Positions 1 through 64,000 of a DNA stretch of 64,000 nt are shown piece by piece. Both the position numbers and the translations under genes were made by a program. The notes beneath the pieces are model-generated. The model was not told the origin of the DNA and did no database searches. It worked only from the letters and a program-made list of their open reading frames with translations. The stretch comes from Holophagales bacterium. GTDB lineage: Bacteria > Acidobacteriota > Thermoanaerobaculia > Multivoradales > Multivoraceae. The first letter of the stretch is position 1, and the number at the start of each line of letters is the position of its first letter. Location of the stretch: the NCBI GenBank assembly GCA_009836625.1, contig VXVC01000004.1, positions 641,037 to 705,036 of the forward strand, given 5' to 3'.

Positions 1-1950
1 TTCCCCCGCGAGCAGGCCAACGTCGGCCTGACCCAGTTCGTCGGCGCCAACCACGAGCTGAAGTACGGCATCGACTACCAGGACACGAAGTGGGAGGGTG
101 AGAACGCCCGTACGTCCTTCATGAACGGCTGGGGCTACGACTCCTTCAACCCGTTCGGTTACGGCGGCGCCGGCGGTCTGGGCGACGACAGTTGCTCGCT
201 CACTCGCAACGCCGGCACCTCGCCGGACAACCCGCACTGGTCCGGGCTCACAACCCGCGGCCGTGGCTGCACCTACGTCGACTACAACTCGCCCAGGCTG
301 AGCTGCCTGGGTCCGGTCGGCGAGCAGCTCACGCCGTTCGAGATCACGAACACCGATGGCCAGATCCACCGCCCGGACTTCGACGAGGGTAGCTGCCTCG
401 GACGCGGCAGCGGCGACGCGGAGATGGCCGACACGGCCTTCTACCTGAGGGACCGGTTCACCGTCGGTGACCACTGGACCTTCAACATCGGCGCGCGCGC
501 CGAGATCCAGGAGGGCTGGAACGACATCCGGCGCAAGGTGGTCGATGCGACCTACGTCGATCCCCGCTTCAACGCCACCTACGACGTCAAGGGCGACGGT
601 CGCCTGCTGTTGACCGCCAACTGGGGCCAGTACCACGCGATGCTCAACCAGGCCTGGATCGCCGGCGGCGGCGACGTGTCGGGCGGCATGCACGATCTGT
701 GGAACGGCTACGAGGGCTATGAGGTCTGGCTGTTCTGCGACCCGATCGAGGCGATCGTGTTCTGCCCGGTTCCGGATCGCCTGGACACCCGGCGCGAGGG
801 TACGGTCGGCGCGAGAACGGCCGGCTACAACTTCGCCTGGAGCACACTGATCCCCGGGCTGATGTGGGATGCCGTCCGTCCCTGCCGCGACGGCGAGATG
901 TCCGGCGTGGACTGCGAGATCTGGGAGCACGACGTTGATCCCTACTACCGGGAAGACGTGATCCTCGGACTCGAGTGGCAGTTCGCCCCGAACTGGGCCC
1001 TCGACGTCAAGTACATCGACTGGTCGATGCAGGACATGATGTTCTCCAACACCCAGCTCGACCACAAGGGCCGGAACACCTTCATCACCGGCAACTACCA
1101 CGACCTGGCGCAGATCGTCACGAACGCGGCGGACGCTCGTGAAGCCAAGGGGCTTCCGCGTGAGCTCAACGACGAAGCCCTGGCCCTCGCCGACCCGGCA
1201 AAGAACGGCTATCGGGGTCTGCAGATCCAGCTCAACCGGCGGTTCGCCAACGGCTGGGCGCTCTACAACAACGTCGCGTGGTCGGAAACGGACACGACCG
1301 GCGCCGGGGCCTGGTGGAACAACACGAACTCCACCTACCTCGAGAGCCTGAGCGCCGTGCTGACGCAGGAGATCATCGATCTCTGCGATGCCGGCCAGAT
1401 GGTTCCCGACCGGCGCACCGGGCGCACGGAACTGTTCCCGATGGACTGCAACCAGGCACTGTCGGAGTGGATCGGATACCCGGTGTCGATGATCAATCGG
1501 CGCGGCCTGAACCAGGCCTACGACCGGACCTGGATCTACAACTCCTTCGGGTTCAAGACCTGGCGCATGGGCAGCCACGACCTGACCCTGTCGGGTCACC
1601 TGAGCTTCCAGACCGGAACGCCCTGGGTGCGTAGCGAAGGCGTGTCGATCGTCAACGTCGACCCGAACGATCCGAAGCCGGGTACGCCGAACGACGGTGT
1701 CGGCTTCAACCTGCATGCTCCGGGCACGCAGGGCCGGTTCACGTCGGACGAGTACACCCTCAACCTGAGCGGCGCCTGGGGCTTCCCCATGGGCTACCGG
1801 GAGGTGCGAGGCGAGTTGCGGGTCGAGGCGCTTAATGTCACCAACCAGCAGCGGCGACGCTCCTGGGGCGGCGACGGTCAGGTGTACCCGGTGCGGCGCT
1901 TCTTCCAGCGTCCGCGCCAGGTGCGCGCCTCGCTGAGGTTCCGCTTCTAG
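1..1950 (+). CDS. TonB-dependent-receptor-like outer-membrane protein (Oar-like), C-terminal part only; 5' end lies outside the window
   Basis: Reading frame is open from the window edge. Residues encoded at 1-120 (FPREQANVGLTQFVGANHELKYGIDYQDTKWEGENAR) and most of the protein are ~70-75% identical to the C-terminal halves of the paralogs at 2190-5894 and 6080-9760. It ends in ...SLRFRF, an aromatic terminus typical of OM beta-barrels. Confidence 0.8.
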   Translation, partial: FPREQANVGLTQFVGANHELKYGIDYQDTKWEGENARTSFMNGWGYDSFNPFGYGGAGGLGDDSCSLTRNAGTSPDNPHWSGLTTRGRGCTYVDYNSPRLSCLGPVGEQLTPFEITNTDGQIHRPDFDEGSCLGRGSGDAEMADTAFYLRDRFTVGDHWTFNIGARAEIQEGWNDIRRKVVDATYVDPRFNATYDVKGDGRLLLTANWGQYHAMLNQAWIAGGGDVSGGMHDLWNGYEGYEVWLFCDPIEAIVFCPVPDRLDTRREGTVGARTAGYNFAWSTLIPGLMWDAVRPCRDGEMSGVDCEIWEHDVDPYYREDVILGLEWQFAPNWALDVKYIDWSMQDMMFSNTQLDHKGRNTFITGNYHDLAQIVTNAADAREAKGLPRELNDEALALADPAKNGYRGLQIQLNRRFANGWALYNNVAWSETDTTGAGAWWNNTNSTYLESLSAVLTQEIIDLCDAGQMVPDRRTGRTELFPMDCNQALSEWIGYPVSMINRRGLNQAYDRTWIYNSFGFKTWRMGSHDLTLSGHLSFQTGTPWVRSEGVSIVNVDPNDPKPGTPNDGVGFNLHAPGTQGRFTSDEYTLNLSGAWGFPMGYREVRGELRVEALNVTNQQRRRSWGGDGQVYPVRRFFQRPRQVRASLRFRF

Positions 1951-2006
1951 AAGCACTGCGAACCTCTCAGAGGGCCGGGCCCTGCGCCCGGGCTCAAGGG
2001 AATCAA

Positions 2007-2039
2007 GGGAGAGGGCTTCGGCTCTCTCCCTTTTTCTTT
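2007..2039 (+). terminator. Intrinsic terminator: 10-bp GC-rich stem with UUCG tetraloop (GGGAGAGGGC-TTCG-GCTCTCTCCC) followed by TTTTTCTTT
   Basis: Read directly from the sequence, immediately downstream of the stop at 1948-1950. The same element recurs after both paralogs. Confidence 0.75.
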
Positions 2040-2118
2040 GCCTGGGAACGCCGGCTCACGCCGGCCGATCCAACGATCTGGATCTGCTACACCGTTTCAA
2101 GCCTAGTCCGCTCCGTCC

Positions 2119-2146
2119 TTGACATCCTTCCAGCCCGTCATATAGT
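2119..2146 (+). promoter_or_regulatory. Sigma70-like promoter: TTGACA - 16 nt - TATAGT, ~45 nt upstream of the receptor gene start
   Basis: Consensus -35 and -10 hexamers with canonical spacing. A near-identical arrangement lies upstream of the third paralog (6012-6039), and the 5'UTR box GATCCGAGGAGRAGCTC-ATGAAGCGACTCGC is shared. Confidence 0.6.
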
Positions 2147-2189
2147 GCCCTTCTCGCTTTCCCTACAACTTGATCCGAGGAGAAGCTCT

Positions 2190-5100
2190 ATGAAGCGACT
2201 CGCAGTGGTCCTGATGTTGCTGGTCCCGTTCGGCGCGTTTGCCGATGCACCGGAAACGGCAACCGTCAGCGGCACGATCGTTGACCCGGGAGGCTCGGCG
2301 CTTCCGGGCGTCAGCATCACCCTGTCCAGTGAGCGCGGCGACAAGTTCGCGATCACCGACGAGAACGGCCAGTTCCGGTTCGTCGGCGTCGTGCCCGGCG
2401 CTTACAACCTCAAGGCCGAACTGCAAGGCCTGGGCGAGGCGGCGGCCGAATTCCACGCCGCCGCCGGCGACCGGCAGGATCTCGACCTGACGCTGCAGGC
2501 CGCCATTGAGGGTGAGGTGACCGTCACCGGCGAAACGCCCATGGTCGACAAGTTCAACGTCACCGCGGGCAGCACCGTAACCTCCGAGATCGGCGAGCAG
2601 ACCGCCGGCACGACGCGGACCTACTACGGGGTCATCAACGCTCTACCCGGCGTCACCGCCGACGCGGAGAACGACGACATCCAGCAGACGCGGCCGTCAG
2701 TCAACGGCACGCACTTCGCGGATCAGGGCGTCTACATCGACGGTGTCGACACCACGTTCGCCAAGTTCGGCGGCAGCCGCGTCTTCCTGCCCACCACGGC
2801 AGTGACCGAGGTCTCGATGGAGGCCGGCGGCTCCTCCGCCGAGTACGGCCGCTACATCGGCTCCTCGACCAACGTGATCGTCAAGTCGGGCACCAACCGG
2901 TGGCACGTCGACGCCCTCTGGCAGCGCCAGGCGATCGACTGGGGTGCCGACTACAAGGACCAGCCGGCCCTCGACCAGCGGCAGAACAAGCCATATCCGG
3001 TCGACTGGTTCCGGCGTTGCCACGGCGACGAACGGGACGCGGGACGGGGGCAGATCCCGTCTGGCGACCTGAGTTCGGAGCTGTTCACGACGAACCGCGA
3101 GCCCTGCCTGCCCGGCAGCGATGAGTGGGCCGGCGCTTCCGACGGCTACGAGTTCTCGGCCGGCGGCCCGATCCAGCGGGACAAGTTCTGGTTCTTCCTC
3201 GGCGTCAGCGAGTTCGACGACGCGTACTCCGAGCGGCTGATCGGCGGCGACCCGTACGACATCAGCCTGTTCAACGACGCGCGCATCTTCAAACTGAACA
3301 TGCAGCCGACCGCGAGCCATTCGTTCGCCGCCTCGGCCATCGATACGCCGGCGTTCCGGAACTACTTCCACATTCCGTCATCGGACTACTGGACGCCGAC
3401 GCCGCACGAGAACGACAGCGTGCTGTCGACGGTCAACTGGAACTACGCCGTCACGAGCAACTGGTACCTGGAGGCGAAGATCGCCTTCCAGGAAACCCAG
3501 GAGAACAAGTACCTCGCCTGCTACAACAAGCTGGAGCAGGACAACCCCGAGGTCCTGAACGTCGACGGCATTCCGATTCTCGAGTGGCTTGCCCAGGACA
3601 ACTTCCCCAACGCCTCGGCGCGCATGGTGGAGACCTGCCTGCAGGCGAAGTCCCTGGATCGCGGTCCGATCGCGGGCCACATGGCGACGAACACCTCGGG
3701 CGGCGACACCAGCTACCCGCTGCGGTTCCCGTTCCGACCCGAACTCGGCATCTTCTATCCCGGTAACAACTACAACGTGTACCGGGACAACGAGAACCTG
3801 GAGGCCTGGCACAACGGCTGGATCCTCTCCGACGGCTTCGGCTTCAACGCGTTCCCGCGCGAACAGGCGAACGTCGGCCTGACCCAGTTCATCGGTGCCA
3901 ACCACGAGTTGAAGTACGGCCTGGACTACCAGGACACGAAGTGGGAGGGCGAGAACGCCCGCGTGCCGCTGTTCAACGGCTGGGGCTTCGATGCCACGAA
4001 CCCCTTCGGCTACTACCAGGCCGGGTCGATGGAAGACGATGCGTGTTCCCTGCTACGGGGCTACACCACGTCGCCTGAGAACCCGAACTTCCTGGGAGCG
4101 ACGACGCGAGGCCGCGGCTGCTACTTCGTCGATTACAACTCACCGCTCCTGACCTGCGAGGGCAACCACACGGACGGACTGCCGCACCGGCCGACCCAGA
4201 TCGATCGGGTCAACGGCGAGATCGTCCGCACGATCGGCACCTGCGTCGGCCGCGGTAGCGGCGACACGGAGGTCCGCAACGTCGGCTTCTTCGCCCGCGA
4301 CCGCTTCACGATCGGCGACCACTGGGTGATCAACCTCGGCGTCCGGGCGGAAATCCAGGAGGCCTGGAACGACGTCCGGCGCCAGGTCGTGGACGACACC
4401 TACGTCGATCCGCGGATCAACATCGCCTACGACATCAAGGGGGACGGCGCCCTGCTGCTCAACGCAACCTGGGGCCAGTACCACGCGATGCTCAACCAGG
4501 CGTGGATCTCCGGCGGCGACGTGGCCCGTCCCAGCATGCACGACCTGTGGAACGGGTACGAAGGCCGCGAGGTCTTCCTCTTCTGCGATCCTGGTGACAT
4601 CGTCGGCATGAACATCCTGAGGTCGATCGGCTACGTCAGCTACGACTGCAACCACCCGTCGCGGCGGGACACGATCCGCAACGACACGGTCGGCGCCGGG
4701 ATCCCTGGCTACAACCTGTCGTGGGAGCTGGCACAGCCCGGCCTCATGTGGGACGCGGTCCAGGAGGGCTACTACGACTTCGACATCCAGACCTACTACA
4801 AGCAGGAGGCGATCATCGGCCTCGAGTGGCAGTTCCGCCCGGACTGGGCGCTGGATGTCAAGTACATCGACTGGCAGTTGCAGGACATGATGTTCTCGAA
4901 CTTCCAGCTCGATTACCGGGGCCGCAACATCGGTATCACGGAGAACTACCACGACCTGGAGAAGATCGTTCTCGCGTTCGACGATGCGAGAAGGGACCGG
5001 TGGGCAGCAGCCGGCTTCGATGAGGCCGACCGCACGAGCGCCGTCAACCGCGAGGCCCTGGCCAACGCGGATGCGGCGAAGAACTCCTACCGGGGTCTGC

Positions 5101-5894
5101 AGATCCAGTTGAACCGCCGCTTCGCGGACGGTTGGGCGCTCTACAACAACGTCGCCTGGTCCGAGACGGACACCACGGGCGGAGGCGTCTGGTGGAACAA
5201 CACGGACAGCGGCTACCTGGAACTCGCTCACGTGAACCTCGGCGAGGGTCACATCGAGGATTGTCAGGAAAGCCAGACGGAACCTGATCGCCGCACCGGC
5301 AGGACGAGGACGTATCCCGAGGACTGCTATGCGCGGCTGAGCAACTTCATCGGCTTGCCGGGCAGCATGATCAACCAGCGCGGTCCGAACCATGTGTACG
5401 ACCGCACCTGGATCTACAACTCCTTCGGGTTCAAGACCTGGCGGATCGGTAACCAGGATCTGACGGTGGGTGGTCACCTGACCTTCCAGACCGGCACCCC
5501 CTGGTACCGGTCGGAAGGCGCGGGCGTCGGCGCCGCGAAGACCTGCGCCCCGGGCGCCAGGCCTTCGGGGCTGCGGACCTGCCCGCCGATCACTCCCTCC
5601 GACCCGACCAGCGACGCGCGGCCGGGCACGGCCAACTCGGGCATCGGCGTGCGCTTGTTCCCGGCGGGCGCCGAGGGACACCGGACCGCGGACGAGTACA
5701 CGGTCAACCTGAGCGGCGCATGGGGCTTCCCCATGGGCTACCGGGACGTTCGTGGCGAGCTCCGGGTCGAGGTGCTGAACGCGACGAACCAGCAGCGCCG
5801 TCGCGATTGGGACGGTCGTGGCGAGGTCTACCCGGTGCGCCGGTTCTTCCAGCGCCCGCGGACGATCCGCGCCAACATCAAGTTCCGGTTCTAG
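2190..5894 (+). CDS. TonB-dependent-receptor-like outer-membrane protein (Oar-like) with N-terminal carboxypeptidase-regulatory domain, 1234 aa
   Basis: Signal peptide MKRLAVVLMLLVPFGAFA. The segment TVSGTIVDPGGSALPGVSITL...DENGQFRF matches the CarboxypepD_reg fold, followed by a plug/barrel region, and the protein ends IKFRF. RBS GAGGAG precedes the ATG. The start is set at M16 of the six-frame ORF, where the signal peptide begins. Confidence 0.85.
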   Translation: MKRLAVVLMLLVPFGAFADAPETATVSGTIVDPGGSALPGVSITLSSERGDKFAITDENGQFRFVGVVPGAYNLKAELQGLGEAAAEFHAAAGDRQDLDLTLQAAIEGEVTVTGETPMVDKFNVTAGSTVTSEIGEQTAGTTRTYYGVINALPGVTADAENDDIQQTRPSVNGTHFADQGVYIDGVDTTFAKFGGSRVFLPTTAVTEVSMEAGGSSAEYGRYIGSSTNVIVKSGTNRWHVDALWQRQAIDWGADYKDQPALDQRQNKPYPVDWFRRCHGDERDAGRGQIPSGDLSSELFTTNREPCLPGSDEWAGASDGYEFSAGGPIQRDKFWFFLGVSEFDDAYSERLIGGDPYDISLFNDARIFKLNMQPTASHSFAASAIDTPAFRNYFHIPSSDYWTPTPHENDSVLSTVNWNYAVTSNWYLEAKIAFQETQENKYLACYNKLEQDNPEVLNVDGIPILEWLAQDNFPNASARMVETCLQAKSLDRGPIAGHMATNTSGGDTSYPLRFPFRPELGIFYPGNNYNVYRDNENLEAWHNGWILSDGFGFNAFPREQANVGLTQFIGANHELKYGLDYQDTKWEGENARVPLFNGWGFDATNPFGYYQAGSMEDDACSLLRGYTTSPENPNFLGATTRGRGCYFVDYNSPLLTCEGNHTDGLPHRPTQIDRVNGEIVRTIGTCVGRGSGDTEVRNVGFFARDRFTIGDHWVINLGVRAEIQEAWNDVRRQVVDDTYVDPRINIAYDIKGDGALLLNATWGQYHAMLNQAWISGGDVARPSMHDLWNGYEGREVFLFCDPGDIVGMNILRSIGYVSYDCNHPSRRDTIRNDTVGAGIPGYNLSWELAQPGLMWDAVQEGYYDFDIQTYYKQEAIIGLEWQFRPDWALDVKYIDWQLQDMMFSNFQLDYRGRNIGITENYHDLEKIVLAFDDARRDRWAAAGFDEADRTSAVNREALANADAAKNSYRGLQIQLNRRFADGWALYNNVAWSETDTTGGGVWWNNTDSGYLELAHVNLGEGHIEDCQESQTEPDRRTGRTRTYPEDCYARLSNFIGLPGSMINQRGPNHVYDRTWIYNSFGFKTWRIGNQDLTVGGHLTFQTGTPWYRSEGAGVGAAKTCAPGARPSGLRTCPPITPSDPTSDARPGTANSGIGVRLFPAGAEGHRTADEYTVNLSGAWGFPMGYRDVRGELRVEVLNATNQQRRRDWDGRGEVYPVRRFFQRPRTIRANIKFRF

Positions 5895-5942
5895 GCCGGA
5901 ACGACAGAACCTGGGGGTTTCGGCCCCCGGTGCAAGGGATCA

Positions 5943-5977
5943 GGGGAGAGGGCTTCGGCACTCTCCCCTTTTCTTTC
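5943..5977 (+). terminator. Intrinsic terminator, copy 2 of the conserved hairpin (GGGGAGAGGGC-TTCG-GCACTCTCCCC + TTTTCTTTC)
   Basis: Same element as at 2007-2039 with one compensated/mismatched stem position. Lies just after the stop at 5892-5894. Confidence 0.75.
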
Positions 5978-6011
5978 AGCCGTCCAACATTCTGGATCCC
6001 GGCCCACTCCT

Positions 6012-6039
6012 TTGACATTCATCCGGGGGCTCCTATAGT
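6012..6039 (+). promoter_or_regulatory. Sigma70-like promoter: TTGACA - 16 nt - TATAGT upstream of the third receptor paralog
   Basis: Same architecture and spacing as 2119-2146; the conserved 5'UTR box and RBS GAGGAG follow. Confidence 0.6.
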
Positions 6040-6079
6040 GGACGGCACACCTTCCGACCAATGATCCGAGGAGGAGCTC

Positions 6080-9000
6080 ATGAAGCGACTCGCACTGATC
6101 CTGACGTTGCTTGTTCCCGTCGGCGCTTTCGCCGACGCGCCGGAGACCGCAACGGTCAGCGGCACGGTCGTCGATCCGGGGGGCTCGCCCCTGCCCGGCG
6201 TCAGTGTCACCCTCTCCAGCGGCCGCGGCGACAAATTCTCGATCACGGATGAGAACGGCCAGTTCCGGTTCGTGGGAGTCGTTCCCGACAGCTATGAACT
6301 GACCGCGGAGCTGGAGGGCCTGGGCGAGGCCCAGGCGAACTTCCACGCCGCAGCCGGCGACCGCAGGGACGTCGACTTGACGCTGCAGGCCGCGGTCGAA
6401 GGCGGCGTCGTCGACGTGACCGCCGAAACGCCCATGGTCGACAAGTTCAACGTCACCGCCGGCAGCACGGTCACGTCCGAGATCGGCGAGCAGACGGCCG
6501 GTACGACCCGCACCTACTACGGCGTGATCAATGCCCTTCCGGGCGTCACCGCCGACGCGGAGAACGACGACATCCAGCAGACGCGGCCGTCGGTCAACGG
6601 CACTCACTTCGCCGACCAGGGCGTCTACGTCGACGGCGTCGACACGACGTTCGCCAAGTTCGGCGGCAGCCGGGTCTTCCTGCCCACCACGGCGCTCACC
6701 GAGGTGTCGATGGAAGCCGGCGGCTCCTCCGCCGAGTATGGCCGCTACATCGGATCCTCCACCAACGTGATCGTCAAGTCGGGCACCAACCGCTGGCACG
6801 CGGATGTCCTCTGGAACCATCAGCGGGTCGACTGGAGCGCCGACTACAAGGACCAGCCCTCGCTGGCGGAACGCCGCAACAGGCCGTACCCCGTGGACTG
6901 GTTCAGGCGCTGCCACGGAGACCAACGGGACCAGGGCCGGGGCCAGATTCCGCCCAGCATCGTCGAGGAGGTCTCGACGATCAATCGCGACGCCTGCCTG
7001 CCCGGCAGCGACGAGTGGGCCGGTTCCAGCGATGGCTACGAGTTCTCGACCGGCGGTCCTCTGCGGAGGGACAAGTTCTGGTTCTTCGTGGGTGCTTCCG
7101 AATTCGACGACGCCTATTCCGAGCGCCTGCTCGGCGGCGACCCGTACGACGTCAGCCTGTTCGCCGACGCCCGCATCCTCAAGCTGAACATGCAGCCGTC
7201 GGCGTCCCACTCCTTCGCCGCCTCCTGGATCGACACGCCGGCGTTCAGGAACTACTTCAACTGGCAGTCCTACGACTACTGGACGCCGACGCCGCACGAG
7301 AACGACAGCGTGCTCTCGACCGTCAGTTGGAACTACGCGATCTCCAGCAACTGGTTCCTCGAAGCCAAGATCGCCGACCAGGAGACGCAGGAGAACAAGT
7401 TCCTCGCCTGCCACGACATCCTGGAGCAGGAGAACCCCGCCGCCCAGTCCGTGGACGGCATTCCGATCCTGGAGTGGCTGTCCCAGGACAACTACCGCGA
7501 CACGCCGGCGCGCATGATCGAGACCTGCCTGCAGGCGAAGTCGCTCGACCGCGGTCCGATCGCCGGCCACACGGCGACGAACACGTCGGGCGGCGACACC
7601 AGCTACCCGCTGCGCTTCCCATTCGATCCGAGCAAGGGGATCTTCTACCCCGGCAACAACTACAACGTCTACCGGGACGGTGAGAACCTCTCGTCCTGGC
7701 ACAACGGCTGGATCCTCTCCGACGGCTTCGGCTTCAACGCGTTCCCGCGCGAGCAGGCGAACGTCGGCCTGACCCAGTTCGCGGGCGCGAACCACGAGCT
7801 GAAGTACGGTTTCGACTACCAGGACACGAAGTGGGAGGGCGAGAATGCCCGCGTACCCCTGCTCCAGGGGTGGGGCTTCGACCCGACGAACCCGTTCGGC
7901 TACCTGGGCGCCGGCACGATCGCAGACGACACCTGCGCCACGCCGTTCACCCGCACCGGTACCTCGGCCATTCGTGGTCGGACCTGCTACTTCACCGACC
8001 ACAACTCGACGTTCCTGACCTGTGAGGGCAACGCTCCCGACGGCATGCCCCACCGGCCGACCACGGTCGAGCACGTGAACGGCGAGGTCGTCCGTACGCC
8101 CGGCACCTGCGTCGGGCGCGGCACTGGCGACAGCGAAGTGCGCAACATCGGCTTCTACGTCCGCGACCGCTTCACGATCGGCGATCACTGGACGGTCAAC
8201 ATGGGCCTTCGGGCCGAAACCCAGGAAGCCTGGAACGACGTTCGCCGCCAGGTCATCGACGACAGCTACGTCGACCCGCGGCTGAACATCACCTACGACA
8301 TCAAGGGAGACGGCGCCCTGCTGCTCAACGCAAGCTGGGGCCAGTACCACGCGATGCTGAACCAGGCGTGGATTTCGGGCGGCGACTCGAACGTTCCCAG
8401 CATGCACGACCTGTGGAACGGCTACGAAGGGCACGAGGTCTTCCTCTTCTGCGACCCGGCGGACATCGCGACGTTCGACTTCCTGCAGTTCCTCGGCTTG
8501 ACCAACTACGGCTGCCGGGTTCCGCAGCGGAGGGACTCGCTCCACAACGGAACGGTCGGCGCGCCGTTGCCCGGCTACAACCTGTCCTGGGAGCTGACGA
8601 CGCCGGGTCTCATGTGGGACGCGGTTCAGGCAGGCGTCCTCGACTATGACGTGCAGACCTACTACAAGCAGGAAGCGATTCTCGGCCTGGAGTGGCAGTT
8701 CCGGCCGAATTGGGCTCTCGACGTCAAGTACATCGACTGGCAGTTGCAGGACATGATGTTCTCCAACAACCAGCTCGACCACAAGGGCCGGAACATCGGC
8801 GTCACCGAGAACTACCACGACCTGTTCGACATCCTGGTCGCCTTCGACGACGCGCGGGCCGCGACCTGGGCGGCGCAGGGCTACGACCCGGCCGAGCGTC
8901 CCGCGCAACTGAACCGTGAAGCCCTGGAGATGGCCGATCCGGCGAAGAACTCGTTCAAGGGGGTTCAGGTTCAGTTGAACCGCCGCTTCGCCGACGGCTG

Positions 9001-9760
9001 GGCGCTCTACAACAACCTCGCCTGGGCCAGCACGGACACGACCGGGGCCGGCGCCTGGTGGAACAACACGAACAGCACGTACCTCGAGGCGGCCCACGTC
9101 GTTCTGAACCAGCAGAACATCGACAGTTGCCAGGCCGGCCAGACGAGGCCGGACCGCCGTACCGGCCGGACGCCGCTCTATCCCGAAGACTGCGTCGAGC
9201 GTCTCACCGACTGGCTCGGCTTCCCGGCGAGCATGATCAACCGGCGCGGCGCCAACGGCACCTACGACCGCGAGTGGATCTGGAACTCCTTCGGGTTCAA
9301 GACCTGGCGCCTGGGCAACCAGGATCTGACGCTGGGCGGCCACCTGACCTTCCAGACCGGGACGCCCTGGACTACATCCTCCGGCGCCGGCTACGAGCGG
9401 CCCTGCGGACCGCGTCCGCCCGGCATCCCCACATCGATTCCGATCTGCCTGCCGGTGGACGTGACGGACGCGAACGCCAACCAGCGCCCCGGAACCTCGA
9501 ACACCGGCGTCGGTTTCCCCCTACACCCATCGGGCACGGAGGGCCGCCGGACCGCGGACGAGTACACGGTCAACCTGAGCGGCGCCTGGGGATTCCCCCT
9601 GGGCATCGGCAATACTCGCGGGGAACTCCGGGTCGAGGTGCTGAACGTGACGAACCAGCAGCGCCGCCGCTCCTGGAACAGCGCCGGCGAGGTTCTGCCC
9701 GTGCGCCGGTTCTTCCAGCGCCCGCGGACGGTTCGCGCCAACTTCAAGATCCGGTTCTAG
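6080..9760 (+). CDS. TonB-dependent-receptor-like outer-membrane protein (Oar-like) with N-terminal carboxypeptidase-regulatory domain, 1226 aa
   Basis: Signal peptide MKRLALILTLLVPVGAFA. About 75% identical to 2190-5894 throughout except for a divergent segment near the C-terminus. Ends FKIRF. Confidence 0.85.
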   Translation: MKRLALILTLLVPVGAFADAPETATVSGTVVDPGGSPLPGVSVTLSSGRGDKFSITDENGQFRFVGVVPDSYELTAELEGLGEAQANFHAAAGDRRDVDLTLQAAVEGGVVDVTAETPMVDKFNVTAGSTVTSEIGEQTAGTTRTYYGVINALPGVTADAENDDIQQTRPSVNGTHFADQGVYVDGVDTTFAKFGGSRVFLPTTALTEVSMEAGGSSAEYGRYIGSSTNVIVKSGTNRWHADVLWNHQRVDWSADYKDQPSLAERRNRPYPVDWFRRCHGDQRDQGRGQIPPSIVEEVSTINRDACLPGSDEWAGSSDGYEFSTGGPLRRDKFWFFVGASEFDDAYSERLLGGDPYDVSLFADARILKLNMQPSASHSFAASWIDTPAFRNYFNWQSYDYWTPTPHENDSVLSTVSWNYAISSNWFLEAKIADQETQENKFLACHDILEQENPAAQSVDGIPILEWLSQDNYRDTPARMIETCLQAKSLDRGPIAGHTATNTSGGDTSYPLRFPFDPSKGIFYPGNNYNVYRDGENLSSWHNGWILSDGFGFNAFPREQANVGLTQFAGANHELKYGFDYQDTKWEGENARVPLLQGWGFDPTNPFGYLGAGTIADDTCATPFTRTGTSAIRGRTCYFTDHNSTFLTCEGNAPDGMPHRPTTVEHVNGEVVRTPGTCVGRGTGDSEVRNIGFYVRDRFTIGDHWTVNMGLRAETQEAWNDVRRQVIDDSYVDPRLNITYDIKGDGALLLNASWGQYHAMLNQAWISGGDSNVPSMHDLWNGYEGHEVFLFCDPADIATFDFLQFLGLTNYGCRVPQRRDSLHNGTVGAPLPGYNLSWELTTPGLMWDAVQAGVLDYDVQTYYKQEAILGLEWQFRPNWALDVKYIDWQLQDMMFSNNQLDHKGRNIGVTENYHDLFDILVAFDDARAATWAAQGYDPAERPAQLNREALEMADPAKNSFKGVQVQLNRRFADGWALYNNLAWASTDTTGAGAWWNNTNSTYLEAAHVVLNQQNIDSCQAGQTRPDRRTGRTPLYPEDCVERLTDWLGFPASMINRRGANGTYDREWIWNSFGFKTWRLGNQDLTLGGHLTFQTGTPWTTSSGAGYERPCGPRPPGIPTSIPICLPVDVTDANANQRPGTSNTGVGFPLHPSGTEGRRTADEYTVNLSGAWGFPLGIGNTRGELRVEVLNVTNQQRRRSWNSAGEVLPVRRFFQRPRTVRANFKIRF

Positions 9761-9805
9761 ACCAGATCACACGATCCGGACACCGGTCACCGGATCAGGG
9801 AATCA

Positions 9806-9835
9806 GGGGGAGAGGGCTTCGGCTCTCTCCCCTTT
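9806..9835 (+). terminator. Intrinsic terminator, copy 3 of the conserved hairpin (GGGGGAGAGGGC-TTCG-GCTCTCTCCCC), with a weaker T-tract (TTTCCC)
   Basis: Same GC stem / UUCG loop as copies 1 and 2, ~45 nt after the stop at 9758-9760. Confidence 0.6.
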
Positions 9836-9857
9836 CCCGTTCCCGCTCCATACACTC

Positions 9858-11639
9858 GTGACGATGCCGCCGACACCCCGCGCGCTCGTCACGGTCCTGA
9901 TCAGTACGGTCGGAGTCCTCAACTGCGCCGGAGAGCCACGGATCAACCGCGTCGCGGAACCAGTGACTTCGGGAAGCCCGTCGCGCCCGACCGAACCCGT
10001 CGCCTTTGACGACCGAGCCGCCGAGGTCGGTCTCGCCTTCCAGCACCGGAACGGCGGCCGCGGCCGCTACCTGCTGCCCGAGATCATGGGCTCGGGCGCG
10101 GCGCTCTTCGACGCCGACGGCGACGGCGATCTCGACGCCTACCTGGTCCAGGGAGGCGAGCTGGAGCCGGGCGCCGGCGCGGCCGGGTCCCCCGCCCGTG
10201 ACCGCCTGTTTCGCAACGACCTTCTCGAAACCGGCGAACTACGCTTCGTCGACGCGACCGAGGACTCCGGCCTCTCGTCGACCGGCTACGGCATGGGCGT
10301 CGCCGCCGGGGACTTCGACGGAGACGGCCGGGTCGATCTCTACGTGACCAACCTGGGCCCCAACCGGCTCTGGCGGAACGTCGGCAACGGCCGCTTCGAG
10401 GACGTGACGGAGGTCGCCGAAGCGGACGATCCCAGGTGGAGCGTTCCGGCCGCCTTCTTCGACTACGACGGCGACGACATGCTCGACCTGTTCGTCGCCA
10501 ACTACGTCGACTTCAACCTCGGCAGCCACACGCTCTGCACCTTCGGCAGCGGCGAGCCGGACTACTGCAGCCCGAAGACCTACCGCGCCGAGCCGGACCG
10601 CCTGTTCCGCAACCTCGGCGACGGACGGTTCGAGCAGACGACGGACCGCGCCGGCCTCGCCACACAGTTCGGCAACGGCCTCGGTGCGGTGCCGGCCGAC
10701 CTCGACCTCGACGGCAGGCTCGATCTCTACGTCGCCAACGACGGCACACCAAATCAGATGTGGATGAACCGCGGTGGCGGCCGCTTCGAGAACCGGGCCC
10801 TGTTCGGCGGCTCGGCGGTCAATCGCCGCGGCGAGGCCGAGGCGGGCATGGGTGTCGACGCCGGTGACCTGGACGGGGACGGCGACGAGGATCTCTACGT
10901 GACCCACATCACGGGAGAGACGAGCACCCTCTACCTGAACGACGGCGACGGCCTGTTCACCGATGCCGGCTTGCCCGCCGGCCTTGATGTGCCCAGCCTG
11001 CCGATGACCGGCTTCGGCACTGGCTGGTTCGATTTCGACAACGACGGCGACCTCGACCTGCTGGCGGTGAACGGCGCCGTGCGGCGCCTGGACCGCGCCC
11101 GCTCAGGCGACGCGGCAGCCGCGCGCGCGGCCGCAGGCAGCGACCACGAACGCCGCTTCGGTCAACCGAACCAGCTCTTCCGCAACCTGGGCGACGGCCG
11201 CTTCGAAGACGCGTCCTCGCTCGGAGGACCGGCCTTCGCGGCCTATGAGGTCTCCCGTGGAGCCGCCTTCGGCGACGTCGACAACGACGGAGACACCGAC
11301 GTTCTCATCACGAACAACAACGGACCGGCGCGGCTGCTGCTCAATCTGATCGGCCAGGACAGCGGCTGGATCGGCCTCCGTCTGGTCACTTCGGACGGCA
11401 AGCGGGACGCCGTCGGAAGCCTGGCCCGGGTGCGACTCACCGACGGCCGCACGATCACGCGCCGGGTCCGCGCGGCGATGAGCTACGCCTCGTCAAGCGA
11501 TCCGAGGGTGCTTATCGGGCTCGGGTTCGCGGAAGTCGAAGACATCCGCGTCGACTGGCGCGGCGGCGCCGGAGAGTCCTTCGGCGCGCTGTCGCCGCAC
11601 GCCTACCATGAAGTCCGCCAGGGAGAGAGCCGACAATGA
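9858..11639 (+). CDS. CRTAC1-family protein (FG-GAP/VCBS repeats + C-terminal ASPIC/UnbV domain), lipoprotein
   Basis: Repeated FDxDGDGxxDLYVxN calcium-binding beta-propeller motifs (FDADGDGDLDAYL, GDFDGDGRVDLYVTN, DLDLDGRLDLYVAND, FDFDNDGDLDLLAVNG), a C-terminal UnbV-like segment and an N-terminal lipobox (LNCAG). A GTG start is assumed. Confidence 0.75.
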   Translation: MTMPPTPRALVTVLISTVGVLNCAGEPRINRVAEPVTSGSPSRPTEPVAFDDRAAEVGLAFQHRNGGRGRYLLPEIMGSGAALFDADGDGDLDAYLVQGGELEPGAGAAGSPARDRLFRNDLLETGELRFVDATEDSGLSSTGYGMGVAAGDFDGDGRVDLYVTNLGPNRLWRNVGNGRFEDVTEVAEADDPRWSVPAAFFDYDGDDMLDLFVANYVDFNLGSHTLCTFGSGEPDYCSPKTYRAEPDRLFRNLGDGRFEQTTDRAGLATQFGNGLGAVPADLDLDGRLDLYVANDGTPNQMWMNRGGGRFENRALFGGSAVNRRGEAEAGMGVDAGDLDGDGDEDLYVTHITGETSTLYLNDGDGLFTDAGLPAGLDVPSLPMTGFGTGWFDFDNDGDLDLLAVNGAVRRLDRARSGDAAAARAAAGSDHERRFGQPNQLFRNLGDGRFEDASSLGGPAFAAYEVSRGAAFGDVDNDGDTDVLITNNNGPARLLLNLIGQDSGWIGLRLVTSDGKRDAVGSLARVRLTDGRTITRRVRAAMSYASSSDPRVLIGLGFAEVEDIRVDWRGGAGESFGALSPHAYHEVRQGESRQ

Positions 11640-13372
11640 ACCGTCGCTGGTTTGCGGGCGCTCTGCTCGCCCTCCTCGCGTGCGGCGCCGCCGAGCGCCT
11701 GCCGCTCCCTTCCCGCTACGAGGCCCACGATCCGGCGGTCCGCGGCCAGATCGGCAGCCTGGAGCGCCGGGTTCGCTCGCTCGAGGACGCCGGCACAGCC
11801 GGCCCAGAGCTGGCGGCCGCGGTCGGCGAACTCGGCAAGCTCTACCACGGCGTGCAACTGCTGGACAGCCACGCCTTCACCGCGCTTGAGGCGGCCGAAG
11901 CCTGCTACCGGGAAGCGCGGCGACTTGACCCATCCGACCATCGCTGGCCCTACCTACACGGTTTCGCCGAGGACGCCCGTGGCGACCACGATGCGGCGGC
12001 GGACTCGTACCGCGCAGCACTGGCGATCGAACCCGACCTCGTGCCTGCGATCCACCGCCTCGCCCAATCGGAGGTTGAGCGCGGCCGGCCCGACGAAGCG
12101 GCCGCGCTGTGGAACCGTGCGCTGGCACTGCAGCCCGAGTTCCCGCCCGCCCTCTACGGGCTGGGAACGCTCGCTCTGGAGCGCGGCGACACGGAGAGCG
12201 CGACCGACTACCTCGAGCGCGCAGTCGCCGCCGAACCGGGAGCCGGCCGCGGACACTACTCCCTCGCCATGGCCTGGCGCCGCCTCGGCGATGAAGACCG
12301 TGCGGCCCGGCACTTCGCGCAGGCAAGCCACACCGACTTCCCGTTCGACGACCCTCTGGTCCGGGAACTCGCCTACCTGCCGACCGGCAGCGCCGCCCTG
12401 GTCCAACAAGGCCTGATTGCGGTACAGGCCGGCGAGTTCGGCGCGGCGGCGACCGTCTTCAGCCGTGCGATCGAGGCGGATCCAACGAACCTCGAGGCGC
12501 GCAAGCACCAGGCGCTGGCGCACGTCGACGCTGGGCAGTTCGAGCAGGCCGAAGCCGCCTACGAAGAACTCCTGGCGCTCGACCCCGACCAGGCGCATGC
12601 GCACTTCGAGTTCGCTCAACTCCTGGCCAACCGCGGCCAGACGACCGAGGCGATCAGGCACCTGACCCGGGCGGCCGAGCTGGCTCCCGACTACAAGCAG
12701 GCGCACTACCAGCTCGCACTCCTCCTCGACCGAGCGGCCCGTCCCGCAGAAGCGCTGGAGCACTACGACCGTGTACTGGCGCTCGACCCCGACTACGCCG
12801 AGGCCAGGACGCGGCGCGCCACCGCGCTCGCATCGTCGGGACGGCCGGCGGAAGCGCTTGAGATCCTGCGCACCCGAGTCGCCAACGCTCCCGGGGACGC
12901 CGCCGCCGTGCAGGCGCTAGGCGTCGTGCTCCGGCAGCAGAACCGGCTGGGAGAAGCTCGAATCGCCCTGGAGAGGAGTCTCGGCTCCGCACAATTCACT
13001 GCCGACGACGAAGCCAGGTTGCGCACCGAACTCGGTGGCATCCTGGCCATCGAAGGACGTCTGACGGACGCAGCCCGTGAACTCCGAACGGCTCAGCAGC
13101 TCAATCCGACCGACCCGCAAACCAGCTTCGTCCTCGGCATGGTCCTCCTCGACTTGCGCCGCCCCGAGGAGGCCGCTCGCGCCTTCGCCGCCGCCCTCGC
13201 CGTCCGTCCCGACCTCACATTGGCGCGCCTTCGCCTGGCCGCCATCCTGGCTCAGACCGACCGCTGCGAGGAAGCCCTGGCCCTTCTCGACGATGGCCGC
13301 CGCTTCGCCGCGAACGATCCGGTCTTCGTCCAGGCATCGCGGCAACTGCGCGCCGCGTGCGCGAACGGCTAG
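11636..13372 (+). CDS. TPR-repeat lipoprotein
   Basis: Signal peptide plus lipobox (LLACG). The remainder is degenerate 34-aa TPR repeats (A..Y..AL.L.P....A...LG...). The ATG overlaps the stop of the upstream CRTAC1 gene (ATGA). Confidence 0.75.
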   Translation: MNRRWFAGALLALLACGAAERLPLPSRYEAHDPAVRGQIGSLERRVRSLEDAGTAGPELAAAVGELGKLYHGVQLLDSHAFTALEAAEACYREARRLDPSDHRWPYLHGFAEDARGDHDAAADSYRAALAIEPDLVPAIHRLAQSEVERGRPDEAAALWNRALALQPEFPPALYGLGTLALERGDTESATDYLERAVAAEPGAGRGHYSLAMAWRRLGDEDRAARHFAQASHTDFPFDDPLVRELAYLPTGSAALVQQGLIAVQAGEFGAAATVFSRAIEADPTNLEARKHQALAHVDAGQFEQAEAAYEELLALDPDQAHAHFEFAQLLANRGQTTEAIRHLTRAAELAPDYKQAHYQLALLLDRAARPAEALEHYDRVLALDPDYAEARTRRATALASSGRPAEALEILRTRVANAPGDAAAVQALGVVLRQQNRLGEARIALERSLGSAQFTADDEARLRTELGGILAIEGRLTDAARELRTAQQLNPTDPQTSFVLGMVLLDLRRPEEAARAFAAALAVRPDLTLARLRLAAILAQTDRCEEALALLDDGRRFAANDPVFVQASRQLRAACANG

Positions 13373-14266
13373 CTACCCGAAGACGATCGCGCGGTTGTCG
13401 ACGACGAGGACGCGGTGCTCCAGGTGGGCCTGGACGGCGCGGGCGAGGACGACGCGTTCCAGGTCCCTGCCGCGACGCACCAGGGTGGTCACCGAGTCGC
13501 GGTGGCTCACCCGCGTCACGTCCTGTTCGATGATCGGTCCCTGGTCGAGCTCCGCCGTCGCGTAGTGCGCAGTGGCGCCGACGACCTTGACGCCGCGCAG
13601 GTAGGCCTGGCGGTAGGGACTGCCTCCGGGAAACGCCGGCAGGAACGAGTGGTGGATGTTGATCACCCGGTTCGGGAAGCACTCCAGGAAGCGCGGCGTG
13701 AGGATCTGCATGTAGCGGGCCAGCACGACGAGGTCGACCCGCGCCTCCTCGAGGATCTGGATCATCCGCTCTTCCTGCTCGCTGCGTGTCTCCGGCGTCA
13801 CCGGCAGGTGGTGGTACGGCAGCCCGTTGTACTCCGCCTCAGCCGCGTGGTCGGGATGGTTGCTGATGATGCAGACCGGGCGCCCGGGGAGCTCACCCAG
13901 CCGCCAGCGGGACAACAGGTCGTGCAGGCAGTGAGCCGGCTTCGACGCCAGCACGCCCACCCGCTGTTCCTGGTCCGAGAACGCGATGCGGCTCCTGACC
14001 GAGAAGTGGTCGCCGATTGCCCATTCGAGCAGCGGCCTGATCGTCTCCCGGTCCAGATCGAAGTGGTCGACCTCGAACTCGAGCCGCTGGAAGAACTTGC
14101 CGAGTTCCTCGTCCCGGTGGGTCTCGGACGAGCAGATGATGCCTCCGTGCTCGTTGACGAAGCCCGTGACGGTCGCGATGATGCCGATCGCGTCGTCGCA
14201 ACTCAGCAGCAGGGTCGCCGTAACGTCGTGCGACACTGTCCGCGCGCCATGCCTGTGTTCGACCAA
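13373..14266 (-). CDS. purU: Formyltetrahydrofolate deformylase
   Basis: N-terminal ACT-like segment (TATLLLSCDDAIGIIATVTGFV). The formyltransferase core matches PurU over its length (ISNHPD, INIHHSFLPAFPG, GATAHYATAELDQGPII). The start appears to be a non-ATG codon (TTG) as listed in the ORF track. Confidence 0.85.
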   Translation of the reverse strand: MVEHRHGARTVSHDVTATLLLSCDDAIGIIATVTGFVNEHGGIICSSETHRDEELGKFFQRLEFEVDHFDLDRETIRPLLEWAIGDHFSVRSRIAFSDQEQRVGVLASKPAHCLHDLLSRWRLGELPGRPVCIISNHPDHAAEAEYNGLPYHHLPVTPETRSEQEERMIQILEEARVDLVVLARYMQILTPRFLECFPNRVINIHHSFLPAFPGGSPYRQAYLRGVKVVGATAHYATAELDQGPIIEQDVTRVSHRDSVTTLVRRGRDLERVVLARAVQAHLEHRVLVVDNRAIVFG

Positions 14267-14305
14267 GAGGCCGGAAGTCTAACGCCGCGATAGGATCGCC
14301 ACACC

Positions 14306-16630
14306 ATGCCAGCAACGGCGCAGTCCGGGCGGTCCGCCGCCGGCACGGGCCTGTTCCTCTTGACCCTTGTCTCAGCGGTCGCCTCCGGCCAGACCGCCCA
14401 GACACCGGCCGACGGCATCAAGCTGTTCGAGGAGAACGTCCGGCCCGTTCTGGAGAAGAACTGCTACATGTGCCACTCGGACCCGGAACGGGCCGAGAAC
14501 GGTTTCCTGTTGACGACGAGGGCCGGACTCCTGCGCGGGGGCGAACGGGGACCGGCGATCTCCACCTCCGAGCCCGCCCTGAGCCTGCTCCTCCACGCGG
14601 TCGGGTACGACGACGAGCAGTTGCAGATGCCGCCCTCGGGCCGGCTGGCCGAGGCGGACCTCGAGGTCATCCGGCAGTGGGTGCTTCTCGGCGCACCGTT
14701 CGGCGGCGATGAGGACGAACTCACGGAAGTCGCACCAGCCGAGGACGCGTTCGAGATCACCGACGCCGACCGGGCATGGTGGTCCGTGCGGCCGCTCGGG
14801 CGCCCGGACGTCCCCGCCGTCGCGGACCCGGACTGGCCGCTCAACCCGATCGACAACTTCCTGCTCGCCAGGATCGAGGCGGCCGGCCTCGAACCTCCGC
14901 CGACGGCCGACCGGCGCACTCTGATCCGGCGCGCGAGCTACGACCTGACCGGGCTGCCGCCGACGCTCGAGGAGGTCGAGGCCTTCGAGCAGGACCGGCG
15001 TCCCGACGCCTGGGAACGCCTGATCGACCGCCTGCTGGCGTCGCCCCACTACGGCGAGCGTTGGGGCCGGCACTGGCTCGATCTCGTCCGCTACGCGGAG
15101 ACGGACGGCTACGAACGCGACCGCAAGAAGCCCTCCGCCTGGCGCTACCGCGACTGGGTGATCGGCGCGCTGAACGCGGACATGCCGTACGACGAGTTCC
15201 TGACCCACCAGCTCGCCGGCGACGAACTCGACAACCCGACCGCCGCATCGGTCATCGCCACCGGCTACCTGCGGCTCGGCATCTGGGACGACGAGCCGAC
15301 CGACACGGAACTGGCCCAGTACGACGACCTCGACTCGGTTCTCGACACGACGTCCCGGGTCATGCTCGGCATGTCGATCGGCTGCGCCCGCTGCCACAAC
15401 CATCGCGGCGACCCGATCCCGCAGACCGACTACTACCGGATGCTGTCGTTCTTCCGCGGCATCGCGCCCTACAAGGTCGGCGGCGGCAACGAGCCGACTC
15501 CGGAGAACTACACGGACTGGATCCCGGCCGATCTCGGAACAGCGGACGCCGGCGGCCCGCCCGAGGAAGGTCCGCCCGCGAACCTGATCGAAGTGCTGCG
15601 CGTGAAGGAGCTCGGTCCGGAAGCGCCGCCGACCCACGTCCTGATCCGCGGCAATCCGCATGCGCCGGCCGAACGGGTCGAGCCGGGATTCCCGCTCATC
15701 CTCGGCAACGCCGACACCGGACTCGAATCCCCCGGCCCCGACTCGCCGACGACCGGCCGTCGACTCGCCCTGGCGCGCTGGATTGCCGGCGACGGCAACC
15801 TGCGCACGTCCCGGGTGATGGCGAACCGCCTTTGGCAATACCACTTCGGCCGCGGCCTTTCGCCCACGCCCAACGATCTGGGCCGCTTCGGTCAGGAGGC
15901 AACGCACCCGGAACTCCTCGACTGGCTGGCGACGGAGTTCACGGCGCGGGACTGGAGCCTGAAGTCGATGCACCGGCTGCTCATGACCAGCCGCGCCTAC
16001 CGGATGTCGTCGCGGCCGCCGGAGAACGCGCTGCAAGTCGATCCGGGCAACGACCTGTTCAGCCGCTTCAACATGAGGCGTCTGGCGGCCGAGGAGATTC
16101 GGGACTCGGTCCTGGCCGCGACCGGCACGCTGAACCTCGAAATCGGCGGCCCGAGCGTCTACCCGCCGATGCCGGCGGAGGTGCTGGCCACGGCGTCCCA
16201 GCCCGACAAGGCCTGGGGCGAGGCAACCCCCGACGAGGCGGCGCGGCGAAGCATCTACATCCACGTCAAGCGCTCCCTGCTGCACCCGCTGCTGGAGAGT
16301 CTCGACCTGGCCGACACCGACTCGACCTGCCCCGTCCGCTTTACGACGACCCAGCCGACGCAGGCGCTGATGATGCTGAACGGCGACTTCATGAGCGAGC
16401 AGGCCAGGGCGCTCACGGCGCGGATCGACGGCCCGGACGGTACGGTCGAAGATCGCGTGACCGAGGCGCTCGAGGCCGTGCTGGCGAGACGGGCCGATCC
16501 GGTCGAAGTCGCCCGAGGCGTCGGCCTGATCGAGGAGTTGCAACGGGAGGAGGGCTTCGAAGCCGACGCGGCATTTGCCAGTTACTCCCTTCTGTTGTTG
16601 AATCTGAACGAGTTCGTCTATCTGGACTAG
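14306..16630 (+). CDS. DUF1549/DUF1553 protein with N-terminal planctomycete-cytochrome-C-like domain (PSCyt1, one CxxCH), secreted
   Basis: Signal peptide. NCYMCHSDPERAENGFLLTT is the PSCyt1-type single heme-binding motif. The long remainder resembles the DUF1549/DUF1553 architecture that is always paired with a DUF1501 partner. Confidence 0.7.
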   Translation: MPATAQSGRSAAGTGLFLLTLVSAVASGQTAQTPADGIKLFEENVRPVLEKNCYMCHSDPERAENGFLLTTRAGLLRGGERGPAISTSEPALSLLLHAVGYDDEQLQMPPSGRLAEADLEVIRQWVLLGAPFGGDEDELTEVAPAEDAFEITDADRAWWSVRPLGRPDVPAVADPDWPLNPIDNFLLARIEAAGLEPPPTADRRTLIRRASYDLTGLPPTLEEVEAFEQDRRPDAWERLIDRLLASPHYGERWGRHWLDLVRYAETDGYERDRKKPSAWRYRDWVIGALNADMPYDEFLTHQLAGDELDNPTAASVIATGYLRLGIWDDEPTDTELAQYDDLDSVLDTTSRVMLGMSIGCARCHNHRGDPIPQTDYYRMLSFFRGIAPYKVGGGNEPTPENYTDWIPADLGTADAGGPPEEGPPANLIEVLRVKELGPEAPPTHVLIRGNPHAPAERVEPGFPLILGNADTGLESPGPDSPTTGRRLALARWIAGDGNLRTSRVMANRLWQYHFGRGLSPTPNDLGRFGQEATHPELLDWLATEFTARDWSLKSMHRLLMTSRAYRMSSRPPENALQVDPGNDLFSRFNMRRLAAEEIRDSVLAATGTLNLEIGGPSVYPPMPAEVLATASQPDKAWGEATPDEAARRSIYIHVKRSLLHPLLESLDLADTDSTCPVRFTTTQPTQALMMLNGDFMSEQARALTARIDGPDGTVEDRVTEALEAVLARRADPVEVARGVGLIEELQREEGFEADAAFASYSLLLLNLNEFVYLD

Positions 16631-16659
16631 GAAACCGGCCTCGACTGAGGAGCGGAACG

Positions 16660-18138
16660 ATGACCTACGACCCTGAACGTCCCCGCAACACCTTCTGCGG
16701 CCGCACCCGGCGCGAGTTCCTCTGGGAAGCCGGTGGCGCCTTCACCTCCGTCGCCCTTGCCGGCATGCTGAGCACCGACGACTTCCTCGGTGCGCAGACC
16801 GTCGCCGCCGACGGCGTGACCGCGTGGAAGAACCCGCTCGCCGCCAAACCGCCCCACTTCGACGGTCCGGCCAAGGCCGTCATCTTCCTGTTCATGTACG
16901 GCGGACCGAGCCAGGTCGACACCTTCGACTACAAGCCCGATCTCTACCCACTCGACGGCAAGACGATCGAGATCAACACGAAGGGCCGCGGCGGCACGCG
17001 CAACCAGGGCCGCGTCGTCGGGCCGAAATGGCGGTTCAAGCAGTACGGGGAATGCGGCAAGTGGGTCTCCGACCTGTTCCCGCACCTCGGCGGCTGCGTG
17101 GACGACATCGCCTTCATCCACTCGATGACCGCGGACGCGCCGCTCCACGGCTCGGCCATGCTGCAGATGAACAGCGGCCGCATCCTCTCCGGCAGCCCGG
17201 CGCTGGGTTCCTGGGTGAACTACGGCCTCGGCACCGAGAACGAGAACCTGCCCGGCTTCGTCGTCATGCTCGACCCGACCGGTGGGCCGATCAGCGGCGC
17301 CAAGAACTGGTCGAGCGGCTACATGCCGGCCAGCTACCAGGGCACCGTGATCCGCTCGAGCGGCACGCCGATCCTGTCCCTCGACCCGCCGCCCGGAATG
17401 TCGCGCCAGGCGCAGCGCCGGCTGCTCGACCGCCTGCGGGAGTACAACGAGGAACACGCCCAGCCGCGCTCCGAGAACAGCGAGCTGGCCGCCCGCATCG
17501 CCAGCTACGAGCTGGCCTACCGGATGCAACAGCATGCTCCGGAAGCGGTCGAACTCTCCGGCGAGTCGGAGGAGACCCGCCGCCTCTACGGCCTGGACCA
17601 GGATCGCACGAAGGAATTCGGCCGTCGCTGCCTGCTGGCGCGACGCCTGGTCGAACGCGGCGTCCGGTTCATCCAGGTCTACTCGGGCGGCAACCACAAC
17701 GACCACAACTGGGACGCCCACGGCGATCTGGTCAAGAACCACGAGTACCACGCCGGCGGCACCGACAGGCCGATCGCCGGCCTGCTGCGCGACCTGAAGC
17801 AGCGCGGCCTGCTCGACAGCACGCTGGTCATCTGGGGCGGCGAGTTCGGGCGCCAGCCCACGGCCGAGTACGCCGAGGGCACCGGCCGCGACCACAACGC
17901 CTACGGCTTCACGATGTGGATGGCCGGCGGCGGGATCAAGGGCGGCGCCAGCGTCGGCGAGACGGACGAGCTCGGCAACCGGGCCGAGGTCGACCGCTTC
18001 CATGTCAAGAACCTCCACGCCACGGTGCTCCAGCAACTGGGCCTCGACCCGAACGCGCTGTCGTACTTCCACGCCGGCCTCGACCAGAAGCTGGTCGGCG
18101 TCGAGGGCGCGGAACCGATCCACCAGATCGTCGCCTGA
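16660..18138 (+). CDS. DUF1501 protein (sulfatase/alkaline-phosphatase-like fold) with a Tat signal
   Basis: Twin-arginine motif TRREFLWEAGGAFTSVALAG at the N-terminus. Conserved DUF1501 blocks are present (FMYGGPSQVDTFDYKP, GGEFGRQP, DHN). RBS GAGGAG lies 8 nt upstream. The real start is internal to the long six-frame ORF 14776-18138. Confidence 0.75.
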   Translation: MTYDPERPRNTFCGRTRREFLWEAGGAFTSVALAGMLSTDDFLGAQTVAADGVTAWKNPLAAKPPHFDGPAKAVIFLFMYGGPSQVDTFDYKPDLYPLDGKTIEINTKGRGGTRNQGRVVGPKWRFKQYGECGKWVSDLFPHLGGCVDDIAFIHSMTADAPLHGSAMLQMNSGRILSGSPALGSWVNYGLGTENENLPGFVVMLDPTGGPISGAKNWSSGYMPASYQGTVIRSSGTPILSLDPPPGMSRQAQRRLLDRLREYNEEHAQPRSENSELAARIASYELAYRMQQHAPEAVELSGESEETRRLYGLDQDRTKEFGRRCLLARRLVERGVRFIQVYSGGNHNDHNWDAHGDLVKNHEYHAGGTDRPIAGLLRDLKQRGLLDSTLVIWGGEFGRQPTAEYAEGTGRDHNAYGFTMWMAGGGIKGGASVGETDELGNRAEVDRFHVKNLHATVLQQLGLDPNALSYFHAGLDQKLVGVEGAEPIHQIVA

Positions 18139-18165
18139 CGGCTGTTGCGTGTCGGTGCTCACCCG

Positions 18166-18342
18166 CCTGCCCGGGAAAGCGAGGGGAGCGTCGCCATCGG
18201 CCGCTCGCGCTTACGAAGAAGATGAAAGGTCGGCGCTCGCTTCGCTTCACTCGCTCCGGTTGGTCCGTGCTTTCTGGAGGGACGCCGGGCGTCGCTCGTT
18301 CAGAGCCCGCTGGACGACGCTCCCCTCGCTTTCCCGGACAGG
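18166..18342. repeat. Long inverted-repeat element: ~28-bp stem (23 bp perfect, CCGGGAAAGCGAGGGGAGCGTCG / CGACGCTCCCCTCGCTTTCCCGG) enclosing a ~121-nt loop, in a 325-nt intergenic gap
   Basis: Read directly: left arm 18166-18195, right arm 18312-18342, with one mismatch and one bulge outside the perfect core. The loop contains a short direct repeat CGCTTCG-CTTCAC. No ORF with protein-like composition is present. Confidence 0.6.
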
Positions 18343-18463
18343 CTGGAGGTCGTCGGACAGCGGGCGCGGCGGATCCGCTCTGATGAGATCGGTTGCCTTG
18401 CTTGGGGAGATCCGGAGTGGTTCGCCAAGGGAACGAGTGGCACCGAACTTGCGTTGACAACGA

Positions 18464-21436
18464 GTGATGTTGATGTCGAGGACAGTCGGGGCAACCGCCG
18501 CGTTGTGGGTTTGGGCTGCGAGTGCGGCGTTTGGCCAGCAGACGGTTACCTTCGAGGCGGAGGGCGCGTCGGAGGGGGACCTGCGCGGGGGCCTGGAACT
18601 CCGGATCGATGGGGAGAGCGTCGAGATCGAGGGCGTGGCGCGGGCGGAGAGCGACTGGCGGACGCTGGTCTATGTCGATCTCGCCCTGACCACGCCGGGG
18701 CCGGTGTTTCAACTCGCCGAGGTGTTGCTGGAGCAACTCGATCCGCTGCTCGAGGCCGGCAGCCTGGAGATCGTGGTTGCAAATCCGCAGGCGCGGACGA
18801 TTCTGCCTCCGACCCGGGACCGCGACCTCGCGGAAGCGGCGTTGAGCCGCTTGGCCACGGGTGAAGAAGCGTCCAGCGCGCTGGTCGACAGGCGACGTCT
18901 GTTCACCAGCGAACGGGACATCGAGTTCTCGAGAGCCCGGCAGCAGGCCGCGGCGGGAAGCCGCGACCGCCTGACCGAACTGGAGGTCGTGCTGGAGCAG
19001 ATGGCGAGGGACGCGATCCGCGAGGAGGCGGCGATGCGGAGCAACCAGATCGATGAGATCGTCTTGTTCCTGGCGGCGCGCGAGGACCTGAGGCGCGACG
19101 CGCCAAGCGCAACGCAGTCCACGCGCCGACACCTGGTGCTGCTGGCCGACGGGCTGGTCACCGATCCGTTGAGTTTCTACCTCGAGCTGGTGCCGACCGC
19201 CGGTTCCCTCGCCGTCGAGGCGGCGACGATTCCCGATCTCGGCGGCGTCGCCCGCGCCGCGGCGGCGTTCGGCTGGACGGCGGCGCCGGTGGCCTTTGCC
19301 GCGAACGAGAACGGCGACGGCGTTCGCGTCCGCTCGAACGAGGTGACCGTCGGCTTCACGCTCCGCTTCAACCGGCCGCGCACCGGCGCTTCGCAGACGG
19401 TCGAGGAGGAACTGGGCCTCTTCGTGCAGCCGTCCGACTGGACGGTGGCCGCCGACGCCACGGGCGGCGAGGTGCTTCTGAACGAAGTCGCGATCGCGAA
19501 CTGGATCGGGCGGCTCCCCAGCCGCTTCGAGGCGAGCTTCGAACTTCCCGGCGGCGCCGCTGCCGCCGGCGCGTTCGACCTGAGCGACGGCGCGGGCGAG
19601 ATTGACGCGCCCACCGTCACTCCCGGAGCGGGTTCACCGGATGACGTGGCCGAGGTACGACTGCGCCGCGCCTTCGAGGGCGAGCTTGACAGCGAGTTCG
19701 AAGGCGGCGACGCCGGAGTCGAGGTCGTGGCCTCGATCCGGATCGAGTCGGCCTCGCCCGAGCGGGTTGTCGGCCGGCTGACAAGCACCATCGTGCCGCC
19801 CGCCGGCTCGCCGCCGGCTGACGCTTCGACATGGAGAGTCAGCACCGGCCTCCACCGCGAGGACGGCAGCGTCGTCACCAGCCACGGGGTTCCGTTCGCC
19901 GTCCCCGGAGGGGAGAACCTGACCTTCGAACGACCGCTCCAGCTTCCGCCAGGCACGGATTCGGCGATCGTCCTGGCCGAGAATCTCCGCGACGGACGCT
20001 GGGGCTACGCGGTCGTCGACTTTCTCGACCTCGTGGAACAGGCCGTCGATGCCGGCACCGCGGGCACGCGGGCGATCAGCCTCCGGCCGGAGGACCCCCG
20101 GAACCGGCGCGGCCGCGCCACGTTCGTGGCCGAGGTTCTCGACCCGTTCATCGACCAGGTCGAGCGGGTCGTCTTCTACTTCAACGGCCGGCGGGTCGCG
20201 GCCCGCAACCGGGCGCCGTACCGGGCGCGGATCGACCTGGGCCGCGGCGACCGACTCGGCCGGGTCGAGGCGGTCGCCTTCGACGCGGAGGACCGGGAGC
20301 TCGACCGCCACGAACTCCTGGTCAACCAGCCGCCTCATGCCTTCTGGGTCCGCATCACCGAGCCCGAGGAGGGGCTGCTGGCCGGCCCGGTGGAAGTTGC
20401 CGCCGAACTCAAGCTGCCGCGCGGTGGCCGCCTGCTGGAGATGCGCTTCTTCGTCAAGGACCGTCTGGCGGGGACGGCAACCGAGGCGCCGTTTCGCCGC
20501 GAGGTGCTGGTGCCGGTGGGCGATCCGGAGTCCTACCTGCGGGTCGAGGCCCAGTTGACGGACGGGCGGATCGCCGAGGATGTCCTGTTCCTCTCCCGTC
20601 CCGGCCTCTCCGCCCGCATCGGGGTCGAACTCGTCCAGCTCTACGTCGTCGCCACCGACCGCTCGGGGCAGCCCGTCAGGGATCTGACGGCTGGCGACTT
20701 CTCCGTCTTCGAGGACGACCGCGCCCAGGAACTCGAGTCCTTCCGGATCGCTTTCGACCTGCCGCTTACGCTGGGACTGGCGATCGACACCTCGAGCAGC
20801 CTGTTCCTGCGCATGCCCGATGTGAAGCGGGCGGCCGTCGAGTTCCTCGATTCGCTCGAGCCGACGCGCGACCGCGCGTTCCTGGTTGGCTTCGGAAGCG
20901 AACCGCGACTGGTCCGGGCCGCGACCTACAACCTGAACGCGGTTCGGGGCGGCATCGGGGCGCTCAGGCCGCGCGGCCGCACGGCCGTCTGGGGCGCGCT
21001 GTCGCTGGCCCTGGATCAGCTCGAGGGGCTGCGCGGCCGCAAGGCGCTCGTGGTCTTCTACGACGGCGACGACGAGGACTCCGACGCCGCCTTCCGGCAG
21101 AGCCTCGACCAGGCGCGGCGCGCCCGGGTGCCCGTCTACCTGGTGCTGATGAACGACGAAGCGGCTCGCACGGACGGCCGGAGCTTCAGCACCCGCACCT
21201 TCGTCAGCAAGCTCGAGCGGATGGCGAGGGCAGGAGGCGGGCGCGTCTACTACGTGCGCCACGATCAGGATCTGGAACCGATTTTCGACTCGATCAGCCG
21301 CGAGCTCCGCAGTCACTACCTCCTGACCTACTACCCGAAGGAGGAACCGGGAGGTCCGAACTGGCGCGAGGTCAGCGTGGAACTCGACCGTACCGGTGTC
21401 CTGGCGCGGACGATCGAGGGGCGGGAAGTGAGGTAG
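18464..21436 (+). CDS. Large secreted protein with C-terminal von Willebrand factor A domain (VWFA-related, Acidobacteria-type), 990 aa
   Basis: Signal peptide (AASAAFGQQ). The C-terminal ~300 aa form a VWA domain with an intact MIDAS site (LAIDTSSSL = DxSxS; later T and D residues). Characteristic blocks LTAGDFSVFEDDRAQELESF, KALVVFYDGDDEDS and GGRVYYV are shared with the downstream paralog. The N-terminal 650 aa are Ala/Gly/Glu-rich with no recognisable domain. Confidence 0.7.
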   Translation: MMLMSRTVGATAALWVWAASAAFGQQTVTFEAEGASEGDLRGGLELRIDGESVEIEGVARAESDWRTLVYVDLALTTPGPVFQLAEVLLEQLDPLLEAGSLEIVVANPQARTILPPTRDRDLAEAALSRLATGEEASSALVDRRRLFTSERDIEFSRARQQAAAGSRDRLTELEVVLEQMARDAIREEAAMRSNQIDEIVLFLAAREDLRRDAPSATQSTRRHLVLLADGLVTDPLSFYLELVPTAGSLAVEAATIPDLGGVARAAAAFGWTAAPVAFAANENGDGVRVRSNEVTVGFTLRFNRPRTGASQTVEEELGLFVQPSDWTVAADATGGEVLLNEVAIANWIGRLPSRFEASFELPGGAAAAGAFDLSDGAGEIDAPTVTPGAGSPDDVAEVRLRRAFEGELDSEFEGGDAGVEVVASIRIESASPERVVGRLTSTIVPPAGSPPADASTWRVSTGLHREDGSVVTSHGVPFAVPGGENLTFERPLQLPPGTDSAIVLAENLRDGRWGYAVVDFLDLVEQAVDAGTAGTRAISLRPEDPRNRRGRATFVAEVLDPFIDQVERVVFYFNGRRVAARNRAPYRARIDLGRGDRLGRVEAVAFDAEDRELDRHELLVNQPPHAFWVRITEPEEGLLAGPVEVAAELKLPRGGRLLEMRFFVKDRLAGTATEAPFRREVLVPVGDPESYLRVEAQLTDGRIAEDVLFLSRPGLSARIGVELVQLYVVATDRSGQPVRDLTAGDFSVFEDDRAQELESFRIAFDLPLTLGLAIDTSSSLFLRMPDVKRAAVEFLDSLEPTRDRAFLVGFGSEPRLVRAATYNLNAVRGGIGALRPRGRTAVWGALSLALDQLEGLRGRKALVVFYDGDDEDSDAAFRQSLDQARRARVPVYLVLMNDEAARTDGRSFSTRTFVSKLERMARAGGGRVYYVRHDQDLEPIFDSISRELRSHYLLTYYPKEEPGGPNWREVSVELDRTGVLARTIEGREVR

Positions 21437-21442
21437 ACAGGG

Positions 21443-24400
21443 ATGATCTCCACCTGCTCACGGCACCGTCTGCTGCCGGCGGTTGTCGCGCTACTCGCTG
21501 CGCTCTGCCCCGCCGCCGCCACGGCGCAGATGCCGAGCCGCGAGGCCGAGATCATCCTCCAGGTCCCCGCCTCGGGGCCGCTCCGGGAGTTCGATGCCAG
21601 AAGCTTCGAGATCCTCGAGAACGGCGCGACCCGGGAGATTCTGTCGGTCGAACCGGTGGCGGAGCGGTGGCGAATCGTCATCTACTTCGATCTGCCTGGC
21701 TCGACTCCCGAGGGCATCGAGGCGGCGGCGGCGGCCGTCGGCAACGCCGCCGATGCTCTGGTGGCGCTCGGCGACGTCGAGATGATCGCAGCCGACCGGA
21801 TCGCAGAGGTCGAGCTCGCCCCGACCGCGAACGCCGGGGCGGTACGGGCGGCCGCCGCGGCAGTCGCCACGCGGGCCGGCGCAGCGGGCGTCCTGCTGGA
21901 CAGGCGCCGGGACCTGCGGGCGGCCGCCGACGCACGCTCAGGCGACCCGGACGCGGACGCTCTCCGTACAGCCGACCTGCTCGAGGGAGTCCTGCTGGAG
22001 CTGGACACGCTGCGCTGGCAGCGGGCCAACCTGCTCGAGTCGATCGAGGGCGCATCCTGGGCAGCCGGGCAGCCGCGGGCCCTGTTCCTCGTGCGAGACG
22101 CGACCGACCTGAACGCCGACGCTTTCGCTGAGGAGCTGCTGGGCGAGCCGACGCCCGCCTTCGAACGCGCAGCCCTGAGCGAGCAGCGACGGCAGCGCAG
22201 CCTGACTCGCACCGTCGCGGCGCTCGGATGGCGCGTCTACTCCCTTCAGCTTGCCCCGGCGGCCCAGGAGGTTGACGATCTCCTGCCAGGACGCGTTGAG
22301 GCATCACGGGCGTTCTCGCATGCCGCCGGCGGCGAGGTGCTCGCCGACGCCGCCGAGCTCGCCGCGGCAACTGAGCGCCTGCGGGCGTCCTGGCGGGTCC
22401 GCTACCGTTCGTCCGGCACCCGCGACGGGGCCGCTCATCCGGTCGACGTGCGCATCGCCTCCGATGCCGCGTCCAGCGGACCTCCGCCTGACGTTTCCGC
22501 GCGCCGCTGGGCCACGGTCGCGGCGCCGGCTGACCTGGTGGCCCTGCGCGCCAGCCGCGCCCTCGACGCCTTGAGCCGGGACGGCGACCGGTCCATCCTC
22601 GGAGGCAACGGCGAACTCGCGATCCGCGGCGTTCTCCTGCCCCAGGGCATCCAGTCGACCACCGAGGGCGCGCCCGCCGAGTTCGTCACGCTCGACGGTC
22701 TCGCCACCGTCGGCGCCGATCCCCCGCAGTCGAGCGACGCCCTCCGGCTCACGGTCTACGGCCGCGGCCTGGACGCGCCAGCCTTCCTGCTTCATCGCGG
22801 GGGAAACGGAACCCGACTCAGGGAAGGTGCATGGCGGTTTCGCACTCTCTTCGACCTGCCGGTGGCCATCGACGAACTCGTTCTGATGGTCGAGGACCTG
22901 CGCAACGACCGCTGGCAGGTCGAATTTCTCGAGACCGCGTCAAGCCCTCTCGATGACCGCGGCGACATCGAGCTACTCGTGCCGGAGCCCGGTCCCGATT
23001 CGCTGACCGCCCGCCGCACCGAAACCGAGATCCTCACGGCGGCCAGGGCCGCTGCCCGCCGGGCCGGCTGGGCCGGCGGCTCCCGTGGTCCCCGCCGCGC
23101 GAACATCCTCGACCCCGGCCCCGGCTCCAGCCTGGTCCGTCTGATCCCGCCCCGCGGCGAGCGGTCGGGGCTCAGCGGCAGGAAGTCGTTCAGTACGGTG
23201 ACCACGAGCGACGTGGTGCGCCGGGTGGAGTTCTACCTCGACGGCGAGCAGGTCTTCGACGATCGACGCAAGCCGTTCCAGACCACCATCGACCTGGGGC
23301 CGGAGGCGGTGCCTCACACGATCCGGATCGTCGCCTACGACCGCTCGGATCGCTGGCTGAGCGAGGACGAACTGACGATCAATGAGCACCAAACCCGGGC
23401 CGGAGTCGGCATCGCGGCGGTGGAAGAGGAGCCCGGAGGCCGCTACGCCGTTGAAGCCCGGGTGGAGCTGGCCGGTGGTCGCGTTCTCGACCGGGTCGAG
23501 TTCTACCGGAACGACCGTCTCGCGGCCACCATGACGCGGCCTCCGTTCCGCACCGTTCTGCCCGGTCCCGCGCTGCCCGGCGCCGACTTCGCCCGCGTCG
23601 CCGTCCACCTGGACGACGGCACGATCATCGAAGACGTGGAGTTTCTCTCGGCCGATACGCCCATGGCCGAGACCGTGGTCAACCTGGTCGAGGTCTACGT
23701 CATCGTGAACGACGACGAGGGCAAGCCGATCACTACCCTCGAGCCCGACGACTTCGTGCTGAAAGCGGGTCGAAGAGAGATCCCGATCGAGCGCTTCGCG
23801 GTTGCCGAAGACGTGCCCCTGGTGCTTGGCCTGGCGGTCGACAGTTCCCAGAGCATGTGGGCCCTGATGCCGGACACCCGGCAGGCGGCGGCCCGCTTCC
23901 TCGGCAACACCCTGACCCGGATCGACCAGGCGTTCGTCGTCGACTTCGACACCCGGCCGCGCCTGCTCTCCGACACCACCGCCGACGTCGGCGAACTCAT
24001 CGGCACCCTGGGGAAGATCCAGGCAGACGGGTTCACCGCCCTCTACGACGCCATGCAGTTCTGCCTTGTGCATCTCGCCCGAGACCAGGGGCGCCGTGCC
24101 CTCGTCGTGCTGACCGACGGCGACGACTACGGCAGCCAGAGCGGCTACCGCCGGACCTTCCGGACGGCTGGGAACACCGGCGTGCCGATCTACGTCATCT
24201 CGATGAGCCAGGGCGAGGATCGCAGGGGACGCGGTCCCCGCAAACTGGACCTGGAAGCGATCACGAAGGCGAGCGGCGGCCGCGTGTACTACGTCGCCAG
24301 CATGGAGGCCGTGTTCTGGGCCTACGGGCATATCGGCGAGGAACTGCGCAGCCAGTACATGCTCGGCTACTCGACGAGCGAGCCGCTGACTCCCCGCGAG

Positions 24401-24481
24401 GTGCAGTCCATCAAGGTGGAACTGCGGGACCAGCGGAACGATCGCGAAGTGCGGATGACCGTCGGCCGCGGCCGAGGCTAG
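21443..24481 (+). CDS. Large secreted protein with C-terminal von Willebrand factor A domain (paralog of 18464-21436), 1012 aa
   Basis: Signal peptide (LCPAAATAQ). C-terminal VWA domain with MIDAS LAVDSSQSM, shared blocks LEPDDFVLKAGRREIPIERF, RALVVLTDGDDYGS and GGRVYYV. Starts 6 nt after the paralog's stop. Confidence 0.7.
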   Translation: MISTCSRHRLLPAVVALLAALCPAAATAQMPSREAEIILQVPASGPLREFDARSFEILENGATREILSVEPVAERWRIVIYFDLPGSTPEGIEAAAAAVGNAADALVALGDVEMIAADRIAEVELAPTANAGAVRAAAAAVATRAGAAGVLLDRRRDLRAAADARSGDPDADALRTADLLEGVLLELDTLRWQRANLLESIEGASWAAGQPRALFLVRDATDLNADAFAEELLGEPTPAFERAALSEQRRQRSLTRTVAALGWRVYSLQLAPAAQEVDDLLPGRVEASRAFSHAAGGEVLADAAELAAATERLRASWRVRYRSSGTRDGAAHPVDVRIASDAASSGPPPDVSARRWATVAAPADLVALRASRALDALSRDGDRSILGGNGELAIRGVLLPQGIQSTTEGAPAEFVTLDGLATVGADPPQSSDALRLTVYGRGLDAPAFLLHRGGNGTRLREGAWRFRTLFDLPVAIDELVLMVEDLRNDRWQVEFLETASSPLDDRGDIELLVPEPGPDSLTARRTETEILTAARAAARRAGWAGGSRGPRRANILDPGPGSSLVRLIPPRGERSGLSGRKSFSTVTTSDVVRRVEFYLDGEQVFDDRRKPFQTTIDLGPEAVPHTIRIVAYDRSDRWLSEDELTINEHQTRAGVGIAAVEEEPGGRYAVEARVELAGGRVLDRVEFYRNDRLAATMTRPPFRTVLPGPALPGADFARVAVHLDDGTIIEDVEFLSADTPMAETVVNLVEVYVIVNDDEGKPITTLEPDDFVLKAGRREIPIERFAVAEDVPLVLGLAVDSSQSMWALMPDTRQAAARFLGNTLTRIDQAFVVDFDTRPRLLSDTTADVGELIGTLGKIQADGFTALYDAMQFCLVHLARDQGRRALVVLTDGDDYGSQSGYRRTFRTAGNTGVPIYVISMSQGEDRRGRGPRKLDLEAITKASGGRVYYVASMEAVFWAYGHIGEELRSQYMLGYSTSEPLTPREVQSIKVELRDQRNDREVRMTVGRGRG

Positions 24482-25338
24482 GGCTCGGCGATCACCGGGT
24501 TCTCGAGCGTTCCGAGTCCTTCGATCTCGATCCGTACCGTGTCGCCGGCGACGAGGAACTTCGGCGGATCGTAGGCCGCGCCCACGCCGGCGGGCGTGCC
24601 GGTGCTCACCACGTCGCCCGGTTCGAGCGTGCACATGGTCGAGATCGTCTCGACCAGCCTGGAACAGTCGAAGACGAGTTCCCGCGTGTTCGAGTCCTGC
24701 CGCAACTCGTCGTTGACCCACGTGCGGATGCCGAGCGAGCCCGGTTCCTCGACCTCGTCGGCGGTCACCAGGTACGGTCCCATCGGACCGTGGGTGTCCC
24801 AGCCCTTGCCGAGGATCATCGTCGGCGAACGCCGCTGCCAATCGCGAACGGACACGTCGTTGACGATCGTGTAGCCGGCTATGGCGGCGGCAGCGTCTTC
24901 GGCGGCAACGCCCCGGCAACGCCGGCCGATGACGAAGGCGAACTCGCCCTCGTAGTCGACTGCCGAGGACGCACGCGGGATGTGGATGTCCCCTCCCGGC
25001 CGGTTGACGCAGGTCACCTGCTTGTTAAACACGGTCGGGAACCTGGGGAGCTGCTGTCCGGTCTCGGCCGCGTGATCGGCGTAGTTGAGGCCGATGGCGA
25101 AGAACTTCCGCGGCTTCGGGACCGGCGCCAGCAACGTCTGATCGGCGAGCGGCACGCGGCCGGCGCCCGAGTCGGCGGCACGATGGGCCGCGTCCATCGC
25201 CTCCTCGCCGGCCGCCAGGAACCGGCACATGCCGCGCGGCAGTTCCGGCGCGGCTGCGCTCAGATCGACGACCGTCTCCTCGTTCGCGAGCACGCCGATC
25301 GCGGACCGGCCATCGCGTAGCAGGGAAAGGAGCTTCAT
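24478..25338 (-). CDS. Fumarylacetoacetate hydrolase (FAH) family protein
   Basis: Typical FAH-family blocks: KFFAIGLNYADHAAE, DYEGEFAFVIGRRC, GPMGPYLVTADEV, GDVVSTGTPAGVG. The ATG (MKLLSLLRDG) overlaps the stop of the upstream PQQ dehydrogenase (ATGA), and RBS GGAAAGGAG is present. The upstream part of the 512-aa six-frame ORF is a frame artefact. Confidence 0.85.
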   Translation of the reverse strand: MKLLSLLRDGRSAIGVLANEETVVDLSAAAPELPRGMCRFLAAGEEAMDAAHRAADSGAGRVPLADQTLLAPVPKPRKFFAIGLNYADHAAETGQQLPRFPTVFNKQVTCVNRPGGDIHIPRASSAVDYEGEFAFVIGRRCRGVAAEDAAAAIAGYTIVNDVSVRDWQRRSPTMILGKGWDTHGPMGPYLVTADEVEEPGSLGIRTWVNDELRQDSNTRELVFDCSRLVETISTMCTLEPGDVVSTGTPAGVGAAYDPPKFLVAGDTVRIEIEGLGTLENPVIAEP

Positions 25339-27290
25339 GGACCGGCTTCCTCCGCAACGGCTCCCGGCAACGCCAGGGCGATGACCTCGGCCCTCTCGGC
25401 TCCTCCGACTGCGAGCGCGATGTACTGGCGCCCGCCGATCGCGTAGGACATGGGCGTCCCGCTCGGAGACGCGTCGAGCTCGATCTCGTGGATCACCTCG
25501 CCGGTCTTCTTGTCGTGCGCCCGGAGGACCGAGACCTCGCCGCCGCCATCGCCGCCGGTCAGCCCCGGGGCGCCGCCCTGGGCCTGGAAGAGCAGCGTCT
25601 TCGTCAGCAACGGACCGGCCGCGGGCGGTCCGCCGAGGGGACCCGGATCCTCGCCAGTGAGCTCCATCACCTGCTGTCGCGGCCCGTCGCCCAGCGGTCT
25701 CATCCAGGCGTGCTCGCCGGTATTCAGATCGATCGCCGTCATCCTGCCGTAGGGCGGCCTCGTCAGGGGCAGGCCCTCGGGACCCTGCAGGAAGAAGCTC
25801 TCTATGCCGCTCATCCCGCGCACGTAGCGGAAGTTCGAGCGGGCGCCGTCCGGTTCGACCAGCTTGACCACCATCGGCCCTGTAAACGACGGGATGTAGA
25901 TCGTGGACGTCGCGGGGTCGACCGCGGCGCCGTACCAGTTCGCGCCGCCGCCCCAGCCTGGCAGCAACAAGGTGCCCTGAAGCGACGGCGGCGTGAACAG
26001 AGGTCCGGCAACCCACTTGTCGCGGATCGCCTTCGCCGCTTCGTGCAGTTCCGGCGTGAACGAAATGAGCATGTCATCGCTCTCGAAGCCCTGGTGTTCG
26101 TAGGGCGCCGGCCTGGTCGGGAACGGCTGGGTCGGCGACGTCCGCTCGCCGGGGACGTCCGTCTGCGGCACCGGCCGCTCCTCGATCGGCCACACGTGCT
26201 CCCCGGTCGCGCGGTCGAAGACGTAGATGAAGCCCTGCTTCGTGATCTGGGCGACCGCCTTGATCTCCCTGCCGTCGACCTTGATGTCGACCAGGTTCGG
26301 CGCCGCCGGCACGTCATAGTCCCAGAGGCCGTGGTGCACGAACTGGAAGTGCCACACCTTCTCGCCGGTGTCGGCGTCGAGGCAGACCAGGCTCTCGGCG
26401 TAGAGGTTGTCTCCGAGGCGGTGGCCGCCGTACCAGTCGTTCGTCGGCGTACCCGTCGGCAGGTAGACGTAGCCCAGTTCCGCATCGCCGCTCATCAGCG
26501 ACCAGACGTTCGTGTTGCCGCTGTAGGTCCAGGACTCGTCTTCCCAGGTCTCGACGCCCGGTTCGTCGCCCTGGGGAATCGTGTGGAAGATCCACTTCTG
26601 CTCCCCGGTGCGGATGTCGAAACCGCGCACGTGGCCGGGCGGCATCTCCTTGCGTGTCGGCCCGTCGAAGATGGAAGAACCGACGACCACGGTGTCGCCG
26701 ATGATCATCGGCGCGGAGATGACCGAGTAGATGCGACGCTGCACCGGCCGCCCGAGACCCTGGGTCAGGTCGACCTTGCCTCCCTCGCCGAAGCCGCCGA
26801 CCGGTTCGCCGGTGTGGGCGTCGATCGCCCAAAGGTACGCCTGATTGGTCGGCATCAGGATCCGCGCCTGCTCCCCGTCCGTCCAGTAGCCGACGCCCCG
26901 GTGGTTGTAGCCGAGGTTCGTCGGTCGACTCGTGCGCCAATCCTCCGTGTCGAAGACCCACTTCTGCTCGCCGGTCGCCCCGTCGACCGCGGCCACCTGG
27001 CCGAAGGAGGTCGACACGTAAAGCGTGCCGCCGACCATGAGCGGCGTCACCTTGTAGGGCCCGGGCCTGAGGAACCGGGCCCGGTCTGCCGCTTCCGTGT
27101 TGTCGGGGGACTCCCAGCGCCAGGCCACCTCGAGGTCGGCGACGTTGTCCCGGTCGATCTGGTCGAGCGCGGTGTACTTCGTGCTGCCGTAGTCGCCGCC
27201 GTAGGACGGCCAGTTGCCGTCGCCAACGCCGTGCTGGGCCCAGGCCGTTGCCGAAGCGAGAGCCAGCAACGCCGACACCAGCGTCGACAT
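25335..27290 (-). CDS. PQQ-dependent dehydrogenase (quinoprotein, eight-bladed beta-propeller), periplasmic
   Basis: Signal peptide MSTLVSALLALASATAWAQ. Repeated PQQ-propeller W-motifs (GEQKWVFDT, GEQKWIFHT, GEKVWHFQF, GEHVWPIEE, GEHAWMRPL) and the characteristic SYGGDYGSTKYTALDQI N-terminal block. The start is chosen at the Met preceding the signal peptide; the six-frame ORF extends further upstream. Confidence 0.8.
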   Translation of the reverse strand: MSTLVSALLALASATAWAQHGVGDGNWPSYGGDYGSTKYTALDQIDRDNVADLEVAWRWESPDNTEAADRARFLRPGPYKVTPLMVGGTLYVSTSFGQVAAVDGATGEQKWVFDTEDWRTSRPTNLGYNHRGVGYWTDGEQARILMPTNQAYLWAIDAHTGEPVGGFGEGGKVDLTQGLGRPVQRRIYSVISAPMIIGDTVVVGSSIFDGPTRKEMPPGHVRGFDIRTGEQKWIFHTIPQGDEPGVETWEDESWTYSGNTNVWSLMSGDAELGYVYLPTGTPTNDWYGGHRLGDNLYAESLVCLDADTGEKVWHFQFVHHGLWDYDVPAAPNLVDIKVDGREIKAVAQITKQGFIYVFDRATGEHVWPIEERPVPQTDVPGERTSPTQPFPTRPAPYEHQGFESDDMLISFTPELHEAAKAIRDKWVAGPLFTPPSLQGTLLLPGWGGGANWYGAAVDPATSTIYIPSFTGPMVVKLVEPDGARSNFRYVRGMSGIESFFLQGPEGLPLTRPPYGRMTAIDLNTGEHAWMRPLGDGPRQQVMELTGEDPGPLGGPPAAGPLLTKTLLFQAQGGAPGLTGGDGGGEVSVLRAHDKKTGEVIHEIELDASPSGTPMSYAIGGRQYIALAVGGAERAEVIALALPGAVAEEAGP

Positions 27291-27498
27291 CGCGAATCTT
27301 CGTTGTGATCTGGTCAAGGGCCTTCTCCTTCGGTCGTTTCGCAGCCGCGCGATCATACCGGCGGCCGAACCACGGCAGCCGCATGTCGGACACGTTCTCC
27401 TCCCCTTCTGTACGCGGCTGGACGCCCCGAGTTGACCCCGCTTGCCATATGCTTGCCGTTCACCGACCGACCGTTCGGACGCCTCAACGACCAACCCG

Positions 27499-28965
27499 AT
27501 GCGCACCGCCACCAACCCGACGCGCATCGCCCCCCTGATCGTTCCGGCGATGGCTGCGCTCCTGGCCCTGGCGCCGGCGTCGGGCATGGCTCAGGACGGT
27601 TCCGGCGATCCGCGGCTGCCGGAGGCATCGCGACGGCTCCAGCAGTACATCCGCATCGACACGACGAACCCGCCGGGCAACGAGAGCGAGGCGGTCGCGT
27701 TCTTCGCGGACATCTTCGAGCGCGAGGGGATCCCCTACGAAACCGTGGAACCCGAACCCGGCCGCGGCAGCATCTGGGCGCGGCTCGAAGGGGGCTCCGC
27801 CCCGGGAATCATCCTGCTTCACCACATCGACGTCGTGCCCGCCGACCCGCGGTTCTGGAAGCACGATCCGCTGTCCGGAACCTACGAGAACGGCTACCTC
27901 AACGGCCGCGGGGCCCTCGACACGAAGGGCCTGGGGATCATGCACCTGGAGGCCTTTCTCGCCCTCGCCCGCTCCGGAGCGCCCCTCGAGCGCGACGTCA
28001 TCTTCCTGGCCACGGCGGACGAGGAGGCGGGCGGCCGGCTCGGCGTCGGCTGGATCGTCCGCAACCGGCCGGACTGGCTGGAAGGTGTCGGAATGGTGCT
28101 CAACGAGGGCGGCAGCGGAGGCGTTCGGGGCAACCGGGTCGTCTTCAGCGTCGAGGTGACGCAGAAGGTGCCGATGTGGCTCCGGTTGAACGCGGTCGGG
28201 CCCGGCGGCCACGGCTCCAGCCCGTCGCCCCGCAGCGCCGTGCTCGACCTGATCGAAGCGCTCGAACGTCTCCGCCAGGATCCGTTCGCCCCCCGCATCG
28301 TGCCGGAGGTGGGCGACTTCTTCCGGGACCTGGCCGCGCTCCACTCCGGCGCCGGCCACCTCGCCGACCCGGAGCGCCTGATCGCGGCGCCGGAACGTCT
28401 CGCCGCCCTGCACCGGACGAACCCGACGCTGCACGCGCTCACCCGGAACACCTGCGCCGTCACGAGGCTCAACGCGTCGAGCACGATCAACGTCGTCGCG
28501 CCCGCCGCGTGGGCGGAACTGGACTGCCGGCTGCTTCCCGACCAGGCGCCGCGGGCCTTCATCCACGAACTACGGAAGCGGATCGCTCAGCCGTCCATCT
28601 CGATCGAGGTCCTGCTTTCGTTCACCCCGGCCGTGTCCTCGACGGATACCGACCTCTACCGGGCCATTGAATCCGTTACCGCGCGCCGCTTCCCGGGCTC
28701 CACCGTCATCCCGGCCGTGACCGCCGGCTTCACCGACAGTCGCTTCTTCCGCGAACGCGGCATCGTCGCCTACGGCTTCTCGCCGGCCGTCCTCACGGGC
28801 GCCGACCAGGGCGGCGTCCACGGCAACAACGAGCGGATCTCGGTCCAGAACGTCGAACGCGGCTGGCGCACGATGCTCGACCTCCTCGAGACGATCGCCG
28901 TCGCTCCCGACCGGCGCAGGACCGGGCCAAGCGCCTTCACGCCGACCGCCGGCGGCCAGGACTGA
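27499..28965 (+). CDS. M20-family metallopeptidase/deacylase (ArgE/DapE/CPG2-like), secreted
   Basis: Signal peptide. M20 metal-binding blocks: ILLHHIDVVPA, GRGALDTKG, ATADEEAGG, VLNEGGSG and the C-terminal catalytic/dimerisation region. The start could alternatively be 27442. Confidence 0.75.
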   Translation: MRTATNPTRIAPLIVPAMAALLALAPASGMAQDGSGDPRLPEASRRLQQYIRIDTTNPPGNESEAVAFFADIFEREGIPYETVEPEPGRGSIWARLEGGSAPGIILLHHIDVVPADPRFWKHDPLSGTYENGYLNGRGALDTKGLGIMHLEAFLALARSGAPLERDVIFLATADEEAGGRLGVGWIVRNRPDWLEGVGMVLNEGGSGGVRGNRVVFSVEVTQKVPMWLRLNAVGPGGHGSSPSPRSAVLDLIEALERLRQDPFAPRIVPEVGDFFRDLAALHSGAGHLADPERLIAAPERLAALHRTNPTLHALTRNTCAVTRLNASSTINVVAPAAWAELDCRLLPDQAPRAFIHELRKRIAQPSISIEVLLSFTPAVSSTDTDLYRAIESVTARRFPGSTVIPAVTAGFTDSRFFRERGIVAYGFSPAVLTGADQGGVHGNNERISVQNVERGWRTMLDLLETIAVAPDRRRTGPSAFTPTAGGQD

Positions 28966-28968
28966 ACC

Positions 28969-30549
28969 ATGATGAAGACCCCCTACCGCCTCGCTGCCGC
29001 CGCAGCTCTCCTTCCTCTTCTCCTCGCCTGCGCCGCCGAGCCGCCCGACCCGTTCCTCGTTCAAACCGACGCCGGCCCCGTCCAGGGCTTCGCTCCCGAG
29101 GGCGCCGTGGACGTCGCCGCCTTCCTCGGCATCCCGTTCGCGCGGGCCCCCGAAGGTGACCTGCGCTGGCGTCCGCCGGTGGCCGTGGAGCCCTGGACGG
29201 AACCTCTCCAGGCCGGCGAGTACCGTCCCATCTGCCCGCAGAGCCGCGCCCAGTTGCCCCAGAGCGAGGATTGCCTGTACCTGAACGTCTGGACATCGGC
29301 CGAGCGCGCCGGCGAAGACGCCATGCCGGTCATGGTCTGGATTCACGGCGGCGGCTTCCGCGCCGGCAACGGCCGGCTCGGCGAAGCCCCAGCGACCGGC
29401 CGCGGCGTCGGCCTTGCAAGCCGCGGCGTCGTGGTCGTCAGCATCCAGTACCGGCTGGCCGCCCTCGGCTTCTTCGCCCACCCGGCTCTCGCCGCGGAAG
29501 CCGCGACCTCCGGCGAGCCCGAAGGCAGCCACGGCGTGCTCGACATGATCGCCGCCCTGGAGTGGGTGCAGCGGAACGCCTCGGCCTTCGGCGGCGATCC
29601 GGACCGCGTGACGATCTTCGGCGTCTCGGCCGGCGGGATGGCCGTGAACACGCTGATGAGCACACCCGCGTCCGCCGGCCTGTTCCACCGGGCGATCTCG
29701 GAGAGCGGTTACGGCACCTGGCGGCTGCCGCATCTCAGCGAGGCCCGGTGGGGACTCTCCTCGGCCCGCGATCAGGGAGCGGCGCTGATCGCCGGCGCCT
29801 TCGACCTCGGCGAGAATCCCTCGGCCGCCGACCTGCGCGCGCTTCCGGTCGAGGAACTGATCAACCTCGGCACCGGCTTCTGGGTGCCGATCACTGGCAC
29901 CGTGCTCCCTGACGAGCCCGGCGTCGTGTTCGCCCGGGGCGAGCAGCACGACGTGCCCTACATCACCGGCGGCAACAGCTTCGAGGGGACCATCTTCCGC
30001 GCCTTCGCGATGGCGCCCGGCGACTACTTCGCCACCTTCGGCGAGCGCGAAGGACAGGCCCGGGCTCTCTACGGAGCGGACGGCGAGACCGACGATGACG
30101 CCGAGCGGATCGCCGCGGCCACCCTGTTCGGCGACCAGCGCTACGTCATCTCGGCCCGCTATCTTGCGGAACAGATGAAGACCGTCTCCTCGCCGGCGCG
30201 CACCTACTACTTCCGGTTCGTCCCCGAAGCGCGGCGCGAGATGTTCCCCGGCGCCCCCCACGGTTCCGAGGTCGCCTACGCCTTCGGCGACACGGGCGAC
30301 CCCGACGCCGAGCGTTACCCCGGCCCGGACGGCGAAGCCCTGGGCGACGCGATGGCCGGCTACTGGACCCGCTTCGCCGCCACCGGCGACCCGAACGGCG
30401 ACCGCGCCCCGGAATGGCCGGAGTACGACGCGGAGAACGACACCTGGATGGTGCTCGACGCGCCGGAACCCAAGGCGACGCCGGGCGTGCTCAAGGACAA
30501 GCTCGACCTGCTCGAAGCGGTGTACCTGGAACGCATCGGCGGAGAGTGA
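28969..30549 (+). CDS. Carboxylesterase type B family lipoprotein (para-nitrobenzyl-esterase-like)
   Basis: Lipobox LLLACA. Blocks: EDCLYLNVWT, VMVWIHGGGFRAGNG, and the nucleophile elbow GVSAGG (GxSxG). Begins 3 nt after the M20 peptidase stop. Confidence 0.8.
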   Translation: MMKTPYRLAAAAALLPLLLACAAEPPDPFLVQTDAGPVQGFAPEGAVDVAAFLGIPFARAPEGDLRWRPPVAVEPWTEPLQAGEYRPICPQSRAQLPQSEDCLYLNVWTSAERAGEDAMPVMVWIHGGGFRAGNGRLGEAPATGRGVGLASRGVVVVSIQYRLAALGFFAHPALAAEAATSGEPEGSHGVLDMIAALEWVQRNASAFGGDPDRVTIFGVSAGGMAVNTLMSTPASAGLFHRAISESGYGTWRLPHLSEARWGLSSARDQGAALIAGAFDLGENPSAADLRALPVEELINLGTGFWVPITGTVLPDEPGVVFARGEQHDVPYITGGNSFEGTIFRAFAMAPGDYFATFGEREGQARALYGADGETDDDAERIAAATLFGDQRYVISARYLAEQMKTVSSPARTYYFRFVPEARREMFPGAPHGSEVAYAFGDTGDPDAERYPGPDGEALGDAMAGYWTRFAATGDPNGDRAPEWPEYDAENDTWMVLDAPEPKATPGVLKDKLDLLEAVYLERIGGE

Positions 30550-30559
30550 CGCAGGGCGC

Positions 30560-31234
30560 TTAGCCCGCGGCCCTGGCGCTCTTCCGACGCGCGTCCTCGA
30601 ACAACGTCGGCACGAACTTCTCCGTCTCGCCGCTCTCCTCGACGTTATGGACGATCCAGTCCCGGAGCAGTTCCTCCGTGAACTGCCGGCGGATGATCCA
30701 GTTCAGGAGTCGGCCGATGATCGGCACCCGCACGCCGATCCGGGCCTCGGTGTAGAAGGAGCAACCGCCCTCCACCTCGGCGTACAGGTGGTCGAGCGAG
30801 CCGACCCGGAACAGGCCCGCGAGCAGGAGGTCGAAGTTGAAGGCCTCGTCGTCGAACTTCGAGACGCGCGCTCGTGCGCGCACCGGGTGCTTCCCGCCAA
30901 GATCTTCACGAATCTCGATCACGCTTCCCGGACCGGGGCGTCCGCGGACATAGACTCGCCGGCGCCAGCGGACAGTAATGTGGTCGAAGGGGTGCCAATA
31001 GCGGTAGACCGGCACCGGCGGCCCGGTGAAGTCGCTGCCGTTGTAGCGGGTCCAGGTATCGATGTTCTCGAACCACCAGCGCAGCATCTCGGGCGAGACG
31101 CCCCTCATCGTGTCGTGTTCGATCGAGGCGCGTAAACGGCCGCCGGAAAGACGCTCCACCCTGTGCCGCGCGGAGTCGAGGCCTTTCATCGGGCCGAAGA
31201 ACCCGGTCTTGGCGCCGGATCGCGTGTCGGACAT
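30560..31234 (-). CDS. Conserved hypothetical protein (function unknown)
   Basis: 224-aa ORF with protein-like composition and no motif I can assign with confidence. The start is uncertain: the listed start codon overlaps the divergent cytochrome c start, and an internal Met (MKGLDS, at 31189) is the alternative. Confidence 0.45.
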   Translation of the reverse strand: MSDTRSGAKTGFFGPMKGLDSARHRVERLSGGRLRASIEHDTMRGVSPEMLRWWFENIDTWTRYNGSDFTGPPVPVYRYWHPFDHITVRWRRRVYVRGRPGPGSVIEIREDLGGKHPVRARARVSKFDDEAFNFDLLLAGLFRVGSLDHLYAEVEGGCSFYTEARIGVRVPIIGRLLNWIIRRQFTEELLRDWIVHNVEESGETEKFVPTLFEDARRKSARAAG

Positions 31235-32291
31235 GAAACCCCCGGTAGCAACGTATCAGCACCGCGCCCTTCGGCTCCCGGCCCTTCTTTGCGTGGTCCT
31301 GTCGACTGGCGCCGCAACCGTCGCGAACGCGCAGAGCACCCAGGCCGAAGGTGCGTCCGCGCCAGTTGCGGTAGCGGACGACCTCGGCCGGCAGGCGTTC
31401 CTCCGCTACTGCCGCGAGTGCCACGGCGAGGACGGCGACGGTCTGGGCAAGTTCAGCTACACCACCGGCGAGCGGCCCCGCAGCTTCCAGTCGGGCCGCT
31501 TCAAGCTGGCGACGACCGAGAACGCGATCCCGTCGGACCGCGATCTGGAAGAGACGATCCGGCGCGGCATGCCCGGCACCGGCATGTCGGCCTGGGGCCA
31601 GGTTCCCGACGCCGAGATCGCGGCGATGGCTCGCTACACGCGCAGTTTCAGCCTGGACGCCATCCGGAGCGAACTCGATCGGGAGGTCGCCGCAGGCGAG
31701 TTGAGCGCCGAGGACGCCGACGCGGAGTTCGCGAGGCGAACGACGCCGGGGCGGGCGATCGAGATACCGCCCGAGCCTCCCTTCGACGACGAACGACGCA
31801 CCCGGGGCGAACGGATCTACCTGGAGGCCTGCGCTTCCTGCCACGGCCCGAACGGCAGGCGGCTTCGCAATGACCCGATGCCGGATTTCGAGGGCAACCA
31901 CACCCTGCCGACCAACATCGTCGGCGGGGTCTTCAAGGGAGGAAACGGCAGCGCCGACATCTACAGCCGCCTCTATCTCGGCATGGACGGCACGGCGATG
32001 CCGGGTTATCGCGACGCCTACAGCCGGGACGAGCTCTGGGATCTCGTCCACACCGTCGAGAGGATCATCGCCGAGGACGGCCTGGGCCAGCCGGAAGACG
32101 AGGCGGCGATGGCGGCGGCGGCGACCGCGGCTCAAGCAGCGGCGGCAACCTACGACTCGCTCTTCGACGAGCCGAGGGACGACGTGGTCACGTACGACGA
32201 GACCGGAGCTTCGCCGATCCTGCTCTGGGGCGGCGGCGTGTTGCTGCTGCTGGTAATCGTGGGATCGGCGCTGTTGACGAGCCGCCGATGA
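31233..32291 (+). CDS. Diheme c-type cytochrome with C-terminal membrane anchor
   Basis: Signal peptide MKPPVATYQHRALRLPALLCVVLSTGAATVANAQ. Two CxxCH motifs (CRECHGEDGDG and CASCHGPNGRR), each followed by downstream Met residues that could serve as heme ligands. C-terminal hydrophobic helix ILLWGGGVLLLLVIVGSALL. The real start is internal to the six-frame ORF 31062-32291. Confidence 0.75.
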   Translation: MKPPVATYQHRALRLPALLCVVLSTGAATVANAQSTQAEGASAPVAVADDLGRQAFLRYCRECHGEDGDGLGKFSYTTGERPRSFQSGRFKLATTENAIPSDRDLEETIRRGMPGTGMSAWGQVPDAEIAAMARYTRSFSLDAIRSELDREVAAGELSAEDADAEFARRTTPGRAIEIPPEPPFDDERRTRGERIYLEACASCHGPNGRRLRNDPMPDFEGNHTLPTNIVGGVFKGGNGSADIYSRLYLGMDGTAMPGYRDAYSRDELWDLVHTVERIIAEDGLGQPEDEAAMAAAATAAQAAAATYDSLFDEPRDDVVTYDETGASPILLWGGGVLLLLVIVGSALLTSRR

Positions 32292-32296
32292 CCCGC

Positions 32297-33433
32297 TCAG
32301 TGGCTGGCGCGGAAGTCCAGCATGTAGTCGCGCAGGCGCTCGACGCCCTCGACGGGCATCGCGTTGTAGGCGGAGACACGGAAGCCGCCGACTGAACGGT
32401 GGCCCTTGATCGAGACGAGATCCAGCTCGGCCGCGCCGGCGACGAACGCATCTTCCAGATCGGCGCGGCGCAGCCTGAACGTCACGTTCATGCGCGAACG
32501 GCAAGCGCGCGCGGCATGGGAAACGAAGAACTCGCCGCCGTCCCGGTCCAGCACGTCGTAGATCAGCCCGCTCTTCGCCGCCGCCCGCTCGGCCGCGGCC
32601 TCCAGGCCACCGACCTCGTCGCGCAGCCAACGCGTGATGAGCAGGAAGACGTACACGCCGAAGACGTTCGGCGTGTTGAGGCGCGAGCCCTTCTCCGCCT
32701 GAAGCCGGTAGCTGAGCATCGAGTGCACATCGTTGCCGCACCGTTCGAGAACCTGGTCCGAGACGATGACCACGGTCAGCCCGGCGGGACCGGCGTTCTT
32801 CTGGGCACAAGCGTAGAGCAGGCCGTGTCCGCTCACGTCGACCGGGCCCGAGAGAAAGTCCGACGATGCGTCGCACACCAGGGGCGCGGCGCCGGCCGCG
32901 GGCGGACGGCGGAACTGGACGCCCTGGATCGTCTCGTTCGAGGTGTAGTAGACGTAGGCCGAGGCCGGCGGCAGATCGAGTTCTCCGTCGTCCGGCACCC
33001 GCACGAAGTTGTCGGCCTTTCCGTCCCAGGCCACGTGGACCCTGCCCTCGCGCCGCGCTTCGACGGCGGCCTTGCGGCCCCAGGATCCGGTCAGGATGTA
33101 GCTCGCCGGCAGGTCCTGGCCACGCAGCAGATTGATCGGGACCATCGAGAACTGCAGCGAGGCGCCGCCTTGCAGGAAGAGCACCCGGTAGTCCGCCGGG
33201 ATGGCAAGCAGCTCGCGCAGGTTGGCTTCCGCTTCCTCCAGAATCGCGTCGAAGGCCGGCGAACGGTGACTGATCTCCAGCACGGAACTGCCGGCGCCCG
33301 GCAGCGCCAGCAGATCGCGCTGGATCTCCTGAAGGACCGGCAACGGCAGCACCGCCGGACCCGGTGAGAAGTTGAAGACGCGCTGGTTCAGCGCCTGCTG
33401 CGTCGAGGTCTGTCGATCGAGCGTCAGGGTCAT
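32297..33433 (-). CDS. serC: 3-phosphoserine/phosphohydroxythreonine aminotransferase
   Basis: Diagnostic N-terminal FNFSPGPAVLP motif. A class-V aminotransferase fold throughout (SHRSPAFDAILEEAE, YTSNETIQGV, PLVCDASSD...KNAGPAGLTVVIV). Confidence 0.85.
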   Translation of the reverse strand: MTLTLDRQTSTQQALNQRVFNFSPGPAVLPLPVLQEIQRDLLALPGAGSSVLEISHRSPAFDAILEEAEANLRELLAIPADYRVLFLQGGASLQFSMVPINLLRGQDLPASYILTGSWGRKAAVEARREGRVHVAWDGKADNFVRVPDDGELDLPPASAYVYYTSNETIQGVQFRRPPAAGAAPLVCDASSDFLSGPVDVSGHGLLYACAQKNAGPAGLTVVIVSDQVLERCGNDVHSMLSYRLQAEKGSRLNTPNVFGVYVFLLITRWLRDEVGGLEAAAERAAAKSGLIYDVLDRDGGEFFVSHAARACRSRMNVTFRLRRADLEDAFVAGAAELDLVSIKGHRSVGGFRVSAYNAMPVEGVERLRDYMLDFRASH

Positions 33434-33444
33434 GGTGGAAGTCC

Positions 33445-35658
33445 GTGTGGTTGCCGAACCGGGGCCGGTCGGCGAGCGCGAATCGTACCGGCATTCGGCG
33501 TTGTACGCTTCCGGGAATGACGATCGCGGATCCCGCGCCGGCTCTGGAGGGCAACCCGGCGGTCCACCACACCGCCTGCACGCTGGATTGTCCAGACTCC
33601 TGCTCCCTCGAGGTGGAGGTTGAGGACGGACGCGTCACCAAGGTGCGGGCGGCGCCGCCGGAAGTCGCGCATCCGCTGACCGCCGGCTTCATCTGCTCCA
33701 AGGTCGGACGGATCTCGCGCCATCTCTACGGCGAGGACCGCCTGCTCCACCCGGCCCTGCGAGAGGGCGCCAAAGGCGACGGCGACTTCCGGCCCATCTC
33801 CTGGGACGACGCCATCGACCTGATCGTCGAACGGATGGCCGAAGCGAAGACGACCCTCGGAGGCGAGTCGGTCCTGCCGCTCAGCTACGGCGGCTCGAAC
33901 GGCCTGCTCACGCAGGACACCGCGGACGCGATCCTGTTCCGTCGCTTCGGCGCCTCCCAGCTCGCGCGCACCGTATGCGCGGCGCCCAGCACCGCGGCCG
34001 CGCTCGGCCTCTACGGCAAGATGGCCGGCGTCGCCCTCGAGGACTACGAACACGCAGAGCTGGCGATCGTCTGGGGCGCCAACCCTTCCTCCACCGGCAT
34101 CCACCTGGTGCCGATCCTGCGCGCCGCCCGGGCCCGCGGCGGCAAACTCGTCGTCGTCGATCCGCGGCGCACGCCGCTGGCCAAGCAGGCCGACCTCCAT
34201 CTTCAACCCCGGCCAGGTACGGATCTGTGCCTCGCCCTGGCGCTTCACCGCGAGCTGTTCCGCCGCGGCGACGCGGATCGCGAGTTTCTGGCCGAACACG
34301 CGACCGGCGTCGACGAACTGCGGCGGCGGGCCGAGCCCTGGACCTTCGAGCGCGCCGCCGAGGTCACCGGCGTCCCGGTGCGCGACATCACCCGCTGCTA
34401 CGAGCTCTACAGCACGTCCTCGCCGGCGGTCATCCGCTGCGGCTGGGGCGTCGAGCGGAACCGGAACGGCGGCTCGGCGGTCGCGGCGGTCCTCGCCCTG
34501 CCCGCCGTGGCCGGAAAGTTCAAGGTCCGGGCGGGCGGCTACACGATGAGCAACGGCGCCGCCTTCCGGAACGTCGGCTGGCGCGAGCCGTCGCCGGGCA
34601 CGCGGATCGTGAACATGAACCACATCGGCAGGGTGCTGACCGACCCGAACGCCATCTCAGGACCACCGGTACAGGTCCTCTTCGTCTACAACGCGAATCC
34701 GCTCGCGACGCTGCCGAACCAGGAACTCGTCCGTCGCGGTCTCGAAAGGGAGGACCTGTTCACCGTCGTCTTCGACCAGGTGATGACCGACACCGCCGCC
34801 TGGGCCGACCTGGTGCTGCCGGCGACGACCTTCCTGGAGCACGACGACCTGGCGATGGGCTACGGCGCGATGGTGCTCCACGACACGAAGCCGGTGGCGC
34901 AGCCGGTCGGCGAGGCCCGGTCCAACCTCCGCGTGTTCGGCGAACTGGCCGACCGACTCGGTCTCCTGCGCGACGACGACCCCCGCTCGGAGGCCGAGTG
35001 GCGGCAGGCGGTGCTCGGCGGTTCGCGCCAGCGCCGGCTCGCGGACGAGGGTCTGGTGCTGCCGGAGACCGGCCGCCGGCCGATCCAGTTCGTCGACGTC
35101 TTTCCGCACACGGCCGACCGCAAGGTCCATCTCTGCCCGCCCTCGCTCGAAACCGAATCGGCCCGCGGGCTCTACGCCTTTCACGCCGAGCTGGGAGAAG
35201 GGCGCTATCCGCTGGCCCTCATCTCTCCCTCGGTGCCGCAGACGGTGAGTTCCACCTTCGGCCAGTTGCGACCCGGCCAGGTGCCGCTCGAGATGCACCC
35301 GGAGGACGCCGCCGCACGCGGCCTCGGCCGCGACAAGCCGCGGGTGCGGGTGTTCAACGACTACGGCGAGGTGCGCTGCCACGTCCGCCTCAACCGGGAT
35401 CTCAAGCCCGGCGTGGCTCTACTGCCCAAGGGAGTCTGGGCCAGGAGCACCGAGTCCGGGACCAACGCCTGCGCCCTCGCGCCGGACACCCTGACCGACA
35501 TCGGGGCGGGCGCCTGCTTCAACGACGCCCGGGTCGAGGTCGAGGCGCTGTCCGACGTGTCGGTACGCCGGCCCGACATCCGACCGCCCGAAGACGGGCG
35601 CTCGGACTGTGACGCGTCTGGAGCGAGGACGCGCCAGCCGGGTGCTGGCCGGCCCTGA
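33445..35658 (+). CDS. Molybdopterin (bis-MGD) oxidoreductase family protein
   Basis: N-terminal 4Fe-4S motif HTACTLDCPDSCSL. Typical MopB-superfamily blocks (LSYGGSNG, AIVWGANP, GGKLVVVDPRRT) and a C-terminal molybdopterin-binding beta-barrel region. The substrate cannot be assigned. The start could be 33517 (MTIADPAP). Confidence 0.7.
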   Translation: MWLPNRGRSASANRTGIRRCTLPGMTIADPAPALEGNPAVHHTACTLDCPDSCSLEVEVEDGRVTKVRAAPPEVAHPLTAGFICSKVGRISRHLYGEDRLLHPALREGAKGDGDFRPISWDDAIDLIVERMAEAKTTLGGESVLPLSYGGSNGLLTQDTADAILFRRFGASQLARTVCAAPSTAAALGLYGKMAGVALEDYEHAELAIVWGANPSSTGIHLVPILRAARARGGKLVVVDPRRTPLAKQADLHLQPRPGTDLCLALALHRELFRRGDADREFLAEHATGVDELRRRAEPWTFERAAEVTGVPVRDITRCYELYSTSSPAVIRCGWGVERNRNGGSAVAAVLALPAVAGKFKVRAGGYTMSNGAAFRNVGWREPSPGTRIVNMNHIGRVLTDPNAISGPPVQVLFVYNANPLATLPNQELVRRGLEREDLFTVVFDQVMTDTAAWADLVLPATTFLEHDDLAMGYGAMVLHDTKPVAQPVGEARSNLRVFGELADRLGLLRDDDPRSEAEWRQAVLGGSRQRRLADEGLVLPETGRRPIQFVDVFPHTADRKVHLCPPSLETESARGLYAFHAELGEGRYPLALISPSVPQTVSSTFGQLRPGQVPLEMHPEDAAARGLGRDKPRVRVFNDYGEVRCHVRLNRDLKPGVALLPKGVWARSTESGTNACALAPDTLTDIGAGACFNDARVEVEALSDVSVRRPDIRPPEDGRSDCDASGARTRQPGAGRP

Positions 35659-35666
35659 GCCACAAC

Positions 35667-36650
35667 GTGGAATCGCGAGCCCGAGTCCCGCTCCTCGCCG
35701 CCGCGCTGGCGTGCGCAACAGGGCTGCCTGCCGCCACGCTCGCCGGCGACGACGGGGCCACGGAGGATGTCGTGTCGCCACCGTCCAGGATCGTCATCGC
35801 ACACCGCGGCGCCAGTGGCTACCTGCCCGAGCACACGCTGCCGGCCTACGCCCTCGCCCACGGCATGGGGGCCGACTACATCGAGCCTGACCTCGTCCTG
35901 ACCCGGGACGGTCACCTGATCTGCCTGCACGACATCTACCTCCAGGCGACGACGAACGTCGAGCAGGTCTTCCCCAGCCGCGCCCGCGAGGACGGCCGCT
36001 GGTACGCCGCCGACTTTTCGCTCGCCGAGATCCGGCGACTCGAGGCCAGGGAAAGGCTGAGCAACCGATTCCCGAGGGGCAGGAGCCGCTTCGCCGTCCC
36101 CTCCTTCGCCGAGATGATCGAGCTTGTCCAGGGCCTGAACGAGCGCACCGGCCGAACGGTCGGCATCTATCCCGAGATCAAGGCGCCCGCCTGGCACCGC
36201 GCCCAAGGGCTGCCGATGGAGGCGGCGCTACTTGAGCTTCTCGAGCGCTACGGCTACCGAAAGCCCGGCGCGCCGGTCTTCGTCCAGAGCTTCGAGCCGG
36301 AGAGTCTCAAACGCCTGCGGGCGCTGGGTTCGAAGCTGCCCCAGGTCCTCCTGATGGCAGAGGTCGAGCAGTACCAGCGCTTCCTCAGTCCAGAGGGCAT
36401 CGCCAGCATCGCCGCGTTCGCCGACGGCATCGGCCCGGCCAAGACGATGCTGGAGCGGCAGCCCGAGCTGATCGGCTGGGCGCGCGACGCCGGCCTGATC
36501 ATCCATCCCTACACGTTCCGCGCCGACCAGGTGCCGGACCGTCACGGCAGCCACGAAGCGGAACTCGAGCGCTACCTGTTCGAACTCGGCGTCGACGGCG
36601 TGTTCACCGACTATCCGGATCGGGCGCGGGCGGTGCTGGACGACCGGTAG
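35667..36650 (+). CDS. glpQ: Glycerophosphodiester phosphodiesterase, periplasmic
   Basis: Signal peptide. Catalytic block VIAHRGASGYLPEHTLPAYALAHGMGADYIEPDLVLTRDGHLICLHD (GP-PDE H-R...E...D...H) and FVQSFE. Confidence 0.85.
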   Translation: MESRARVPLLAAALACATGLPAATLAGDDGATEDVVSPPSRIVIAHRGASGYLPEHTLPAYALAHGMGADYIEPDLVLTRDGHLICLHDIYLQATTNVEQVFPSRAREDGRWYAADFSLAEIRRLEARERLSNRFPRGRSRFAVPSFAEMIELVQGLNERTGRTVGIYPEIKAPAWHRAQGLPMEAALLELLERYGYRKPGAPVFVQSFEPESLKRLRALGSKLPQVLLMAEVEQYQRFLSPEGIASIAAFADGIGPAKTMLERQPELIGWARDAGLIIHPYTFRADQVPDRHGSHEAELERYLFELGVDGVFTDYPDRARAVLDDR

Positions 36651-37776
36651 CCAGCGATTCGAGGGCGCGGCGCCGTTCCTCCGGTTCCAGCGCCACCAGC
36701 CGCTCCACCTCCACGTACAACGCGGGCAAGCTGTCTCCCGACGCCTCCAGCAGGGCCCGGAACGCGGGCACGAGGTCGTTGTAGGTCGCGACCGCGACGA
36801 GGTCCGCGTTGTTGAGCCGCGACAGCCATTCGCCGAGGTTCGATTCGCCGCCTACGGCGTCGCCCGCCGCCCGCCAGGCCGGAACCAGTTCACGCCGGTA
36901 GCGCGACGGTAGGGCCCGGAACAACTCCGCCTTTCGGACCAGCTTCCGCTCGTCGCTGTCGTCGCTCGCGTAAATCGACTCGAGTTCGGCTCGCACCTCG
37001 AGAAGGTAGCGGTTCAGGTCGCGCCGGCGCCGCCGAGCGCTCTCGAAGGTGGCGAGTTCCGCGTCGCGGCCGAGCGAGCGCAGCCACCGGCGCACGCCTT
37101 CGACCTCGACCGCGGTCGCGAAGGACTCGTTGAACGCGCTGTCGTCCTTGACGTAGACGACCTGGTGGGCGAGCTCGTGGAAGATCAGGGCCGCGAGGTC
37201 CGCCTCGGCGTAGTCGAGAAAGGTGTTGAGGACCGGATCCGCGAACCAGCCCAGGGTCGAGTACGCCGCCACGCCGCCGACGCGAACGTCGTAGCCGTCG
37301 GCGGCCAGCCGGTCGCCGTGACGCCGCGCCGCTCGCTCGCTGAAGTAGCCGCGATAGGCGGCGCAACCGGCGAACGGGTAGCACCAGGTCTTCGGTTCCA
37401 GGCTTAGCCGGGGCGCGGCGACCACGTTCCAGACCGCGTAGGGCCGGCCCAGGTCGGCATAGCTCCGATAGCTCCCGTTGTCCGGAAGTCCGAGCTCCCG
37501 GCTGGCGAAGTCGCGAATCTTCTGGCTGAGCCGCAGCCGTTCCCGGGTCGCGGCCGACAGAACCTGTGCACGGCCCTCCTCCAGCAGACGCTCGATCGGC
37601 TTCCGTTTCACCAGGACATCGGCTCCGCCCCAGACCGCCTGCGAGTAGTAGCGGACGCTGCCGCAGCTCGCCACGAGCCCCGCCAGCACGACGACGGCGG
37701 CAAGCGCGAGAAAGCGCGGGCGGCGCCGAACCGGGCGGCGAGCCCTCCGTTTCCGCGTGCTACCCTGCCGACTCAT
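36604..37776 (-). CDS. Predicted zinc aminopeptidase (HExxH), lipoprotein
   Basis: Lipobox LVASCG. HExxH zinc site IFHELAHQVVYVKDDSAFNESFATAVE, resembling the 'putative aminopeptidase' family. The 3' end overlaps glpQ by 47 nt (convergent). The true start is uncertain because the N-region is unusually basic. Confidence 0.55.
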   Translation of the reverse strand: MSRQGSTRKRRARRPVRRRPRFLALAAVVVLAGLVASCGSVRYYSQAVWGGADVLVKRKPIERLLEEGRAQVLSAATRERLRLSQKIRDFASRELGLPDNGSYRSYADLGRPYAVWNVVAAPRLSLEPKTWCYPFAGCAAYRGYFSERAARRHGDRLAADGYDVRVGGVAAYSTLGWFADPVLNTFLDYAEADLAALIFHELAHQVVYVKDDSAFNESFATAVEVEGVRRWLRSLGRDAELATFESARRRRRDLNRYLLEVRAELESIYASDDSDERKLVRKAELFRALPSRYRRELVPAWRAAGDAVGGESNLGEWLSRLNNADLVAVATYNDLVPAFRALLEASGDSLPALYVEVERLVALEPEERRRALESLATGRPAPPAPDPDSR

Positions 37777-38992
37777 GAAACTCGCTCTTCACTGGCAGGT
37801 ACTCATCGGAATGGCGGCGGGGCTTTGCTTCGCCCTGGCGTTCGGCGAGGTGGGCTGGATCGGGTGGATCGCCGACCTCTTCATGCGTCTGCTCAGGATG
37901 GTCATCGTGCCCCTGATCTTCACCTCGATCGTCCATGGCGTCTCCGGCATCGGCGACGGCAGGTCGATCGGCCGCCTGGGCGGCAAGACGCTCCTCTGGT
38001 ACGCGCTGAGCAGTTTCATGGCAATTCTGGTCGGCCTGACGCTGGCCAACAGCATACGACCCGGCAGGGGTCTCGTCATGCCCGAAGGGGTGGAGCCCCT
38101 CACGCCGGATGATCTGCAGACGCCGAGTTCCATGGCCGACATCCTCCAGCGCCTCGTTCCGGACAACCCGGTCGGCGCTGCCGCCGGCGGCGACATCCTG
38201 GGGCTCATCTTCTTCTCGATCGTGCTCGGCGCCGCGATCGGGGTGATGACCGGCAAGACGGGCGAGCTGCTCCGCGAGGGCTTCAGTGCCGGCTTCGAGG
38301 CGATGATGAAGGTGACGACATGGGTCATCCGCCTGCTGCCGATCGGCGTCTTCGCCCTGCTCGCTCGTGCGGTCAGCCAGATGGGCCTCGACGTGTTCCA
38401 GCAGGTCGGCAAGTACGTGTTGACGATCGCGGTCGGTCTGACCCTGCACGTGTTCATCGTGCTGCCCCTGCTCTTCAGCCTGCTGGCCCGGAAGAACCCC
38501 ATCCACCACTACCGGGCGATGGCGTCCGCCATGGCGATGGCATTCTCAACCAGCTCGTCGGCGGCCACCCTGCCGATGACGATGAAGTGTCTGCGCGAGA
38601 AGGTCGGGGCCTCGAATCGGGTGACGAGCTTCGTCGCGCCCATGGGCGCGACGGTCAACATGGACGGCACGGCCCTGCTGGAGATCGTCGGCGCGCTCTT
38701 CATCGCCCAGGCCCTCGGTGTCGAACTCTCGCTGTACACGCAGCTCGTCGTCGTGCTGACCGCGCTGCTGGCCTCGGTCGGCGCCGCGGCGATTCCTTCG
38801 GCCGGCCTGGTCATGATCTTCATCGTGCTCGAAGCGATCGACCTGACCACGCCGGAGGCCTACGCGCTCGCCGGCCTGATGCTTAGCGTCGACCGCCCGC
38901 TCGACATGTTCCGAACGATGGTCAACATCACCTCCGACTCAGTCGGCGCCGCCGTCATCGCAAAGTCCGAAGGCGAAGAGCTCAATTACTGA
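37775..38992 (+). CDS. Dicarboxylate/amino acid:cation symporter (DAACS family, GltP/DctA-like)
   Basis: About 10 predicted TM helices and DAACS signature regions (LHWQVLIGMAAG start, SSSAATLP, MDGTALLE, ITSDSVGAAVIA). The start may be 37757 or 37775. Confidence 0.8.
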   Translation: MKLALHWQVLIGMAAGLCFALAFGEVGWIGWIADLFMRLLRMVIVPLIFTSIVHGVSGIGDGRSIGRLGGKTLLWYALSSFMAILVGLTLANSIRPGRGLVMPEGVEPLTPDDLQTPSSMADILQRLVPDNPVGAAAGGDILGLIFFSIVLGAAIGVMTGKTGELLREGFSAGFEAMMKVTTWVIRLLPIGVFALLARAVSQMGLDVFQQVGKYVLTIAVGLTLHVFIVLPLLFSLLARKNPIHHYRAMASAMAMAFSTSSSAATLPMTMKCLREKVGASNRVTSFVAPMGATVNMDGTALLEIVGALFIAQALGVELSLYTQLVVVLTALLASVGAAAIPSAGLVMIFIVLEAIDLTTPEAYALAGLMLSVDRPLDMFRTMVNITSDSVGAAVIAKSEGEELNY

Positions 38993-38993
38993 A

Positions 38994-40130
38994 GTGGCGG
39001 ACGACGTCACGATCACCCTCGGGGTCGAGGAGGAACTGTTCCTCGTCGACCCCGACTCGCGCGACCTCCTCAACGACCCCGATCCGCGCATCTTCGAAGC
39101 CTGCGGCGAAGCCGCGGGCGGCCAGAAGATCGTCCACGAGTTCCTTCGCTCCCAGATCGAAACCAACACCGCCGTCCACGACTCCGTGGCCGGAGTGCGC
39201 GAGGGTCTGAAGGCGGCCCGCCGGCTCGTCGTCGAAGCGGCGCAAGCCCACGGCGCGGCGGTGATCGGCGCCTCAACCCATCCGTTCGCGGCCTGGGAGG
39301 CCCAGCTCCCGACGCCGAGGGACCGCTACCGCCAGTTCGCCTCGACCTACCAGGAGACGGTCCGGCGCCTGGTTATCTGCGGCATGCACGTCCACGCCGG
39401 CTTCGGCGACTTCGACACACGCATCCGCGTGATGACCGCGCTCCGGCGCTACCTGCCCCTGTTCATTGGCCTCTCCGCCTCATCGCCCTTCAGCGAGGGC
39501 CGCGAGTCCGGATTCAAGTGCAACCGGCTGAATCTCTTCGAGGCGATGCCCCGGACCAGCATTCCCGGGCCGCTCGACTCCCGCGCGGAGTACGAGGCGC
39601 TGCTCGGCGAGTACCAGCGCATGGCCTTCATCACGGACGGCAGCGAGATCTGGTGGGACATCCGGCCCTCCCACAAGTTCCCCACCGTGGAGCTGCGGAT
39701 CTGCGACACCTGTCCGGCGATAGAGGACGCGATGTGCATCGTCGCCCTCTACGCGTCCCTCATCCGGACGCTGGCGCGGCGTGACCGGGAGGGCGCCCTT
39801 CCTCCCGAACCGCCGACCGAGATCATCGTCGAGAACAAGTGGCTGGCGCAGCGCTACGGCATGCTGGCCTTCCTGGGCGACACCCGGCGCGGCGGCCGCA
39901 TCGACATCGCCGACGAACTGCAGGAACTCGTCGACGAACTCGCCGAAGACGCCAGCGCCCTCGGCTGCGAGCGGGAGCTACGGCACTGCCTGAAGATCGT
40001 GCGCGAAGGCTCGAGCGCCGACCGGCAGCTCGACCTCTACCGGCTGCGTCTCGTCGAGGGAGCTGCCAAGGACGAGGCCCTGCGGGAGGTCGTCGATCTG
40101 CTCGTGTCGGAGACCGGCGGGAACCTCTAG
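38994..40130 (+). CDS. ybdK: Carboxylate-amine ligase, YbdK / glutamate-cysteine ligase family 2
   Basis: N-terminal TLGVEEELFLVD, plus VHAGFGD and WWDIRPSHKFPTVELRICD, the canonical GCS2 blocks. Starts 1 nt after the symporter stop. Confidence 0.8.
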   Translation: MADDVTITLGVEEELFLVDPDSRDLLNDPDPRIFEACGEAAGGQKIVHEFLRSQIETNTAVHDSVAGVREGLKAARRLVVEAAQAHGAAVIGASTHPFAAWEAQLPTPRDRYRQFASTYQETVRRLVICGMHVHAGFGDFDTRIRVMTALRRYLPLFIGLSASSPFSEGRESGFKCNRLNLFEAMPRTSIPGPLDSRAEYEALLGEYQRMAFITDGSEIWWDIRPSHKFPTVELRICDTCPAIEDAMCIVALYASLIRTLARRDREGALPPEPPTEIIVENKWLAQRYGMLAFLGDTRRGGRIDIADELQELVDELAEDASALGCERELRHCLKIVREGSSADRQLDLYRLRLVEGAAKDEALREVVDLLVSETGGNL

Positions 40131-40963
40131 GCCCGCAACGTGGCGTAGCGGTCGAGCCGCGGCAGGGTCTGATCGCGGCCCTGCGGATGCACCAGCAGGA
40201 TGACGCGACCGACACCGGCCTCGGCGTAGGCATCGAGCACTTCCTGCTGGGGCTTCGCACCGAAGACGCTGATGGAGATCGTCTCCATCGCGCGGCCCGC
40301 GCGGTCGGCGCGCTGCTTCAGATCCTCGATGCCGGTCAGCACGGCTTCGGTCGAACGCCCGATCGGAAGCCAGCCGTCGCAGTGATCGACCACCCGTTGA
40401 CGCGTGTAGTGCGTACCGCCGCCAAGCACGATCGGTGGATGCGGCTTCTGCGCGGGTTTCGGCCAGGACCAGATCGGCTCGAAGTCCACGTGCCGGCCGT
40501 GGAACTCGGCCTCGTCCTCGGTCCAGATCGTCTTGAACGCGGCCACCTGCTCTTCCAGCTTCGCGAAGCGCGTCGTGTAGTCCGTGCCGTGGTGCTCCAT
40601 CTCTTCCCGATTCCAGCCGCCGCCGATGCCGAAGATGAAGCGGCCGCCGGAGAGCACGTCGAGACTCGCCACCGCCTTGGCGGTTGTGATCGTGTCGCGC
40701 TCGATGATCAGGCAAATGCCGGTGCCGAGCCTGATCCTCTCCGTTGCCATCGCGGCCGCGGTCAGCGCGACGAACGGGTCGTGGGAACGGGAGTACTCCG
40801 GCGGCAACTCGCCGCCTCCGGGGAAAGGCGTTCGCCGGGAAGTCGGGATGTGGGTGTGCTCCGGGAACCAGAGGGACTCGAAGCCGCGCGCCTCGACCTC
40901 GGCGCCGAGATCGTCGGGCCGCATCGAGTCGCCGGTGGGAAACATGAAGATACCGATGTCCAT
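40127..40963 (-). CDS. LLM-class (luciferase-like) oxidoreductase, F420-dependent subtype likely
   Basis: MDIGIFMFPTGDS...LGAEVEARGFESLWFPEHTHIP...GTGICLIIERDTITTAKAVASLDVLSGGRF matches the short (~280 aa) LLM F420-dependent family. The real start is internal to the six-frame ORF 40127-42109, and the 3' end overlaps ybdK by 4 nt (convergent). Confidence 0.7.
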   Translation of the reverse strand: MDIGIFMFPTGDSMRPDDLGAEVEARGFESLWFPEHTHIPTSRRTPFPGGGELPPEYSRSHDPFVALTAAAMATERIRLGTGICLIIERDTITTAKAVASLDVLSGGRFIFGIGGGWNREEMEHHGTDYTTRFAKLEEQVAAFKTIWTEDEAEFHGRHVDFEPIWSWPKPAQKPHPPIVLGGGTHYTRQRVVDHCDGWLPIGRSTEAVLTGIEDLKQRADRAGRAMETISISVFGAKPQQEVLDAYAEAGVGRVILLVHPQGRDQTLPRLDRYATLRA

Positions 40964-41026
40964 AGGCGGCGCAGTGTAGCGGTTGCAGCAGGCCGTCCAG
41001 GCTCGACGCGGGTAGACTCGCGCACC

Positions 41027-42223
41027 GTGACGCAGCGCCTCAGCTTCGGCCCGATCCAGACCTCCGCCGACCTGGAGGCCCTTGCCTGCCACGAAGCCCT
41101 GGCCTTCAACACTCCCTACGACTCGTGTGTCTCCTGGCTGCGAGCGACACAGGACGAAGTGCGTGTCGTGCGAGCCGGCCATGATGTCGTCGGGGGTCTG
41201 GTCCAGTACGACATGGGCCTGTTCCTGGGGGGCCGGTCGGTCCGCAACATCGGCATCGCCGGAGTCGCCATCAGTCCCACGGCCCGCGGCCGCGGCGCCG
41301 CGAAGTCCCTGATGGCGGCCACCCTGCAGGACATGCACGACGCCGGCGTGGCGGTGTCGACTCTCTACCCCACGACCTTCACCCTGTACGGCCGCGCCGG
41401 CTACGCGGTTGCCGGCCACCGCTACCAGTACCGGCTGCCGCTCGCCGGACTGGGGCGAATCCAGGCGAGCGGGGAACTCCGCCGGCTCGATCCGGAAACC
41501 GACGCCGACGGGCTCGCGCGACTCTACCGGCGGTTGGCCGCGGACCGCCCCGGCTGGCTCGACCGCAACGAACACATCTGGCAGCGCGTCCACAACCACC
41601 CGGCCGGCCGCGACGTGTACGGCTACGTGCTGCCGGCGGACGACGGCGCCATCGACGGTTACGTCGTCTACACCCTGGGCGCTGTGGGTCGCTATCCGTA
41701 TGACCTCAACATCCGCGACGTTCAGGTGGCGCATCCCGACGCGGCGCGGCGCATCCTTGCCCTGTTCTCGGACTGCCGCACCCTGGCCCGCCACGCAATC
41801 TGGTACGGCCCGCTCGACGACCCACTGCTCCTCGCCGTGCCGGAAGTCGGGACCGAAATCTCTATCGCCGAAACCTGGATGATCCGCATCGTCGACGTCC
41901 GGGCGGCTCTCGCCGAACGGGGCTATCCGGCAGCCGCGAGCGCGAGGCTCGCCCTGGAACTGACGGACGATGTCCTGCCCGACAACGCGGGCCGCTGGCT
42001 GATCGAGATCGACCGCGGCGAGGCCAGAGCGAGCCGGGTCGATCAGGATGCGGGGCCCGACACGCTGAGGATGGACATCCGCGCGCTCGGTTCCCTCTAC
42101 ACCGGCCACCTGAGTGCCCGCCGCCTGGCGGCCATGGAGGCTGTCCGGGGATCGGCCGCCGCACTGGAACAGGCGGACCGGGTCTTCGCGGCCGAACCGC
42201 CGTCCATGCCCGACTACTTCTGA
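41027..42223 (+). CDS. GNAT family N-acetyltransferase, Eis-like (GNAT + SCP2-like C-terminal domain)
   Basis: Acetyl-CoA-binding block IAGVAISPTARGRGAAKSLM (Q/RxxGxG/A). Length and three-domain layout fit the Eis family. A GTG start is assumed (VTQRLSFGPI), and the six-frame ORF 39839-42223 is otherwise a frame artefact. Confidence 0.65.
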   Translation: MTQRLSFGPIQTSADLEALACHEALAFNTPYDSCVSWLRATQDEVRVVRAGHDVVGGLVQYDMGLFLGGRSVRNIGIAGVAISPTARGRGAAKSLMAATLQDMHDAGVAVSTLYPTTFTLYGRAGYAVAGHRYQYRLPLAGLGRIQASGELRRLDPETDADGLARLYRRLAADRPGWLDRNEHIWQRVHNHPAGRDVYGYVLPADDGAIDGYVVYTLGAVGRYPYDLNIRDVQVAHPDAARRILALFSDCRTLARHAIWYGPLDDPLLLAVPEVGTEISIAETWMIRIVDVRAALAERGYPAAASARLALELTDDVLPDNAGRWLIEIDRGEARASRVDQDAGPDTLRMDIRALGSLYTGHLSARRLAAMEAVRGSAAALEQADRVFAAEPPSMPDYF

Positions 42224-42329
42224 CGAGGCGGCGTGGCCTGACGGCTGCGAATGCTGCTAGTAGACTCGCCCGTCGCAGGTGCCCGGACCTGTCCACAGGA
42301 ATCCCCGTTCACCAAGAGGCTTACCCGGC

Positions 42330-43283
42330 ATGGCACGAAACCCCAATCGCAGACCCTACGTCCTCCCGTTCCTGACCGCACTGCTGCTGGCCGGGCCGGC
42401 ACTGGCCCAGGAACCGCCGCCGGAACCGGCGGCCGCGGAACGCGCCGACACGGCCGAGATCGAGCCGTTCCTCGGCGAGTGGGTGCTCGAAGTGCTCACC
42501 CAGCAAGGCTCGCTCAACAGCCTGATCACGTTCGCCGACGACGACGGCAAGGCGAGCGCCGATTTCTACCTGGCGCGCCTGGCCGACGTCGTGATCGAGA
42601 ACATCAGCCGCACGGAAACGGGCGTCCTGCTCAAGTGGAACCTGGACTTCGGCGGCCAGCTCGTGCCGGTCGAGTTGGAACTGTCGCGGGAAGGCGCCGG
42701 TCTGGCCGGGAAGCTGGAAGCCGGGTTCTTCAACGCCGATGTCAAGGGCGTGACGAAGGAAGCCGCCGAGGCGGCCGGAATCATCGTCGAACGTCAGCCG
42801 GTCGGCGACGACGACGAACTGGCCCTTTCCCGGGTCGAGGTCGACGGGCAGGCGATCCGGCTCCGCGTCGATCGCCTGCCGGCTCCCGGTTCCGACTACG
42901 ACAAGCTCGAGTCTCTGGCCGACGGCGATGTCCTGGGCCCCATCTACGGCAAGCCGTTCAAGTTCTGGACCGACGCCGACCTGGCGTTCGAGGACGTTGA
43001 GGTCGCCGCCCACAACCACGGTCCGACCTATCCCGGCGTCTACAGCCTCTGGCTCAAGCGCGAGGGAGACGGCTGGAAGCTCGTGTTCAACCACCTGGCC
43101 GACGTCTGGGGCACGATGCACATGGCCGAACACGACGCCGGCGAGACGCCGCTGGCCTTCCGCACCCTCGCTGAACCCGCGGAGCACACGGAGGGCGTGC
43201 TGGAGATGGACGGTGCGGCCGGCATGCTGACGATCCGCTGGGGCACGATGGAGTGGTCGGCGCCCTTCCAGATCGCCGAGTGA
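42330..43283 (+). CDS. Secreted hypothetical protein
   Basis: Signal peptide MARNPNRRPYVLPFLTALLLAGPALAQ followed by beta-rich sequence with no motif I can assign. Start alternatives are 42279 and 42330. Confidence 0.5.
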   Translation: MARNPNRRPYVLPFLTALLLAGPALAQEPPPEPAAAERADTAEIEPFLGEWVLEVLTQQGSLNSLITFADDDGKASADFYLARLADVVIENISRTETGVLLKWNLDFGGQLVPVELELSREGAGLAGKLEAGFFNADVKGVTKEAAEAAGIIVERQPVGDDDELALSRVEVDGQAIRLRVDRLPAPGSDYDKLESLADGDVLGPIYGKPFKFWTDADLAFEDVEVAAHNHGPTYPGVYSLWLKREGDGWKLVFNHLADVWGTMHMAEHDAGETPLAFRTLAEPAEHTEGVLEMDGAAGMLTIRWGTMEWSAPFQIAE

Positions 43284-43337
43284 ACCGATCGCGGCGCCGG
43301 ACAGCACCGCACTCACCCGCCAGCTGAGGAGCGGCCG

Positions 43338-44783
43338 TTGGACCGCCTCGCGTTCACCGCGTCCGGGACGGCGTCCGGCCTGGTCACCAACGGCGTCTCC
43401 TACTTCCTCCTGATCTACTACAGCCAGGTCATCGGCCTGGAACCGGCGCTCGCCGGCTCCGCGCTGCTCCTGGCGCTCGCCTTCGACGCCGTCTCCGATC
43501 CGCTGGTCGGCCGCTGGTCGGATCGCTTCCGGAGCCGCTTGGGGCGGCGCCACCCGTTCCTGTACGCCGCCACGCTCCCGGCCGCGGCCAGCTACTACTG
43601 CCTGTGGACGCCCCCGGACCTCTCGCAGCCCGCGATGTTCCTGTGGCTCCTCGTCTTCACGATCACGTTGCGGCTCGCGATGACGCTGCACACGGTCCCC
43701 TTCAACGCCCTGCTGCCGGAACTCGCCCCGGACTACGACCGCCGCACGCGCCTCATGAACTACTCGTACGCCGGCGCCTGGTTCTTCGGCACGGCGATCG
43801 CCGTCGCGATGTACCTGTGGTGGCTGGCGGACACCCCGGACTACCCCGACGGCGCCGGCATCCTGCGCCGCTCCGGCTACGAACAGGCGGGCCTGGTCAC
43901 GGCTGCCGGTGTCGGCCTCTGCCTGATCGCCGCTGCGATCGCGACCCGACGGCACATCCCGAATCTCGCGACGCCGCCGCCGGGCGCCGCCTCTGTCGCC
44001 ACGGCGCTCGCTGAGACGACGTCCACCCTACGCGACAGGAGCCTGATCGCGATCGTCGCGTCGACCGCCTTCACGGCCGCGGCGAGCGGCACGGCCACCG
44101 CCATGTGGGCGTACATGCAACCATGGTTCTGGGGCTTCGAGAGCAGCCAGACCAGCACCATCCTGGCCACCCAACTCGCTTCGCCTCTGATCGCGTTCTC
44201 CCTCCTGCCCGCACTGAGCCGCGGCCGCGACAAGAAGGTCCTCCTGATCCAGGTCTCCATCCTCTCGATGCTGGCGGGCAGCGGTCCGGTGATCCTGTCC
44301 CTGCTGGGCGCCTTCCCCCCGGTCGGCCACGCCGCTCTCTTCCCGTTGATGACCGCGATCGGTGTCGTCCAGGTGTCCCTGATCGTGATGGGGGGCGCGA
44401 TCAGCGCCTCGATGGTGGCCGACATCGTCGACGCTCGGGCGGTCGCGACCGGAAGGCGCGAAGAAGGGTTGGTCATCTCGGTCCTGTCCTTCACCGGAAA
44501 GGTAGCCACCGGAATGGGCGTCTGGATCGGCGGCGTGCTCCTGAGCGCCATCGCTCTCCCCACTGGTGCGGCCGCCGCCGGGATCGACCGGGCGACGATC
44601 GACCGCCTCGGCTGGCTCTACGGGCCGGTGCTGGCGCTCCTCTACCTGATCGCGATCTACGCTCTCAGCCGTTACCGACTGAGCCGTCATCGACACGAAG
44701 AGAACCTGGCCGCCCTTGCCGCGAACGGAGGCACGGGGCCCGGCAGCTATCGTTCCGGAACCTCACGAGGAGACCCGACATGA
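43338..44783 (+). CDS. MFS transporter, glycoside-pentoside-hexuronide (GPH):cation symporter family
   Basis: About 12 TM helices and the GPH signature near the N-terminus (LAFDAVSDPLVGRWSDRFRSRLGRRHPF). Confidence 0.75.
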   Translation: MDRLAFTASGTASGLVTNGVSYFLLIYYSQVIGLEPALAGSALLLALAFDAVSDPLVGRWSDRFRSRLGRRHPFLYAATLPAAASYYCLWTPPDLSQPAMFLWLLVFTITLRLAMTLHTVPFNALLPELAPDYDRRTRLMNYSYAGAWFFGTAIAVAMYLWWLADTPDYPDGAGILRRSGYEQAGLVTAAGVGLCLIAAAIATRRHIPNLATPPPGAASVATALAETTSTLRDRSLIAIVASTAFTAAASGTATAMWAYMQPWFWGFESSQTSTILATQLASPLIAFSLLPALSRGRDKKVLLIQVSILSMLAGSGPVILSLLGAFPPVGHAALFPLMTAIGVVQVSLIVMGGAISASMVADIVDARAVATGRREEGLVISVLSFTGKVATGMGVWIGGVLLSAIALPTGAAAAGIDRATIDRLGWLYGPVLALLYLIAIYALSRYRLSRHRHEENLAALAANGGTGPGSYRSGTSRGDPT

Positions 44784-45958
44784 CCCAACCCTTCGACCAG
44801 CCTCGTCAACTCCTGCCGCCCGAGGCGTACTTCGATTCCGGTTGGCTGAACCGCGAAGTCGACCGTCTGTTCGACCGCTCCTGGATCTGGGCCGCCACCG
44901 AGGAGGACCTGAAGGAACCGGGAGACTTCCGCGCCTGCCGCGCCATGAACCACTCCCTGTTCGTGCTCCGGGACGAGGCCGGAGAGCTCCAGGCCTTCCA
45001 CAACGTGTGCCGCCACCGCGGTTGCGAGATCCTCGAAGGCAGCGGCAACACAGGCTCGACAATCCGCTGCCCGTACCACCGCTGGACCTACGAGACGAAC
45101 GGCGCGCTGCACGGCGTGCCCAACGAAGCGGAGTGTTTCGGCGCCGTCCCCCGCGAGAGCTTCTCGCTCCATCGAGCCGCGGTCGGCGCCCATCGCGGCA
45201 TGGTCTACGTGAATCCGGATCCGGATCCGCCCGAGCCGTTCGACCGGTGGATCGCGGGGCTCGACGAGCACGCCTGGCCGCATGACCTGGGCGACGGCAC
45301 GTTGAGCTACGCCGGCGACGTGCGCTACGAGATGCACTGCAACTGGAAGGTCTTCTACGAGAACGCGATCGACGGCTACCACCTCGGCTACCTGCACAAC
45401 AAGACCCTGGGCGCCGCCTACCCGGATCGCAACATCTGTCATCCGGTCGGCCGCCACACGGTCTGGTACTCGACCGAACGGGAAGGCGATCCGCAGTCAA
45501 CCACCGTGCTGTCGGCGGAGATGGCGGACGCCGCCGGCGCCACCCGCCTGCCGGGTCACGAGGAGAGCTTCTATCCGGGCGTGGTCATGCTCTTCCCGCT
45601 GACCATCCTCTCGCCGAGCCCCTGGGGCTTCCACGTCTCGCTGCTGGAACCGAAGACCCCGGATCTCACGACCATGTGGACGCAGAGCTGGACGACGTAC
45701 GGATCCGCCTCACGCGAAGAAGCGGGCAAGGCGCCTACGCTGATCAGCCTGGCCAACCAGGAGGGACACCCGATGGAGTCGGGCAACTTCCAGCTCGAGG
45801 ACATGTGGATCTGCGAGATGATCCAGCGCAACCTGCGCTCCCCGAAGTTCAAAGTCGGGCGACTGGCCGCCGGCTTCGGGGCCGAATCGCCCATCATGCA
45901 CTTCCAGCAAAGCGTGCTCGACTACCTGAACGGCGACTCCGGCGGGAGCGGCGCCTGA
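44780..45958 (+). CDS. Rieske non-heme iron aromatic-ring-hydroxylating oxygenase, alpha subunit
   Basis: Rieske [2Fe-2S] motif CRHRGCEI...CPYHRW and the mononuclear Fe site DGYHLGYLH. The ATG overlaps the MFS stop (ATGA). Confidence 0.8.
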   Translation: MTQPFDQPRQLLPPEAYFDSGWLNREVDRLFDRSWIWAATEEDLKEPGDFRACRAMNHSLFVLRDEAGELQAFHNVCRHRGCEILEGSGNTGSTIRCPYHRWTYETNGALHGVPNEAECFGAVPRESFSLHRAAVGAHRGMVYVNPDPDPPEPFDRWIAGLDEHAWPHDLGDGTLSYAGDVRYEMHCNWKVFYENAIDGYHLGYLHNKTLGAAYPDRNICHPVGRHTVWYSTEREGDPQSTTVLSAEMADAAGATRLPGHEESFYPGVVMLFPLTILSPSPWGFHVSLLEPKTPDLTTMWTQSWTTYGSASREEAGKAPTLISLANQEGHPMESGNFQLEDMWICEMIQRNLRSPKFKVGRLAAGFGAESPIMHFQQSVLDYLNGDSGGSGA

Positions 45959-47088
45959 TGGAGTTCGTCATCCTCGCCATCCCCTACATGCGGCGCCTGG
46001 GCGAACAGGTGGGCCGCGCGGGATCGGACCCGAACCGGTTCCAGGCGCTGATGGCGAATCTCCGGACGCAGATGACGTTCGCCGAGTCGGTCGGCTACAC
46101 GGGCTTCTGCATGACCGAGCAGCACCTGCAGGTGGAGGGAATCGAGACGACGACGAATCCGCTGTTCTGGGACTACTTCGTCGCCCAGCACACGGAGCGG
46201 ATGCGCGTCGGCCAGCTCGGCATGAACCTGACCGCCGTCAACCCGATTCAGTTGGCCGAGAACCTGGCGATGCTCGACCACTTCACCGGCGGCCGCATGT
46301 TCGCAGGCTTCACGCGGGGCAACACGCCCCGCTGGACGGGCACCTTCGGCCAGCACATCGGGGTCACGGCGACGCACTCCGACAAGTCCGAGGTGGACCG
46401 ACGCAACCGCCGCGCGTTCGAGGAGAACTGGCGACTCGTGAAGGCGCTCTGGACCCAGGAGGTGGTGAGCATCTCGGGCGAGTTCTGGCAGGCGCCGCCG
46501 GCGATGGACTGGACCTTCGCACCCACGAGCGAATGGTCGCCCGGTTCGGTCTCCAATGACGGCACGCTGAAGGAGATCGGGATCGTTCCCCGCCCGCTGC
46601 AGAACGACCCCCACCCGCCGGTCTACGCGCCGTTCAGCTACAGCATGGGGACCGCGAAGTTCTGGGCCCGCGAGGGCGGCAAGATGATGGGCATGTTCAA
46701 CGAGTCGAAGGAGGAGTTCATCCCCCTGACCCTGGACGTATGCCTGGAGGAAGCCCTCCAGCACGGACGGATCATCGGCCCCAACGACATGCTCGCGCTG
46801 GGCGGACACCTGATCATGGGACGGAATCCCGCCGAGACGAAGAAGCTCTACGAGGGCTTCGAGTGGCTGTTCAACTTCGCCTACAACGCCCCTCCCTACC
46901 ACGTACCGATGGGCCGGATGTGGATGGGGTCGCGCCAGCAGGTGCTCGACCACGTGGGGCGGCTCAACGAGACCTTCGGCATCGACGAGTTCTTCCTGTG
47001 GCACCACGTCGGCTGGTTCGAGCAGGACGAGGAGCTGGCGATGCTCCACGAGTTCGCGGAGGGGGTCATCGGCCCCCTTTCCTCGTGA
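45958..47088 (+). CDS. LLM-class flavin-dependent oxidoreductase (luciferase-like monooxygenase)
   Basis: Bacterial-luciferase-fold blocks (TEQHLQVEGIETTTNPL, MLDHFTGGRMFAGFTRG). The ATG overlaps the Rieske stop by 1 nt (TGATG). Confidence 0.7.
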   Translation: MEFVILAIPYMRRLGEQVGRAGSDPNRFQALMANLRTQMTFAESVGYTGFCMTEQHLQVEGIETTTNPLFWDYFVAQHTERMRVGQLGMNLTAVNPIQLAENLAMLDHFTGGRMFAGFTRGNTPRWTGTFGQHIGVTATHSDKSEVDRRNRRAFEENWRLVKALWTQEVVSISGEFWQAPPAMDWTFAPTSEWSPGSVSNDGTLKEIGIVPRPLQNDPHPPVYAPFSYSMGTAKFWAREGGKMMGMFNESKEEFIPLTLDVCLEEALQHGRIIGPNDMLALGGHLIMGRNPAETKKLYEGFEWLFNFAYNAPPYHVPMGRMWMGSRQQVLDHVGRLNETFGIDEFFLWHHVGWFEQDEELAMLHEFAEGVIGPLSS

Positions 47089-47101
47089 ACCGCGGCCGCG
47101 G

Positions 47102-48304
47102 TCAGAGTTCGGCGGCGACCGGCGAACCGTCGCTCAGGCTGTCGCTCGGATAGACCACGACCTGCTCGCCGGGTTCGAGGCCGCCGAGAACCTGGGCTTC
47201 CTGCGCGTTCCGCTCACCGACCTCGATCGTCCGGAGGGCGGCCCGGCCGCGCTCGACCGCGAAGACCGCCCAGTTCTCGTCGCGCCGGAAGAGCGCACCC
47301 GTCGGCGCCTTCAGTTCGTCCCCGCTCTCCCAGACGACGACCCGGGTTTCAACCCGGAATCCGTCGCCGAGACCGGCCCAGACAGCAGGCGGATCGACGA
47401 TGTCGATGACCACGTTCACGCGCTGCTCCTCGACGCCGAGCGCCGAGATCTTCGTGAAGCCCGAGGGTTCCACCCGCCGCAACCGGCCCAGCAACGGGCG
47501 GTCGCCGCCCCAGCGATCGATCAGCACGCGCTGACCCGACCGCATCCGGACGGCGTCCTTCGACAGATAGTCCGTGACCACCTCGATCTGCGCCGGATCG
47601 CCAACTTCGAGCAGGGCTTCGCCGGCCGGCACGACGGACTCGCTTTCGCGCACGCGACGCAGCACGACGCCCGAAACGGGCGACACGATCCGGATCGTCG
47701 CCCCATTCAGGTCGTCCGCGCTCTCGGCGCTGAACTGCAGCAGACGGACCCGCGCCGCCTGCAACTCGCTGCGGGCCGTGCGCACCGCGTACTCCGCCGC
47801 TTCCAGCGCTTCCTGCCGGGTGTCGAGGTCGAGCTGGGCACTTTCCATCGTCTCGACCGAAACGATTCCCTCCTGGCTGAGCCGCAGGTAGCGCCCCGCC
47901 TCCGAGCGCGAGTAGACGAGTTCAGCCGCCGCGCGCTCGTAGTGCGCCTCGGCCTGACCGAGCGCGGCGGTCGCGGTCTGCACCACCGCCTCCGCCTCGG
48001 CTCGGCTACGGGCGTCGAGGAGCACCGGGGCCGAGGGCAGGAAGACCGCGAGCACCGTCTCGCCCGCGACCACCGCGTCGCCGGGCTCGAGTTCGATCCG
48101 CAGGACCCGGCCGGCGAGCGGCGCCGAGATGACGAACCGATCCCGGACCCTCGTCTCGCCCTCGTCGTCGACGGTCACCTGGAGCGGACCTCGCGCCACC
48201 TCGGCCAGTTCCGCCGCGACCGGCTGCGGGCGCGTGCCGAGGATCACGGCGGCCGCCGCCACAACCAGCCCCACGCCCCACAACACCCAGCGCCGCGTCT
48301 TCAT
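47102..48304 (-). CDS. Efflux transporter periplasmic adaptor (membrane-fusion protein, HlyD/MacA-like)
   Basis: N-terminal TM anchor, coiled-coil hairpin (Ala/Glu/Arg-rich 140-220) and barrel-sandwich and beta-barrel domains. Last gene of the minus-strand array. Confidence 0.8.
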   Translation of the reverse strand: MKTRRWVLWGVGLVVAAAAVILGTRPQPVAAELAEVARGPLQVTVDDEGETRVRDRFVISAPLAGRVLRIELEPGDAVVAGETVLAVFLPSAPVLLDARSRAEAEAVVQTATAALGQAEAHYERAAAELVYSRSEAGRYLRLSQEGIVSVETMESAQLDLDTRQEALEAAEYAVRTARSELQAARVRLLQFSAESADDLNGATIRIVSPVSGVVLRRVRESESVVPAGEALLEVGDPAQIEVVTDYLSKDAVRMRSGQRVLIDRWGGDRPLLGRLRRVEPSGFTKISALGVEEQRVNVVIDIVDPPAVWAGLGDGFRVETRVVVWESGDELKAPTGALFRRDENWAVFAVERGRAALRTIEVGERNAQEAQVLGGLEPGEQVVVYPSDSLSDGSPVAAEL

Positions 48305-48319
48305 CGTCTTCCTTCTCTC

Positions 48320-50689
48320 CTACTCGCGGGTCTTGAGCACCGCGACGAGATCGAGATCATGGAGCTTACGCCGCACCGTCCAGGCCGAGATGGCCATCGA
48401 CCCGAGAACGGTCGCGGCGGAAACCAGGAACGTGCTCGGCTCGACCACCACCGGCAGCCGAAACAGCTCGCTCTCGAAGACGCTCATCACGCCGGTGATC
48501 ATGGCGAAGCCGAGGAGCAGACCAAGCGGAATCGAGGCCAGAGTGAGAATCCCGAGTTCGCCCAGCAGGATCGAGGAGATCTCGCCGCGAGTGAAGCCGA
48601 TCACACGCAGGCTGGCGAGTTCGCGGCTGGTCTCGGACAGCGAGATCCGGGCCGTGTTGTAGATCACCCCGAAGGCGATGATCACCGCGAAGAGCAGGTT
48701 GACGTTCATCATCATGGCCATGTTGTCGAGCATGTAGGTCCGGATGCTCTGGAGCGCGGCACTGCGCAGCGTCGCCCCCGCCACCGCCGGCATCGCCTTC
48801 AGCAGACCGTACAGCCGTTCCTCGGCCAGCGTGTCGATCTTGAGCATCGCCCCGGTGATCGTGTCGTCGCGCCGCACCAGCCGACGGAGCGACTCCTGCT
48901 CCATGTACGCCGTCACGCCGAGCAGGTCGTCGACGGTGTCGGTCAGCACGACCTCGCGCACCGGCCTGGAGTCCTCCATGATCTCGACCACCAGCGTGTC
49001 CCCCGGCTCGACCCGCAGTTGCTCCGCCAGCAACGTGGACAGGACGAGACCCGGCCGGTCGAGCCGGATGGCGCGGTAGTCGAGATCGACCACGCGCCGC
49101 AACCTGGCGTCCGGCGCCAGCGCCTGGATCGCGGTCTGCTTCTGCAGGTGGCCGTTGCGCAACCGCGCCGCGACACCGTTCGTCGGCTCCACCTGGAGCA
49201 CGCCGGAGAGAGCCGCGAGTTCATGGACCGCCCTCCGTTCGACCGGTTCGAAGAAGCTCACCGACAGGTCCTGGCGCTGGACGATGTTGAACTGCACCTC
49301 CAGCAGTTCGTCCATCGAGTCGATCATCGCCCAGCCCACGACCATGATCGCGCCGGCGAAGGCGATGCCGACGATCGACAGGCCTGCGCGTACCGGGCGT
49401 CGCGACAGGTTGCGAAGCACCATCCGCGCCGGCTGCGACAGCCATCGCCGCACGCCCAGCCGTTCGAACAGGGACACCCGGAAAGTCTCGGGCGCCGCCG
49501 GGCGCATCGCTTCGGCGGGCGGCAGCGAGACGACGCTGCGCACCGCGCCCAGCGCGCCAACCGTCGCGGCGGCCAGGCTCACTCCGACGGCGATCAGAAT
49601 GCTCGACGCCGACACGTCGTAGATCAGGAACGGGAACCGGAAGTACTCCATGTAGAGACCGAGCATCGCTTCGGCCAGCAACAGGCCGGCGCCTATCCCG
49701 AGCAGGGTGCCGAAGGCCACCACGACGATGGCCCACTGCACGTAGTGGACACCGAGCCGGAGGTTCGAGTAGCCGAGAGCCTTGAGCGCCGCGATCTGTT
49801 CGCGCTGTACCGCGACCGTTCGCCGCAGAACCACGTTGAGCAGGAACGTGGCCACGGCGAGGAAGATCATGGGGACGAGGAGTCCCATGTTCTCGAGCTG
49901 GGACAACTCGTTCTGGAGGTACCAGTTCGAGGTCTGGTCGGCACGCGGAATCGCGCCCAGGCCCCCGTACGGATCAAGAATCGCGTCGAGTTCGACGATC
50001 ACCGCGCGCTCGAGGCTGGGCGAGCGGTCGACCAGCGTCAGGGCGACGTCGTTGAACCCACCCTCCATCTCGAACGCGGTGGCCAGATGCCGGCGGGTCA
50101 TCCACAGAAAGCCGAAGTGCTTCGGATCCGGGACCAATTCTCCCGGCCCGATGCCGTAGACGAACTCCGGGCTGAGCCCGACACCGACGATCTCCAGTGG
50201 CTGCCGGCGACCGTTGATGACAGCGAACAGGCGATCGCCCAGGTCGAGGCCGTGAGCCTCGGCGAAACGCTCGCCGACGAGGGCCTCCTCCGCCCGGTCC
50301 GGTTCCGGGAACCGCCCGCGGCGCAGCGCAACGTCGTTGAGCGCCGGCCGGCCGCGATCCGGCAGGGAGATCAGGCGTCCGTTGACCGGATCGGTGACTC
50401 CGGGCACGTCCAGCGAGACGCTCACAACCACCCGGGTCTGGACCTGCTTGACTCCCGGGATCGCCGCGATGCGCTCCTCGACCCAGTTGGGGACGCGCTT
50501 GGCGCCGGCGAACACGTCGGCGAAGGCGTAGCGGGTGTAGTAGGCGTCGCGGGTGGTCAGGAGCGAGCCGAACACTCCCTGCGCCATGACCAGCAGCGCG
50601 ATCCCCGACGAGACGACCAGCGCGATCGCCAGTACCTGGGACCGGACGTTCCAGAGGTCGCGCAGGAGTTTGCGGTCGAGGGCTTTCAT
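48320..50689 (-). CDS. ABC transporter permease with duplicated FtsX domains (MacB-like; ADOP-type, Acidobacterial duplicated orphan permease), 789 aa
   Basis: Two repeats each built of a TM helix, a large periplasmic domain and a 3-TM FtsX bundle. N-terminal [13 protein letters not shown] is typical. No fused ATPase. Confidence 0.8.
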
Positions 50690-50693
50690 CCTC

Positions 50694-51430
<737 letters not shown>

Positions 51431-51434
<4 letters not shown>

Positions 51435-53587
51435 GGCAGCTCGATGTCGGGGGGCGCCGCCGACAGCTCGACGATCATCTCCGTGAACTCGCCCGGCACC
51501 GTATCGACCCGGATCATGCCGCCGTGCTCGCGCACGATGTCGGCCGAGAGCGCCAGACCGAGGCCCGTGCCCTGGTCGGTCGGCTTGGTCGTGAAGAAGG
51601 GGTTGAAGATCTTGTCCACGATGTCCTGCGGGATTCCGTCGCCGTTGTCGCGGATCCGGACCTCGACGCCGTCGTCCATCCTTCGCGTCGTCACGGTGAG
51701 CGTCGGCTCGTAGGACTCATCGTCCGTCGTGAGCCGCTTTTCGTTCGTGGCGTAGCAGGCGTTGCCGACCAGGTTGAGGAACACGCGACCGACGTCCTGG
51801 GACACGACCTCCAGGGTGCCCAGGTCCGGATCGAAGTCCTTCTCGATGGTCAGGTTGAACTCCGAGTCGGAAGCTCGGGCGCTGTGGTAGGCGAGCCCGA
51901 TGTGCTCGTCGACCAGGCGGTTGATGTCGGCCTGTTCACGGCCAGCCGCGCCCCGGCCCATCTTCAGCATGTCGGTGACGATCCGGTTGGCCCGCTCGCC
52001 GTGGTTCTGGATCAGCTTCAGGTTCCCGCTCAGGTCCTCGAAGATCTCCCCGATTTCCTCCCGCTGGTCCTCGTTCAGGCTGCCGTCCTCGTTCTCCTTC
52101 ATGATCTCGTCGACCTCTTCGAGGAGTTCCGAGGACACCTCGGAGAAGTTCTTGACGAAGTTGAGAGGGTTCTTGATCTCGTGGGCGACGCCGGCCGTGA
52201 GCTCGCCCAGCGCCGCGAGCTTCTCGCGCATCACGATCTGGTCCTGGGCCTTCTGCAGATCGGCCAGCACGACCTCCAGCTCGTCGTTCTTCTCCTTCAG
52301 TTCGTCCGCTAGCTTCTCGACCAGGTTCAGTCGCTGCACTTCCAGCGCGTGACGGCGGAAGACCTCGAGGGCAGCCGCCATGTCCGCGACCTCGTCCTGG
52401 CCGCCGATGCCGATTTCGGCTTCCAGGTTGCCCTCCGCCATCTCCCGCATGCTGCTCGAAAGCGCCTCGAACCGGCGCACCAGCAGCCGTCCGACGAACA
52501 GCCAACCGATGAAGACCGCTCCGGCGATGCTCAGCACGTTGAGCGCCAGGAGCAGCGCCCGGCCGGTTCTGATGGCCTGGGACGCGGCGTCGGTCGCGGC
52601 ATCGGTACGTGCCTGCGAAGCGGCGACCAGACTCTCGACGTCGCCACCGAGTTCGACGGCCAGGTTCTGGTTCTCCTCCAGCAGCGCCTGCTGCCGGTCG
52701 AGCACGTCGACCTCTTGTCGCCTCAGGTCGAAGGCGGTACGACTCTTCGCCAGCATCTCGCCGAAGAGCGCTTCCAACCGGTCAGAGGTCGCGGTTTCGT
52801 CGATCGCGCTGAGGGCGCGCTCGATACTCGTCGCCGCCGACTCGTACCGCTCCTCGACCGGCTCGATCAGCGGCCGGTCGGTCAGCACCGCCAGACTCTT
52901 CAGGAGCTGATCGATGATCGTGACGTCCTGCTGAAGGCCGACCAGCACGCGGTAGCGGTCGATCTCCGGTTCAGAGAAGTGGACCTCACGGGACGCAGGG
53001 GCAAGCTCGAACGAGCGAAAGCCGGTCATGGCGTAGAACAGTTGGTTGTCGAGAGCAGGCACCAGGAGCACCTCGATCCGGCTGTGGAGCGACTCCAGTT
53101 CCGACCGCAGCGCCTCGCTCTCCGCGCCCAGTTCAAAGCCCTCCGCAACCGACTCCTGGATTGCCGCGATGTTGCCGATGAGCTCTCCGCCACGCGCCTG
53201 GATGCTCACGATCTCCGCGTCGCCGCCAAGGGACTCCTCGGACCCCATTCCCCTGCTCATCAGGTCCTCGAGTTCGCGCTCGAAGGCCCGTTGCGCGGGC
53301 GCCATCTCGACGACCGCCCGAGTCAACTCGTCCTGGTTCGCCGTCGCGGTCAGCCTGGGGCCCGCCGCCACCAGCGTTCCGCTGCCCTGGGCGACGCCGA
53401 AGGCGGCCGCGAGTTCAGGCACCGTTCCCTGGGTGACCCGGTTCTGCGAGTCGCCGACCTGAGCGAAGGCGAACAACGCCACGAGGCTGGCCGCGAGCGT
53501 CAGGGCGGCGGCGCCGCCGATGCCAACGTAGAGCTGCGTGGCGATCCTGAAGCGGGCCTCGGCCAGTCGTCGAAACCACGAGATCAT
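51431..53587 (-). CDS. Sensor histidine kinase with ~260-aa periplasmic domain, HAMP and HisKA/HATPase
   Basis: TM1 ([27 protein letters not shown]), a periplasmic region, then TM2 + HAMP. H-box [22 protein letters not shown], and N/G boxes at the C-terminus (GTGLGLALS). The real start is internal to the six-frame ORF 51431-54034, and the ATG overlaps the SBP stop (ATGA). Confidence 0.85.
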
Positions 53588-54828
53588 TGCTTCACCGCCG
53601 CCTCGAGACGCGTCGCTGGCCGATACCGACCCCGTTCGTCGATCACGGTCAGGAACACGGCGTCCGAACCCTGGTTGTCCCCGTCGCCGAACACGAGGCG
53701 GAAGCCGTTCAGGTCGATCGATCCGGCGTCGCGCAGAGTCTGAATGAAGCGGTCCCGATCGACCGCCGTCCCGCTGCGTTCGAGGGCCTCGATCACCAGA
53801 CGTCCGGCGAGGTAGCCCTCGAACGAGACGAAACCGGGCTCGGCCCCTGGGGTGTGGGCGCGCAGCGCGCGCCGGTAGGCGGTGGCGACCCTCGAGTTCC
53901 GCGCGCTCGGAAACGGCACGACCTGGGTGACGTAGACGCCGGCGCCGCGTGGGCCGAGTTCTTCCGCGAGGGCATTGCTGCCCACGAAGGACAGGGTCAT
54001 GAACACGGGATCCAGGCCGATGTGCCGGGCCCACGCGATCAGGCTCGCCACCGGTTGGTAGGCCCCCACGATGATGACGGCCTCGGGCCGCCCCACCTCG
54101 ATGTCGACGATGGCCGTCTTGACGGCGGTCGTGTTGCGCGGATAGACGCCGATCGCGACCGCCTCCATTCCCCGCCTGTCGAATGCGGCGCGAACGCCCG
54201 CCAGGCCGGCACGCCCGAAGGAATCGTTCTGGATGACCACCGCGATCCGCTCGATGCCCAGATCCCTCGTCAGTCGCTCCACCATCTCCTCCGTCTCCTG
54301 GGCGTAGGAGGCGCGGAGGTTGATCACATGCGGCTCGCTGCGGAGAAAGCCCGCGCCCGTGAACGGAGCGATGTACGGCACACCCGCCTCTTCGGCCACC
54401 GGCACCGCGGAGCGGGAGGTCGGCGTACCGACGCCGCCGACCAGCGCGAACACACCCTCGTCCTCGATCAGGCGGCGCGTGTTCGTGATCGCGGCCTCCG
54501 GCTCATAGCCGTCGTCCACCGTGACGAGTTCCAGGCGCCGGCCATGCACGCCGCCGGCATCGTTGGCCTCCTTGAACGCCGCCTGGATGCCGAGCCGCAT
54601 CCCTCTGCCCAGTTCGGCAGCCGGACCACTGAAGGCGGCGGACTGTCCGAACAGGATGCGCTCGGCCGAAACGCCCGGCGTCCCTTCCGGCCCGGTCGGC
54701 GGTGCCGCCGGCTGAGCCGCCAAAGGCGCCGCGGCGAGCAACGCCGCCGCGGCCCAGGCTGACGCCGTCAGAGCTATCTGAGCAGCATGTGCGCGCATCG
54801 CGACCGGCAGTCCCGTGCCGCGGTTCAA
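53584..54828 (-). CDS. Periplasmic substrate-binding protein, type I PBP (LivK/branched-chain-amino-acid-binding-like)
   Basis: Signal peptide. PBP1 blocks (ILFGQSAAFSGPAAELGRGMRLGIQAAF, VFALVGGVGTPTS). No cognate permease or ATPase of the Liv type is nearby; it is instead translationally coupled to the histidine kinase. The start is 54828 (ATGA overlap with the upstream gene) or 54798. Confidence 0.75.
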   Translation of the reverse strand: MNRGTGLPVAMRAHAAQIALTASAWAAAALLAAAPLAAQPAAPPTGPEGTPGVSAERILFGQSAAFSGPAAELGRGMRLGIQAAFKEANDAGGVHGRRLELVTVDDGYEPEAAITNTRRLIEDEGVFALVGGVGTPTSRSAVPVAEEAGVPYIAPFTGAGFLRSEPHVINLRASYAQETEEMVERLTRDLGIERIAVVIQNDSFGRAGLAGVRAAFDRRGMEAVAIGVYPRNTTAVKTAIVDIEVGRPEAVIIVGAYQPVASLIAWARHIGLDPVFMTLSFVGSNALAEELGPRGAGVYVTQVVPFPSARNSRVATAYRRALRAHTPGAEPGFVSFEGYLAGRLVIEALERSGTAVDRDRFIQTLRDAGSIDLNGFRLVFGDGDNQGSDAVFLTVIDERGRYRPATRLEAAVKQ

Positions 54829-55244
54829 CTCCGGCGCTTGACCATTGACACGTGGTTGCGGCCGCCCTCGCGGCTGTACGAAGTCTCGTCCATGAGGACC
54901 TTCACGAAGTGGACCCCCAGGCCGCCGATCTGCCGGTCCTGAACTTCCGCATCGAGGTCCGGCTCGGGAGCCTCGTGGAACGGATCGAACGCCTTCCCGC
55001 TGTCGCGAACCTCGATCCGGACCTCGTCGTCGCTCGATGTGACCTCGATCTCGATCTCGCTGCTGCCGGGCTCACCGCCGCCGTGACGCACGACGTTCGT
55101 CGCCACTTCCTCCAGACCGAGAACGATGGCGTAGGTCACATCCTGCGGCCAACCCTCCTCCCGGCCAAGCGCCTCGACGGCCTCCGAGACGCCAGGAAGC
55201 TCTTCGATCCGGTTCGGAACACGGAGGTGGAGGTTGGCGCTCAC
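54825..55244 (-). CDS. RsbW/SpoIIAB-like anti-sigma-factor serine kinase (GHKL ATPase), ~139 aa
   Basis: HATPase_c boxes: EEVATNVVRHGG (N box), VRDSGKAFDP and GGLGVHFV (G boxes). The GTG start overlaps the stop of the upstream RR-PP2C gene (GTGA). Only the C-terminal 139 aa of the six-frame ORF 54825-55883 are real. Confidence 0.75.
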   Translation of the reverse strand: MSANLHLRVPNRIEELPGVSEAVEALGREEGWPQDVTYAIVLGLEEVATNVVRHGGGEPGSSEIEIEVTSSDDEVRIEVRDSGKAFDPFHEAPEPDLDAEVQDRQIGGLGVHFVKVLMDETSYSREGGRNHVSMVKRRS

Positions 55245-56425
55245 TCGTCGGCGATGCGCAAGGTCATGCAAGTCAGATCGTCGAACTGCGGCGCTTCGCC
55301 GGCAAAGTCCTGCACGGCCTGCAGGATCATCTCGGCGGCTTCCCGGGCAGTTGGAGTCCGACCGTCGCCGAACAGACCCTGAAGCGACTCGAGGCCGAAC
55401 TCCTCGTTCGACACGTTGATCGCCTCGGTGACTCCGTCCGTGAAGAAGACGACGAGGTCTCCCGGGCTCAGTCGGACGCTGGCCTGCCCGTACTCGAAGC
55501 CGGGAATCGCCCCGAGGGCGAGGCCGCCCGTCAGTTCGAGTTCCTCCGAGCTCCCGTCGGGGTGGACCACCAGCGGAGGGTTGTGGCCGCCGTTGGAGAA
55601 GGTGAGCAGCCTGGTCGAGGGATCGTAGACGCCGTAGAAGACGGTGACGAACATCGCCGCGTCGTTCGTCTCGTTCAGCAGGTCGTTCACTTCGCGGAGG
55701 ACCGCCCCGGGATCCTCGACGCCGACTGCCGCGCCCTTGAGCAGCGTGCGGCTCGACATCATGAACAGGGCCGCCGGCACGCCCTTGTCCGACACGTCGG
55801 CTACCGCGAGCCCGATCCGCCCCGCATCGAGGTTGATCACGTCGAAGAAGTCCCCCCCGACGTTGCGTGCCGCGTGCATGCAACCGTAGACCTCACACCC
55901 GTCCACATGGGGGAACTTGTCCGGCAGGATGGACTGCTGGATCTTCGTCGCCACATCGAGCTCGTTCTGTATCGCCACCAGCTTGTCGCGCGAGGCGAGC
56001 GCGGCGCGCCACTCGTCGAGATGTCGCAACGTCCGCTCGATCGTGACCTCGAGGTCGGTGAAGTCGATCGGCTTGGTGACGAAGTCGAAGGCGCCGCGGT
56101 TCATGGCGGTGCGGATGTTCTCCATGTCGCCGTAGGCAGAAACGATGACCGAGCGGAGGTCCGTGTTCACCTCCGGGATCTGCTGCAGCAGGGTCAGGCC
56201 GTCCATCTTCGGCATATTGATGTCCGAGAGAACGATGTCGATGTCCTTCTTCTCCGTCAGGACCTCGAGCGCCTCGACGCCGTTGCCGGCGAACTCGAAA
56301 CCGTACTTGCCTCGGCGGATGTGGCGCCGCATGCGCTGGCGAACCAGCCGCTCCAGATCCGGCTCGTCGTCGACAACCAGGATCTTGTAGTCGGGTCTGT
56401 CCCGATCGCCCACCTGGACCGCCAC
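55241..56425 (-). CDS. Response-regulator receiver fused to PP2C/SpoIIE-type serine phosphatase (RsbU-like)
   Basis: Receiver domain: KILVVDDE, phospho-acceptor in IVLSDINMPKMDG, and TKP. PP2C domain: GGDFFDV, ADVSDKGVPAALFM, FTDGVTEA. GTG start. Confidence 0.85.
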   Translation of the reverse strand: MAVQVGDRDRPDYKILVVDDEPDLERLVRQRMRRHIRRGKYGFEFAGNGVEALEVLTEKKDIDIVLSDINMPKMDGLTLLQQIPEVNTDLRSVIVSAYGDMENIRTAMNRGAFDFVTKPIDFTDLEVTIERTLRHLDEWRAALASRDKLVAIQNELDVATKIQQSILPDKFPHVDGCEVYGCMHAARNVGGDFFDVINLDAGRIGLAVADVSDKGVPAALFMMSSRTLLKGAAVGVEDPGAVLREVNDLLNETNDAAMFVTVFYGVYDPSTRLLTFSNGGHNPPLVVHPDGSSEELELTGGLALGAIPGFEYGQASVRLSPGDLVVFFTDGVTEAINVSNEEFGLESLQGLFGDGRTPTAREAAEMILQAVQDFAGEAPQFDDLTCMTLRIADE

Positions 56426-56446
56426 CCCTTCCGCGCTCGAAAACCT

Positions 56447-56782
56447 CTACCCCGCCGCAGCCAGGGCGTCGGCCTGCGTGTCGTAGATCTGGATGATGCG
56501 GTTGAAGCCGCTGATCTCGAACACCGACTGGACGGGATCACTCAACGCGCAGAGAGAGATGCTCACGTTGCGCTGGCCGAGGGTCTTTGCGACCAGCAGG
56601 ACGACCCTCAGGCCGGCGCTGCTGATGTACGCGAGCTGGCCGAGGTCGACGACCACCGCCTGGACGTCCTCGCCGATCGCCCCCTGCAACTGGCGTTCAA
56701 AGTCCTGGGAGTTCGAGCTGTCGACGCGCCCCTCGACTTTGGCCACAAGAACCTTGTCGTGATGATCCACCTGGACGTTCAT
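56447..56782 (-). CDS. STAS-domain anti-sigma-factor antagonist (RsbV/SpoIIAA-like)
   Basis: 111 aa with the conserved phosphorylatable Ser context LAYISSAGLRVVL. The ATG overlaps the transglutaminase stop (ATGA). Confidence 0.8.
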   Translation of the reverse strand: MNVQVDHHDKVLVAKVEGRVDSSNSQDFERQLQGAIGEDVQAVVVDLGQLAYISSAGLRVVLLVAKTLGQRNVSISLCALSDPVQSVFEISGFNRIIQIYDTQADALAAAG

Positions 56783-57687
56783 ACTCTCTGCCTCCCGTTG
56801 CCGTTTCTTCCGCTAAGTCGTGCGCTGTCAACTGCATTCACTATCACATCAACCGCGATTTTCGCATCCCCGGCGCCCTGGAACACCCCCCTTGTTGGAG
56901 AAACGTCGGCATAGTCCCTGCCCGCGGCCACGCGGATGTGTCGCTGATCGCTGAACGTCGTGTTCGTTGGGTCGAAGCCGACCCAGCCGGCCCCCGGAAG
57001 CCAGCATTCTACCCAAGCGTGACTGGCGCCCGCCGTCACGCGTTCGCCGGCTCGTCCCGTGTTGTGGAGATAACCCGACACGTAGCGGGAGGGGACGCCC
57101 CAGGAGCGGCCGATGGCGATCATCAGGTGGGCATAGTCCTGGCACACGCCCCGACCCGATTCCAGCAGGTGCTCGATGGGCGAATCGGCCGCCGTGCTGC
57201 CCGGCTCGTACTCGAAGCGCTCGCGGATCCCGTCGGCCAGGCGGACCAGGCTCTCCATCGGACGTTCCTCCGGACGGAAGCCCTCGCTGCGGACGAAGCG
57301 CTCTAGCGCCAGGGACGGCCGCGCGAGCGCGCTGGGTTCGAGGAAGTGCCAGTACTCCGGCAATTGGCGCAGGCTCCGCAACTCCTCCCAGCCGCCGACC
57401 GCTTCCACGCTCGACGTCGCGGCGAGCTCCGCCCTGAACCGGGACGTGATCACGAGTTCCTCGTGCCGCCGATGGACGTTGAGAACGTGGCGGCGGTTGC
57501 CGAAGCAGTCCCGCTCCGGACTGAGGGAGGCGGCCGGGATCGTCTCGATCTCGAATCGCCGCACCCTCTGGCCCGATGTCCGGGCCGGCCGCAGGCAGAG
57601 CAGCAGAACGCAGCCGCGGACGCTGTCCGAGTACGCGTATCTCGTCCGATGCTCGACGTCGTAACGGAGCCGGCGGGTAGACGTCAC
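56779..57687 (-). CDS. Transglutaminase-like family protein (N-terminal Bact_transglu_N + TGc core)
   Basis: N-terminal LRYDVEHRTRYAYS (typical start of the transglutaminase N domain). Catalytic Cys in GRGVCQDYAHLMIAIGRSWGVPSRYVSGY, with downstream His (SHAWVECW) and Asp (GFDPTN). GTG start assumed, overlapping the alpha-E stop (GTGA). The six-frame ORF 56779-58374 is a frame artefact upstream of the start. Confidence 0.75.
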   Translation of the reverse strand: MTSTRRLRYDVEHRTRYAYSDSVRGCVLLLCLRPARTSGQRVRRFEIETIPAASLSPERDCFGNRRHVLNVHRRHEELVITSRFRAELAATSSVEAVGGWEELRSLRQLPEYWHFLEPSALARPSLALERFVRSEGFRPEERPMESLVRLADGIRERFEYEPGSTAADSPIEHLLESGRGVCQDYAHLMIAIGRSWGVPSRYVSGYLHNTGRAGERVTAGASHAWVECWLPGAGWVGFDPTNTTFSDQRHIRVAAGRDYADVSPTRGVFQGAGDAKIAVDVIVNAVDSARLSGRNGNGRQRV

Positions 57688-58646
57688 CGCAGCGGAGAAT
57701 CCTCGATCGCGTAGTCGACGAAGGCGCCGAGCACGGCGTCGTGCAGATCGCGGGCGGATCGATCGACCCGTTCCAGCAGTTCCTCGGGCGCTGAAGCTTC
57801 CGGCCAGTCGTAGAGGATGAGCGCTTCGGCCCGACCGGCCAACCGCCGGGCAGCGGCGTCGGCTTCGACGCCCGGCCCCCCGCCGAGGCCCCCGAGTTCC
57901 GTCGCCGCGGCCTGCACCGTGGCGAGCACGGATCCCGGCAGGGACGGATCGGCGACCAGCAGATCCAGCACCCGGTCCGGCTTCATCTCGATCCCGTGGA
58001 CGCGGCCGTAGGCCTCCAGAGCGTGGTGGGTGCGCAGCATGCTCGCCCAGCCAAGGGTTCGCCGCTCCGTCTGCCGACTCAGGTCGATCTGAGCCAGCAG
58101 CAGGGGCACCGCGAGCTGCGCTCGCTCGATGGCGCGGCCGAGGCGCATGAACCGCCAGGCAGCGCCGCGGTACATCGTCGCGTCCGCGACGCCGACGAAG
58201 TTGTGGATCTCGCTGCGGGTCTGTGCGTAGAAGACCTCCGGCGTCCTCCAGATGTCGACGGCCTCGAGATCCCGAATCCGCAGCCAGGCGGCGTTCAGGC
58301 AGGTCCACATCTCGCCGCTGATGCAATGACGCATCTGGCGGGCGTTCTCGCGCCCGCTCGCTATGGCGCTCCACACCGAATCAGGGTTCGAACGCTCGAA
58401 GGTCAGGTCGTCCGCCAGGGTGAAGGAGTCCGCCAGGGCGAACTCGTCCGCCTCCGGCAGGAACTGCTCGCCCGGTGGCGGCAACCGCTTCATGCAACGG
58501 TAGATCCGTTTCCAGCCGAAGTGGATCTCCTCGACCGAACGGTCGACCAGAAACTGCACCTGCAACTCCAGCAGGCGGCTCAGATAGCCGGCCCTGGCCA
58601 GGTACCGGGCCATCCAGTAGACGCCCTGGGCGCTGCGCGCGAGCAT
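57684..58646 (-). CDS. Alpha-E domain protein (DUF403)
   Basis: 320-aa all-helical protein beginning MLARSAQGVYWMARYLARAGYLSRLLE (canonical alpha-E N-terminus). Always found 3' of a circularly permuted ATP-grasp gene. The start codon shares 1 nt with the ATP-grasp stop. Confidence 0.75.
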   Translation of the reverse strand: MLARSAQGVYWMARYLARAGYLSRLLELQVQFLVDRSVEEIHFGWKRIYRCMKRLPPPGEQFLPEADEFALADSFTLADDLTFERSNPDSVWSAIASGRENARQMRHCISGEMWTCLNAAWLRIRDLEAVDIWRTPEVFYAQTRSEIHNFVGVADATMYRGAAWRFMRLGRAIERAQLAVPLLLAQIDLSRQTERRTLGWASMLRTHHALEAYGRVHGIEMKPDRVLDLLVADPSLPGSVLATVQAAATELGGLGGGPGVEADAAARRLAGRAEALILYDWPEASAPEELLERVDRSARDLHDAVLGAFVDYAIEDSPLR

Positions 58647-60088
58647 CAGAGGTCGACCACCCAGAGGTCCTTGCCGCCGCCGCCCTGGCTCGAATTCACG
58701 ACCAGGCTGCCCCTTCGCAGGGCGACCCGGCAGAACGCCCCGGGTACGATGCGGGTCTCGTTCCCGGTCAGCACGAAGGGCCGGAGATCGACGTGGCGCG
58801 GCTCCGCGTGGCCGTCGATCAGGCAGGGCGACCGCGACAGCGCCAGGGTGGGCTGCGAAATGAAGTCCGCGGGATCGGCCTGGAGCGTCTTCGCGTACTC
58901 GTCCCGCTCTTCCGGCGTCGAGTGCGGACCGACCAGCATGCCGTAGCCACCCGACTCGCCGACCCGCTTGACCACCAGGCGCTCCAGGTTGTCCAGCGTG
59001 TACTCGAGATCCTCCGGCCGCCGGCAGAGGCGGGTGTCGACGTTCTGGAGCAGGGGCTCCTCGCCCAGGTAGTAGCGCACCATGTCGGGCACGTAGGCGT
59101 AGACGCTCTTGTCGTCGGCCACGCCCGTTCCCGGAGCGTTGGCCAGGGCCACGTTGCCGCGCTTGAACGCGTTCATCAGGCCCGGAACGCCCAGCAAGGA
59201 GTCCTCGCGGAAGACGAGCGGGTCGAGGAAATCGTCGTCCACGCGTCGGTAGATCACGTCGACGCGCCGGAGGCCGGAAGTCGTCCGCATGTAGACGAAC
59301 CCGTCGTTGACCAGCAGGTCCTGCCCTTCGACGAGTTCGGCGCCGATCTCGTGAGCCAGGAACATGTGCTCGTAGAACGCCGAGTTGTAGGTGCCGGGAG
59401 TGAGCAAAGCCAGGCACGGATCCGGGCGGCCGCCGGGCGACAGCTCGCAGAGGGTCTGCCGCAACAGGCTGCCGTACTGCTCGACGTCCTGAACCCGGGA
59501 ACGCCGGTAGAGCCGGCGAAGGCCGGCCTTCACCGCCTTGCGATTCGCGATCATGTACGACACGCCCGAGGGCACGCGCAGGTTGTCCTCCAGCACCATG
59601 AAGCCCTCGTGCGTACGGACGATGTCCGTGCCGCAGATCGTCACCCAGACATCATTGGGCACATTGACTCCGCGCATCGCCAGCCGGTACTGCGGGCAGC
59701 CGAGGATGACGTCGGCGGGAATCACGCCGTCCCTGACGACGCGGCAGTCGCCGTAGACGTCGGCGAGGAACAGGTTGAGCGTCCGGATCCGCTGCACCAG
59801 ACCGGCTTCGAGTTCCCGCCACTCCGCCAGGGCGAGCAGGCGCGGCACGCAGTCGATCGGGATGATCCGTTCCTCCGCCTCCTCGTCGCCGTAGACGGTG
59901 AAGGTGATCCCCTCCTGGGAGAACGAGCGCGTCACCCGTTCCTGGATCGTGTTCAGGTCGTCGTCGGGCAGTTCCCTGAGCGCCTCGACGACCGCCCGGC
60001 AGTGATCGCGAGGCTCTCCCTCCCCGACGAACATCTCGTCGTAGATCGCAGGATCGAAGTCGTAGAGGCTGAAGTCCACCGGACCCAC
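58646..60088 (-). CDS. Circularly permuted type-2 ATP-grasp protein
   Basis: 480 aa with conserved CP-ATP-grasp blocks (GITFTVYG, RIIPIDCVPR, GTYNSAFYEHMFLAHEIGAELVEG, YRRVDDDFLDP, VALANAPGTGVADDKSVYAYVPDMV). GTG start; first gene of the array. Confidence 0.8.
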   Translation of the reverse strand: MGPVDFSLYDFDPAIYDEMFVGEGEPRDHCRAVVEALRELPDDDLNTIQERVTRSFSQEGITFTVYGDEEAEERIIPIDCVPRLLALAEWRELEAGLVQRIRTLNLFLADVYGDCRVVRDGVIPADVILGCPQYRLAMRGVNVPNDVWVTICGTDIVRTHEGFMVLEDNLRVPSGVSYMIANRKAVKAGLRRLYRRSRVQDVEQYGSLLRQTLCELSPGGRPDPCLALLTPGTYNSAFYEHMFLAHEIGAELVEGQDLLVNDGFVYMRTTSGLRRVDVIYRRVDDDFLDPLVFREDSLLGVPGLMNAFKRGNVALANAPGTGVADDKSVYAYVPDMVRYYLGEEPLLQNVDTRLCRRPEDLEYTLDNLERLVVKRVGESGGYGMLVGPHSTPEERDEYAKTLQADPADFISQPTLALSRSPCLIDGHAEPRHVDLRPFVLTGNETRIVPGAFCRVALRRGSLVVNSSQGGGGKDLWVVDL

Positions 60089-60285
60089 TCGAGCGGTTTG
60101 CCGAACGGGCGTATCCTACAGGTACAGAAAGAGTAAGCCCTCCTGCCGAAGGTTGCGGGCAGACTGGGGCGACCGGCCGCTTGGACGCCGCGGCCCTCCG
60201 CCCCGTATCATCCTGTAAGCCGCCGGCGAAGCGCCCCCCAAGACCCGCCGCGGTCGGACCTCAATTCACATCAAGGAGCACGAAG
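60089..60285. promoter_or_regulatory. Divergent promoter region between the 11-gene minus-strand array and the pilin-like gene
   Basis: This is the only sizeable non-coding gap flanking the array. It contains a locally AT-richer stretch (ACAGGTACAGAAAGAGTAAG) and RBS AAGGAG 8 nt before the pilin-like ATG. No -35/-10 could be assigned with confidence. Confidence 0.4.
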
Positions 60286-60861
60286 ATGACCGGAGCGCGC
60301 TCCCACAGCCGGCAAGCCGGCTTCACCCTGATCGAACTCCTGATCGTCGTGGCGATCATCGGCATCATCTCCGCGCTGCTGGTGCCGAACCTGATGACCG
60401 GGCTGCAGAACGCCAACCAGACCCGTACCCAGGCCGACATGAAGGCCGTGGGCTCCGCCTGGATGCAGTGGCTGACCGACCAGGTCAGCGCCGCCGCCGC
60501 CGGCTCGAGCACGACCGCCACGTTCAGTTGGAGCGAGTTCACCTATCCCGACTTCTCCCACGCGGACCTCTCCGCCCTGCTCCGTCCGTCGAACACGTTC
60601 TTCTACCTGCAGGACGTGCCCGAACGAGACGGCTGGAACAACCCCTACCGGTTCGGCTTCGCCGGTTCGGACCAGCTGCTCGGCACCCAGGTCATCGGCA
60701 TCTGGAGCGGCGGGCGCGACGGCTCGAACACCGAGCAGCCGCAATCCACCTACGAGATCGGCGCGTTCCGCGGTACCGACTTCAACGAGGACCTGGTCTG
60801 GGCCGATGGCTACTGGGTGCGCTGGCCGGGCAGCGCCGCGGAAGCCGGCACGGACGAGTAG
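60286..60861 (+). CDS. Prepilin-type N-terminal cleavage/methylation domain protein (type IV pilin / T2SS pseudopilin-like), orphan
   Basis: Leader MTGARSHSRQAG followed by FTLIELLIVVAIIGIISALLVP (class III signal peptide with Glu at +5). No pilus or secretion ATPase genes are nearby. Confidence 0.75.
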   Translation: MTGARSHSRQAGFTLIELLIVVAIIGIISALLVPNLMTGLQNANQTRTQADMKAVGSAWMQWLTDQVSAAAAGSSTTATFSWSEFTYPDFSHADLSALLRPSNTFFYLQDVPERDGWNNPYRFGFAGSDQLLGTQVIGIWSGGRDGSNTEQPQSTYEIGAFRGTDFNEDLVWADGYWVRWPGSAAEAGTDE

Positions 60862-60872
60862 TCAGCCTGTAA

Positions 60873-60894
60873 CCGCGGGTCCTCTGACCCGCGG
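60873..60894. terminator. Hairpin (9-bp stem CCGCGGGTC / GACCCGCGG, loop CTCT) between convergent genes; possible bidirectional terminator
   Basis: Read directly; 11 nt after the pilin-like stop. No T-tract, so Rho-independent function is uncertain. Confidence 0.4.
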
Positions 60895-60921
60895 AGAACA
60901 CGCGCCGCGAAGCGGCGACCT

Positions 60922-61794
60922 CTAAATCTGCGAAAACGCGGTCGGACGCAGGAACACGTTCTCGATCCGCGAGACGGTTCCCTTGTAGTAGTCCATGTCG
61001 CGCATCCGGATCCACTCCGGGTGACCGCCGAACGCCTGCCAGTGCTCGCGGTGCGCTTCCATGTCGGATGCGGACAGGATGTAGACGAGGGCCGGCACGT
61101 CCTCGCCGACCAGGAGTTCGGCAAACAGCAGGGGCGCCATCTCGACGTCCCGCATGATGTCGATCTCACCGTTGTCGAACATGTGGACCTTGCGGCGGGC
61201 CGTCTCCTCGTTGTGGCTCTCGTACAGGCGCAGTTCGAAGATCCGGTCCTCTCCGGCCACGGTCTGGGGCGGCAGTGCCATCACCGGCATCCCTTTGAAG
61301 GCGCGCAGGAACCAGCTCTCCATCCGCTCGTAGATCGGCTCCTGTCTCGGGGTCGCGTACATCGGCGCGGCGGCCTCCAGGTACGCGGCGTCGGCCTCGA
61401 GCGCCGGCTTCATCGCCGTGAAGTCCTCGACCGTCGGGAACGCGATGATCGCCCACAGGGAAAGCGCATCCACCGGATCGACCGGCTCGTCCGCCTCGGC
61501 GGGGGGCTCGACTCCGAACACGCCCACCCGGTCGATCCCGGCCCGGTTGAGCGCCGGCACCAGGGCGTTCTCCAGGTAGGCGAGGACGGTCTGCCGGCTG
61601 TCCTCGTCGGCCAGGCGGTAACGGCGGATCTCGTAGTACTCCCGCGCCGGCTCGCTGTCCGCCGCGGCCTGATCGGCGGGTGCGGCATCCGCCACCGGCG
61701 CTTCGGCCGGTGCGCAGGCCAGGATCAGGACGGCCGCCGCGGCAACAGTCAGGAAGGCCGGAAGGGAATGCCTGGTTTTCTGTGTCATCGACAT
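60922..61794 (-). CDS. NIPSNAP-family protein (tandem NIPSNAP domains), lipoprotein
   Basis: Lipobox ILACAP. Two dimeric alpha/beta-barrel NIPSNAP repeats (YYEIRRYRL... and IFELRLYESHNEETARRKVHMFDNGEIDIMRD). Confidence 0.7.
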   Translation of the reverse strand: MSMTQKTRHSLPAFLTVAAAAVLILACAPAEAPVADAAPADQAAADSEPAREYYEIRRYRLADEDSRQTVLAYLENALVPALNRAGIDRVGVFGVEPPAEADEPVDPVDALSLWAIIAFPTVEDFTAMKPALEADAAYLEAAAPMYATPRQEPIYERMESWFLRAFKGMPVMALPPQTVAGEDRIFELRLYESHNEETARRKVHMFDNGEIDIMRDVEMAPLLFAELLVGEDVPALVYILSASDMEAHREHWQAFGGHPEWIRMRDMDYYKGTVSRIENVFLRPTAFSQI

Positions 61795-61816
61795 GCTGCG
61801 ATCTCCTGTGGCGTCC

Positions 61817-62749
61817 TCACTGCCTGGCCAGCAGCCAGGCGCGCATCGTGTTCGAGACGAGGTCCGCGGCCTCCAACTGAACCCAGTGGCCGACCGTCGG
61901 AACCGTGACCAGGGTGTAGTCGCGGTCGACCCAGTCCCAAGTGTTCTTGAGTCCGTCCTTGTCCACCGCCGTGTCCTTCAGTCCGTGAAACTGAAGGACC
62001 GGCATCTTGAGGTTCGGCAGCTCGCCTCCCGCCGCGACACCGCCGTAGTTCGCCCGGTAGTAGTTCAGCATGCCGTCCCAGTAGGAGCGGGAGAACGCCT
62101 CGCGGTAGTGGCCGGCCACCCTCTCGCCCTCGCTCTCGTAACGGCCGAGCAGCCCCTCCGGCACCGGGCTGCCGTCCGGCTCGGACGACGCGAAGCTGCG
62201 GGCGTACTGCACGTTGCGACGCTGCTCCTCGGTCGCGTTCGCAATTACGTTCGCATAGCCGCGGGGGTGGGTGAGGTTCATGATGATCAGCCGCTTGATC
62301 TTGTCCGGATTCTCGATCGCGAACCGCCACGCGATGGCACCGCCCCAGTCGTGGCCGACCAGGTTGATCGGCGCGCCGAGATCCTCGACCACGGCCGCCA
62401 CGTCTGCCAGCAGATGAGGCATGGCGTAGTCCTCGACCCGCTTCGGCTGGTCGCTCCGGTTGTAACCGCGAAGGTCCATTGCCGCCGCGCGGAAGTCTCC
62501 CTCGAGTGCCGCCATCTGGTGGCGGTAGCTGTACCAGATGTCGGGAAAGCCGTGGATGAAGAGGACCGGCTCACCCTCTCCGAGGGTGACGTAGTGGATG
62601 CCAACGTCGCCGTTCTTCACCGTGTGGTGTTCGACCCGGTCCCAGACGTCCGCGTTGGAATCGTCCGCAGCGAGTCCGACGGGAAAGACCGCGGCCGCGA
62701 GCAACAACGCCGCGCAACGAACCGAACGCCTGCGAGCTTCGATCAACAT
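61817..62749 (-). CDS. Alpha/beta hydrolase (epoxide-hydrolase / haloalkane-dehalogenase-like fold), secreted
   Basis: Signal peptide. HGFP oxyanion motif (VLFIHGFPDIWYSY), nucleophile elbow VGHDWGG (Asp nucleophile type), and the C-terminal catalytic His in PTVGHWVQ. The real start is internal to the six-frame ORF 61817-63205. Confidence 0.75.
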   Translation of the reverse strand: MLIEARRRSVRCAALLLAAAVFPVGLAADDSNADVWDRVEHHTVKNGDVGIHYVTLGEGEPVLFIHGFPDIWYSYRHQMAALEGDFRAAAMDLRGYNRSDQPKRVEDYAMPHLLADVAAVVEDLGAPINLVGHDWGGAIAWRFAIENPDKIKRLIIMNLTHPRGYANVIANATEEQRRNVQYARSFASSEPDGSPVPEGLLGRYESEGERVAGHYREAFSRSYWDGMLNYYRANYGGVAAGGELPNLKMPVLQFHGLKDTAVDKDGLKNTWDWVDRDYTLVTVPTVGHWVQLEAADLVSNTMRAWLLARQ

Positions 62750-62874
62750 TGCGACTCTCCTCCCAGCATCAATCAGCCCCGGCAGTCCCGAGGCGTTGAT
62801 CAAGTTCACGTTCCGACCTCCTGGAGTTGAGCGCGCCATCGTAGCAGCGTCACCCGCGCACCGGCAGGACGGAG

Positions 62875-63393
62875 CTAGGGCGCTCCTCCTTCTTCCGCGG
62901 AAGACGCCTCTTCCCCGGGAGGAAGGGCCTCGGTCGGCGGATCGTCGAAGCGCTTGTAGTTCCTCCCGTAGTCCGGCCGCGTGCGGCGATGGCATACGAC
63001 GCAGGACATGTAGACCTGCTCGTTCAAGGCGATCAGCGCGTCCAGGTCCTGCTCGAGGGCTGCCTCGTAGGCCGCGACGCCCGCATCGAACATCAGACGG
63101 GCGTCGCGCATCCACTCGTCGCGGTCGCCGATCACGCGGCTCGGCATCATGATCAGATTGGCCGACTCGGCGAGGAGGAGCGCCTGCGCCTGCAGCTCGT
63201 TCCACTCGACCTCGTTGGTCGGGGCCCGACTCTCGACGTAGAGGATGGCGTCGGAGGCCGGATACATGAGCTTGATCATCAGTTCGCTCATCGTTCCGAT
63301 CGGTTCCGGCTCGGGAACCGGTCCATCGTCCCGCGCGGCCGCCGCGGCCGCGAGGCCGGCAACGAGCGCGGCGACTACGATCTTTCGGGCCAT
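62875..63393 (-). CDS. Class II c-type cytochrome (cytochrome c'/c-556-like four-helix bundle), periplasmic
   Basis: Signal peptide. Single C-terminal heme site CVVCHRR, with helical sequence upstream. Confidence 0.55.
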   Translation of the reverse strand: MARKIVVAALVAGLAAAAAARDDGPVPEPEPIGTMSELMIKLMYPASDAILYVESRAPTNEVEWNELQAQALLLAESANLIMMPSRVIGDRDEWMRDARLMFDAGVAAYEAALEQDLDALIALNEQVYMSCVVCHRRTRPDYGRNYKRFDDPPTEALPPGEEASSAEEGGAP

Positions 63394-63467
63394 GAAGTCT
63401 CCCCCTTCAGGGCTATGATGGCACGACCCGACCGGCCAGGTAACGACCCGGAGATGGAACCCCAGCC

Positions 63468-64000
63468 ATGAAGCACAACCTACTCTGCACCTCGGTCTGC
63501 CTGCTCACGCTCTCCGCCTGCGCGCAGGAGGACGCCACGTTACGTCCGGGAGACAACGACCACCGGACGCTCCAGGAGGCGCTGCTGACGGCCGAGCCCG
63601 GGGCGGTCATCGAGCTCGCGGCCGGACACTTCGAACTCGACGCCACCCTGTCCCTGGACGTCGAAGGCGTGACCCTCCGCGGCCAGGGCATGGACGAGAC
63701 GATTCTCGACTTCTCGTCGCAGGCCCCGGGGACAGGCGGCGAAGGGATCCTCGCCACCGCCGACGACTTCACGGTCGAGAACCTAGCGGTCGAGAACACG
63801 AGGGGCGACGGCATCAAGGTGGAGGGCACCACCGGTGCCGCCTTCCGGAGTGTCCGGGTCGAATGGACGAACGGACCCGACACGAACAACGGCGCCTACG
63901 GGCTCTATCCGGTCCAGGTCACGAACGTTCTGATCGAGAACAGCCAGGTGCGCGGCGCCTCGGACGCCGGCATCTACGTCGGCCAGTCCGCCAACGTCGT
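63468..64000 (+). CDS. Right-handed parallel beta-helix repeat lipoprotein (NosD/pectate-lyase-like); 3' end outside the window
   Basis: Lipobox LLTLSACA. Repeats of the DGIKVEG / AYGLYPVQ / DAGIYVGQS type. The frame remains open to the window end. Confidence 0.6.

Follow-up and report, generated by a model that had tools for sequence, protein, structure and literature searches.

A putative sensor cassette with a partner switch, conserved across phyla, and its amidoligase, ammonium transporter and exporter neighbours in an acidobacterial gene array

Do eleven genes that follow each other on one strand, almost without space between them, build a single machine, or are they separate units that have been strung together? 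The question is raised by a window (the whole stretch of DNA analyzed here) of 64,000 nucleotides from a Holophagales bacterium, in which eleven consecutive ORFs, all on the minus strand, span positions 47102-60088 (Table 1). An earlier note had described this row as a single functional unit. We have recovered the same eleven genes with an independent gene caller run on the source metagenome contigs, and Pfam confirmed all the domain calls of that note. With moderate confidence, we read the array rather as three units concatenated in this lineage than as one machine, and the output of its switch as nitrogen-related and not a sigma factor.

Table 1. Genes of the array and the region upstream of it (window positions).
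Feature	Position	Strand	Evidence and size
CP-ATP-grasp amidoligase (circularly permuted)	58646..60088	-	Pfam CP_ATPgrasp_2 E 1e-152; 477-480 aa
Alpha-E protein	57684..58646	-	Pfam Alpha-E E 2e-58; 320 aa
Transglutaminase-like cysteine protease/amidase	56779..57687	-	Pfam Transglut_core E 5e-27, Bact_transglu_N E 5e-21; 302 aa
Single-domain STAS, anti-sigma-factor-antagonist type	56447..56782	-	Pfam STAS E 2e-20; TIGR00377 above cutoff; 111 aa
Receiver fused to PP2C (SpoIIE-type) phosphatase (REC-PP2C)	55241..56425	-	Pfam Response_reg E 8e-25, SpoIIE E 2e-51; 394 aa
RsbW/SpoIIAB-like serine kinase	54825..55244	-	Pfam HATPase_c_2 E 2e-28; 139 aa
Secreted LivJ-type binding protein (SBP)	53584..54828	-	Pfam Peripla_BP_6 E 4e-65; 404-414 aa
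Membrane histidine kinase (HK)	51431..53587	-	Pfam TorS_sensor_domain, HAMP, HisKA, HATPase_c; 718 aa
ABC ATPase, LolD/DevA/MacB type	50694..51434	-	Pfam ABC_tran E 3e-35; 245 aa
Fused double FtsX permease, MacB-like periplasmic domains	48320..50689	-	Pfam FtsX x2 and MacB_PCD x2; 789 aa
Membrane-fusion adaptor (MFP), HlyD/YknX-type	47102..48304	-	Pfam HlyD_3, HlyD_D23; precomputed annotation, also YknX_C; 400 aa
Intergenic region, shared with divergent N_methyl gene	60089..60285	.	only promoter-sized gap of the array

The ATP-grasp and Alpha-E genes share one nucleotide (TGATG), and the junctions Alpha-E/transglutaminase and REC-PP2C/RsbW-like are GTGA overlaps, those of transglutaminase/STAS and SBP/HK ATGA overlaps. 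Gaps of 21, 4 and 15 nt separate STAS from REC-PP2C, ABC from FtsX and FtsX from MFP, respectively. The earlier note was right about these overlaps and near-abutments, and about the sequence of all junctions except two: RsbW-like/SBP reads TTGA, not ATGA (and becomes a 26-nt gap if the SBP starts at ATG 54798, the choice of the gene caller), and HK/ABC reads GTGATG, not ATGA, which can be taken as a GTGA overlap or as one of 1 nt. The ATP-grasp gene starts at GTG 60079 or GTG 60088. The neighbours that close off the array are a divergent N_methyl (pilin-like) gene upstream and a convergent luciferase-like monooxygenase downstream; a minus-strand ORF at 45922-47049 was rejected as a gene, being a shadow of the monooxygenase gene. 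The junction spacing confirms the region upstream of the ATP-grasp gene as the sole promoter-sized gap. Internal promoters or terminators had been named as evidence against a single unit; consensus scans, a weak test for this phylum, found no such sites within the array above the shuffle expectation. The intergenic region has one conserved block (~60182-60211), with a -35/-10-like pair on the plus strand facing the N_methyl gene, and its array-proximal part differs between loci with and without the ATP-grasp, Alpha-E and transglutaminase genes (the triad), showing no conservation.

We have compared the window with about 20 orthologous loci among the matches listed (labels such as L003 denote loci). 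The order STAS, REC-PP2C, RsbW-like kinase, Peripla_BP_6 binding protein and TorS-like HK is kept across at least five phyla (Acidobacteriota, Chloroflexota, Alpha- and Gammaproteobacteria, Binatia, Actinomycetota), the hosts by name being Dehalococcoidia, Alphaproteobacteria, Azotimanducaceae, Binatia and Poriferisodalis. It is found in L003-L012, L015, L085, L089 and L166-L172, with the exceptions of L003, L007 and L011, where a STAS gene sits elsewhere. Identities to the window were 54-70% for REC-PP2C, 55-68% for the SBP and 44-57% for the HK, and within the window lineage the internal overlaps are kept (-4 for REC-PP2C/RsbW-like in four loci out of five and for SBP/HK in every one). These comparisons show a conserved five-gene cassette, with a predicted signalling role. 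Its functional motifs are intact, including the N, G1 and G2 boxes of the RsbW-like kinase, which are readable in the sequence; the RsbW and SpoIIAB models match this kinase weakly, below their cutoffs. The acidic pocket, phospho-acceptor Asp and Lys of the receiver and the metal-binding Asp residues of the PP2C are invariant across phyla, over which REC-PP2C keeps 57-70% identity, and the serine motif of the STAS protein (YISSAGLR) appears in all the cassette orthologues and in nearly all of 32 aligned homologues. The SBP has a signal-peptide-like N-terminus and its best solved relative is 4kv7 (E 5e-69), a "probable Leu/Ile/Val-binding protein" by annotation only; ligands of Peripla_BP_6-family proteins also include urea, amides and aromatic acids. 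In the HK a periplasmic TorS-sensor-like domain of ~300 aa (PF21689, 32.3 bits for a cutoff of 27) is followed by HAMP, HisKA (His469) and the ATPase domain, and positions 6-430 match the TIGR02956 TorS model with E 1e-45, below the cutoff of that model.

There is a described system of similar composition. In the RsbK-RsbY-RsbV-RsbW-SigB system of Bacillus cereus, encoded together, an HK phosphorylates the receiver of a REC-PP2C, the phosphatase acts on a STAS antagonist and an RsbW-type kinase opposes it (PMC9912610, PMC4574943). The same four kinds of protein are encoded together here. Unlike RsbK, the HK of the window is non-hybrid, its periplasmic sensor is TorS-like and a secreted binding protein is dedicated to it, the RsbM methyltransferase of that pathway is missing from the cassette, and in none of the ~20 loci does the module come with a sigma factor gene. 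Binding-protein-dependent histidine kinases are known in TorT-TorS and LuxP-LuxQ and, as in these, the binding protein gene adjoins that of the kinase, with a TorS-like sensor domain. The binding protein, however, is LivJ-type (Peripla_BP_6), unlike TorT, the HK has neither the receiver nor the HPt domain of TorS, and its predicted output is a PP2C phosphatase and not a DNA-binding regulator. From these families a chain of events may be proposed. The secreted SBP would capture a small molecule in the periplasm, an amino-acid-like nitrogen compound being the most likely ligand, and would dock on the sensor domain of the HK, as TorT on TorS. In the manner of RsbK acting on RsbY, the HK would set the phosphorylation state of the phosphatase's receiver, and phosphatase and RsbW-like kinase would set that of the conserved STAS serine.

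After dereplication the matches listed comprise 17 cassette lineages, and in 5 of these the triad, or an ATP-grasp/Alpha-E pair, adjoins the cassette, in four different arrangements. It is upstream and co-directional in the window lineage (the full eleven genes, with the same synteny, are found in L083 and L175), downstream and co-directional in L085, L168 and L172, divergent in L011 (with decayed fragments in L005) and convergent, with a second STAS gene, in L003. The cassette-linked pairs of L003, L011, L085, L168 and L172 have no transglutaminase, and in L084 and L166 the flanks and the exporter are as in the window and the triad is wholly absent. When the ORFs of 17 loci were clustered, the core genes and ATP-grasp/Alpha-E were the sole families recurring across divergent loci. 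In L174 the three genes of the triad are followed by an orthologous STAS gene (50% identity), with no PP2C or kinase gene within 10 kb. Judged by gene order, triad and cassette are physically hinged on the STAS gene, which can travel with the triad alone. The triad recurs beside the cassette but is dispensable, and because both gene sets are neighbours in five independent lineages and four arrangements, a functional link between them is likely to be real. CP-ATP-grasp has many homologues at 77-79% identity, a conservation so high that the sequences cannot tell whether the cassette-linked copies are a special clade. As a general observation, Alpha-E is the usual partner of CP-ATP-grasp. Two papers, each of which cites Iyer et al. 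2009, give the Anbu operon as CP-ATP-grasp, Alpha-E, transglutaminase and Anbu, with unknown function (PMC6376114, PMC5666114). Compared with that operon, the window has the first three genes in the same order, and differs in lacking Anbu and in the STAS gene behind the transglutaminase; its relatives differ in having the pair without transglutaminase or with an ammonium transporter (Amt) gene between ATP-grasp and Alpha-E.

Amt genes also flank the cassette in 5 lineages among the matches listed, and Ammonium_transp was joint first in a Pfam census of 148 flanking ORFs. They directly adjoin a STAS gene in L003, L007 and L010, and in L171 Amt starts 13 nt past the kinase gene. In two genomes, with unrelated contexts, Amt stands between ATP-grasp and Alpha-E: L003 (STAS2, ATP-grasp, Amt, Alpha-E) and L173 (ATP-grasp, Amt, Alpha-E, transglutaminase, behind an oligopeptide importer). 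No PII/GlnK gene was found adjoining the cassette-linked or triad-linked Amt genes (L171 and L173 included). The gene of a small cytoplasmic signalling protein beside an ammonium transporter recalls GlnK (PII)-AmtB, an analogy that gives a lead and not membership, the neighbour here being a STAS protein, not PII; we know of no STAS-Amt interaction. For the Anbu operon, one paper reports nitrogen starvation as inducer (PMC6376114). Our best reading is that the core cassette is a partner switch without sigma factor, sensing a predicted periplasmic ligand, and that STAS ties it to nitrogen-related functions. The STAS protein or the RsbW-like kinase would, more likely, exert post-translational control over nitrogen scavenging, through the amidoligase pair and/or Amt.

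The switch could instead be a conventional one, in which the RsbW-like kinase holds a sigma factor or other global regulator encoded elsewhere, and triad and Amt belong to its regulon or share a nitrogen-limitation signal, with no direct control at the protein level. We consider this rather unlikely, although domains and motifs fit the classical RsbV/RsbW/PP2C modules and REC-PP2C is far better conserved than its neighbourhood. Besides, 8 of the 17 lineages have neither triad nor Amt within 10 kb, which is expected if the true target is elsewhere and in any case makes the cassette link facultative. However, no sigma factor was found among the predicted proteins of all 64 kb, nor in some dozen orthologous loci with annotation, and the STAS gene relocates to triad or Amt (L174, L003, L007, L010), which is seen more typically with partners in physical contact than with members of a regulon. 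The earlier note had already pointed out that a sigma factor and an outer-membrane channel are absent nearby, and across the entire window no TolC-like gene was found among the predicted proteins either. Taken one by one, the four features that it had listed as unusual are ordinary. A partner switch without sigma factor and a receiver-bearing PP2C with a neighbouring kinase both have precedents, the first in SypA/SypE of Vibrio fischeri (PMC10120452) and HsbR/HsbA of Pseudomonas (PMC6482189), the second in RsbK/RsbY, where a dedicated kinase feeds the REC-PP2C phosphatase (PMC9912610). As in the Syp and Hsb systems, STAS, serine kinase and PP2C would be under receiver control with no adjacent sigma output. 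In SypE and HsbR, kinase, receiver and phosphatase are fused and the input is a phosphorelay, whereas in the window they are split over two proteins, with a binding-protein-coupled kinase as input, and the candidate outputs differ, here amidoligase and Amt.

It is improbable, in our opinion, that the neighbourhoods are meaningless, the cassette being a horizontally mobile island and triad, Amt and exporter passengers or chance neighbours. Transposase or phage genes do flank the cassette in L085, L168, L169, L170 and L007, identities of 57-70% across phyla suggest horizontal transfer, and hitch-hiking could have inflated the adjacency counts. But the triad and Amt families recur in varied orientations and positions (either of them in 9 of the 17 lineages among the matches listed), and in 143 control loci with distantly related PP2C or REC paralogues (1.77 Mb in all) the triad was found in none and Amt in one. 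The Fisher p values, which ignore phylogeny and come from a small, MAG-rich sample with possibly shared habitats, were 7.5e-6 (triad) and 4e-5 (Amt); when the controls were restricted to those of at least 15 kb, and again without phylogenetic correction, they were 3.6e-4 and 1.8e-3. Two more points speak against an island: Amt splits the ATP-grasp/Alpha-E pair in two contexts that are unrelated to each other, and the GC of the array (0.665-0.68) matches the remainder of the window.

The exporter behaves differently from the triad. Among the matches listed, the ABC, double FtsX and MFP genes lie beside the cassette only in the window, L083, L084, L166 and L175, so that their attachment, behind the kinase gene in all five loci, is seen only in this acidobacterial lineage. 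The co-occurrence check proposed earlier, applied to the ~20 loci, bears out the adjacency of cassette and triad and confines the exporter linkage to one lineage. Overlap conservation, the other check proposed, is found inside the cassette in the window lineage and is lost at the module boundaries, where junctions in relatives drift to +25, +77 and +224 nt; the range is -17 to +25 nt for transglutaminase/STAS and -4 to +224 nt for HK/ABC. An overlap of kinase and ABC genes, present in the window as well as in L083 and L166, makes co-expression and some functional tie conceivable; here the exporter is probably co-transcribed with the cassette and may have such a tie in this lineage. The single unit of the earlier note, in which the enzymes make a peptide-like product and a ligand-responsive switch gates its ABC export, has on its side the tight co-directional packing, the codon overlaps at transglutaminase/STAS and HK/ABC in the window, the full array in L083 and L175 and the constant place of the exporter, but it is very improbable given the boundary drift, the cassette plus exporter without triad in L084 and L166, the triads without exporter in L173, L174 and L176, and the 12 cassette lineages outside the clade that lack such an exporter (nearby ABC genes in some being an RTX type I secretion system, ZnuABC and UvrA). 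What stands of that proposal is the likely link between cassette and triad; export of a triad product, or gating of the pump by the switch, lacks comparative support.

The exporter itself resembles MacAB-TolC and the YbbAP-type FtsX exporters in its LolD/MacB-type ATPase, FtsX-fold permease with MacB-like periplasmic domains and membrane-fusion protein. Unlike MacB, the permease is a fused double FtsX with a separate ATPase, and unlike MacAB-TolC, an outer-membrane factor is absent from the window. This absence had also been considered unusual, but tolC is unlinked to macAB in Escherichia coli, so that little can be concluded from the lack of an outer-membrane factor gene next to the exporter. 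The best NCBIfam matches of the ABC ATPase, all below cutoffs, were LolD, DevA, YbbA and MacB.

All eleven minus-strand ORFs that the earlier note had described in the array were recovered by an independent gene caller, and every one of the note's domain calls was borne out by Pfam. The enzyme triad is made of a circularly permuted ATP-grasp protein, an Alpha-E protein and a transglutaminase (TGase; core plus bacterial N-terminal region). The signalling genes code for a STAS protein, a receiver joined to a SpoIIE/PP2C phosphatase (REC-PP2C), an RsbW-like kinase (HATPase_c_2), a Peripla_BP_6 binding protein (SBP) and a histidine kinase (HK) with TorS-sensor, HAMP, HisKA and ATPase domains. The exporter consists of an ABC ATPase, a HlyD-type adaptor (MFP) and a permease of 789 aa in which FtsX and MacB-type periplasmic stretches each occur twice. 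Scanning ten of the proteins (MFP excluded) against NCBIfam gave no equivalog model at its cutoff. The junctions had been read correctly with two small exceptions: between the RsbW-like kinase and SBP genes the sequence is TTGA and not ATGA (a 26-nt gap if the SBP starts at ATG 54798), and at the HK/ABC junction it is GTGATG. The array is bordered by a divergent N_methyl pilin-like gene at its start and a convergent luciferase-like monooxygenase gene at its end, and the composition (G+C ca. 68% in the window) is unbroken across the region. Exact matches to the REC-PP2C gene are carried by the metagenome contigs ERZ23491828 and ERZ23491992 (ENA), and all eleven genes were called there as well. 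Among the matches listed, both the ATP-grasp protein and the phosphatase have their best named relatives in Acidobacteriota MAGs (identities of 97% and 86%, respectively).

We have compared the five loci of this lineage (the window and the homologous loci L083, L084, L166 and L175), which have NosD, hydrolase, NIPSNAP and N_methyl genes in common in their flanks. All eleven genes are found in the window, L083 and L175; in L084 and L166 only the signalling genes and the exporter are present, and the STAS gene comes right after the divergent N_methyl gene. The 4-nt overlap between SBP and HK genes was kept in five of five loci and the one between phosphatase and RsbW-like kinase in four of five, whereas the spacing at the module boundaries drifts (Table). 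The conservation of the overlapping junctions, which had been put forward as decisive, is therefore found within the signalling genes and not between modules, and splits the array into three blocks. The eleven-gene array is a lineage-specific concatenation. The idea of a single unit in which a triad product leaves through a pump gated by the partner switch is only partly supported, the 'super-operon' and the gating of the exporter failing on comparison with relatives, and the four features that had been considered unusual are each ordinary when taken singly.

Inside the array, a scan for promoter and terminator consensus sequences gave nothing above the shuffle expectation, such a consensus being a weak guide for an acidobacterium. 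We also aligned the upstream regions of loci with and without the triad, seeking a common operon promoter. The only intergenic stretch conserved across all five loci, triad present or absent, contains a -35/-10-like pair (TGGACG, 18 nt, TATCAT) pointing at the divergent N_methyl gene. Since this sole conserved block faces N_methyl, the alignment says nothing on a promoter for the array.

Table. Positions, spacings and arrangements of the features discussed (L numbers are homologous loci in other genomes or contigs)
Feature	Locus	Position (strand)	Arrangement
Eleven-gene array	window	47102-60088 (-)	
-35/-10-like pair	window	60182-60211 (+)	
Symporter and GCS2 ligase genes	window	37757-40130 (+)	1 nt apart
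VWA_2 tandem paralogues	window	18464-21436 and 21443-24481 (+)	
CarboxypepD_reg pair	window	2145-5894 and 6080-9760 (+)	
PSCyt1/PSCyt2/PSD1 gene	window	14306-16630 (+)	
TGase/STAS spacing	window; L083; L175		-4; -17; +25 nt (L166 and L084, no triad)
HK/ABC spacing	window; L083; L175; L166; L084		-4 or -1; -4; +77; -1; +224 nt
Triad, layout 1	window lineage		upstream of cassette, co-directional, transglutaminase included
Pair, layout 2	L085, L168/L169, L172		downstream, co-directional, ~190-nt gap, no transglutaminase
Pair, layout 3	L011		divergent from phosphatase gene (decayed remnant in L005)
Pair, layout 4	L003		convergent, second STAS gene ahead
Decayed ATP-grasp region	L005	8371-9727 (-)	
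Partial cassette	L013	9593-11600	
Phage structural genes	L168	542-7864	adjoining cassette
Amt	L003	8233-9459	immediately upstream of STAS
Amt	L010	7920-9137	immediately upstream of STAS
Amt	L007	15681-17072	adjoining STAS
Amt	L171	15078-16514	starting 13 nt past HK gene
Amt	L089		contig end, after HK gene
Amt	L003	16411-17841 (-)	within ATP-grasp/Alpha-E pair
Amt	L173	11466-12902 (+)	within ATP-grasp/Alpha-E pair (genome unrelated to L003)

For more distant relatives, 10 kb at either side of REC-PP2C genes were taken and these flanks were searched with all eleven window proteins. The REC-PP2C protein is unusually conserved: identity was 66% or higher throughout the first 120 clusters listed, and copies with 57-66% identity were found in species-representative genomes of other phyla. 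The STAS, REC-PP2C, RsbW-like kinase, SBP and HK genes recur jointly and in the same order, with the STAS gene located elsewhere in a few loci. They were detected in Dehalococcoidia (L003, L004, L006, L008-L010) and an unclassified MAG (L012) of the Chloroflexota, in an alphaproteobacterium (L007) and an Azotimanducaceae gammaproteobacterium (L005), in Binatia (L011) and in Poriferisodalis (Actinomycetota, L015), and the same five-gene set appears on contigs L085, L089 and L168-L172. At loci where the PP2C was only 30-47% identical, STAS and RsbW-like kinase were often present, SBP together with HK never. This joint recurrence in order, and the distant loci lacking SBP plus HK, show that the five genes form one conserved cassette, of which a literature search of limited coverage found no description. 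Controls came from two sources. A scan of the genome collection with the full REC-PP2C alignment yielded patterns that were receiver motifs, and about 65 of the 80 loci listed were unrelated receiver proteins; a metagenome scan with the PP2C-only alignment yielded generic patterns, only L086-L089 being orthologous among the matches listed and the rest serving as controls.

Phage structural genes (terminase, capsid, portal) adjoin the cassette in contig L168, and DDE transposases are found in the flanks in several of L085, L169, L170 and L007. These flanks, together with the 57-70% identity across phyla, suggest that the cassette is horizontally mobile. L168 and L169 are two contigs of one sample with the same cassette. 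A Dehalococcoidia locus, L013, has orthologous STAS, REC-PP2C and RsbW-like genes (57% identity) with no SBP or HK downstream, as if the cassette had been truncated or re-wired. Sponge-associated names appear among the genomes (L015, Poriferisodalis; L042, Poribacteria, this one a distant paralogue) and many protein matches come from few ENA long-read metagenome projects; there may be a habitat bias, or a mere sampling effect.

The components of the cassette have the residues characteristic of their families. STAS is a single-domain protein (Pfam STAS, E 2e-20; TIGR00377, 81 bits against a cutoff of 53), and its serine motif YISSAGLR is kept in all cassette orthologues and nearly all of 32 aligned homologues. 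The RsbW-like kinase scores 99.7 bits for HATPase_c_2 (cutoff 27.4), with readable N-box, G1 and G2 motifs, and matches the RsbW and SpoIIAB equivalog models only below their cutoffs. In REC-PP2C (SpoIIE, E 2e-51) the metal-binding Asp residues of the phosphatase and the acidic pocket, phospho-acceptor Asp and Lys of the receiver are invariant in 16 orthologues. The SBP has a signal-peptide-like N-terminus and, among solved structures, is closest to 4kv7 (E 5e-69), annotated as 'probable Leu/Ile/Val-binding protein'. The HK has two predicted membrane segments enclosing a periplasmic domain of ca. 300 aa, which matches the TorS sensor (PF21689, 32.3 bits, cutoff 27; TIGR02956 positions 6-430, E 1e-45), and the H-box histidine is residue 469; the whole-protein TIGR02956 score is far under the equivalog cutoff.

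Several known systems resemble the cassette in part. Like the RsbV/RsbW/PP2C module, it has a STAS protein with a serine, a GHKL-type serine kinase and a PP2C/SpoIIE phosphatase, but the co-encoded sigma factor of that module is absent: none of the proteins of the 64-kb window has a Sigma70 domain, and no sigma factor genes were found in about a dozen annotated orthologous loci. As in RsbK/RsbY, the receiver is fused to the PP2C in one protein (Response_reg plus SpoIIE) and a dedicated histidine kinase is encoded in the cluster, here co-conserved in 16 of 17 dereplicated lineages; however, the hybrid CHASE3 kinase, the RsbM methyltransferase and SigB have no counterpart, the HK being TorS_sensor-HAMP-HisKA-HATPase without a receiver and with no methyltransferase or sigma factor gene nearby. 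The periplasmic sensor domain is homologous to that of TorS, but a TorT-family binding protein and the receiver and HPt of TorS are missing; the SBP is a Peripla_BP_6 (LivJ-type) protein and the HK stops after its ATPase domain. In Bce-type modules the HK senses within the membrane, lacks a periplasmic domain and is paired with a ten-helix FtsX permease, whereas here it has a large one and its own SBP. The cassette probably works like RsbKY-RsbVW with a TorT/TorS-style input, yet it belongs to neither, since there is no sigma factor, no hybrid kinase and another family of binding protein.

The ATP-grasp and Alpha-E genes adjoin the cassette in five lineages and in four different layouts (Table). 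When the ORFs of 17 loci were clustered, only the core genes and this pair recurred across divergent loci. In locus L174 the ATP-grasp, Alpha-E and transglutaminase genes are followed by STAS, with the phosphatase and kinase absent within 10 kb; this STAS is 50% identical to that of the window, on a par with the cassette STAS of other phyla, and shares the same serine motif. A special clade of cassette-linked ATP-grasp proteins would not stand out by identity, since values of 73-75% are ordinary in this highly conserved family. In the Azotimanducaceae MAG (L005) the decayed triad has two ATP-grasp fragments directly beside a transglutaminase ORF, and the Alpha-E gene has been lost. The Anbu operon has ATP-grasp, Alpha-E and transglutaminase in the same order as here, but its fourth gene codes for the Anbu proteasome-like subunit where the fourth gene here is STAS; the window has no proteasome-family matches. 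The triad is an Anbu operon without Anbu. Nitrogen starvation reportedly induces the Anbu operon, and, according to the Anbu structural papers, all hypotheses about the three enzyme genes are unconfirmed (PMC6376114). Elsewhere in the window, the gene of a sodium:dicarboxylate (glutamate-type) symporter lies 1 nt ahead of that of a GCS2 carboxylate-amine ligase, with an aminopeptidase and an M20 peptidase nearby, a further amide-bond and amino-acid theme.

The other recurrent neighbour is the ammonium transporter (Amt). When Pfam families were counted over 148 flanking ORFs of 13 loci, Ammonium_transp was tied at the top with MFS_1 (five members each), and STAS is the immediate neighbour of Amt in three of L003, L007, L010 and L171. 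Among 17 dereplicated cassette lineages, five had the triad or pair, five had Amt and nine had either, compared with no triad and one Amt in 143 control loci (1.77 Mb). Ignoring phylogeny and shared habitat, Fisher p was 7.5e-6 for the triad and 4e-5 for Amt, or 3.6e-4 and 1.8e-3 when restricted to controls of at least 15 kb. The pairing of amtB with glnK is the rule in prokaryotes; no PII/GlnK neighbour was found for the Amt genes linked to cassette or triad. In two genomes Amt lies within the ATP-grasp/Alpha-E pair, the order in L173 being oligopeptide importer, ATP-grasp, Amt, Alpha-E and transglutaminase. Such an insertion could represent a recurring variant of the 'Anbu-type' amidoligase operon, and no description of it was found in the literature. 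In the same way, a search of limited coverage found no link of STAS to Amt or to the triad, nor of the cassette to either.

As for the exporter, MacB joins its ATPase to a four-helix FtsX permease in one protein, whereas here the ATPase is a separate protein of 245 aa; the membrane-fusion partner of MacAB-TolC is present (HlyD_3, HlyD_D23 and precomputed YknX_C). It is an FtsX-type pump without MacB architecture. No OEP-domain protein that could be a TolC-like factor was found in the 64-kb window, which is uninformative; in E. coli, tolC and macAB are not linked either. Exporters as recurrent neighbours of the cassette were rejected, the ABC matches near other cassettes being an RTX type I secretion system in L011 (genes for ABC, HlyD and OEP proteins beside that of the RTX protein), ZnuABC in L006 and UvrA in L015. 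The flank search found no counterpart of the FtsX permease and adaptor beside the cassette outside the window lineage, and the triads sampled elsewhere (L173, L174, L176) had no exporter nearby, so the link between exporter and cassette is confined to one clade.

Going by the families named, ligand-bound SBP would modulate the HK, as TorT does TorS, the HK would phosphorylate the phosphatase on its receiver, in the manner of RsbK and RsbY (PMC9912610), and the phosphatase and the RsbW-like kinase would together set the phosphorylation state of STAS. From the neighbourhoods, without a sigma factor in the window or in the annotated loci, we infer that the output of this switch is not a sigma factor. 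Partner switches with non-sigma outputs are established (PMC10120452, PMC6482189), and this one would be a new output of a known principle. More probably, judging by the neighbouring genes, STAS connects the switch to the ATP-grasp/Alpha-E enzymes and/or Amt as the targets of its output. The reported response of the Anbu operon to nitrogen starvation (induction; PMC6376114) fits a nitrogen theme, and the amino-acid-type SBP does too. A bolder version, which we hold tentatively and think rather unlikely, is that STAS, or the RsbW-like kinase titrated by it, binds the CP-ATP-grasp/Alpha-E amidoligase and/or the GlnK-less Amt channels directly and thereby switches them. If so, the cassette would control nitrogen functions as a PII-like circuit that is independent of sigma factors, is driven by a periplasmic binding protein and has spread horizontally through at least five phyla, and no regulator of the orphan 'Anbu-operon' enzymes would have been known before it.

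Few bacterial enzyme systems without a known substrate are as widespread as the CP-ATP-grasp, Alpha-E and transglutaminase genes, and the data provide a testable lead on their long-unsolved function. Besides a strongly conserved cross-phylum cassette of SBP, TorS-like HK, REC-PP2C, STAS and RsbW-like kinase, they offer two handles on the triad: a candidate protein partner, the putatively phosphorylatable STAS that travels alongside, and a physiological context, the Amt inserted or adjacent and the upstream sensor with an amino-acid-type SBP. The link hinged on STAS between a sensor cassette and orphan enzymes is the more interesting result, the eleven-gene 'super-operon' being of local interest only. 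Since the components are small soluble proteins, the predictions are directly testable.

Other genes of the window deserve mention. Two tandem paralogues of ca. 1000 aa each have a C-terminal VWA_2 as their sole recognised domain. Two adjacent proteins of ca. 1240 aa combine a CarboxypepD_reg domain with an outer-membrane beta-barrel; FG-GAP/ASPIC and TPR proteins come next. Finally, a PSCyt1/PSCyt2/PSD1 (DUF1549/DUF1553, 'planctomycete cytochrome c') protein is encoded on this acidobacterial contig.

Follow-up and report, generated by a model that had tools for sequence, protein, structure and literature searches.

What sigma-less partner-switching modules act on is mostly unknown, which makes them a recurring puzzle. 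One such module lies in the 64-kb stretch of DNA analysed here (hereafter the window), and it raises two questions: what signal does it receive, and on what does it act?

An apparently intact partner-switching triad

The first-pass annotation had placed a STAS/phosphatase/kinase triad at 54825–56782. These coordinates proved exact, with the three genes on the minus strand in the order STAS, REC-PP2C, RsbW and their domains matched by Pfam:

56447..56782, minus strand, STAS anti-sigma-factor-antagonist homologue, 111 aa (PF01740, E=2.4e-20)
55241..56425, minus strand, REC + SpoIIE/PP2C phosphatase, 394 aa (PF00072, E=8e-25; PF07228, E=1.6e-51)
54825..55244, minus strand, RsbW/SpoIIAB-type GHKL serine kinase with a HATPase_c_2 domain, 139 aa (PF13581, E=1.6e-28)

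The triad is complete, as had been stated, and looks catalytically competent; all of its catalytic and phospho-acceptor residues are intact. The STAS protein scores above the family cut-off of TIGR00377 (81.2 bits against 53.45). Ser55, within the motif YISSAGLR, is predicted to be its phospho-acceptor, and HMMER aligns this serine with the phosphoserine of SpoIIAA in 1th8 (the Ser58 position). Of 22 cassette STAS sequences, 21 share the motif unchanged; the orthologous STAS protein of locus L020 has an arginine at the phospho-site.

The phosphatase is indeed receiver-fused and the acidic pocket of its receiver is intact, with D19, D20, D68, S96 and K118 invariant in 14 sequences and Asp68 the predicted phospho-acceptor. 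The PP2C metal-binding motifs GGDF.D, DVSDKG, TDGVTEA and DD.T are likewise invariant in 14 homologues. The closest solved structure is the Pseudomonas aeruginosa REC-PP2C protein 3eq2 (E=2e-26), and at 113 bits the protein misses the RssB equivalog cut-off of 700 (NF045505). In the RsbW-like kinase, the N-box (EE..N), G1 (D.G..F.P) and G2 (GGLG) motifs keep their core residues in at least 90% of 20 orthologues. This kinase is matched best by RsbW (6m36) and SpoIIAB in NCBIfam and PDB, always under the equivalog cut-offs (NF003144, 46 against 145 bits; TIGR01924, 40 against 155; TIGR01925, 35 against 135).

The overlaps annotated between these genes and their neighbours stood in part. An ATGA joins the transglutaminase stop to the STAS start (56779–56782) and a GTGA joins the PP2C stop to the RsbW start (55241–55244). 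The overlap proposed with the gene downstream did not hold up in the same way: it needs a TTG start at 54828, and public gene calls put that start at ATG 54798.

A candidate input: binding protein and sensor kinase

Immediately after the triad, the same operon encodes two further proteins:

53584..54798, minus strand, secreted Peripla_BP_6 (LivJ/UrtA-superfamily) binding protein (Pfam, E=4e-65)
51431..53587, minus strand, membrane histidine kinase, 718 aa (Pfam and NCBIfam, hydropathy profile)

The binding protein has an N-terminal hydrophobic, signal-like segment (residues 8–28), and the stop of its gene overlaps the start of the histidine kinase gene (ATGA). No cognate permease or ATPase for it is present. 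It is around 50% identical to PDB 4kv7, relatives of which in Rhodopirellula and elsewhere are translationally coupled to other histidine kinases (PAS or hybrid); this coupling supports a sensory role and gives no clue to the ligand. The family is generally tied to histidine kinases and not to transporters, and we predict that the window's member is the periplasmic co-sensor of the kinase.

The kinase has two transmembrane segments around a TorS-like extracytoplasmic domain of around 295 aa, followed by HAMP, HisKA and HATPase_c domains. Its H-box, HEIKNP, contains His469, and it has neither a receiver nor an HPt domain. Resemblance to TorS is seen with PF21689 (E=9.5e-8) and with TIGR02956, which aligns with residues 21–444 at a score under the cut-off.

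The conserved unit is a five-gene cassette

Comparison with other genomes bears on the label 'orphan module' that the triad had been given: the triad is real, and the label understates it, as the unit of conservation across 21 loci is five genes, encoding the STAS protein, REC-PP2C, the RsbW-like kinase, the secreted Peripla_BP_6 protein and the TorS-like HAMP histidine kinase. These loci come from Acidobacteriota, Chloroflexota, Latescibacterota, Binatia, Alpha- and Gammaproteobacteria, Thermodesulfobacteriota and Actinomycetota. Identity to the window proteins is 54–69% for REC-PP2C, 51–70% for the binding protein and 40–60% for the histidine kinase, and only the five cassette families are common to all or nearly all loci (locus L019 has no STAS gene within 10 kb). 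The earlier suggestion that the co-operonic histidine kinase is the partner of REC-PP2C is borne out as a conserved association, with the two kept together in all 21 loci from around ten phyla. Homologues of REC-PP2C at 43–48% identity, from Bacteroidota and others, were left out of the cassette clade because they lack the binding protein and kinase.

The closest relative of each cassette protein often belongs to a different phylum, a pattern suggestive of lateral transfer. Nearest neighbours include a Latescibacterota–Alphaproteobacteria pair at 70% and the window with Chloroflexota at 68%, in a star-like tree. An acidobacterial locus (L002) considered as a second genomic context was rejected: blastn showed the same neighbourhood with two indels, and it is thus no evidence of mobility. 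The names of several metagenome-assembled genomes suggest sponge symbionts as hosts of the cassette; literature searches found nothing on the cassette in sponge symbionts.

A sigma factor as a possible target

That the window lacks a sigma factor gene was confirmed in two ways. Pfam scans of 58 window open reading frames, picked by length and GC3 and including all long high-GC3 ones, found no sigma domain, and a phmmer search of all six-frame open reading frames of at least 50 aa, run with five sigma seeds, found no sigma factor in the 64-kb window. Nor was a sigma gene found within 10 kb in the 21 cassette loci, whereas the identical search detected sigma genes in four non-cassette loci, a positive control, and Pfam scans of the genes neighbouring the cassette loci revealed no sigma factor. 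Recurrent small neighbours were considered as hidden sigma factors and rejected; they are GPP34, DUF502, DinB and glyoxalase proteins.

A serious rival to a non-sigma target is a classical anti-sigma circuit with an unlinked sigma factor, in which the RsbW-like kinase would sequester a sigma-70-family factor encoded elsewhere and dephosphorylated STAS would release it. The sigma factor would possibly be a conserved one (primary or stationary-phase), with a regulon that could take in nitrogen-scavenging genes. In both family and structure comparisons the 139-aa kinase comes closest to RsbW and SpoIIAB, which are bona fide anti-sigma kinases, and the STAS protein lies above the cut-off of the anti-sigma-antagonist superfamily. 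The cassette itself supplies no DNA-binding output, and lateral transfer would be no obstacle if the sigma target were a conserved one. Several 'orphan' systems were reportedly later tied to conserved sigma or anti-sigma factors, among them CrsR/CrsA to RpoS, HsbA to FlgM and chlamydial RsbW to sigma-66. Against this circuit, sigma genes are missing from the 64-kb window and from within 10 kb of the cassette in all 21 loci (around ten phyla), the RsbW and SpoIIAB matches fall far under the equivalog cut-offs (46 against 145 bits), and the comparable systems of Rhodobacter capsulatus and Nostoc punctiforme gave no sigma partner. The lack of a linked sigma gene in 21 loci, together with a cassette that crosses phyla as a self-contained unit, favours a non-sigma output, and we regard the unlinked sigma factor as a rather unlikely explanation that nonetheless has to be taken seriously.

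Accessory neighbours in the window operon

The cassette is flanked on both sides by co-operonic genes, all on the minus strand:

58646-60079, minus strand, circularly permuted ATP-grasp protein (Pfam, E=1e-152)
57684-58646, minus strand, Alpha-E protein (Pfam, E=2e-58)
56779-57687, minus strand, transglutaminase-like protein (Pfam, E=6e-27)
50694-51431, minus strand, MacB-type ABC ATPase (Pfam and NCBIfam)
48320-50689, minus strand, MacB-type double-FtsX permease (Pfam and NCBIfam)
47102-48304, minus strand, MacB-type membrane-fusion protein (Pfam and NCBIfam)

The upstream ATP-grasp/Alpha-E/transglutaminase genes (56779..60079) are an accessory, recurrent neighbour of the cassette, and are gone in an 80%-identical acidobacterial relative. 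They correspond to the cpATP-grasp/Alpha-E/transglutaminase triad of the Anbu-type operon (cpATP-grasp/Alpha-E/transglutaminase/Anbu), which is reported to be upregulated under nitrogen limitation in Pseudomonas putida (PMC5666114). The window differs in having no Anbu peptidase gene: the three partner genes are present, and no Anbu/proteasome peptidase domain was found in the window open reading frames scanned. The passages of PMC5666114 covered by the analysis do not mention a link between the Anbu-type operon and a partner-switching cassette or Amt.

The downstream MacB-type exporter (47102..51431) is a lineage-specific accessory. It stays with the cassette in the acidobacterial relatives L002 and L097-L099 and is missing from the remaining 19 or so loci; in the Binatia locus L025, an HlyD-family gene and an ABC-ATPase gene follow the STAS gene in loose linkage.

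The 11 genes of the operon follow one another closely or overlap. No sigma-70 promoter-like site was found inside the 13-kb operon, and terminator-like matches within it are weak and at chance frequency (4 found against 5.6 expected), which fits a single transcript and is otherwise uninformative. Matches to a sigma-54 promoter (TGGCAC-N5-TTGC) numbered 12 against 15 expected, none of them upstream of the operon, and this candidate was rejected. Rfam and tRNA scans of the window found nothing.

This packing, and the promoter-free interior of the operon, would suit a target specific to it, as the first-pass annotation had proposed for a co-operonic protein: the switch might gate the MacB-type exporter, or the pump might export an ATP-grasp/transglutaminase peptide that the binding protein and kinase then sense. 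Acidobacterial relatives as distant as 80% identity keep the pump linked to the cassette, even when they have lost the ATP-grasp triad, and the HlyD-family and ABC-ATPase genes after STAS in the Binatia locus fit the same idea. However, the pump is missing from the other 19 or so cassette loci, a lineage-specific target is unlikely for a universally conserved switch, and there is neither a precursor-peptide gene nor any other sign of a secreted product; we therefore hold an operon-specific target to be improbable. That common signalling domains have come together by decay or accident, with no joint function, is effectively refuted by the conservation data and has a negligible probability: many genomes are rich in STAS, PP2C and HATPase_c_2 genes, but here gene order, translational coupling and all catalytic residues are kept across phyla at 54–69% identity to the window protein.

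Nitrogen-linked neighbours of the cassette

Beyond the five shared families, the recurrent neighbours are ammonium transporters and the ATP-grasp/Alpha-E/transglutaminase triad. Amt lies beside 7 of the 21 cassette loci and none of the 61 control loci (p=3e-5), and the ATP-grasp/Alpha-E/transglutaminase triad likewise beside 7/21 compared with 0/61. Any nitrogen-linked neighbour (Amt, GlnK, GlnE or the ATP-grasp triad) was found at 13 cassette loci and at none of the 61 controls (p=5e-10), in statistics for which the cassette loci are not phylogenetically independent. The other 8 cassette loci have no nitrogen-related neighbour, and Amt is missing from the window. One locus carries an amt-glnK-STAS operon, glnE is divergent from the REC-PP2C gene in both Rhodobacterales loci, and five cassette-type Amt genes (69–74% identical between loci) have no adjacent glnK. 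The neighbour linkage may come partly from co-transfer instead of function.

A proposed signalling pathway

We think it somewhat more probable than its negation that the intact triad is the cytoplasmic half of a laterally mobile five-gene cassette that signals to a non-sigma output, with nitrogen acquisition or assimilation the most probable target. The binding protein would first capture a ligand from outside the cell, probably a small compound that contains nitrogen, and, by analogy with TorT/TorS, the loaded protein would dock on the periplasmic domain of the kinase. The kinase would then autophosphorylate on His469 and pass the phosphate to Asp68 of REC-PP2C, as the conserved linkage of the two genes suggests; REC-PP2C carries the only receiver in the cassette. 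Receiver phosphorylation would alter PP2C activity on phosphorylated Ser55 of STAS, a site that the RsbW-like kinase is predicted to phosphorylate, both steps resting on homology and intact residues. Dephosphorylated STAS would bind the RsbW-like kinase or a further target, and either STAS or the released RsbW-like protein would act post-translationally on a non-adjacent target in the manner of RbaV, SypA, HsbA or All4160. The most probable targets would be Amt, GlnK/GlnE or the nitrogen-limitation-associated ATP-grasp/Alpha-E/transglutaminase system.

A bolder version, which we put forward only tentatively and consider doubtful, is that the cassette is a laterally exchanged, sponge-symbiont-specific nitrogen sensor whose STAS/RsbW switch directly gates an ammonium transporter that has no GlnK, and/or GlnE and the ATP-grasp/Alpha-E/transglutaminase system. 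If direct gating occurs, nitrogen would in effect be controlled post-translationally through phosphorylation and independently of PII, in response to an extracellular ligand that possibly comes from the host. If the inferred habitat is right, a regulatory gene set, as opposed to a metabolic or defensive one, would be laterally shared among sponge symbionts, and could reveal what they sense within the host.

Among sigma-less modules the cassette is an unusually clean case: its five genes form a constant unit, the binding protein and kinase give it a defined extracellular input, and it has many natural replicates across phyla. Its statistically strong nitrogen-related neighbours (Amt, GlnK, GlnE and the Anbu-type triad) supply concrete candidate targets.

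Comparison with known systems

The first-pass annotation had spoken of a few systems in which RsbW-like kinases work without sigma partners. These are better documented than that wording implied (Rba, HcyA-D, HmpWUV, SypE/A, HsbR/A and HenR/All4160), and sigma-less partner switches linked to kinases are already known (Rba, HcyA-D, HsbR/A, HenR).

In the RsbK-RsbY-RsbV-RsbW-SigB pathway of Bacillus cereus (summarised in PMC3999984), a histidine kinase controls the receiver-fused PP2C phosphatase RsbY, which dephosphorylates a STAS antagonist that is phosphorylated by RsbW. In domain architecture its three cytoplasmic proteins match those of the cassette. The B. cereus operon contains sigB, and the B. 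cereus kinase, a hybrid that is cytoplasmic or membrane-bound, has no binding protein as co-sensor; the cassette has no linked sigma gene in any of 21 loci.

TorT/TorS and LuxP/LuxQ are binding-protein-dependent sensor kinases, and TorS is a hybrid kinase feeding the DNA-binding regulator TorR. The cassette is like TorT/TorS in placing a secreted binding protein gene, with no transporter partner, beside a kinase whose predicted helical periplasmic domain resembles that of TorS. It differs in that its binding protein belongs to another family (Peripla_BP_6) and its kinase falls under the TorS equivalog cut-off.

As described, the hcyA-D cluster of N. punctiforme has the same order of STAS antagonist, RsbU-like phosphatase, anti-sigma-like kinase and histidine kinase; HcyC and HcyA interact, and a two-hybrid assay gave no sigma partner (PMC9127174). 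HcyD, however, is a multi-sensor GAF/PAS hybrid kinase, and there is no secreted binding protein (PMC9127174). RbaV, RbaW and RbaY of R. capsulatus are RsbV-, RsbW- and RsbY-like with no sigma gene nearby, but rbaY is unlinked to rbaVW and no kinase or binding protein has been assigned (PMC3999984).

In HptB-HsbR-HsbA (Pseudomonas), SypE-SypA (Vibrio fischeri) and HenR/All4160 (Anabaena), two-component input reaches a PP2C/kinase pair that sets STAS phosphorylation, and dephosphorylated STAS acts on non-sigma targets (PMC3999984; bioRxiv 10.64898/2026.04.08.717354). This group differs from the cassette in its other inputs (an Hpt relay) and in targets that lie in motility, biofilm or polysaccharide synthesis (PMC3999984; bioRxiv 10.64898/2026.04.08.717354), and HsbR and SypE differ further in that kinase and phosphatase are fused (PMC3999984). 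Sigma-less partner switches with a STAS output have precedents, including R. capsulatus, where the genetic data implicate the STAS protein as the output component and the system acts on expression of the gene-transfer agent (PMC3999984).

The partner-switching triad and its operon

The first-pass annotation had placed a STAS antagonist, a receiver-fused PP2C phosphatase (REC-PP2C) and an RsbW-like kinase at 54825-56782 on the minus strand, and the coordinates of all three genes agree exactly with ours; the triad is real. It is embedded in a tightly packed minus-strand operon of 11 genes (47102-60079), in a window with a G+C content of about 68%.

Genes of the operon
within 47102-60079, minus strand: genes 1-3, circularly permuted ATP-grasp, Alpha-E and transglutaminase
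within 47102-60079, minus strand: genes 4-6, STAS, REC-PP2C and RsbW-like kinase, as follows
56447-56782, minus strand: STAS protein, 111 aa (PF01740, E=2.4e-20)
55241-56425, minus strand: receiver plus SpoIIE/PP2C protein, 394 aa (PF00072, E=8e-25; PF07228, E=1.6e-51)
54825-55244, minus strand: HATPase_c_2 protein, the RsbW-like kinase, 139 aa (PF13581, E=1.6e-28)
within 47102-60079, minus strand: genes 7-8, Peripla_BP_6 binding protein and HAMP histidine kinase
within 47102-60079, minus strand: genes 9-11, ABC ATPase, double-FtsX permease and membrane-fusion protein

No promoter-like site was found inside the operon, and terminator-like matches occur there at chance frequency. A GTGA overlap joining the PP2C and RsbW-like kinase genes can be read in the sequence. 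Of the overlaps proposed with the flanking genes, the ATGA between transglutaminase and STAS is likewise present, but the downstream one hinges on a TTG start, with public gene calls starting that gene at an ATG 27 nt beyond the TTG. Indels bound the 13-kb operon on both sides relative to a 95%-identical contig of 5.07 Mb from an acidobacterial relative (L002). Of the two, the window alone carries an MFS/Rieske/luciferase segment (indel sites 43282-47084 and 60093-60168), and L002 alone carries PKD and 599-aa genes (L002 2330-5154).

Elsewhere, the window contains three tandem, very large CarboxypepD_reg, Plug and OMP_b-brl_4 paralogues resembling TonB-dependent receptors (1-9760, the first clipped by the window edge); a gene for a PSCyt1/PSCyt2/PSD1 protein with one for a DUF1501 protein next in line (14294-18138), a pairing typical of Planctomycetes although this MAG belongs to Acidobacteriota; two paralogues in tandem, each about 1000 aa long and carrying Big_7 and VWA_2 domains (18458-24481); and a 172-aa minus-strand ORF (62875-63393) that the public gene calls likewise include and that has no Pfam match.

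Conserved residues in the triad

The receiver Asp pocket proved intact, as had been claimed: 14 aligned REC-PP2C homologues show no variation at D19, D20, D68, S96 and K118, nor in the PP2C motifs GGDF.D, DVSDKG, TDGVTEA and DD.T. Among cassette orthologues, 21 of the 22 STAS sequences carry exactly YISSAGLR, and Ser55 aligns with the SpoIIAA phospho-serine by HMMER; in the Dehalococcoidia locus L020 (9662-9943) an Arg replaces this acceptor (YISRAGL). At least 90% of 20 RsbW-like kinase orthologues retain the core residues of the N (EE..N), G1 (D.G..F.P) and G2 (GGLG) boxes. Because these catalytic and acceptor residues are conserved, the triad looks enzymatically competent. The STAS protein scores above the NCBIfam anti-sigma-antagonist superfamily cut-off; the best NCBIfam matches of the kinase are RsbW and SpoIIAB, yet far below their equivalog cut-offs. 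The nearest solved structures are RsbW 6m36, SpoIIAA 1th8 and P. aeruginosa REC-PP2C 3eq2.

A binding protein coupled to a histidine kinase

The Peripla_BP_6 binding protein has a signal-like N-terminus, and its stop codon is overlapped by the start of the histidine kinase gene. In the kinase, two transmembrane segments surround an extracytoplasmic domain of about 295 aa resembling the TorS sensor, followed by HAMP, a HEIKNP H-box (His469) and an ATPase domain; receiver and HPt domains are absent from it. The binding protein shares about 50% identity with PDB 4kv7. Relatives of 4kv7 show translational coupling to histidine kinases with other domain architectures both in a Rhodopirellula isolate and in one further genome, and HAAT-type transporter genes are missing there. 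On these grounds the family seems, by analogy with TorT/TorS, to serve as co-sensors for kinases. A weak resemblance to LivJ and UrtA fits, and does not prove, an amino-acid-, urea- or amide-like ligand.

A five-gene cassette across phyla

Loci were drawn from the neighbourhoods of five REC-PP2C homologues, from a scan of GTDB species representatives, and from tblastn with window proteins, after which genes were called and clustered locally. The REC-PP2C, RsbW-like kinase, binding-protein and histidine kinase genes are adjacent and co-directional in 21 independent loci, with STAS either first or convergent just past the histidine kinase; only one locus (L019) lacks STAS, with none within 10 kb, and has the other four genes. 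The five cassette families alone are common to all or nearly all loci. REC-PP2C homologues number thousands, the best 120 each being at least 66% identical, and because those at 43-48% identity, mainly from Bacteroidota, have neither the binding protein nor the histidine kinase beside them, the cassette clade is discrete. A truncated Gemmatimonadaceae contig (L031) encodes a close homologue at 56% identity, its length being insufficient to reveal any further cassette genes.

The exact kinase protein of the window occurs on 14 public metagenome contigs, one of them the 5.07-Mb contig, and near-identical proteins in NCBI/IMG come from Acidobacteriota/Holophagales MAGs under names no more specific than 'ATP-binding protein', 'STAS domain-containing protein' and 'SpoIIE family protein phosphatase'. 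By MAG label, hosts beyond Acidobacteriota include Dehalococcoidia/Chloroflexota, Latescibacterota, Binatia, Thermodesulfobacteriota, Alphaproteobacteria (including Paracoccaceae and Rhodobacteraceae), Gammaproteobacteria (Ca. Azotimanducaceae, Ca. Azophilus) and Ca. Poriferisodalis (Acidimicrobiia). Within the clade, REC-PP2C proteins have a median pairwise identity of 61%, binding proteins 59% and histidine kinases 52%. We read the cassette as having spread laterally as a unit, because nearest neighbours frequently come from another phylum (between Latescibacterota and Alphaproteobacteria, 70% for REC-PP2C and 66% for the histidine kinase; between the window and Chloroflexota, 68%), the neighbour-joining tree is star-like and Dehalococcoidia members are no closer to one another than members of different phyla are. 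Two contigs (L012 and L013) share one cassette protein, and in L012 an inserted DDE_Tnp_1_4 transposase (15287-16612) separates the histidine kinase gene from the ammonium transporter gene.

The phylum set as a whole is one that we take to be typical of high-microbial-abundance sponges. Names, too, suggest sponge symbionts: some contigs are labelled ENGE20-1, one host genus is named Poriferisodalis, and the names of several bins, RHO2_, CAR3_ and COS4_, match sponge species studied in PMC8163846, which reports lateral transfer among sponge symbionts without mentioning the cassette. Poriferisodalaceae are described as a sponge-associated family (PMC11706023). Our full-text literature search found no description of the cassette in sponge symbionts.

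Nitrogen-linked neighbours and candidate targets

Ammonium transporter (Amt) genes lie in 7 of the 21 cassette loci, adjoining STAS on its upstream side, adjoining the histidine kinase on its downstream side or within an ATP-grasp-Amt-Alpha-E operon; one locus (L021) has an amt-glnK-STAS operon. The five Amt genes of the cassette type share 69-74% identity between loci, and none has an adjoining glnK. The ATP-grasp/Alpha-E/transglutaminase triad is likewise found in 7/21, and in both Rhodobacterales loci GlnE is divergent from REC-PP2C and an FGase-family gene adjoins STAS. Of the nitrogen-linked families (Amt, glnK, GlnE, FGase, nucleobase permease and the ATP-grasp triad), none turns up in the 61 non-cassette loci that came from the same scan (Fisher p = 3e-5 for Amt, and 5e-10 when nitrogen-linked neighbours of any kind are counted, the loci not being independent). 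PMC5666114 reports an Anbu-type operon, which includes the ATP-grasp triad, as upregulated in nitrogen-limited P. putida; no Anbu gene was found among the window ORFs scanned. Co-transfer can mimic functional linkage between the cassette and its neighbours.

Other arrangements were seen beside the cassette. In a Latescibacterota locus (L017 9362-18615) the STAS-RsbW pair is duplicated around a nucleobase (xanthine/uracil) permease gene, and in L015 (15467-20016) a second STAS paralogue heads an ATP-grasp-Amt-Alpha-E operon convergent with the cassette. A GPP34 (PF05719) gene, called by Pfam in L016 and grouped with it by blastp clustering in L017 and L029, adjoins the cassette in three phyla (L016 8001-8657, L017 8519-9181, L029 501-1154); a recent paper reports GPP34 as a family associated with sponge symbiosis (PMC11706023). 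Right after the histidine kinase in three Dehalococcoidia loci is a convergent DUF502 membrane-protein gene (L018 14994-15713, L020 15126-15866, L022 15114-16034), with Pfam calling the L018 member and blastp clustering grouping the other two.

Together, the cassette sequences show intact catalytic and acceptor residues, predicted membrane and secreted topology, translational coupling and a conserved five-gene unit. The ligand-bound binding protein would modulate the histidine kinase, phosphate would pass from His469 to Asp68, the receiver would control PP2C activity on phosphorylated Ser55 of STAS, and the RsbW-like kinase would phosphorylate Ser55 again. We favour, at somewhat better than even odds, a cassette switch with a non-sigma target, tied to nitrogen acquisition. 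The earlier interpretation is largely right, if incomplete.

The main rival, for which the RsbW and SpoIIAB matches may be cited, has an unlinked sigma factor as the target, and we think it rather unlikely. That the window lacks a sigma factor was borne out: Pfam found no sigma-70 or sigma-54 domain in 58 window ORFs picked by length and GC3, and phmmer, with RpoE, SigW, SigB, SigF and RpoD seeds, found no sigma gene among all six-frame ORFs. This search works, because the seeds detect sigma genes in four unrelated loci; none lies within 10 kb in any of the 21 cassette loci. An operon-specific target such as the MacB-type pump is improbable: the pump is linked to the cassette in the acidobacterial lineage only, where the link persists even after loss of the ATP-grasp triad, and a single Binatia locus has HlyD-family and ABC-ATPase genes after STAS.

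Comparison with known systems

In architecture the cytoplasmic triad matches B. cereus RsbY/RsbV/RsbW, but sigB is absent here. The N. punctiforme hcyA-D genes run in the same order, from STAS through phosphatase and kinase to histidine kinase, and no sigma partner was found for that cluster (PMC9127174); R. capsulatus RbaV/W/Y is sigma-less with the STAS protein as output (PMC3999984); and Anabaena HenR/All4160 controls an enzyme directly (bioRxiv 10.64898/2026.04.08.717354). Given these precedents, sigma-less partner switching with two-component input is established. What appears new is a binding-protein-dependent, TorS-like input to a partner switch, its fixation as a five-gene unit distributed across phyla, and its nitrogen-linked neighbourhood; the cassette would be more interesting still if its role were nitrogen-gating and symbiosis-specific.

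Follow-up and report, generated by a model that had tools for sequence, protein, structure and literature searches.

Genes and features of the cluster

The window (the whole 64-kb stretch of DNA analysed) carries on its minus strand 11 co-directional genes that run from an ATP-grasp, alpha-E and transglutaminase triad through a signalling module to a MacB-type exporter, a unit larger than first described. From upstream to downstream the features are:

60089–60282, no strand assigned: intergenic region separating the ATP-grasp gene from a divergently oriented pilin-like gene, from an alignment of 12 relatives
58646–60088, minus strand: predicted circularly permuted ATP-grasp amide ligase, 480-aa open reading frame (Pfam CP_ATPgrasp_2, E=1e-152)
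57684–58646, minus strand: Alpha-E protein, 320 aa, directly downstream of the ATP-grasp gene (Pfam Alpha-E, E=2e-58)
56779–57687, minus strand: transglutaminase-like cysteine enzyme, 302 aa (Pfam Bact_transglu_N, 5e-21, and Transglut_core, 5e-27)
56447–56782, minus strand: single-domain STAS protein of the anti-sigma-antagonist type, 111 aa (Pfam STAS, 2e-20; TIGR00377 above cut-off)
55241–56425, minus strand: fusion of a receiver with a PP2C (SpoIIE-type) phosphatase, 394 aa (Pfam Response_reg, 8e-25, and SpoIIE, 2e-51)
54825–55244, minus strand: RsbW-like serine kinase/anti-sigma-type protein, 139 aa (Pfam HATPase_c_2, 1e-27)
53584–54828, minus strand: LivJ/UrtA-like periplasmic binding protein with a signal peptide (Pfam Peripla_BP_6, 4e-65)
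51431–53587, minus strand: membrane histidine kinase with TorS-like periplasmic sensor, HAMP, HisKA and HATPase domains, 718 aa (Pfam)
47102–51434, minus strand: MacB-type exporter, three genes (Pfam)
50694–51434, minus strand: exporter ABC ATPase (Pfam)
48320–50689, minus strand: exporter FtsX/MacB permease (Pfam)
47102–48304, minus strand: exporter membrane-fusion protein (Pfam)

The Pfam searches bore out the ATP-grasp, alpha-E, transglutaminase and STAS assignments of an earlier sequence-only reading, and alignments showed that the active-site residues on which it depended are retained. The ATP-grasp protein matched PDB 3N6X (E=1.6e-160) across residues 16–478, nearly its full length, and kept the conserved motifs VLEDNxRxPSG, VVKxVxxSGGYGM, RHVDLRPF and VVNSSQGGGxKD in an alignment of 89 sequences. 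Judging by its relatives, translation probably begins at the second GTG (60079), which would give a protein of 477 aa. In the transglutaminase-like enzyme the catalytic triad is intact: Cys182 (GVCQDY), His223 (SHAWVE) and Asp239 (GFDPTN) were invariant among 20 aligned homologues and aligned with the equivalent Cys, His and Asp of 3ISR and TgpA (6G49). Alpha-E has a conserved ER motif, E174-R175 (95 sequences compared). Its AF2 model was all-alpha with a pLDDT of 70.7, and a PDB fold search with this model gave no match.

The signalling genes encode a full sensory chain made up of binding protein, histidine kinase, receiver–PP2C phosphatase, STAS protein and RsbW-like kinase. The candidate phospho-serine of the STAS protein, Ser55, lies within a YISSAG motif that was invariant in 90 sequences, and we take it to correspond to SpoIIAA Ser58. 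The receiver motifs (DD, DINMP and TKP) and the PP2C motifs (GGDFxD, DVSxKG, TDG and DD) were invariant in about 100 sequences, and the metal-binding aspartates of the phosphatase are present. Likewise, the N-box (E..N), G1 (DxGxxFxP) and G2 (GGLG) of the RsbW-like kinase were invariant in 100 sequences. The binding protein, which may start at Met11 (54798), matched NCBIfam models for branched-chain amino acid and urea binding proteins at scores under their cut-offs. The kinase sensor matched Pfam TorS_sensor_domain (E=2.7e-8; 34.1 bits against a 27-bit cut-off), and residues 19–442 matched TIGR02956 TorS with 156 bits, far under its 676-bit cut-off. The exporter was found in every locus of the A-type gene order and in no other gene order, having been added to the cluster only in the lineage of the window.

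The pairwise overlaps proposed for the triad, and that of the transglutaminase stop with the STAS start, could be read directly in the sequence. The ATP-grasp TGA (58648–58646) and the alpha-E ATG (58646–58644) have one base in common (TGATG), the alpha-E TGA (57686–57684) and the transglutaminase GTG (57687–57685) overlap as GTGA, and the transglutaminase TGA and STAS ATG as ATGA (56782–56779). Overlapping junctions, including a GTGA between the phosphatase and RsbW-like kinase genes and an ATGA between the binding-protein and histidine kinase genes, run along eight genes of the cluster, in which no terminator-like sites were found above background. From the overlaps and this absence we infer that the cluster is co-transcribed. 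Overlaps of four bases and one base are commonplace in compact high-GC operons and unremarkable alone. The ATGA overlap between the transglutaminase and STAS genes is variable, being replaced by a gap of 25–30 nt in two relatives, so the overlap itself carries little weight.

Upstream, a conserved motif at 60178–60224 (12 relatives aligned) fits a sigma-70-like promoter of the pilin-like gene, for which a promoter scan returned TGGACG-18-TATCAT at 60182–60211 on the plus strand. Across 60089–60282 the same alignment and scan revealed no recognisable promoter of sigma-70 or sigma-54 consensus for the triad operon, and no NtrC/sigma-54 signature was recognised upstream of it.

Linkage of triad, module and ammonium transporter

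A homologue search scored more than 7,000 transglutaminase relatives among 8,000 candidates. We compared the loci of the 80 nearest species-level relatives, a phylogenetically and ecologically biased sample drawn nearly entirely from sponge and coral metagenomes, and counted a locus as linked when at least three of the five module genes lay within 10 kb. The module was linked to the triad in 34 of these 80 species-representative loci, spanning five phyla (Acidobacteriota, 10 of 15; Chloroflexota, 8 of 27; Gemmatimonadota, 11 of 16; Latescibacterota, 4 of 6; Binatota, 1 of 1) and at least nine gene orders, with the module upstream of, downstream of, divergent from or convergent with the triad. 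The other 46 close triad relatives were without it. The module proteins are orthologous across phyla, with identities to those of the window of 69–79% (receiver), 61–68% (binding protein) and 44–65% (PP2C), and their divergence follows that of the triad. The cassette seems to have been passed from one phylum of sponge symbionts to another. Vicinamibacteria retain only RsbW and STAS, directly after the transglutaminase gene, and seven linked loci have no transglutaminase.

A reciprocal sample comprised 80 loci found through the kinase sensor domain, 32 of them with full flanks. Triad genes (11/80) and an ammonium transporter (17/80) were the commonest non-module neighbours, any other family occurring in at most nine loci. 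Among the 32 loci with full flanks, six had triad genes and eight the transporter. Seen from the module, the linkage is weak, with a triad near only about 19% of its copies. Unlinked modules neighbour GCV_T, xanthine/uracil permease, cation efflux and branched-chain amino acid permease genes. Since most copies lie elsewhere, and copies with and without a linked triad are intermixed in a tree of the kinase, the module is a general cassette and not a dedicated regulator of the triad. The proposed coupling of the triad to a partner switch holds by its junctions and domains, with three additions: the full sensory chain, the linkage across phyla and the general nature of the module. A literature search turned up no description of the triad in such a setting, in keeping with its having been called unfamiliar.

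The ammonium transporter, which in these relatives scored above cut-off for the marine Amt subtype TIGR03644, was present in 32 of the 80 triad loci. Of 35 loci with a transporter, 31 have it next to the ATP-grasp gene; it lies inside the triad in 14 loci and is adjacent to the STAS gene in 14. Three loci have a glutamine synthetase gene between the transglutaminase and transporter genes. No PII gene was found beside the transporter in the subset checked, namely loci with called and annotated genes. The transporter is absent from the cluster in the lineage of the window, and none was found within the 64 kb.

A nitrogen theme also runs through published work on the triad, which is NtrC/sigma-54-dependent in Burkholderia cenocepacia (PMC5491218), is the operon most strongly induced in nitrogen-limited Pseudomonas putida (PMC3235984, PMC6376114) and has domains that, across marine metagenomes, vary together with urea genes (PMC3597751). 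In the loci compared here the nitrogen link is contextual, through neighbouring genes for Amt, glutamine synthetase and the LivJ/UrtA-like binding protein.

Comparison with known systems

The window has the same three families in the same order as the 'Anbu operon' or COG2308-COG2307-COG1305 triad (Valas and Bourne 2008; Iyer et al. 2009). Its ATP-grasp protein shares 52% identity with the one encoded in the Klebsiella Anbu-type operon, and nitrogen is a common theme (PMC5491218, PMC3235984). In contrast to that operon, the window has a partner-switch sensory module and no Anbu, and its relatives also carry an ammonium transporter. As a fourth gene Anbu is common but optional, as the triad is also present in genomes without it (PMC3235984). 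The absence of an Anbu-like peptidase, noted earlier for this DNA, was upheld by a search of the 64-kb window and 90 related loci that returned nothing even at E≤10, using a single Klebsiella sequence as a seed of limited sensitivity. Some relatives, unlike the Anbu operon, drop the transglutaminase.

In the Bacillus cereus RsbK-RsbY-RsbV-RsbW-sigmaB pathway a sensor histidine kinase acts on a receiver–PP2C protein and this on a STAS antagonist, opposed by the RsbW kinase. The window module has the identical domain composition. However, its cluster is without a sigma gene, enzymes are linked in place of sigB, and its kinase combines a TorS-like periplasmic sensor with a binding-protein partner. 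The SiaABCD system of P. aeruginosa is a partner switch with an enzyme or non-sigma output. Among comparable switches, Anabaena HenR/All4160 has an enzyme as target, with HenR as the phosphatase (PMC13555669), and Vibrio fischeri SypA/SypE is a further precedent for an output other than a sigma factor (PMC8256260). Judged from its genes, the window resembles these three systems in that a PP2C phosphatase and a serine kinase would set STAS phosphorylation within a biosynthetic locus; it differs in having no STAS–enzyme fusion and in its input, a binding protein with a histidine kinase.

Sensing in TorT–TorS depends on a periplasmic binding protein. Similarly, the binding-protein gene of the window lies directly upstream of, and overlaps, the gene for the kinase with the TorS-like sensor, although the partner is of the Peripla_BP_6 family (LivJ/UrtA-like) and not TorT, the kinase is non-hybrid, without receiver or HPt, and the cognate regulator is a phosphatase and not a DNA-binding protein. 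GlnK–AmtB controls ammonium uptake. The Amt–STAS pairs of the relatives likewise place a small signalling-protein gene next to an ammonium transporter, but STAS is unrelated to PII proteins and the window has no Amt.

Possible output of the switch

With a little less than even confidence, we read the locus as one unit in which an ATP-dependent amide ligase system is placed under a nutrient-sensing partner switch with output at the protein level, as a response to nitrogen or ammonium supply. The ligase system would consist of the circularly permuted ATP-grasp protein and alpha-E, with the transglutaminase-fold Cys-His-Asp enzyme as an accessory amidase or transamidase. The LivJ/UrtA-like binding protein would report a nitrogen-containing solute to the TorS-like kinase, which would phosphorylate the receiver of the PP2C phosphatase; the phosphatase, against the RsbW-like kinase, would set the phosphorylation of STAS Ser55. 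Unphosphorylated STAS and RsbW would then switch partners, and the proteins acted upon would be the ATP-grasp/alpha-E enzymes encoded beside them and, in loci that carry it, the ammonium transporter. For this lineage, such a switch may replace the NtrC/sigma-54 control of proteobacteria.

Two observations make a protein-level output probable: no sigma gene is linked, and the minimal conserved attachment is RsbW and STAS beside the enzyme genes. RsbW-type proteins classically bind sigma factors, and it counts against this reading that a sigma factor could be encoded elsewhere in the genome. In that case an RsbU/V/W-type switch would operate in which the RsbW-like protein holds an unlinked sigma factor that transcribes the triad (and Amt) operon, the module lying in the operon for autoregulation as in rsbV-rsbW-sigB. 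The canonical STAS, RsbW and PP2C motifs, the usual anti-sigma size of the 139-aa RsbW and the transcriptional control of the triad in proteobacteria (PMC5491218) are in line with such an arrangement, and the want of a recognisable consensus promoter would suit an alternative sigma factor. We nevertheless consider it rather unlikely. RpoE and SigB seeds, in a search that covered the 64-kb window and about 170 loci, detected no sigma factor gene in the window and one near only 3 of the loci; moreover, a regulator working through a trans-acting sigma factor has little reason to be re-linked to its targets in nine gene orders, or to be reduced to RsbW and STAS beside the enzymes.

Triad and module, both abundant in sponge-symbiont genomes, could also be independent and joined by operon compaction and island transfer. 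The many module copies beside varied genes away from triads, the interleaved kinase tree, the inconstant ATGA overlap and the similarity across phyla, which suggests island transfer, all fit this idea. It is improbable, however, given that adjacency within 10 kb would be expected by chance at about 1% (from an estimated few copies per 3–6 Mb genome), against observed values of 43% when starting from triads and 19% when starting from modules, that the linkage outlasts many rearrangements, and that triad genes and ammonium transporter are the module's most frequent outside neighbours. Alternatively, the signalling proteins might themselves be substrates, with STAS or RsbW receiving amino acids or an amide from the ATP-grasp enzyme, in the style of RimK or tubulin-tyrosine ligase, and the transglutaminase-fold enzyme removing them, as a second covalent layer on the switch. 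A role in tagging or modifying proteins has been suggested for the triad (Iyer et al. 2009, summarised in PMC6376114 and PMC5666114), and in the window the STAS gene is translationally coupled to the transglutaminase gene. Yet most bacterial triads, such as the Klebsiella and Hymenobacter loci, have no STAS neighbour, the STAS C-terminus is not conserved (90 sequences), and seven linked loci are without any transglutaminase. This is the least credible of the explanations considered.

A bolder and improbable reading places ATP-grasp/alpha-E at the cytoplasmic face of the transporter, where it would use ATP to amidate a carboxylate, maybe protein-bound or an alpha-E glutamate, with incoming ammonia. 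The transglutaminase-fold enzyme would reverse the reaction or pass on the amide, and STAS/RsbW would gate the assembly as GlnK does for AmtB, giving a second path, besides glutamine synthetase, by which ammonium is captured or sensed.

The triad is widespread and counts among the gene sets under the strongest nitrogen regulation in pseudomonads and Burkholderia. Described in 2008–2009, it has had no substrate or product found since; a single assay of Rv2411c in 2026 gave a negative result. This search is narrowed by a conserved linkage, robust to rearrangement, with an ammonium transporter and with a phospho-switch that has a nutrient-binding sensor; the linkage hints that a reactant is ammonium or an amide. 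It also nominates STAS and RsbW as candidate direct interaction partners of the triad enzymes, with ATP-grasp and alpha-E as the smallest set to reconstitute, and it enlarges by one candidate the small group of partner switches whose targets are enzymes and not sigma factors. If the ammonia-amidation reading is true, the chemistry of the 'Anbu operon' would be an ammonia ligase cycle.

The triad and its co-directional cluster

A circularly permuted ATP-grasp, an alpha-E and a transglutaminase-like gene had been proposed, by the sequence-only reading, to form a triad translationally coupled to a partner switch. Domain matches supported all three genes, which lie on the minus strand, and the described overlaps could be read in the sequence: TGATG and GTGA within the triad, and ATGA into the STAS gene. 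The cluster exceeds the unit first delimited, with further co-directional genes downstream of the triad, from STAS through an exporter.

Genes of the cluster (window positions)
58646-60088 (-), ATP-grasp ORF; CP_ATPgrasp_2, E=1e-152; structural-genomics protein 3N6X, E=1.6e-160
57684-58646 (-), alpha-E gene; Pfam, 2e-58
56779-57687 (-), transglutaminase-like gene; Bact_transglu_N and Transglut_core
56447-56782 (-), STAS, downstream of the triad
55241-56425 (-), receiver-PP2C phosphatase; 21-nt gap after STAS
54825-55244 (-), RsbW-like kinase; GTGA overlap
53584-54828 (-), Peripla_BP_6 binding protein
51431-53587 (-), histidine kinase with TorS-like sensor, HAMP, HisKA and HATPase; ATGA overlap
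47102-51434 (-), MacB-type exporter: ABC ATPase, FtsX permease and membrane-fusion protein

The cluster is tightly packed and its catalytic motifs are intact. The predicted transglutaminase triad of Cys182, His223 and Asp239 was invariant in 20 homologues and aligned with matching residues of 3ISR and the TgpA domain 6G49. ATP-grasp motifs were likewise kept across 89 sequences, Anbu-type outgroups among them. The characterised members proposed for this alignment do not exist to our knowledge, as we know of none with a known reaction. The sole biochemical datum for this ATP-grasp family is ATP hydrolysis by a Yersinia protein (PMC6376114). No NCBIfam model matched any of the three triad proteins at E≤1e-5, and a predicted alpha-E model (pLDDT 70.7) gave no PDB fold match. 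Among 90-100 homologues of the module proteins, the STAS motif YISSAG, the N, G1 and G2 boxes of the RsbW-like kinase, the receiver DD, D and K and the metal-binding aspartates of PP2C were invariant.

In two relatives the STAS and transglutaminase genes no longer overlap but stand 25-30 nt apart, with an unchanged ribosome-binding site. Because these relatives keep the same site, the C-terminal tail of the transglutaminase was rejected as a functional feature and is read as read-through of the ribosome-binding site. Terminator-like sites in the cluster did not exceed their frequency in shuffled sequence, and Rfam found no RNA family in the window. The exporter, attached to the cluster end by overlapping or closely spaced junctions, was seen only in the Candidatus Multivorans-type lineage.

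Upstream of the ATP-grasp gene no sigma-54 or sigma-70 promoter was recognisable; the sole consensus match belongs to a pilin-like gene (N_methyl motif; 60181-60861 (+), likely ATG near 60283) that is oriented divergently to the operon across the lineage. A conserved 45-nt motif (60178-60224), kept down to 69% protein identity and matching TGGACG-18-TATCAT, precedes this gene, and was rejected as a triad upstream element since it belongs to the pilin-like gene.

The window has a G+C of 66-72%. Its nearest relatives come from MAGs assigned to Candidatus Multivorans and to further Thermoanaerobaculia (Acidobacteriota); transglutaminase identity is 92% for both OZ242353.1 and JAPVWO010000250.1. 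Positions 121-35658 looked ordinary, with three large CarboxypepD_reg/beta-barrel outer-membrane proteins, FG-GAP/ASPIC, TPR, PSCyt/PSD1 (DUF1549/DUF1553), two VWA proteins and a PQQ dehydrogenase; G+C of the first 10 kb was about 4% below that of the next 25 kb.

Conservation of the triad-module linkage

Starting from transglutaminase homologues and the best 80 species-representative genome loci, we mapped profiles of each window protein, and of an ammonium transporter (Amt) from a relative, on all loci. The window's gene order and flanks were retained down to 65% transglutaminase identity, and the loci sharing both are one syntenic lineage. Outside this lineage the five signalling genes (the module, STAS through histidine kinase) stood beside the triad in other orders: upstream in Dehalococcoidia, Latescibacterota and other Acidobacteriota, divergent in Gemmatimonadota and convergent in Binatia. 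In Vicinamibacteria the module was cut down to RsbW and STAS directly 3' of the transglutaminase gene. Of the 80 loci, 34, spread over five phyla, carried three or more of the five module genes. The linkage is conserved through many rearrangements.

Identities to the window proteins of 69-79% (receiver), 61-68% (binding protein) and 44-65% (PP2C) mark the module proteins across phyla as clear orthologues, and their divergence runs parallel to that of the triad. Transglutaminase identity was 55% to Dehalococcoidia versus 45% to Vicinamibacteria, so that similarity tracks habitat, not phylum. Similarity closer across phyla than along them suggests that the cassette moved horizontally among symbionts. 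By record names, nearly all close relatives of both triad and module are apparently sponge or coral MAGs or metagenomes.

A reciprocal metagenome scan with the kinase sensor domain yielded 80 loci. The LXNI, LXNJ and MKWU assemblies and a few JGI metagenomes, which we take to be sponge samples, supplied nearly all of them. The module was mostly complete in these loci. Triad genes were present in only 11 of the 80 (6 among the 32 whose flanks are complete) and Amt in 17, with no other neighbour family above 9/80. The triad-linked kinases were rejected as a single clade, as linked and unlinked modules interleave in the kinase tree. Given this interleaving and the few triad-linked copies, the module is a general sensory cassette, of which triad and Amt are the commonest but not the sole neighbours.

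Seven kinase-sensor loci (L117, L120, L121, L122, L128, L130 and L169) carried ATP-grasp and alpha-E beside the module and lacked the transglutaminase, for which tblastn at E≤1 gave no match in these sponge-metagenome loci. Therefore the ligase pair is the linked core.

A chance association of triad and module is unlikely: about 1% would be expected for a few-copy cassette, against the observed 43% and 19%. The copy number is, however, our estimate, and the sample is skewed toward related sponge symbionts.

Nitrogen-related neighbours

The neighbourhood is nitrogen-related. Amt, of the marine subtype TIGR03644 and above cut-off, occurred in 32 of the 80 triad loci, and adjoined the ATP-grasp gene in 31 of 35 triad loci that carry it. 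In 14 loci it separated ATP-grasp from alpha-E. Since those two proteins are fused in some organisms, the inserted Amt splits a likely enzyme pair. In 14 loci, not all of which have a triad, the Amt and STAS genes lie side by side on one strand, a hint that the transporter may be a target of the STAS protein. The window's own lineage lacks Amt, both in the cluster and across the 64 kb of the window.

Three loci had a type I glutamine synthetase gene between transglutaminase and Amt, and another three had one within 10 kb. It was not upheld as a common neighbour: an initial clustering gave 7 loci and direct search only 6 (4 in the 80 species loci). The Amt-triad block is bordered by outer-membrane porin-like genes (Porin_O_P, Gcw_chp) in about 10-15 loci of Gemmatimonadota. 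Some loci have other nitrogen-releasing enzymes after the triad, namely Hydantoinase_B, formamidase/acetamidase and amidohydrolase.

Neighbouring genes in compared loci (L010-L089, triad relatives; L094-L173, kinase-sensor search)
Amt between ATP-grasp and alpha-E: L009 7610-9001; L020, L031, L033-L035, L040, L046, L055, L075, L086, L027, L093
Amt beside STAS: L104, L117, L121, L122, L131, L145, L148, L149; L019, L022, L053, L070, L078, L087
Type I glutamine synthetase, between transglutaminase and Amt (Binatia-type order) or a few kb upstream of Amt: L074 11047-12480; L160 12206-13675 (-); L167 13730-15166 (-); L061, L062, L073 about 1.3-3.6 kb
Porin-like genes: L058 4708-5778 (-); L058 10926-11708; L080 10875-11579
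Hydantoinase_B, formamidase/acetamidase or amidohydrolase genes: L093 10863-12590 and 15246-16127; L072 14127-15923

Earlier work also links the triad to nitrogen. An ntrC mutant of B. cenocepacia shows log2 changes of -6 to -9.4 for the triad, which depends there on NtrC/sigma-54 (PMC5491218); a note added in proof describes the triad as the most induced operon of P. putida under nitrogen limitation (PMC3235984); and triad domains and urea genes co-vary in marine metagenomes (PMC3597751). The triad is the core of the Anbu operon and is predicted to synthesize or modify peptides (PMC3235984, PMC5666114, PMC6376114). Rv2411c, when tested, did not make GABA-trehalose (bioRxiv 10.64898/2026.04.15.718621). 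Our literature search turned up no work on the triad's function.

Proposed control of the triad

The module would form a relay in which the binding protein signals through the kinase to the receiver-PP2C phosphatase, and from there to phosphorylated STAS and RsbW, reporting a nitrogen solute. Its output would fall on the co-encoded ligase system. We tentatively favour an output at the protein level, because no sigma gene is linked (RpoE and SigB seeds found none in the window and 3 matches in about 170 loci) and because the smallest attachment that is conserved consists of RsbW and STAS. Partner switches with enzyme or non-sigma targets are on record (PMC13555669, PMC8256260). Control of the triad through an unlinked sigma factor is the somewhat less probable arrangement, since a regulator acting in trans would have no need of repeated re-linking.

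Compared with the known triad, the enzymes here are ordinary members that lack Anbu; its absence, asserted from the sequence, held in a Klebsiella seed search of the window and 90 loci, which found no homologue. Compared with receiver-PP2C partner switches, the signalling genes are likewise ordinary, but without a sigma factor. The partner-switch context had been noted as unfamiliar for the triad, and our literature search found no report of it or of an Amt context. What is new is the conserved union of triad, partner switch and Amt across phyla, and this union makes the triad's chemistry and control testable.
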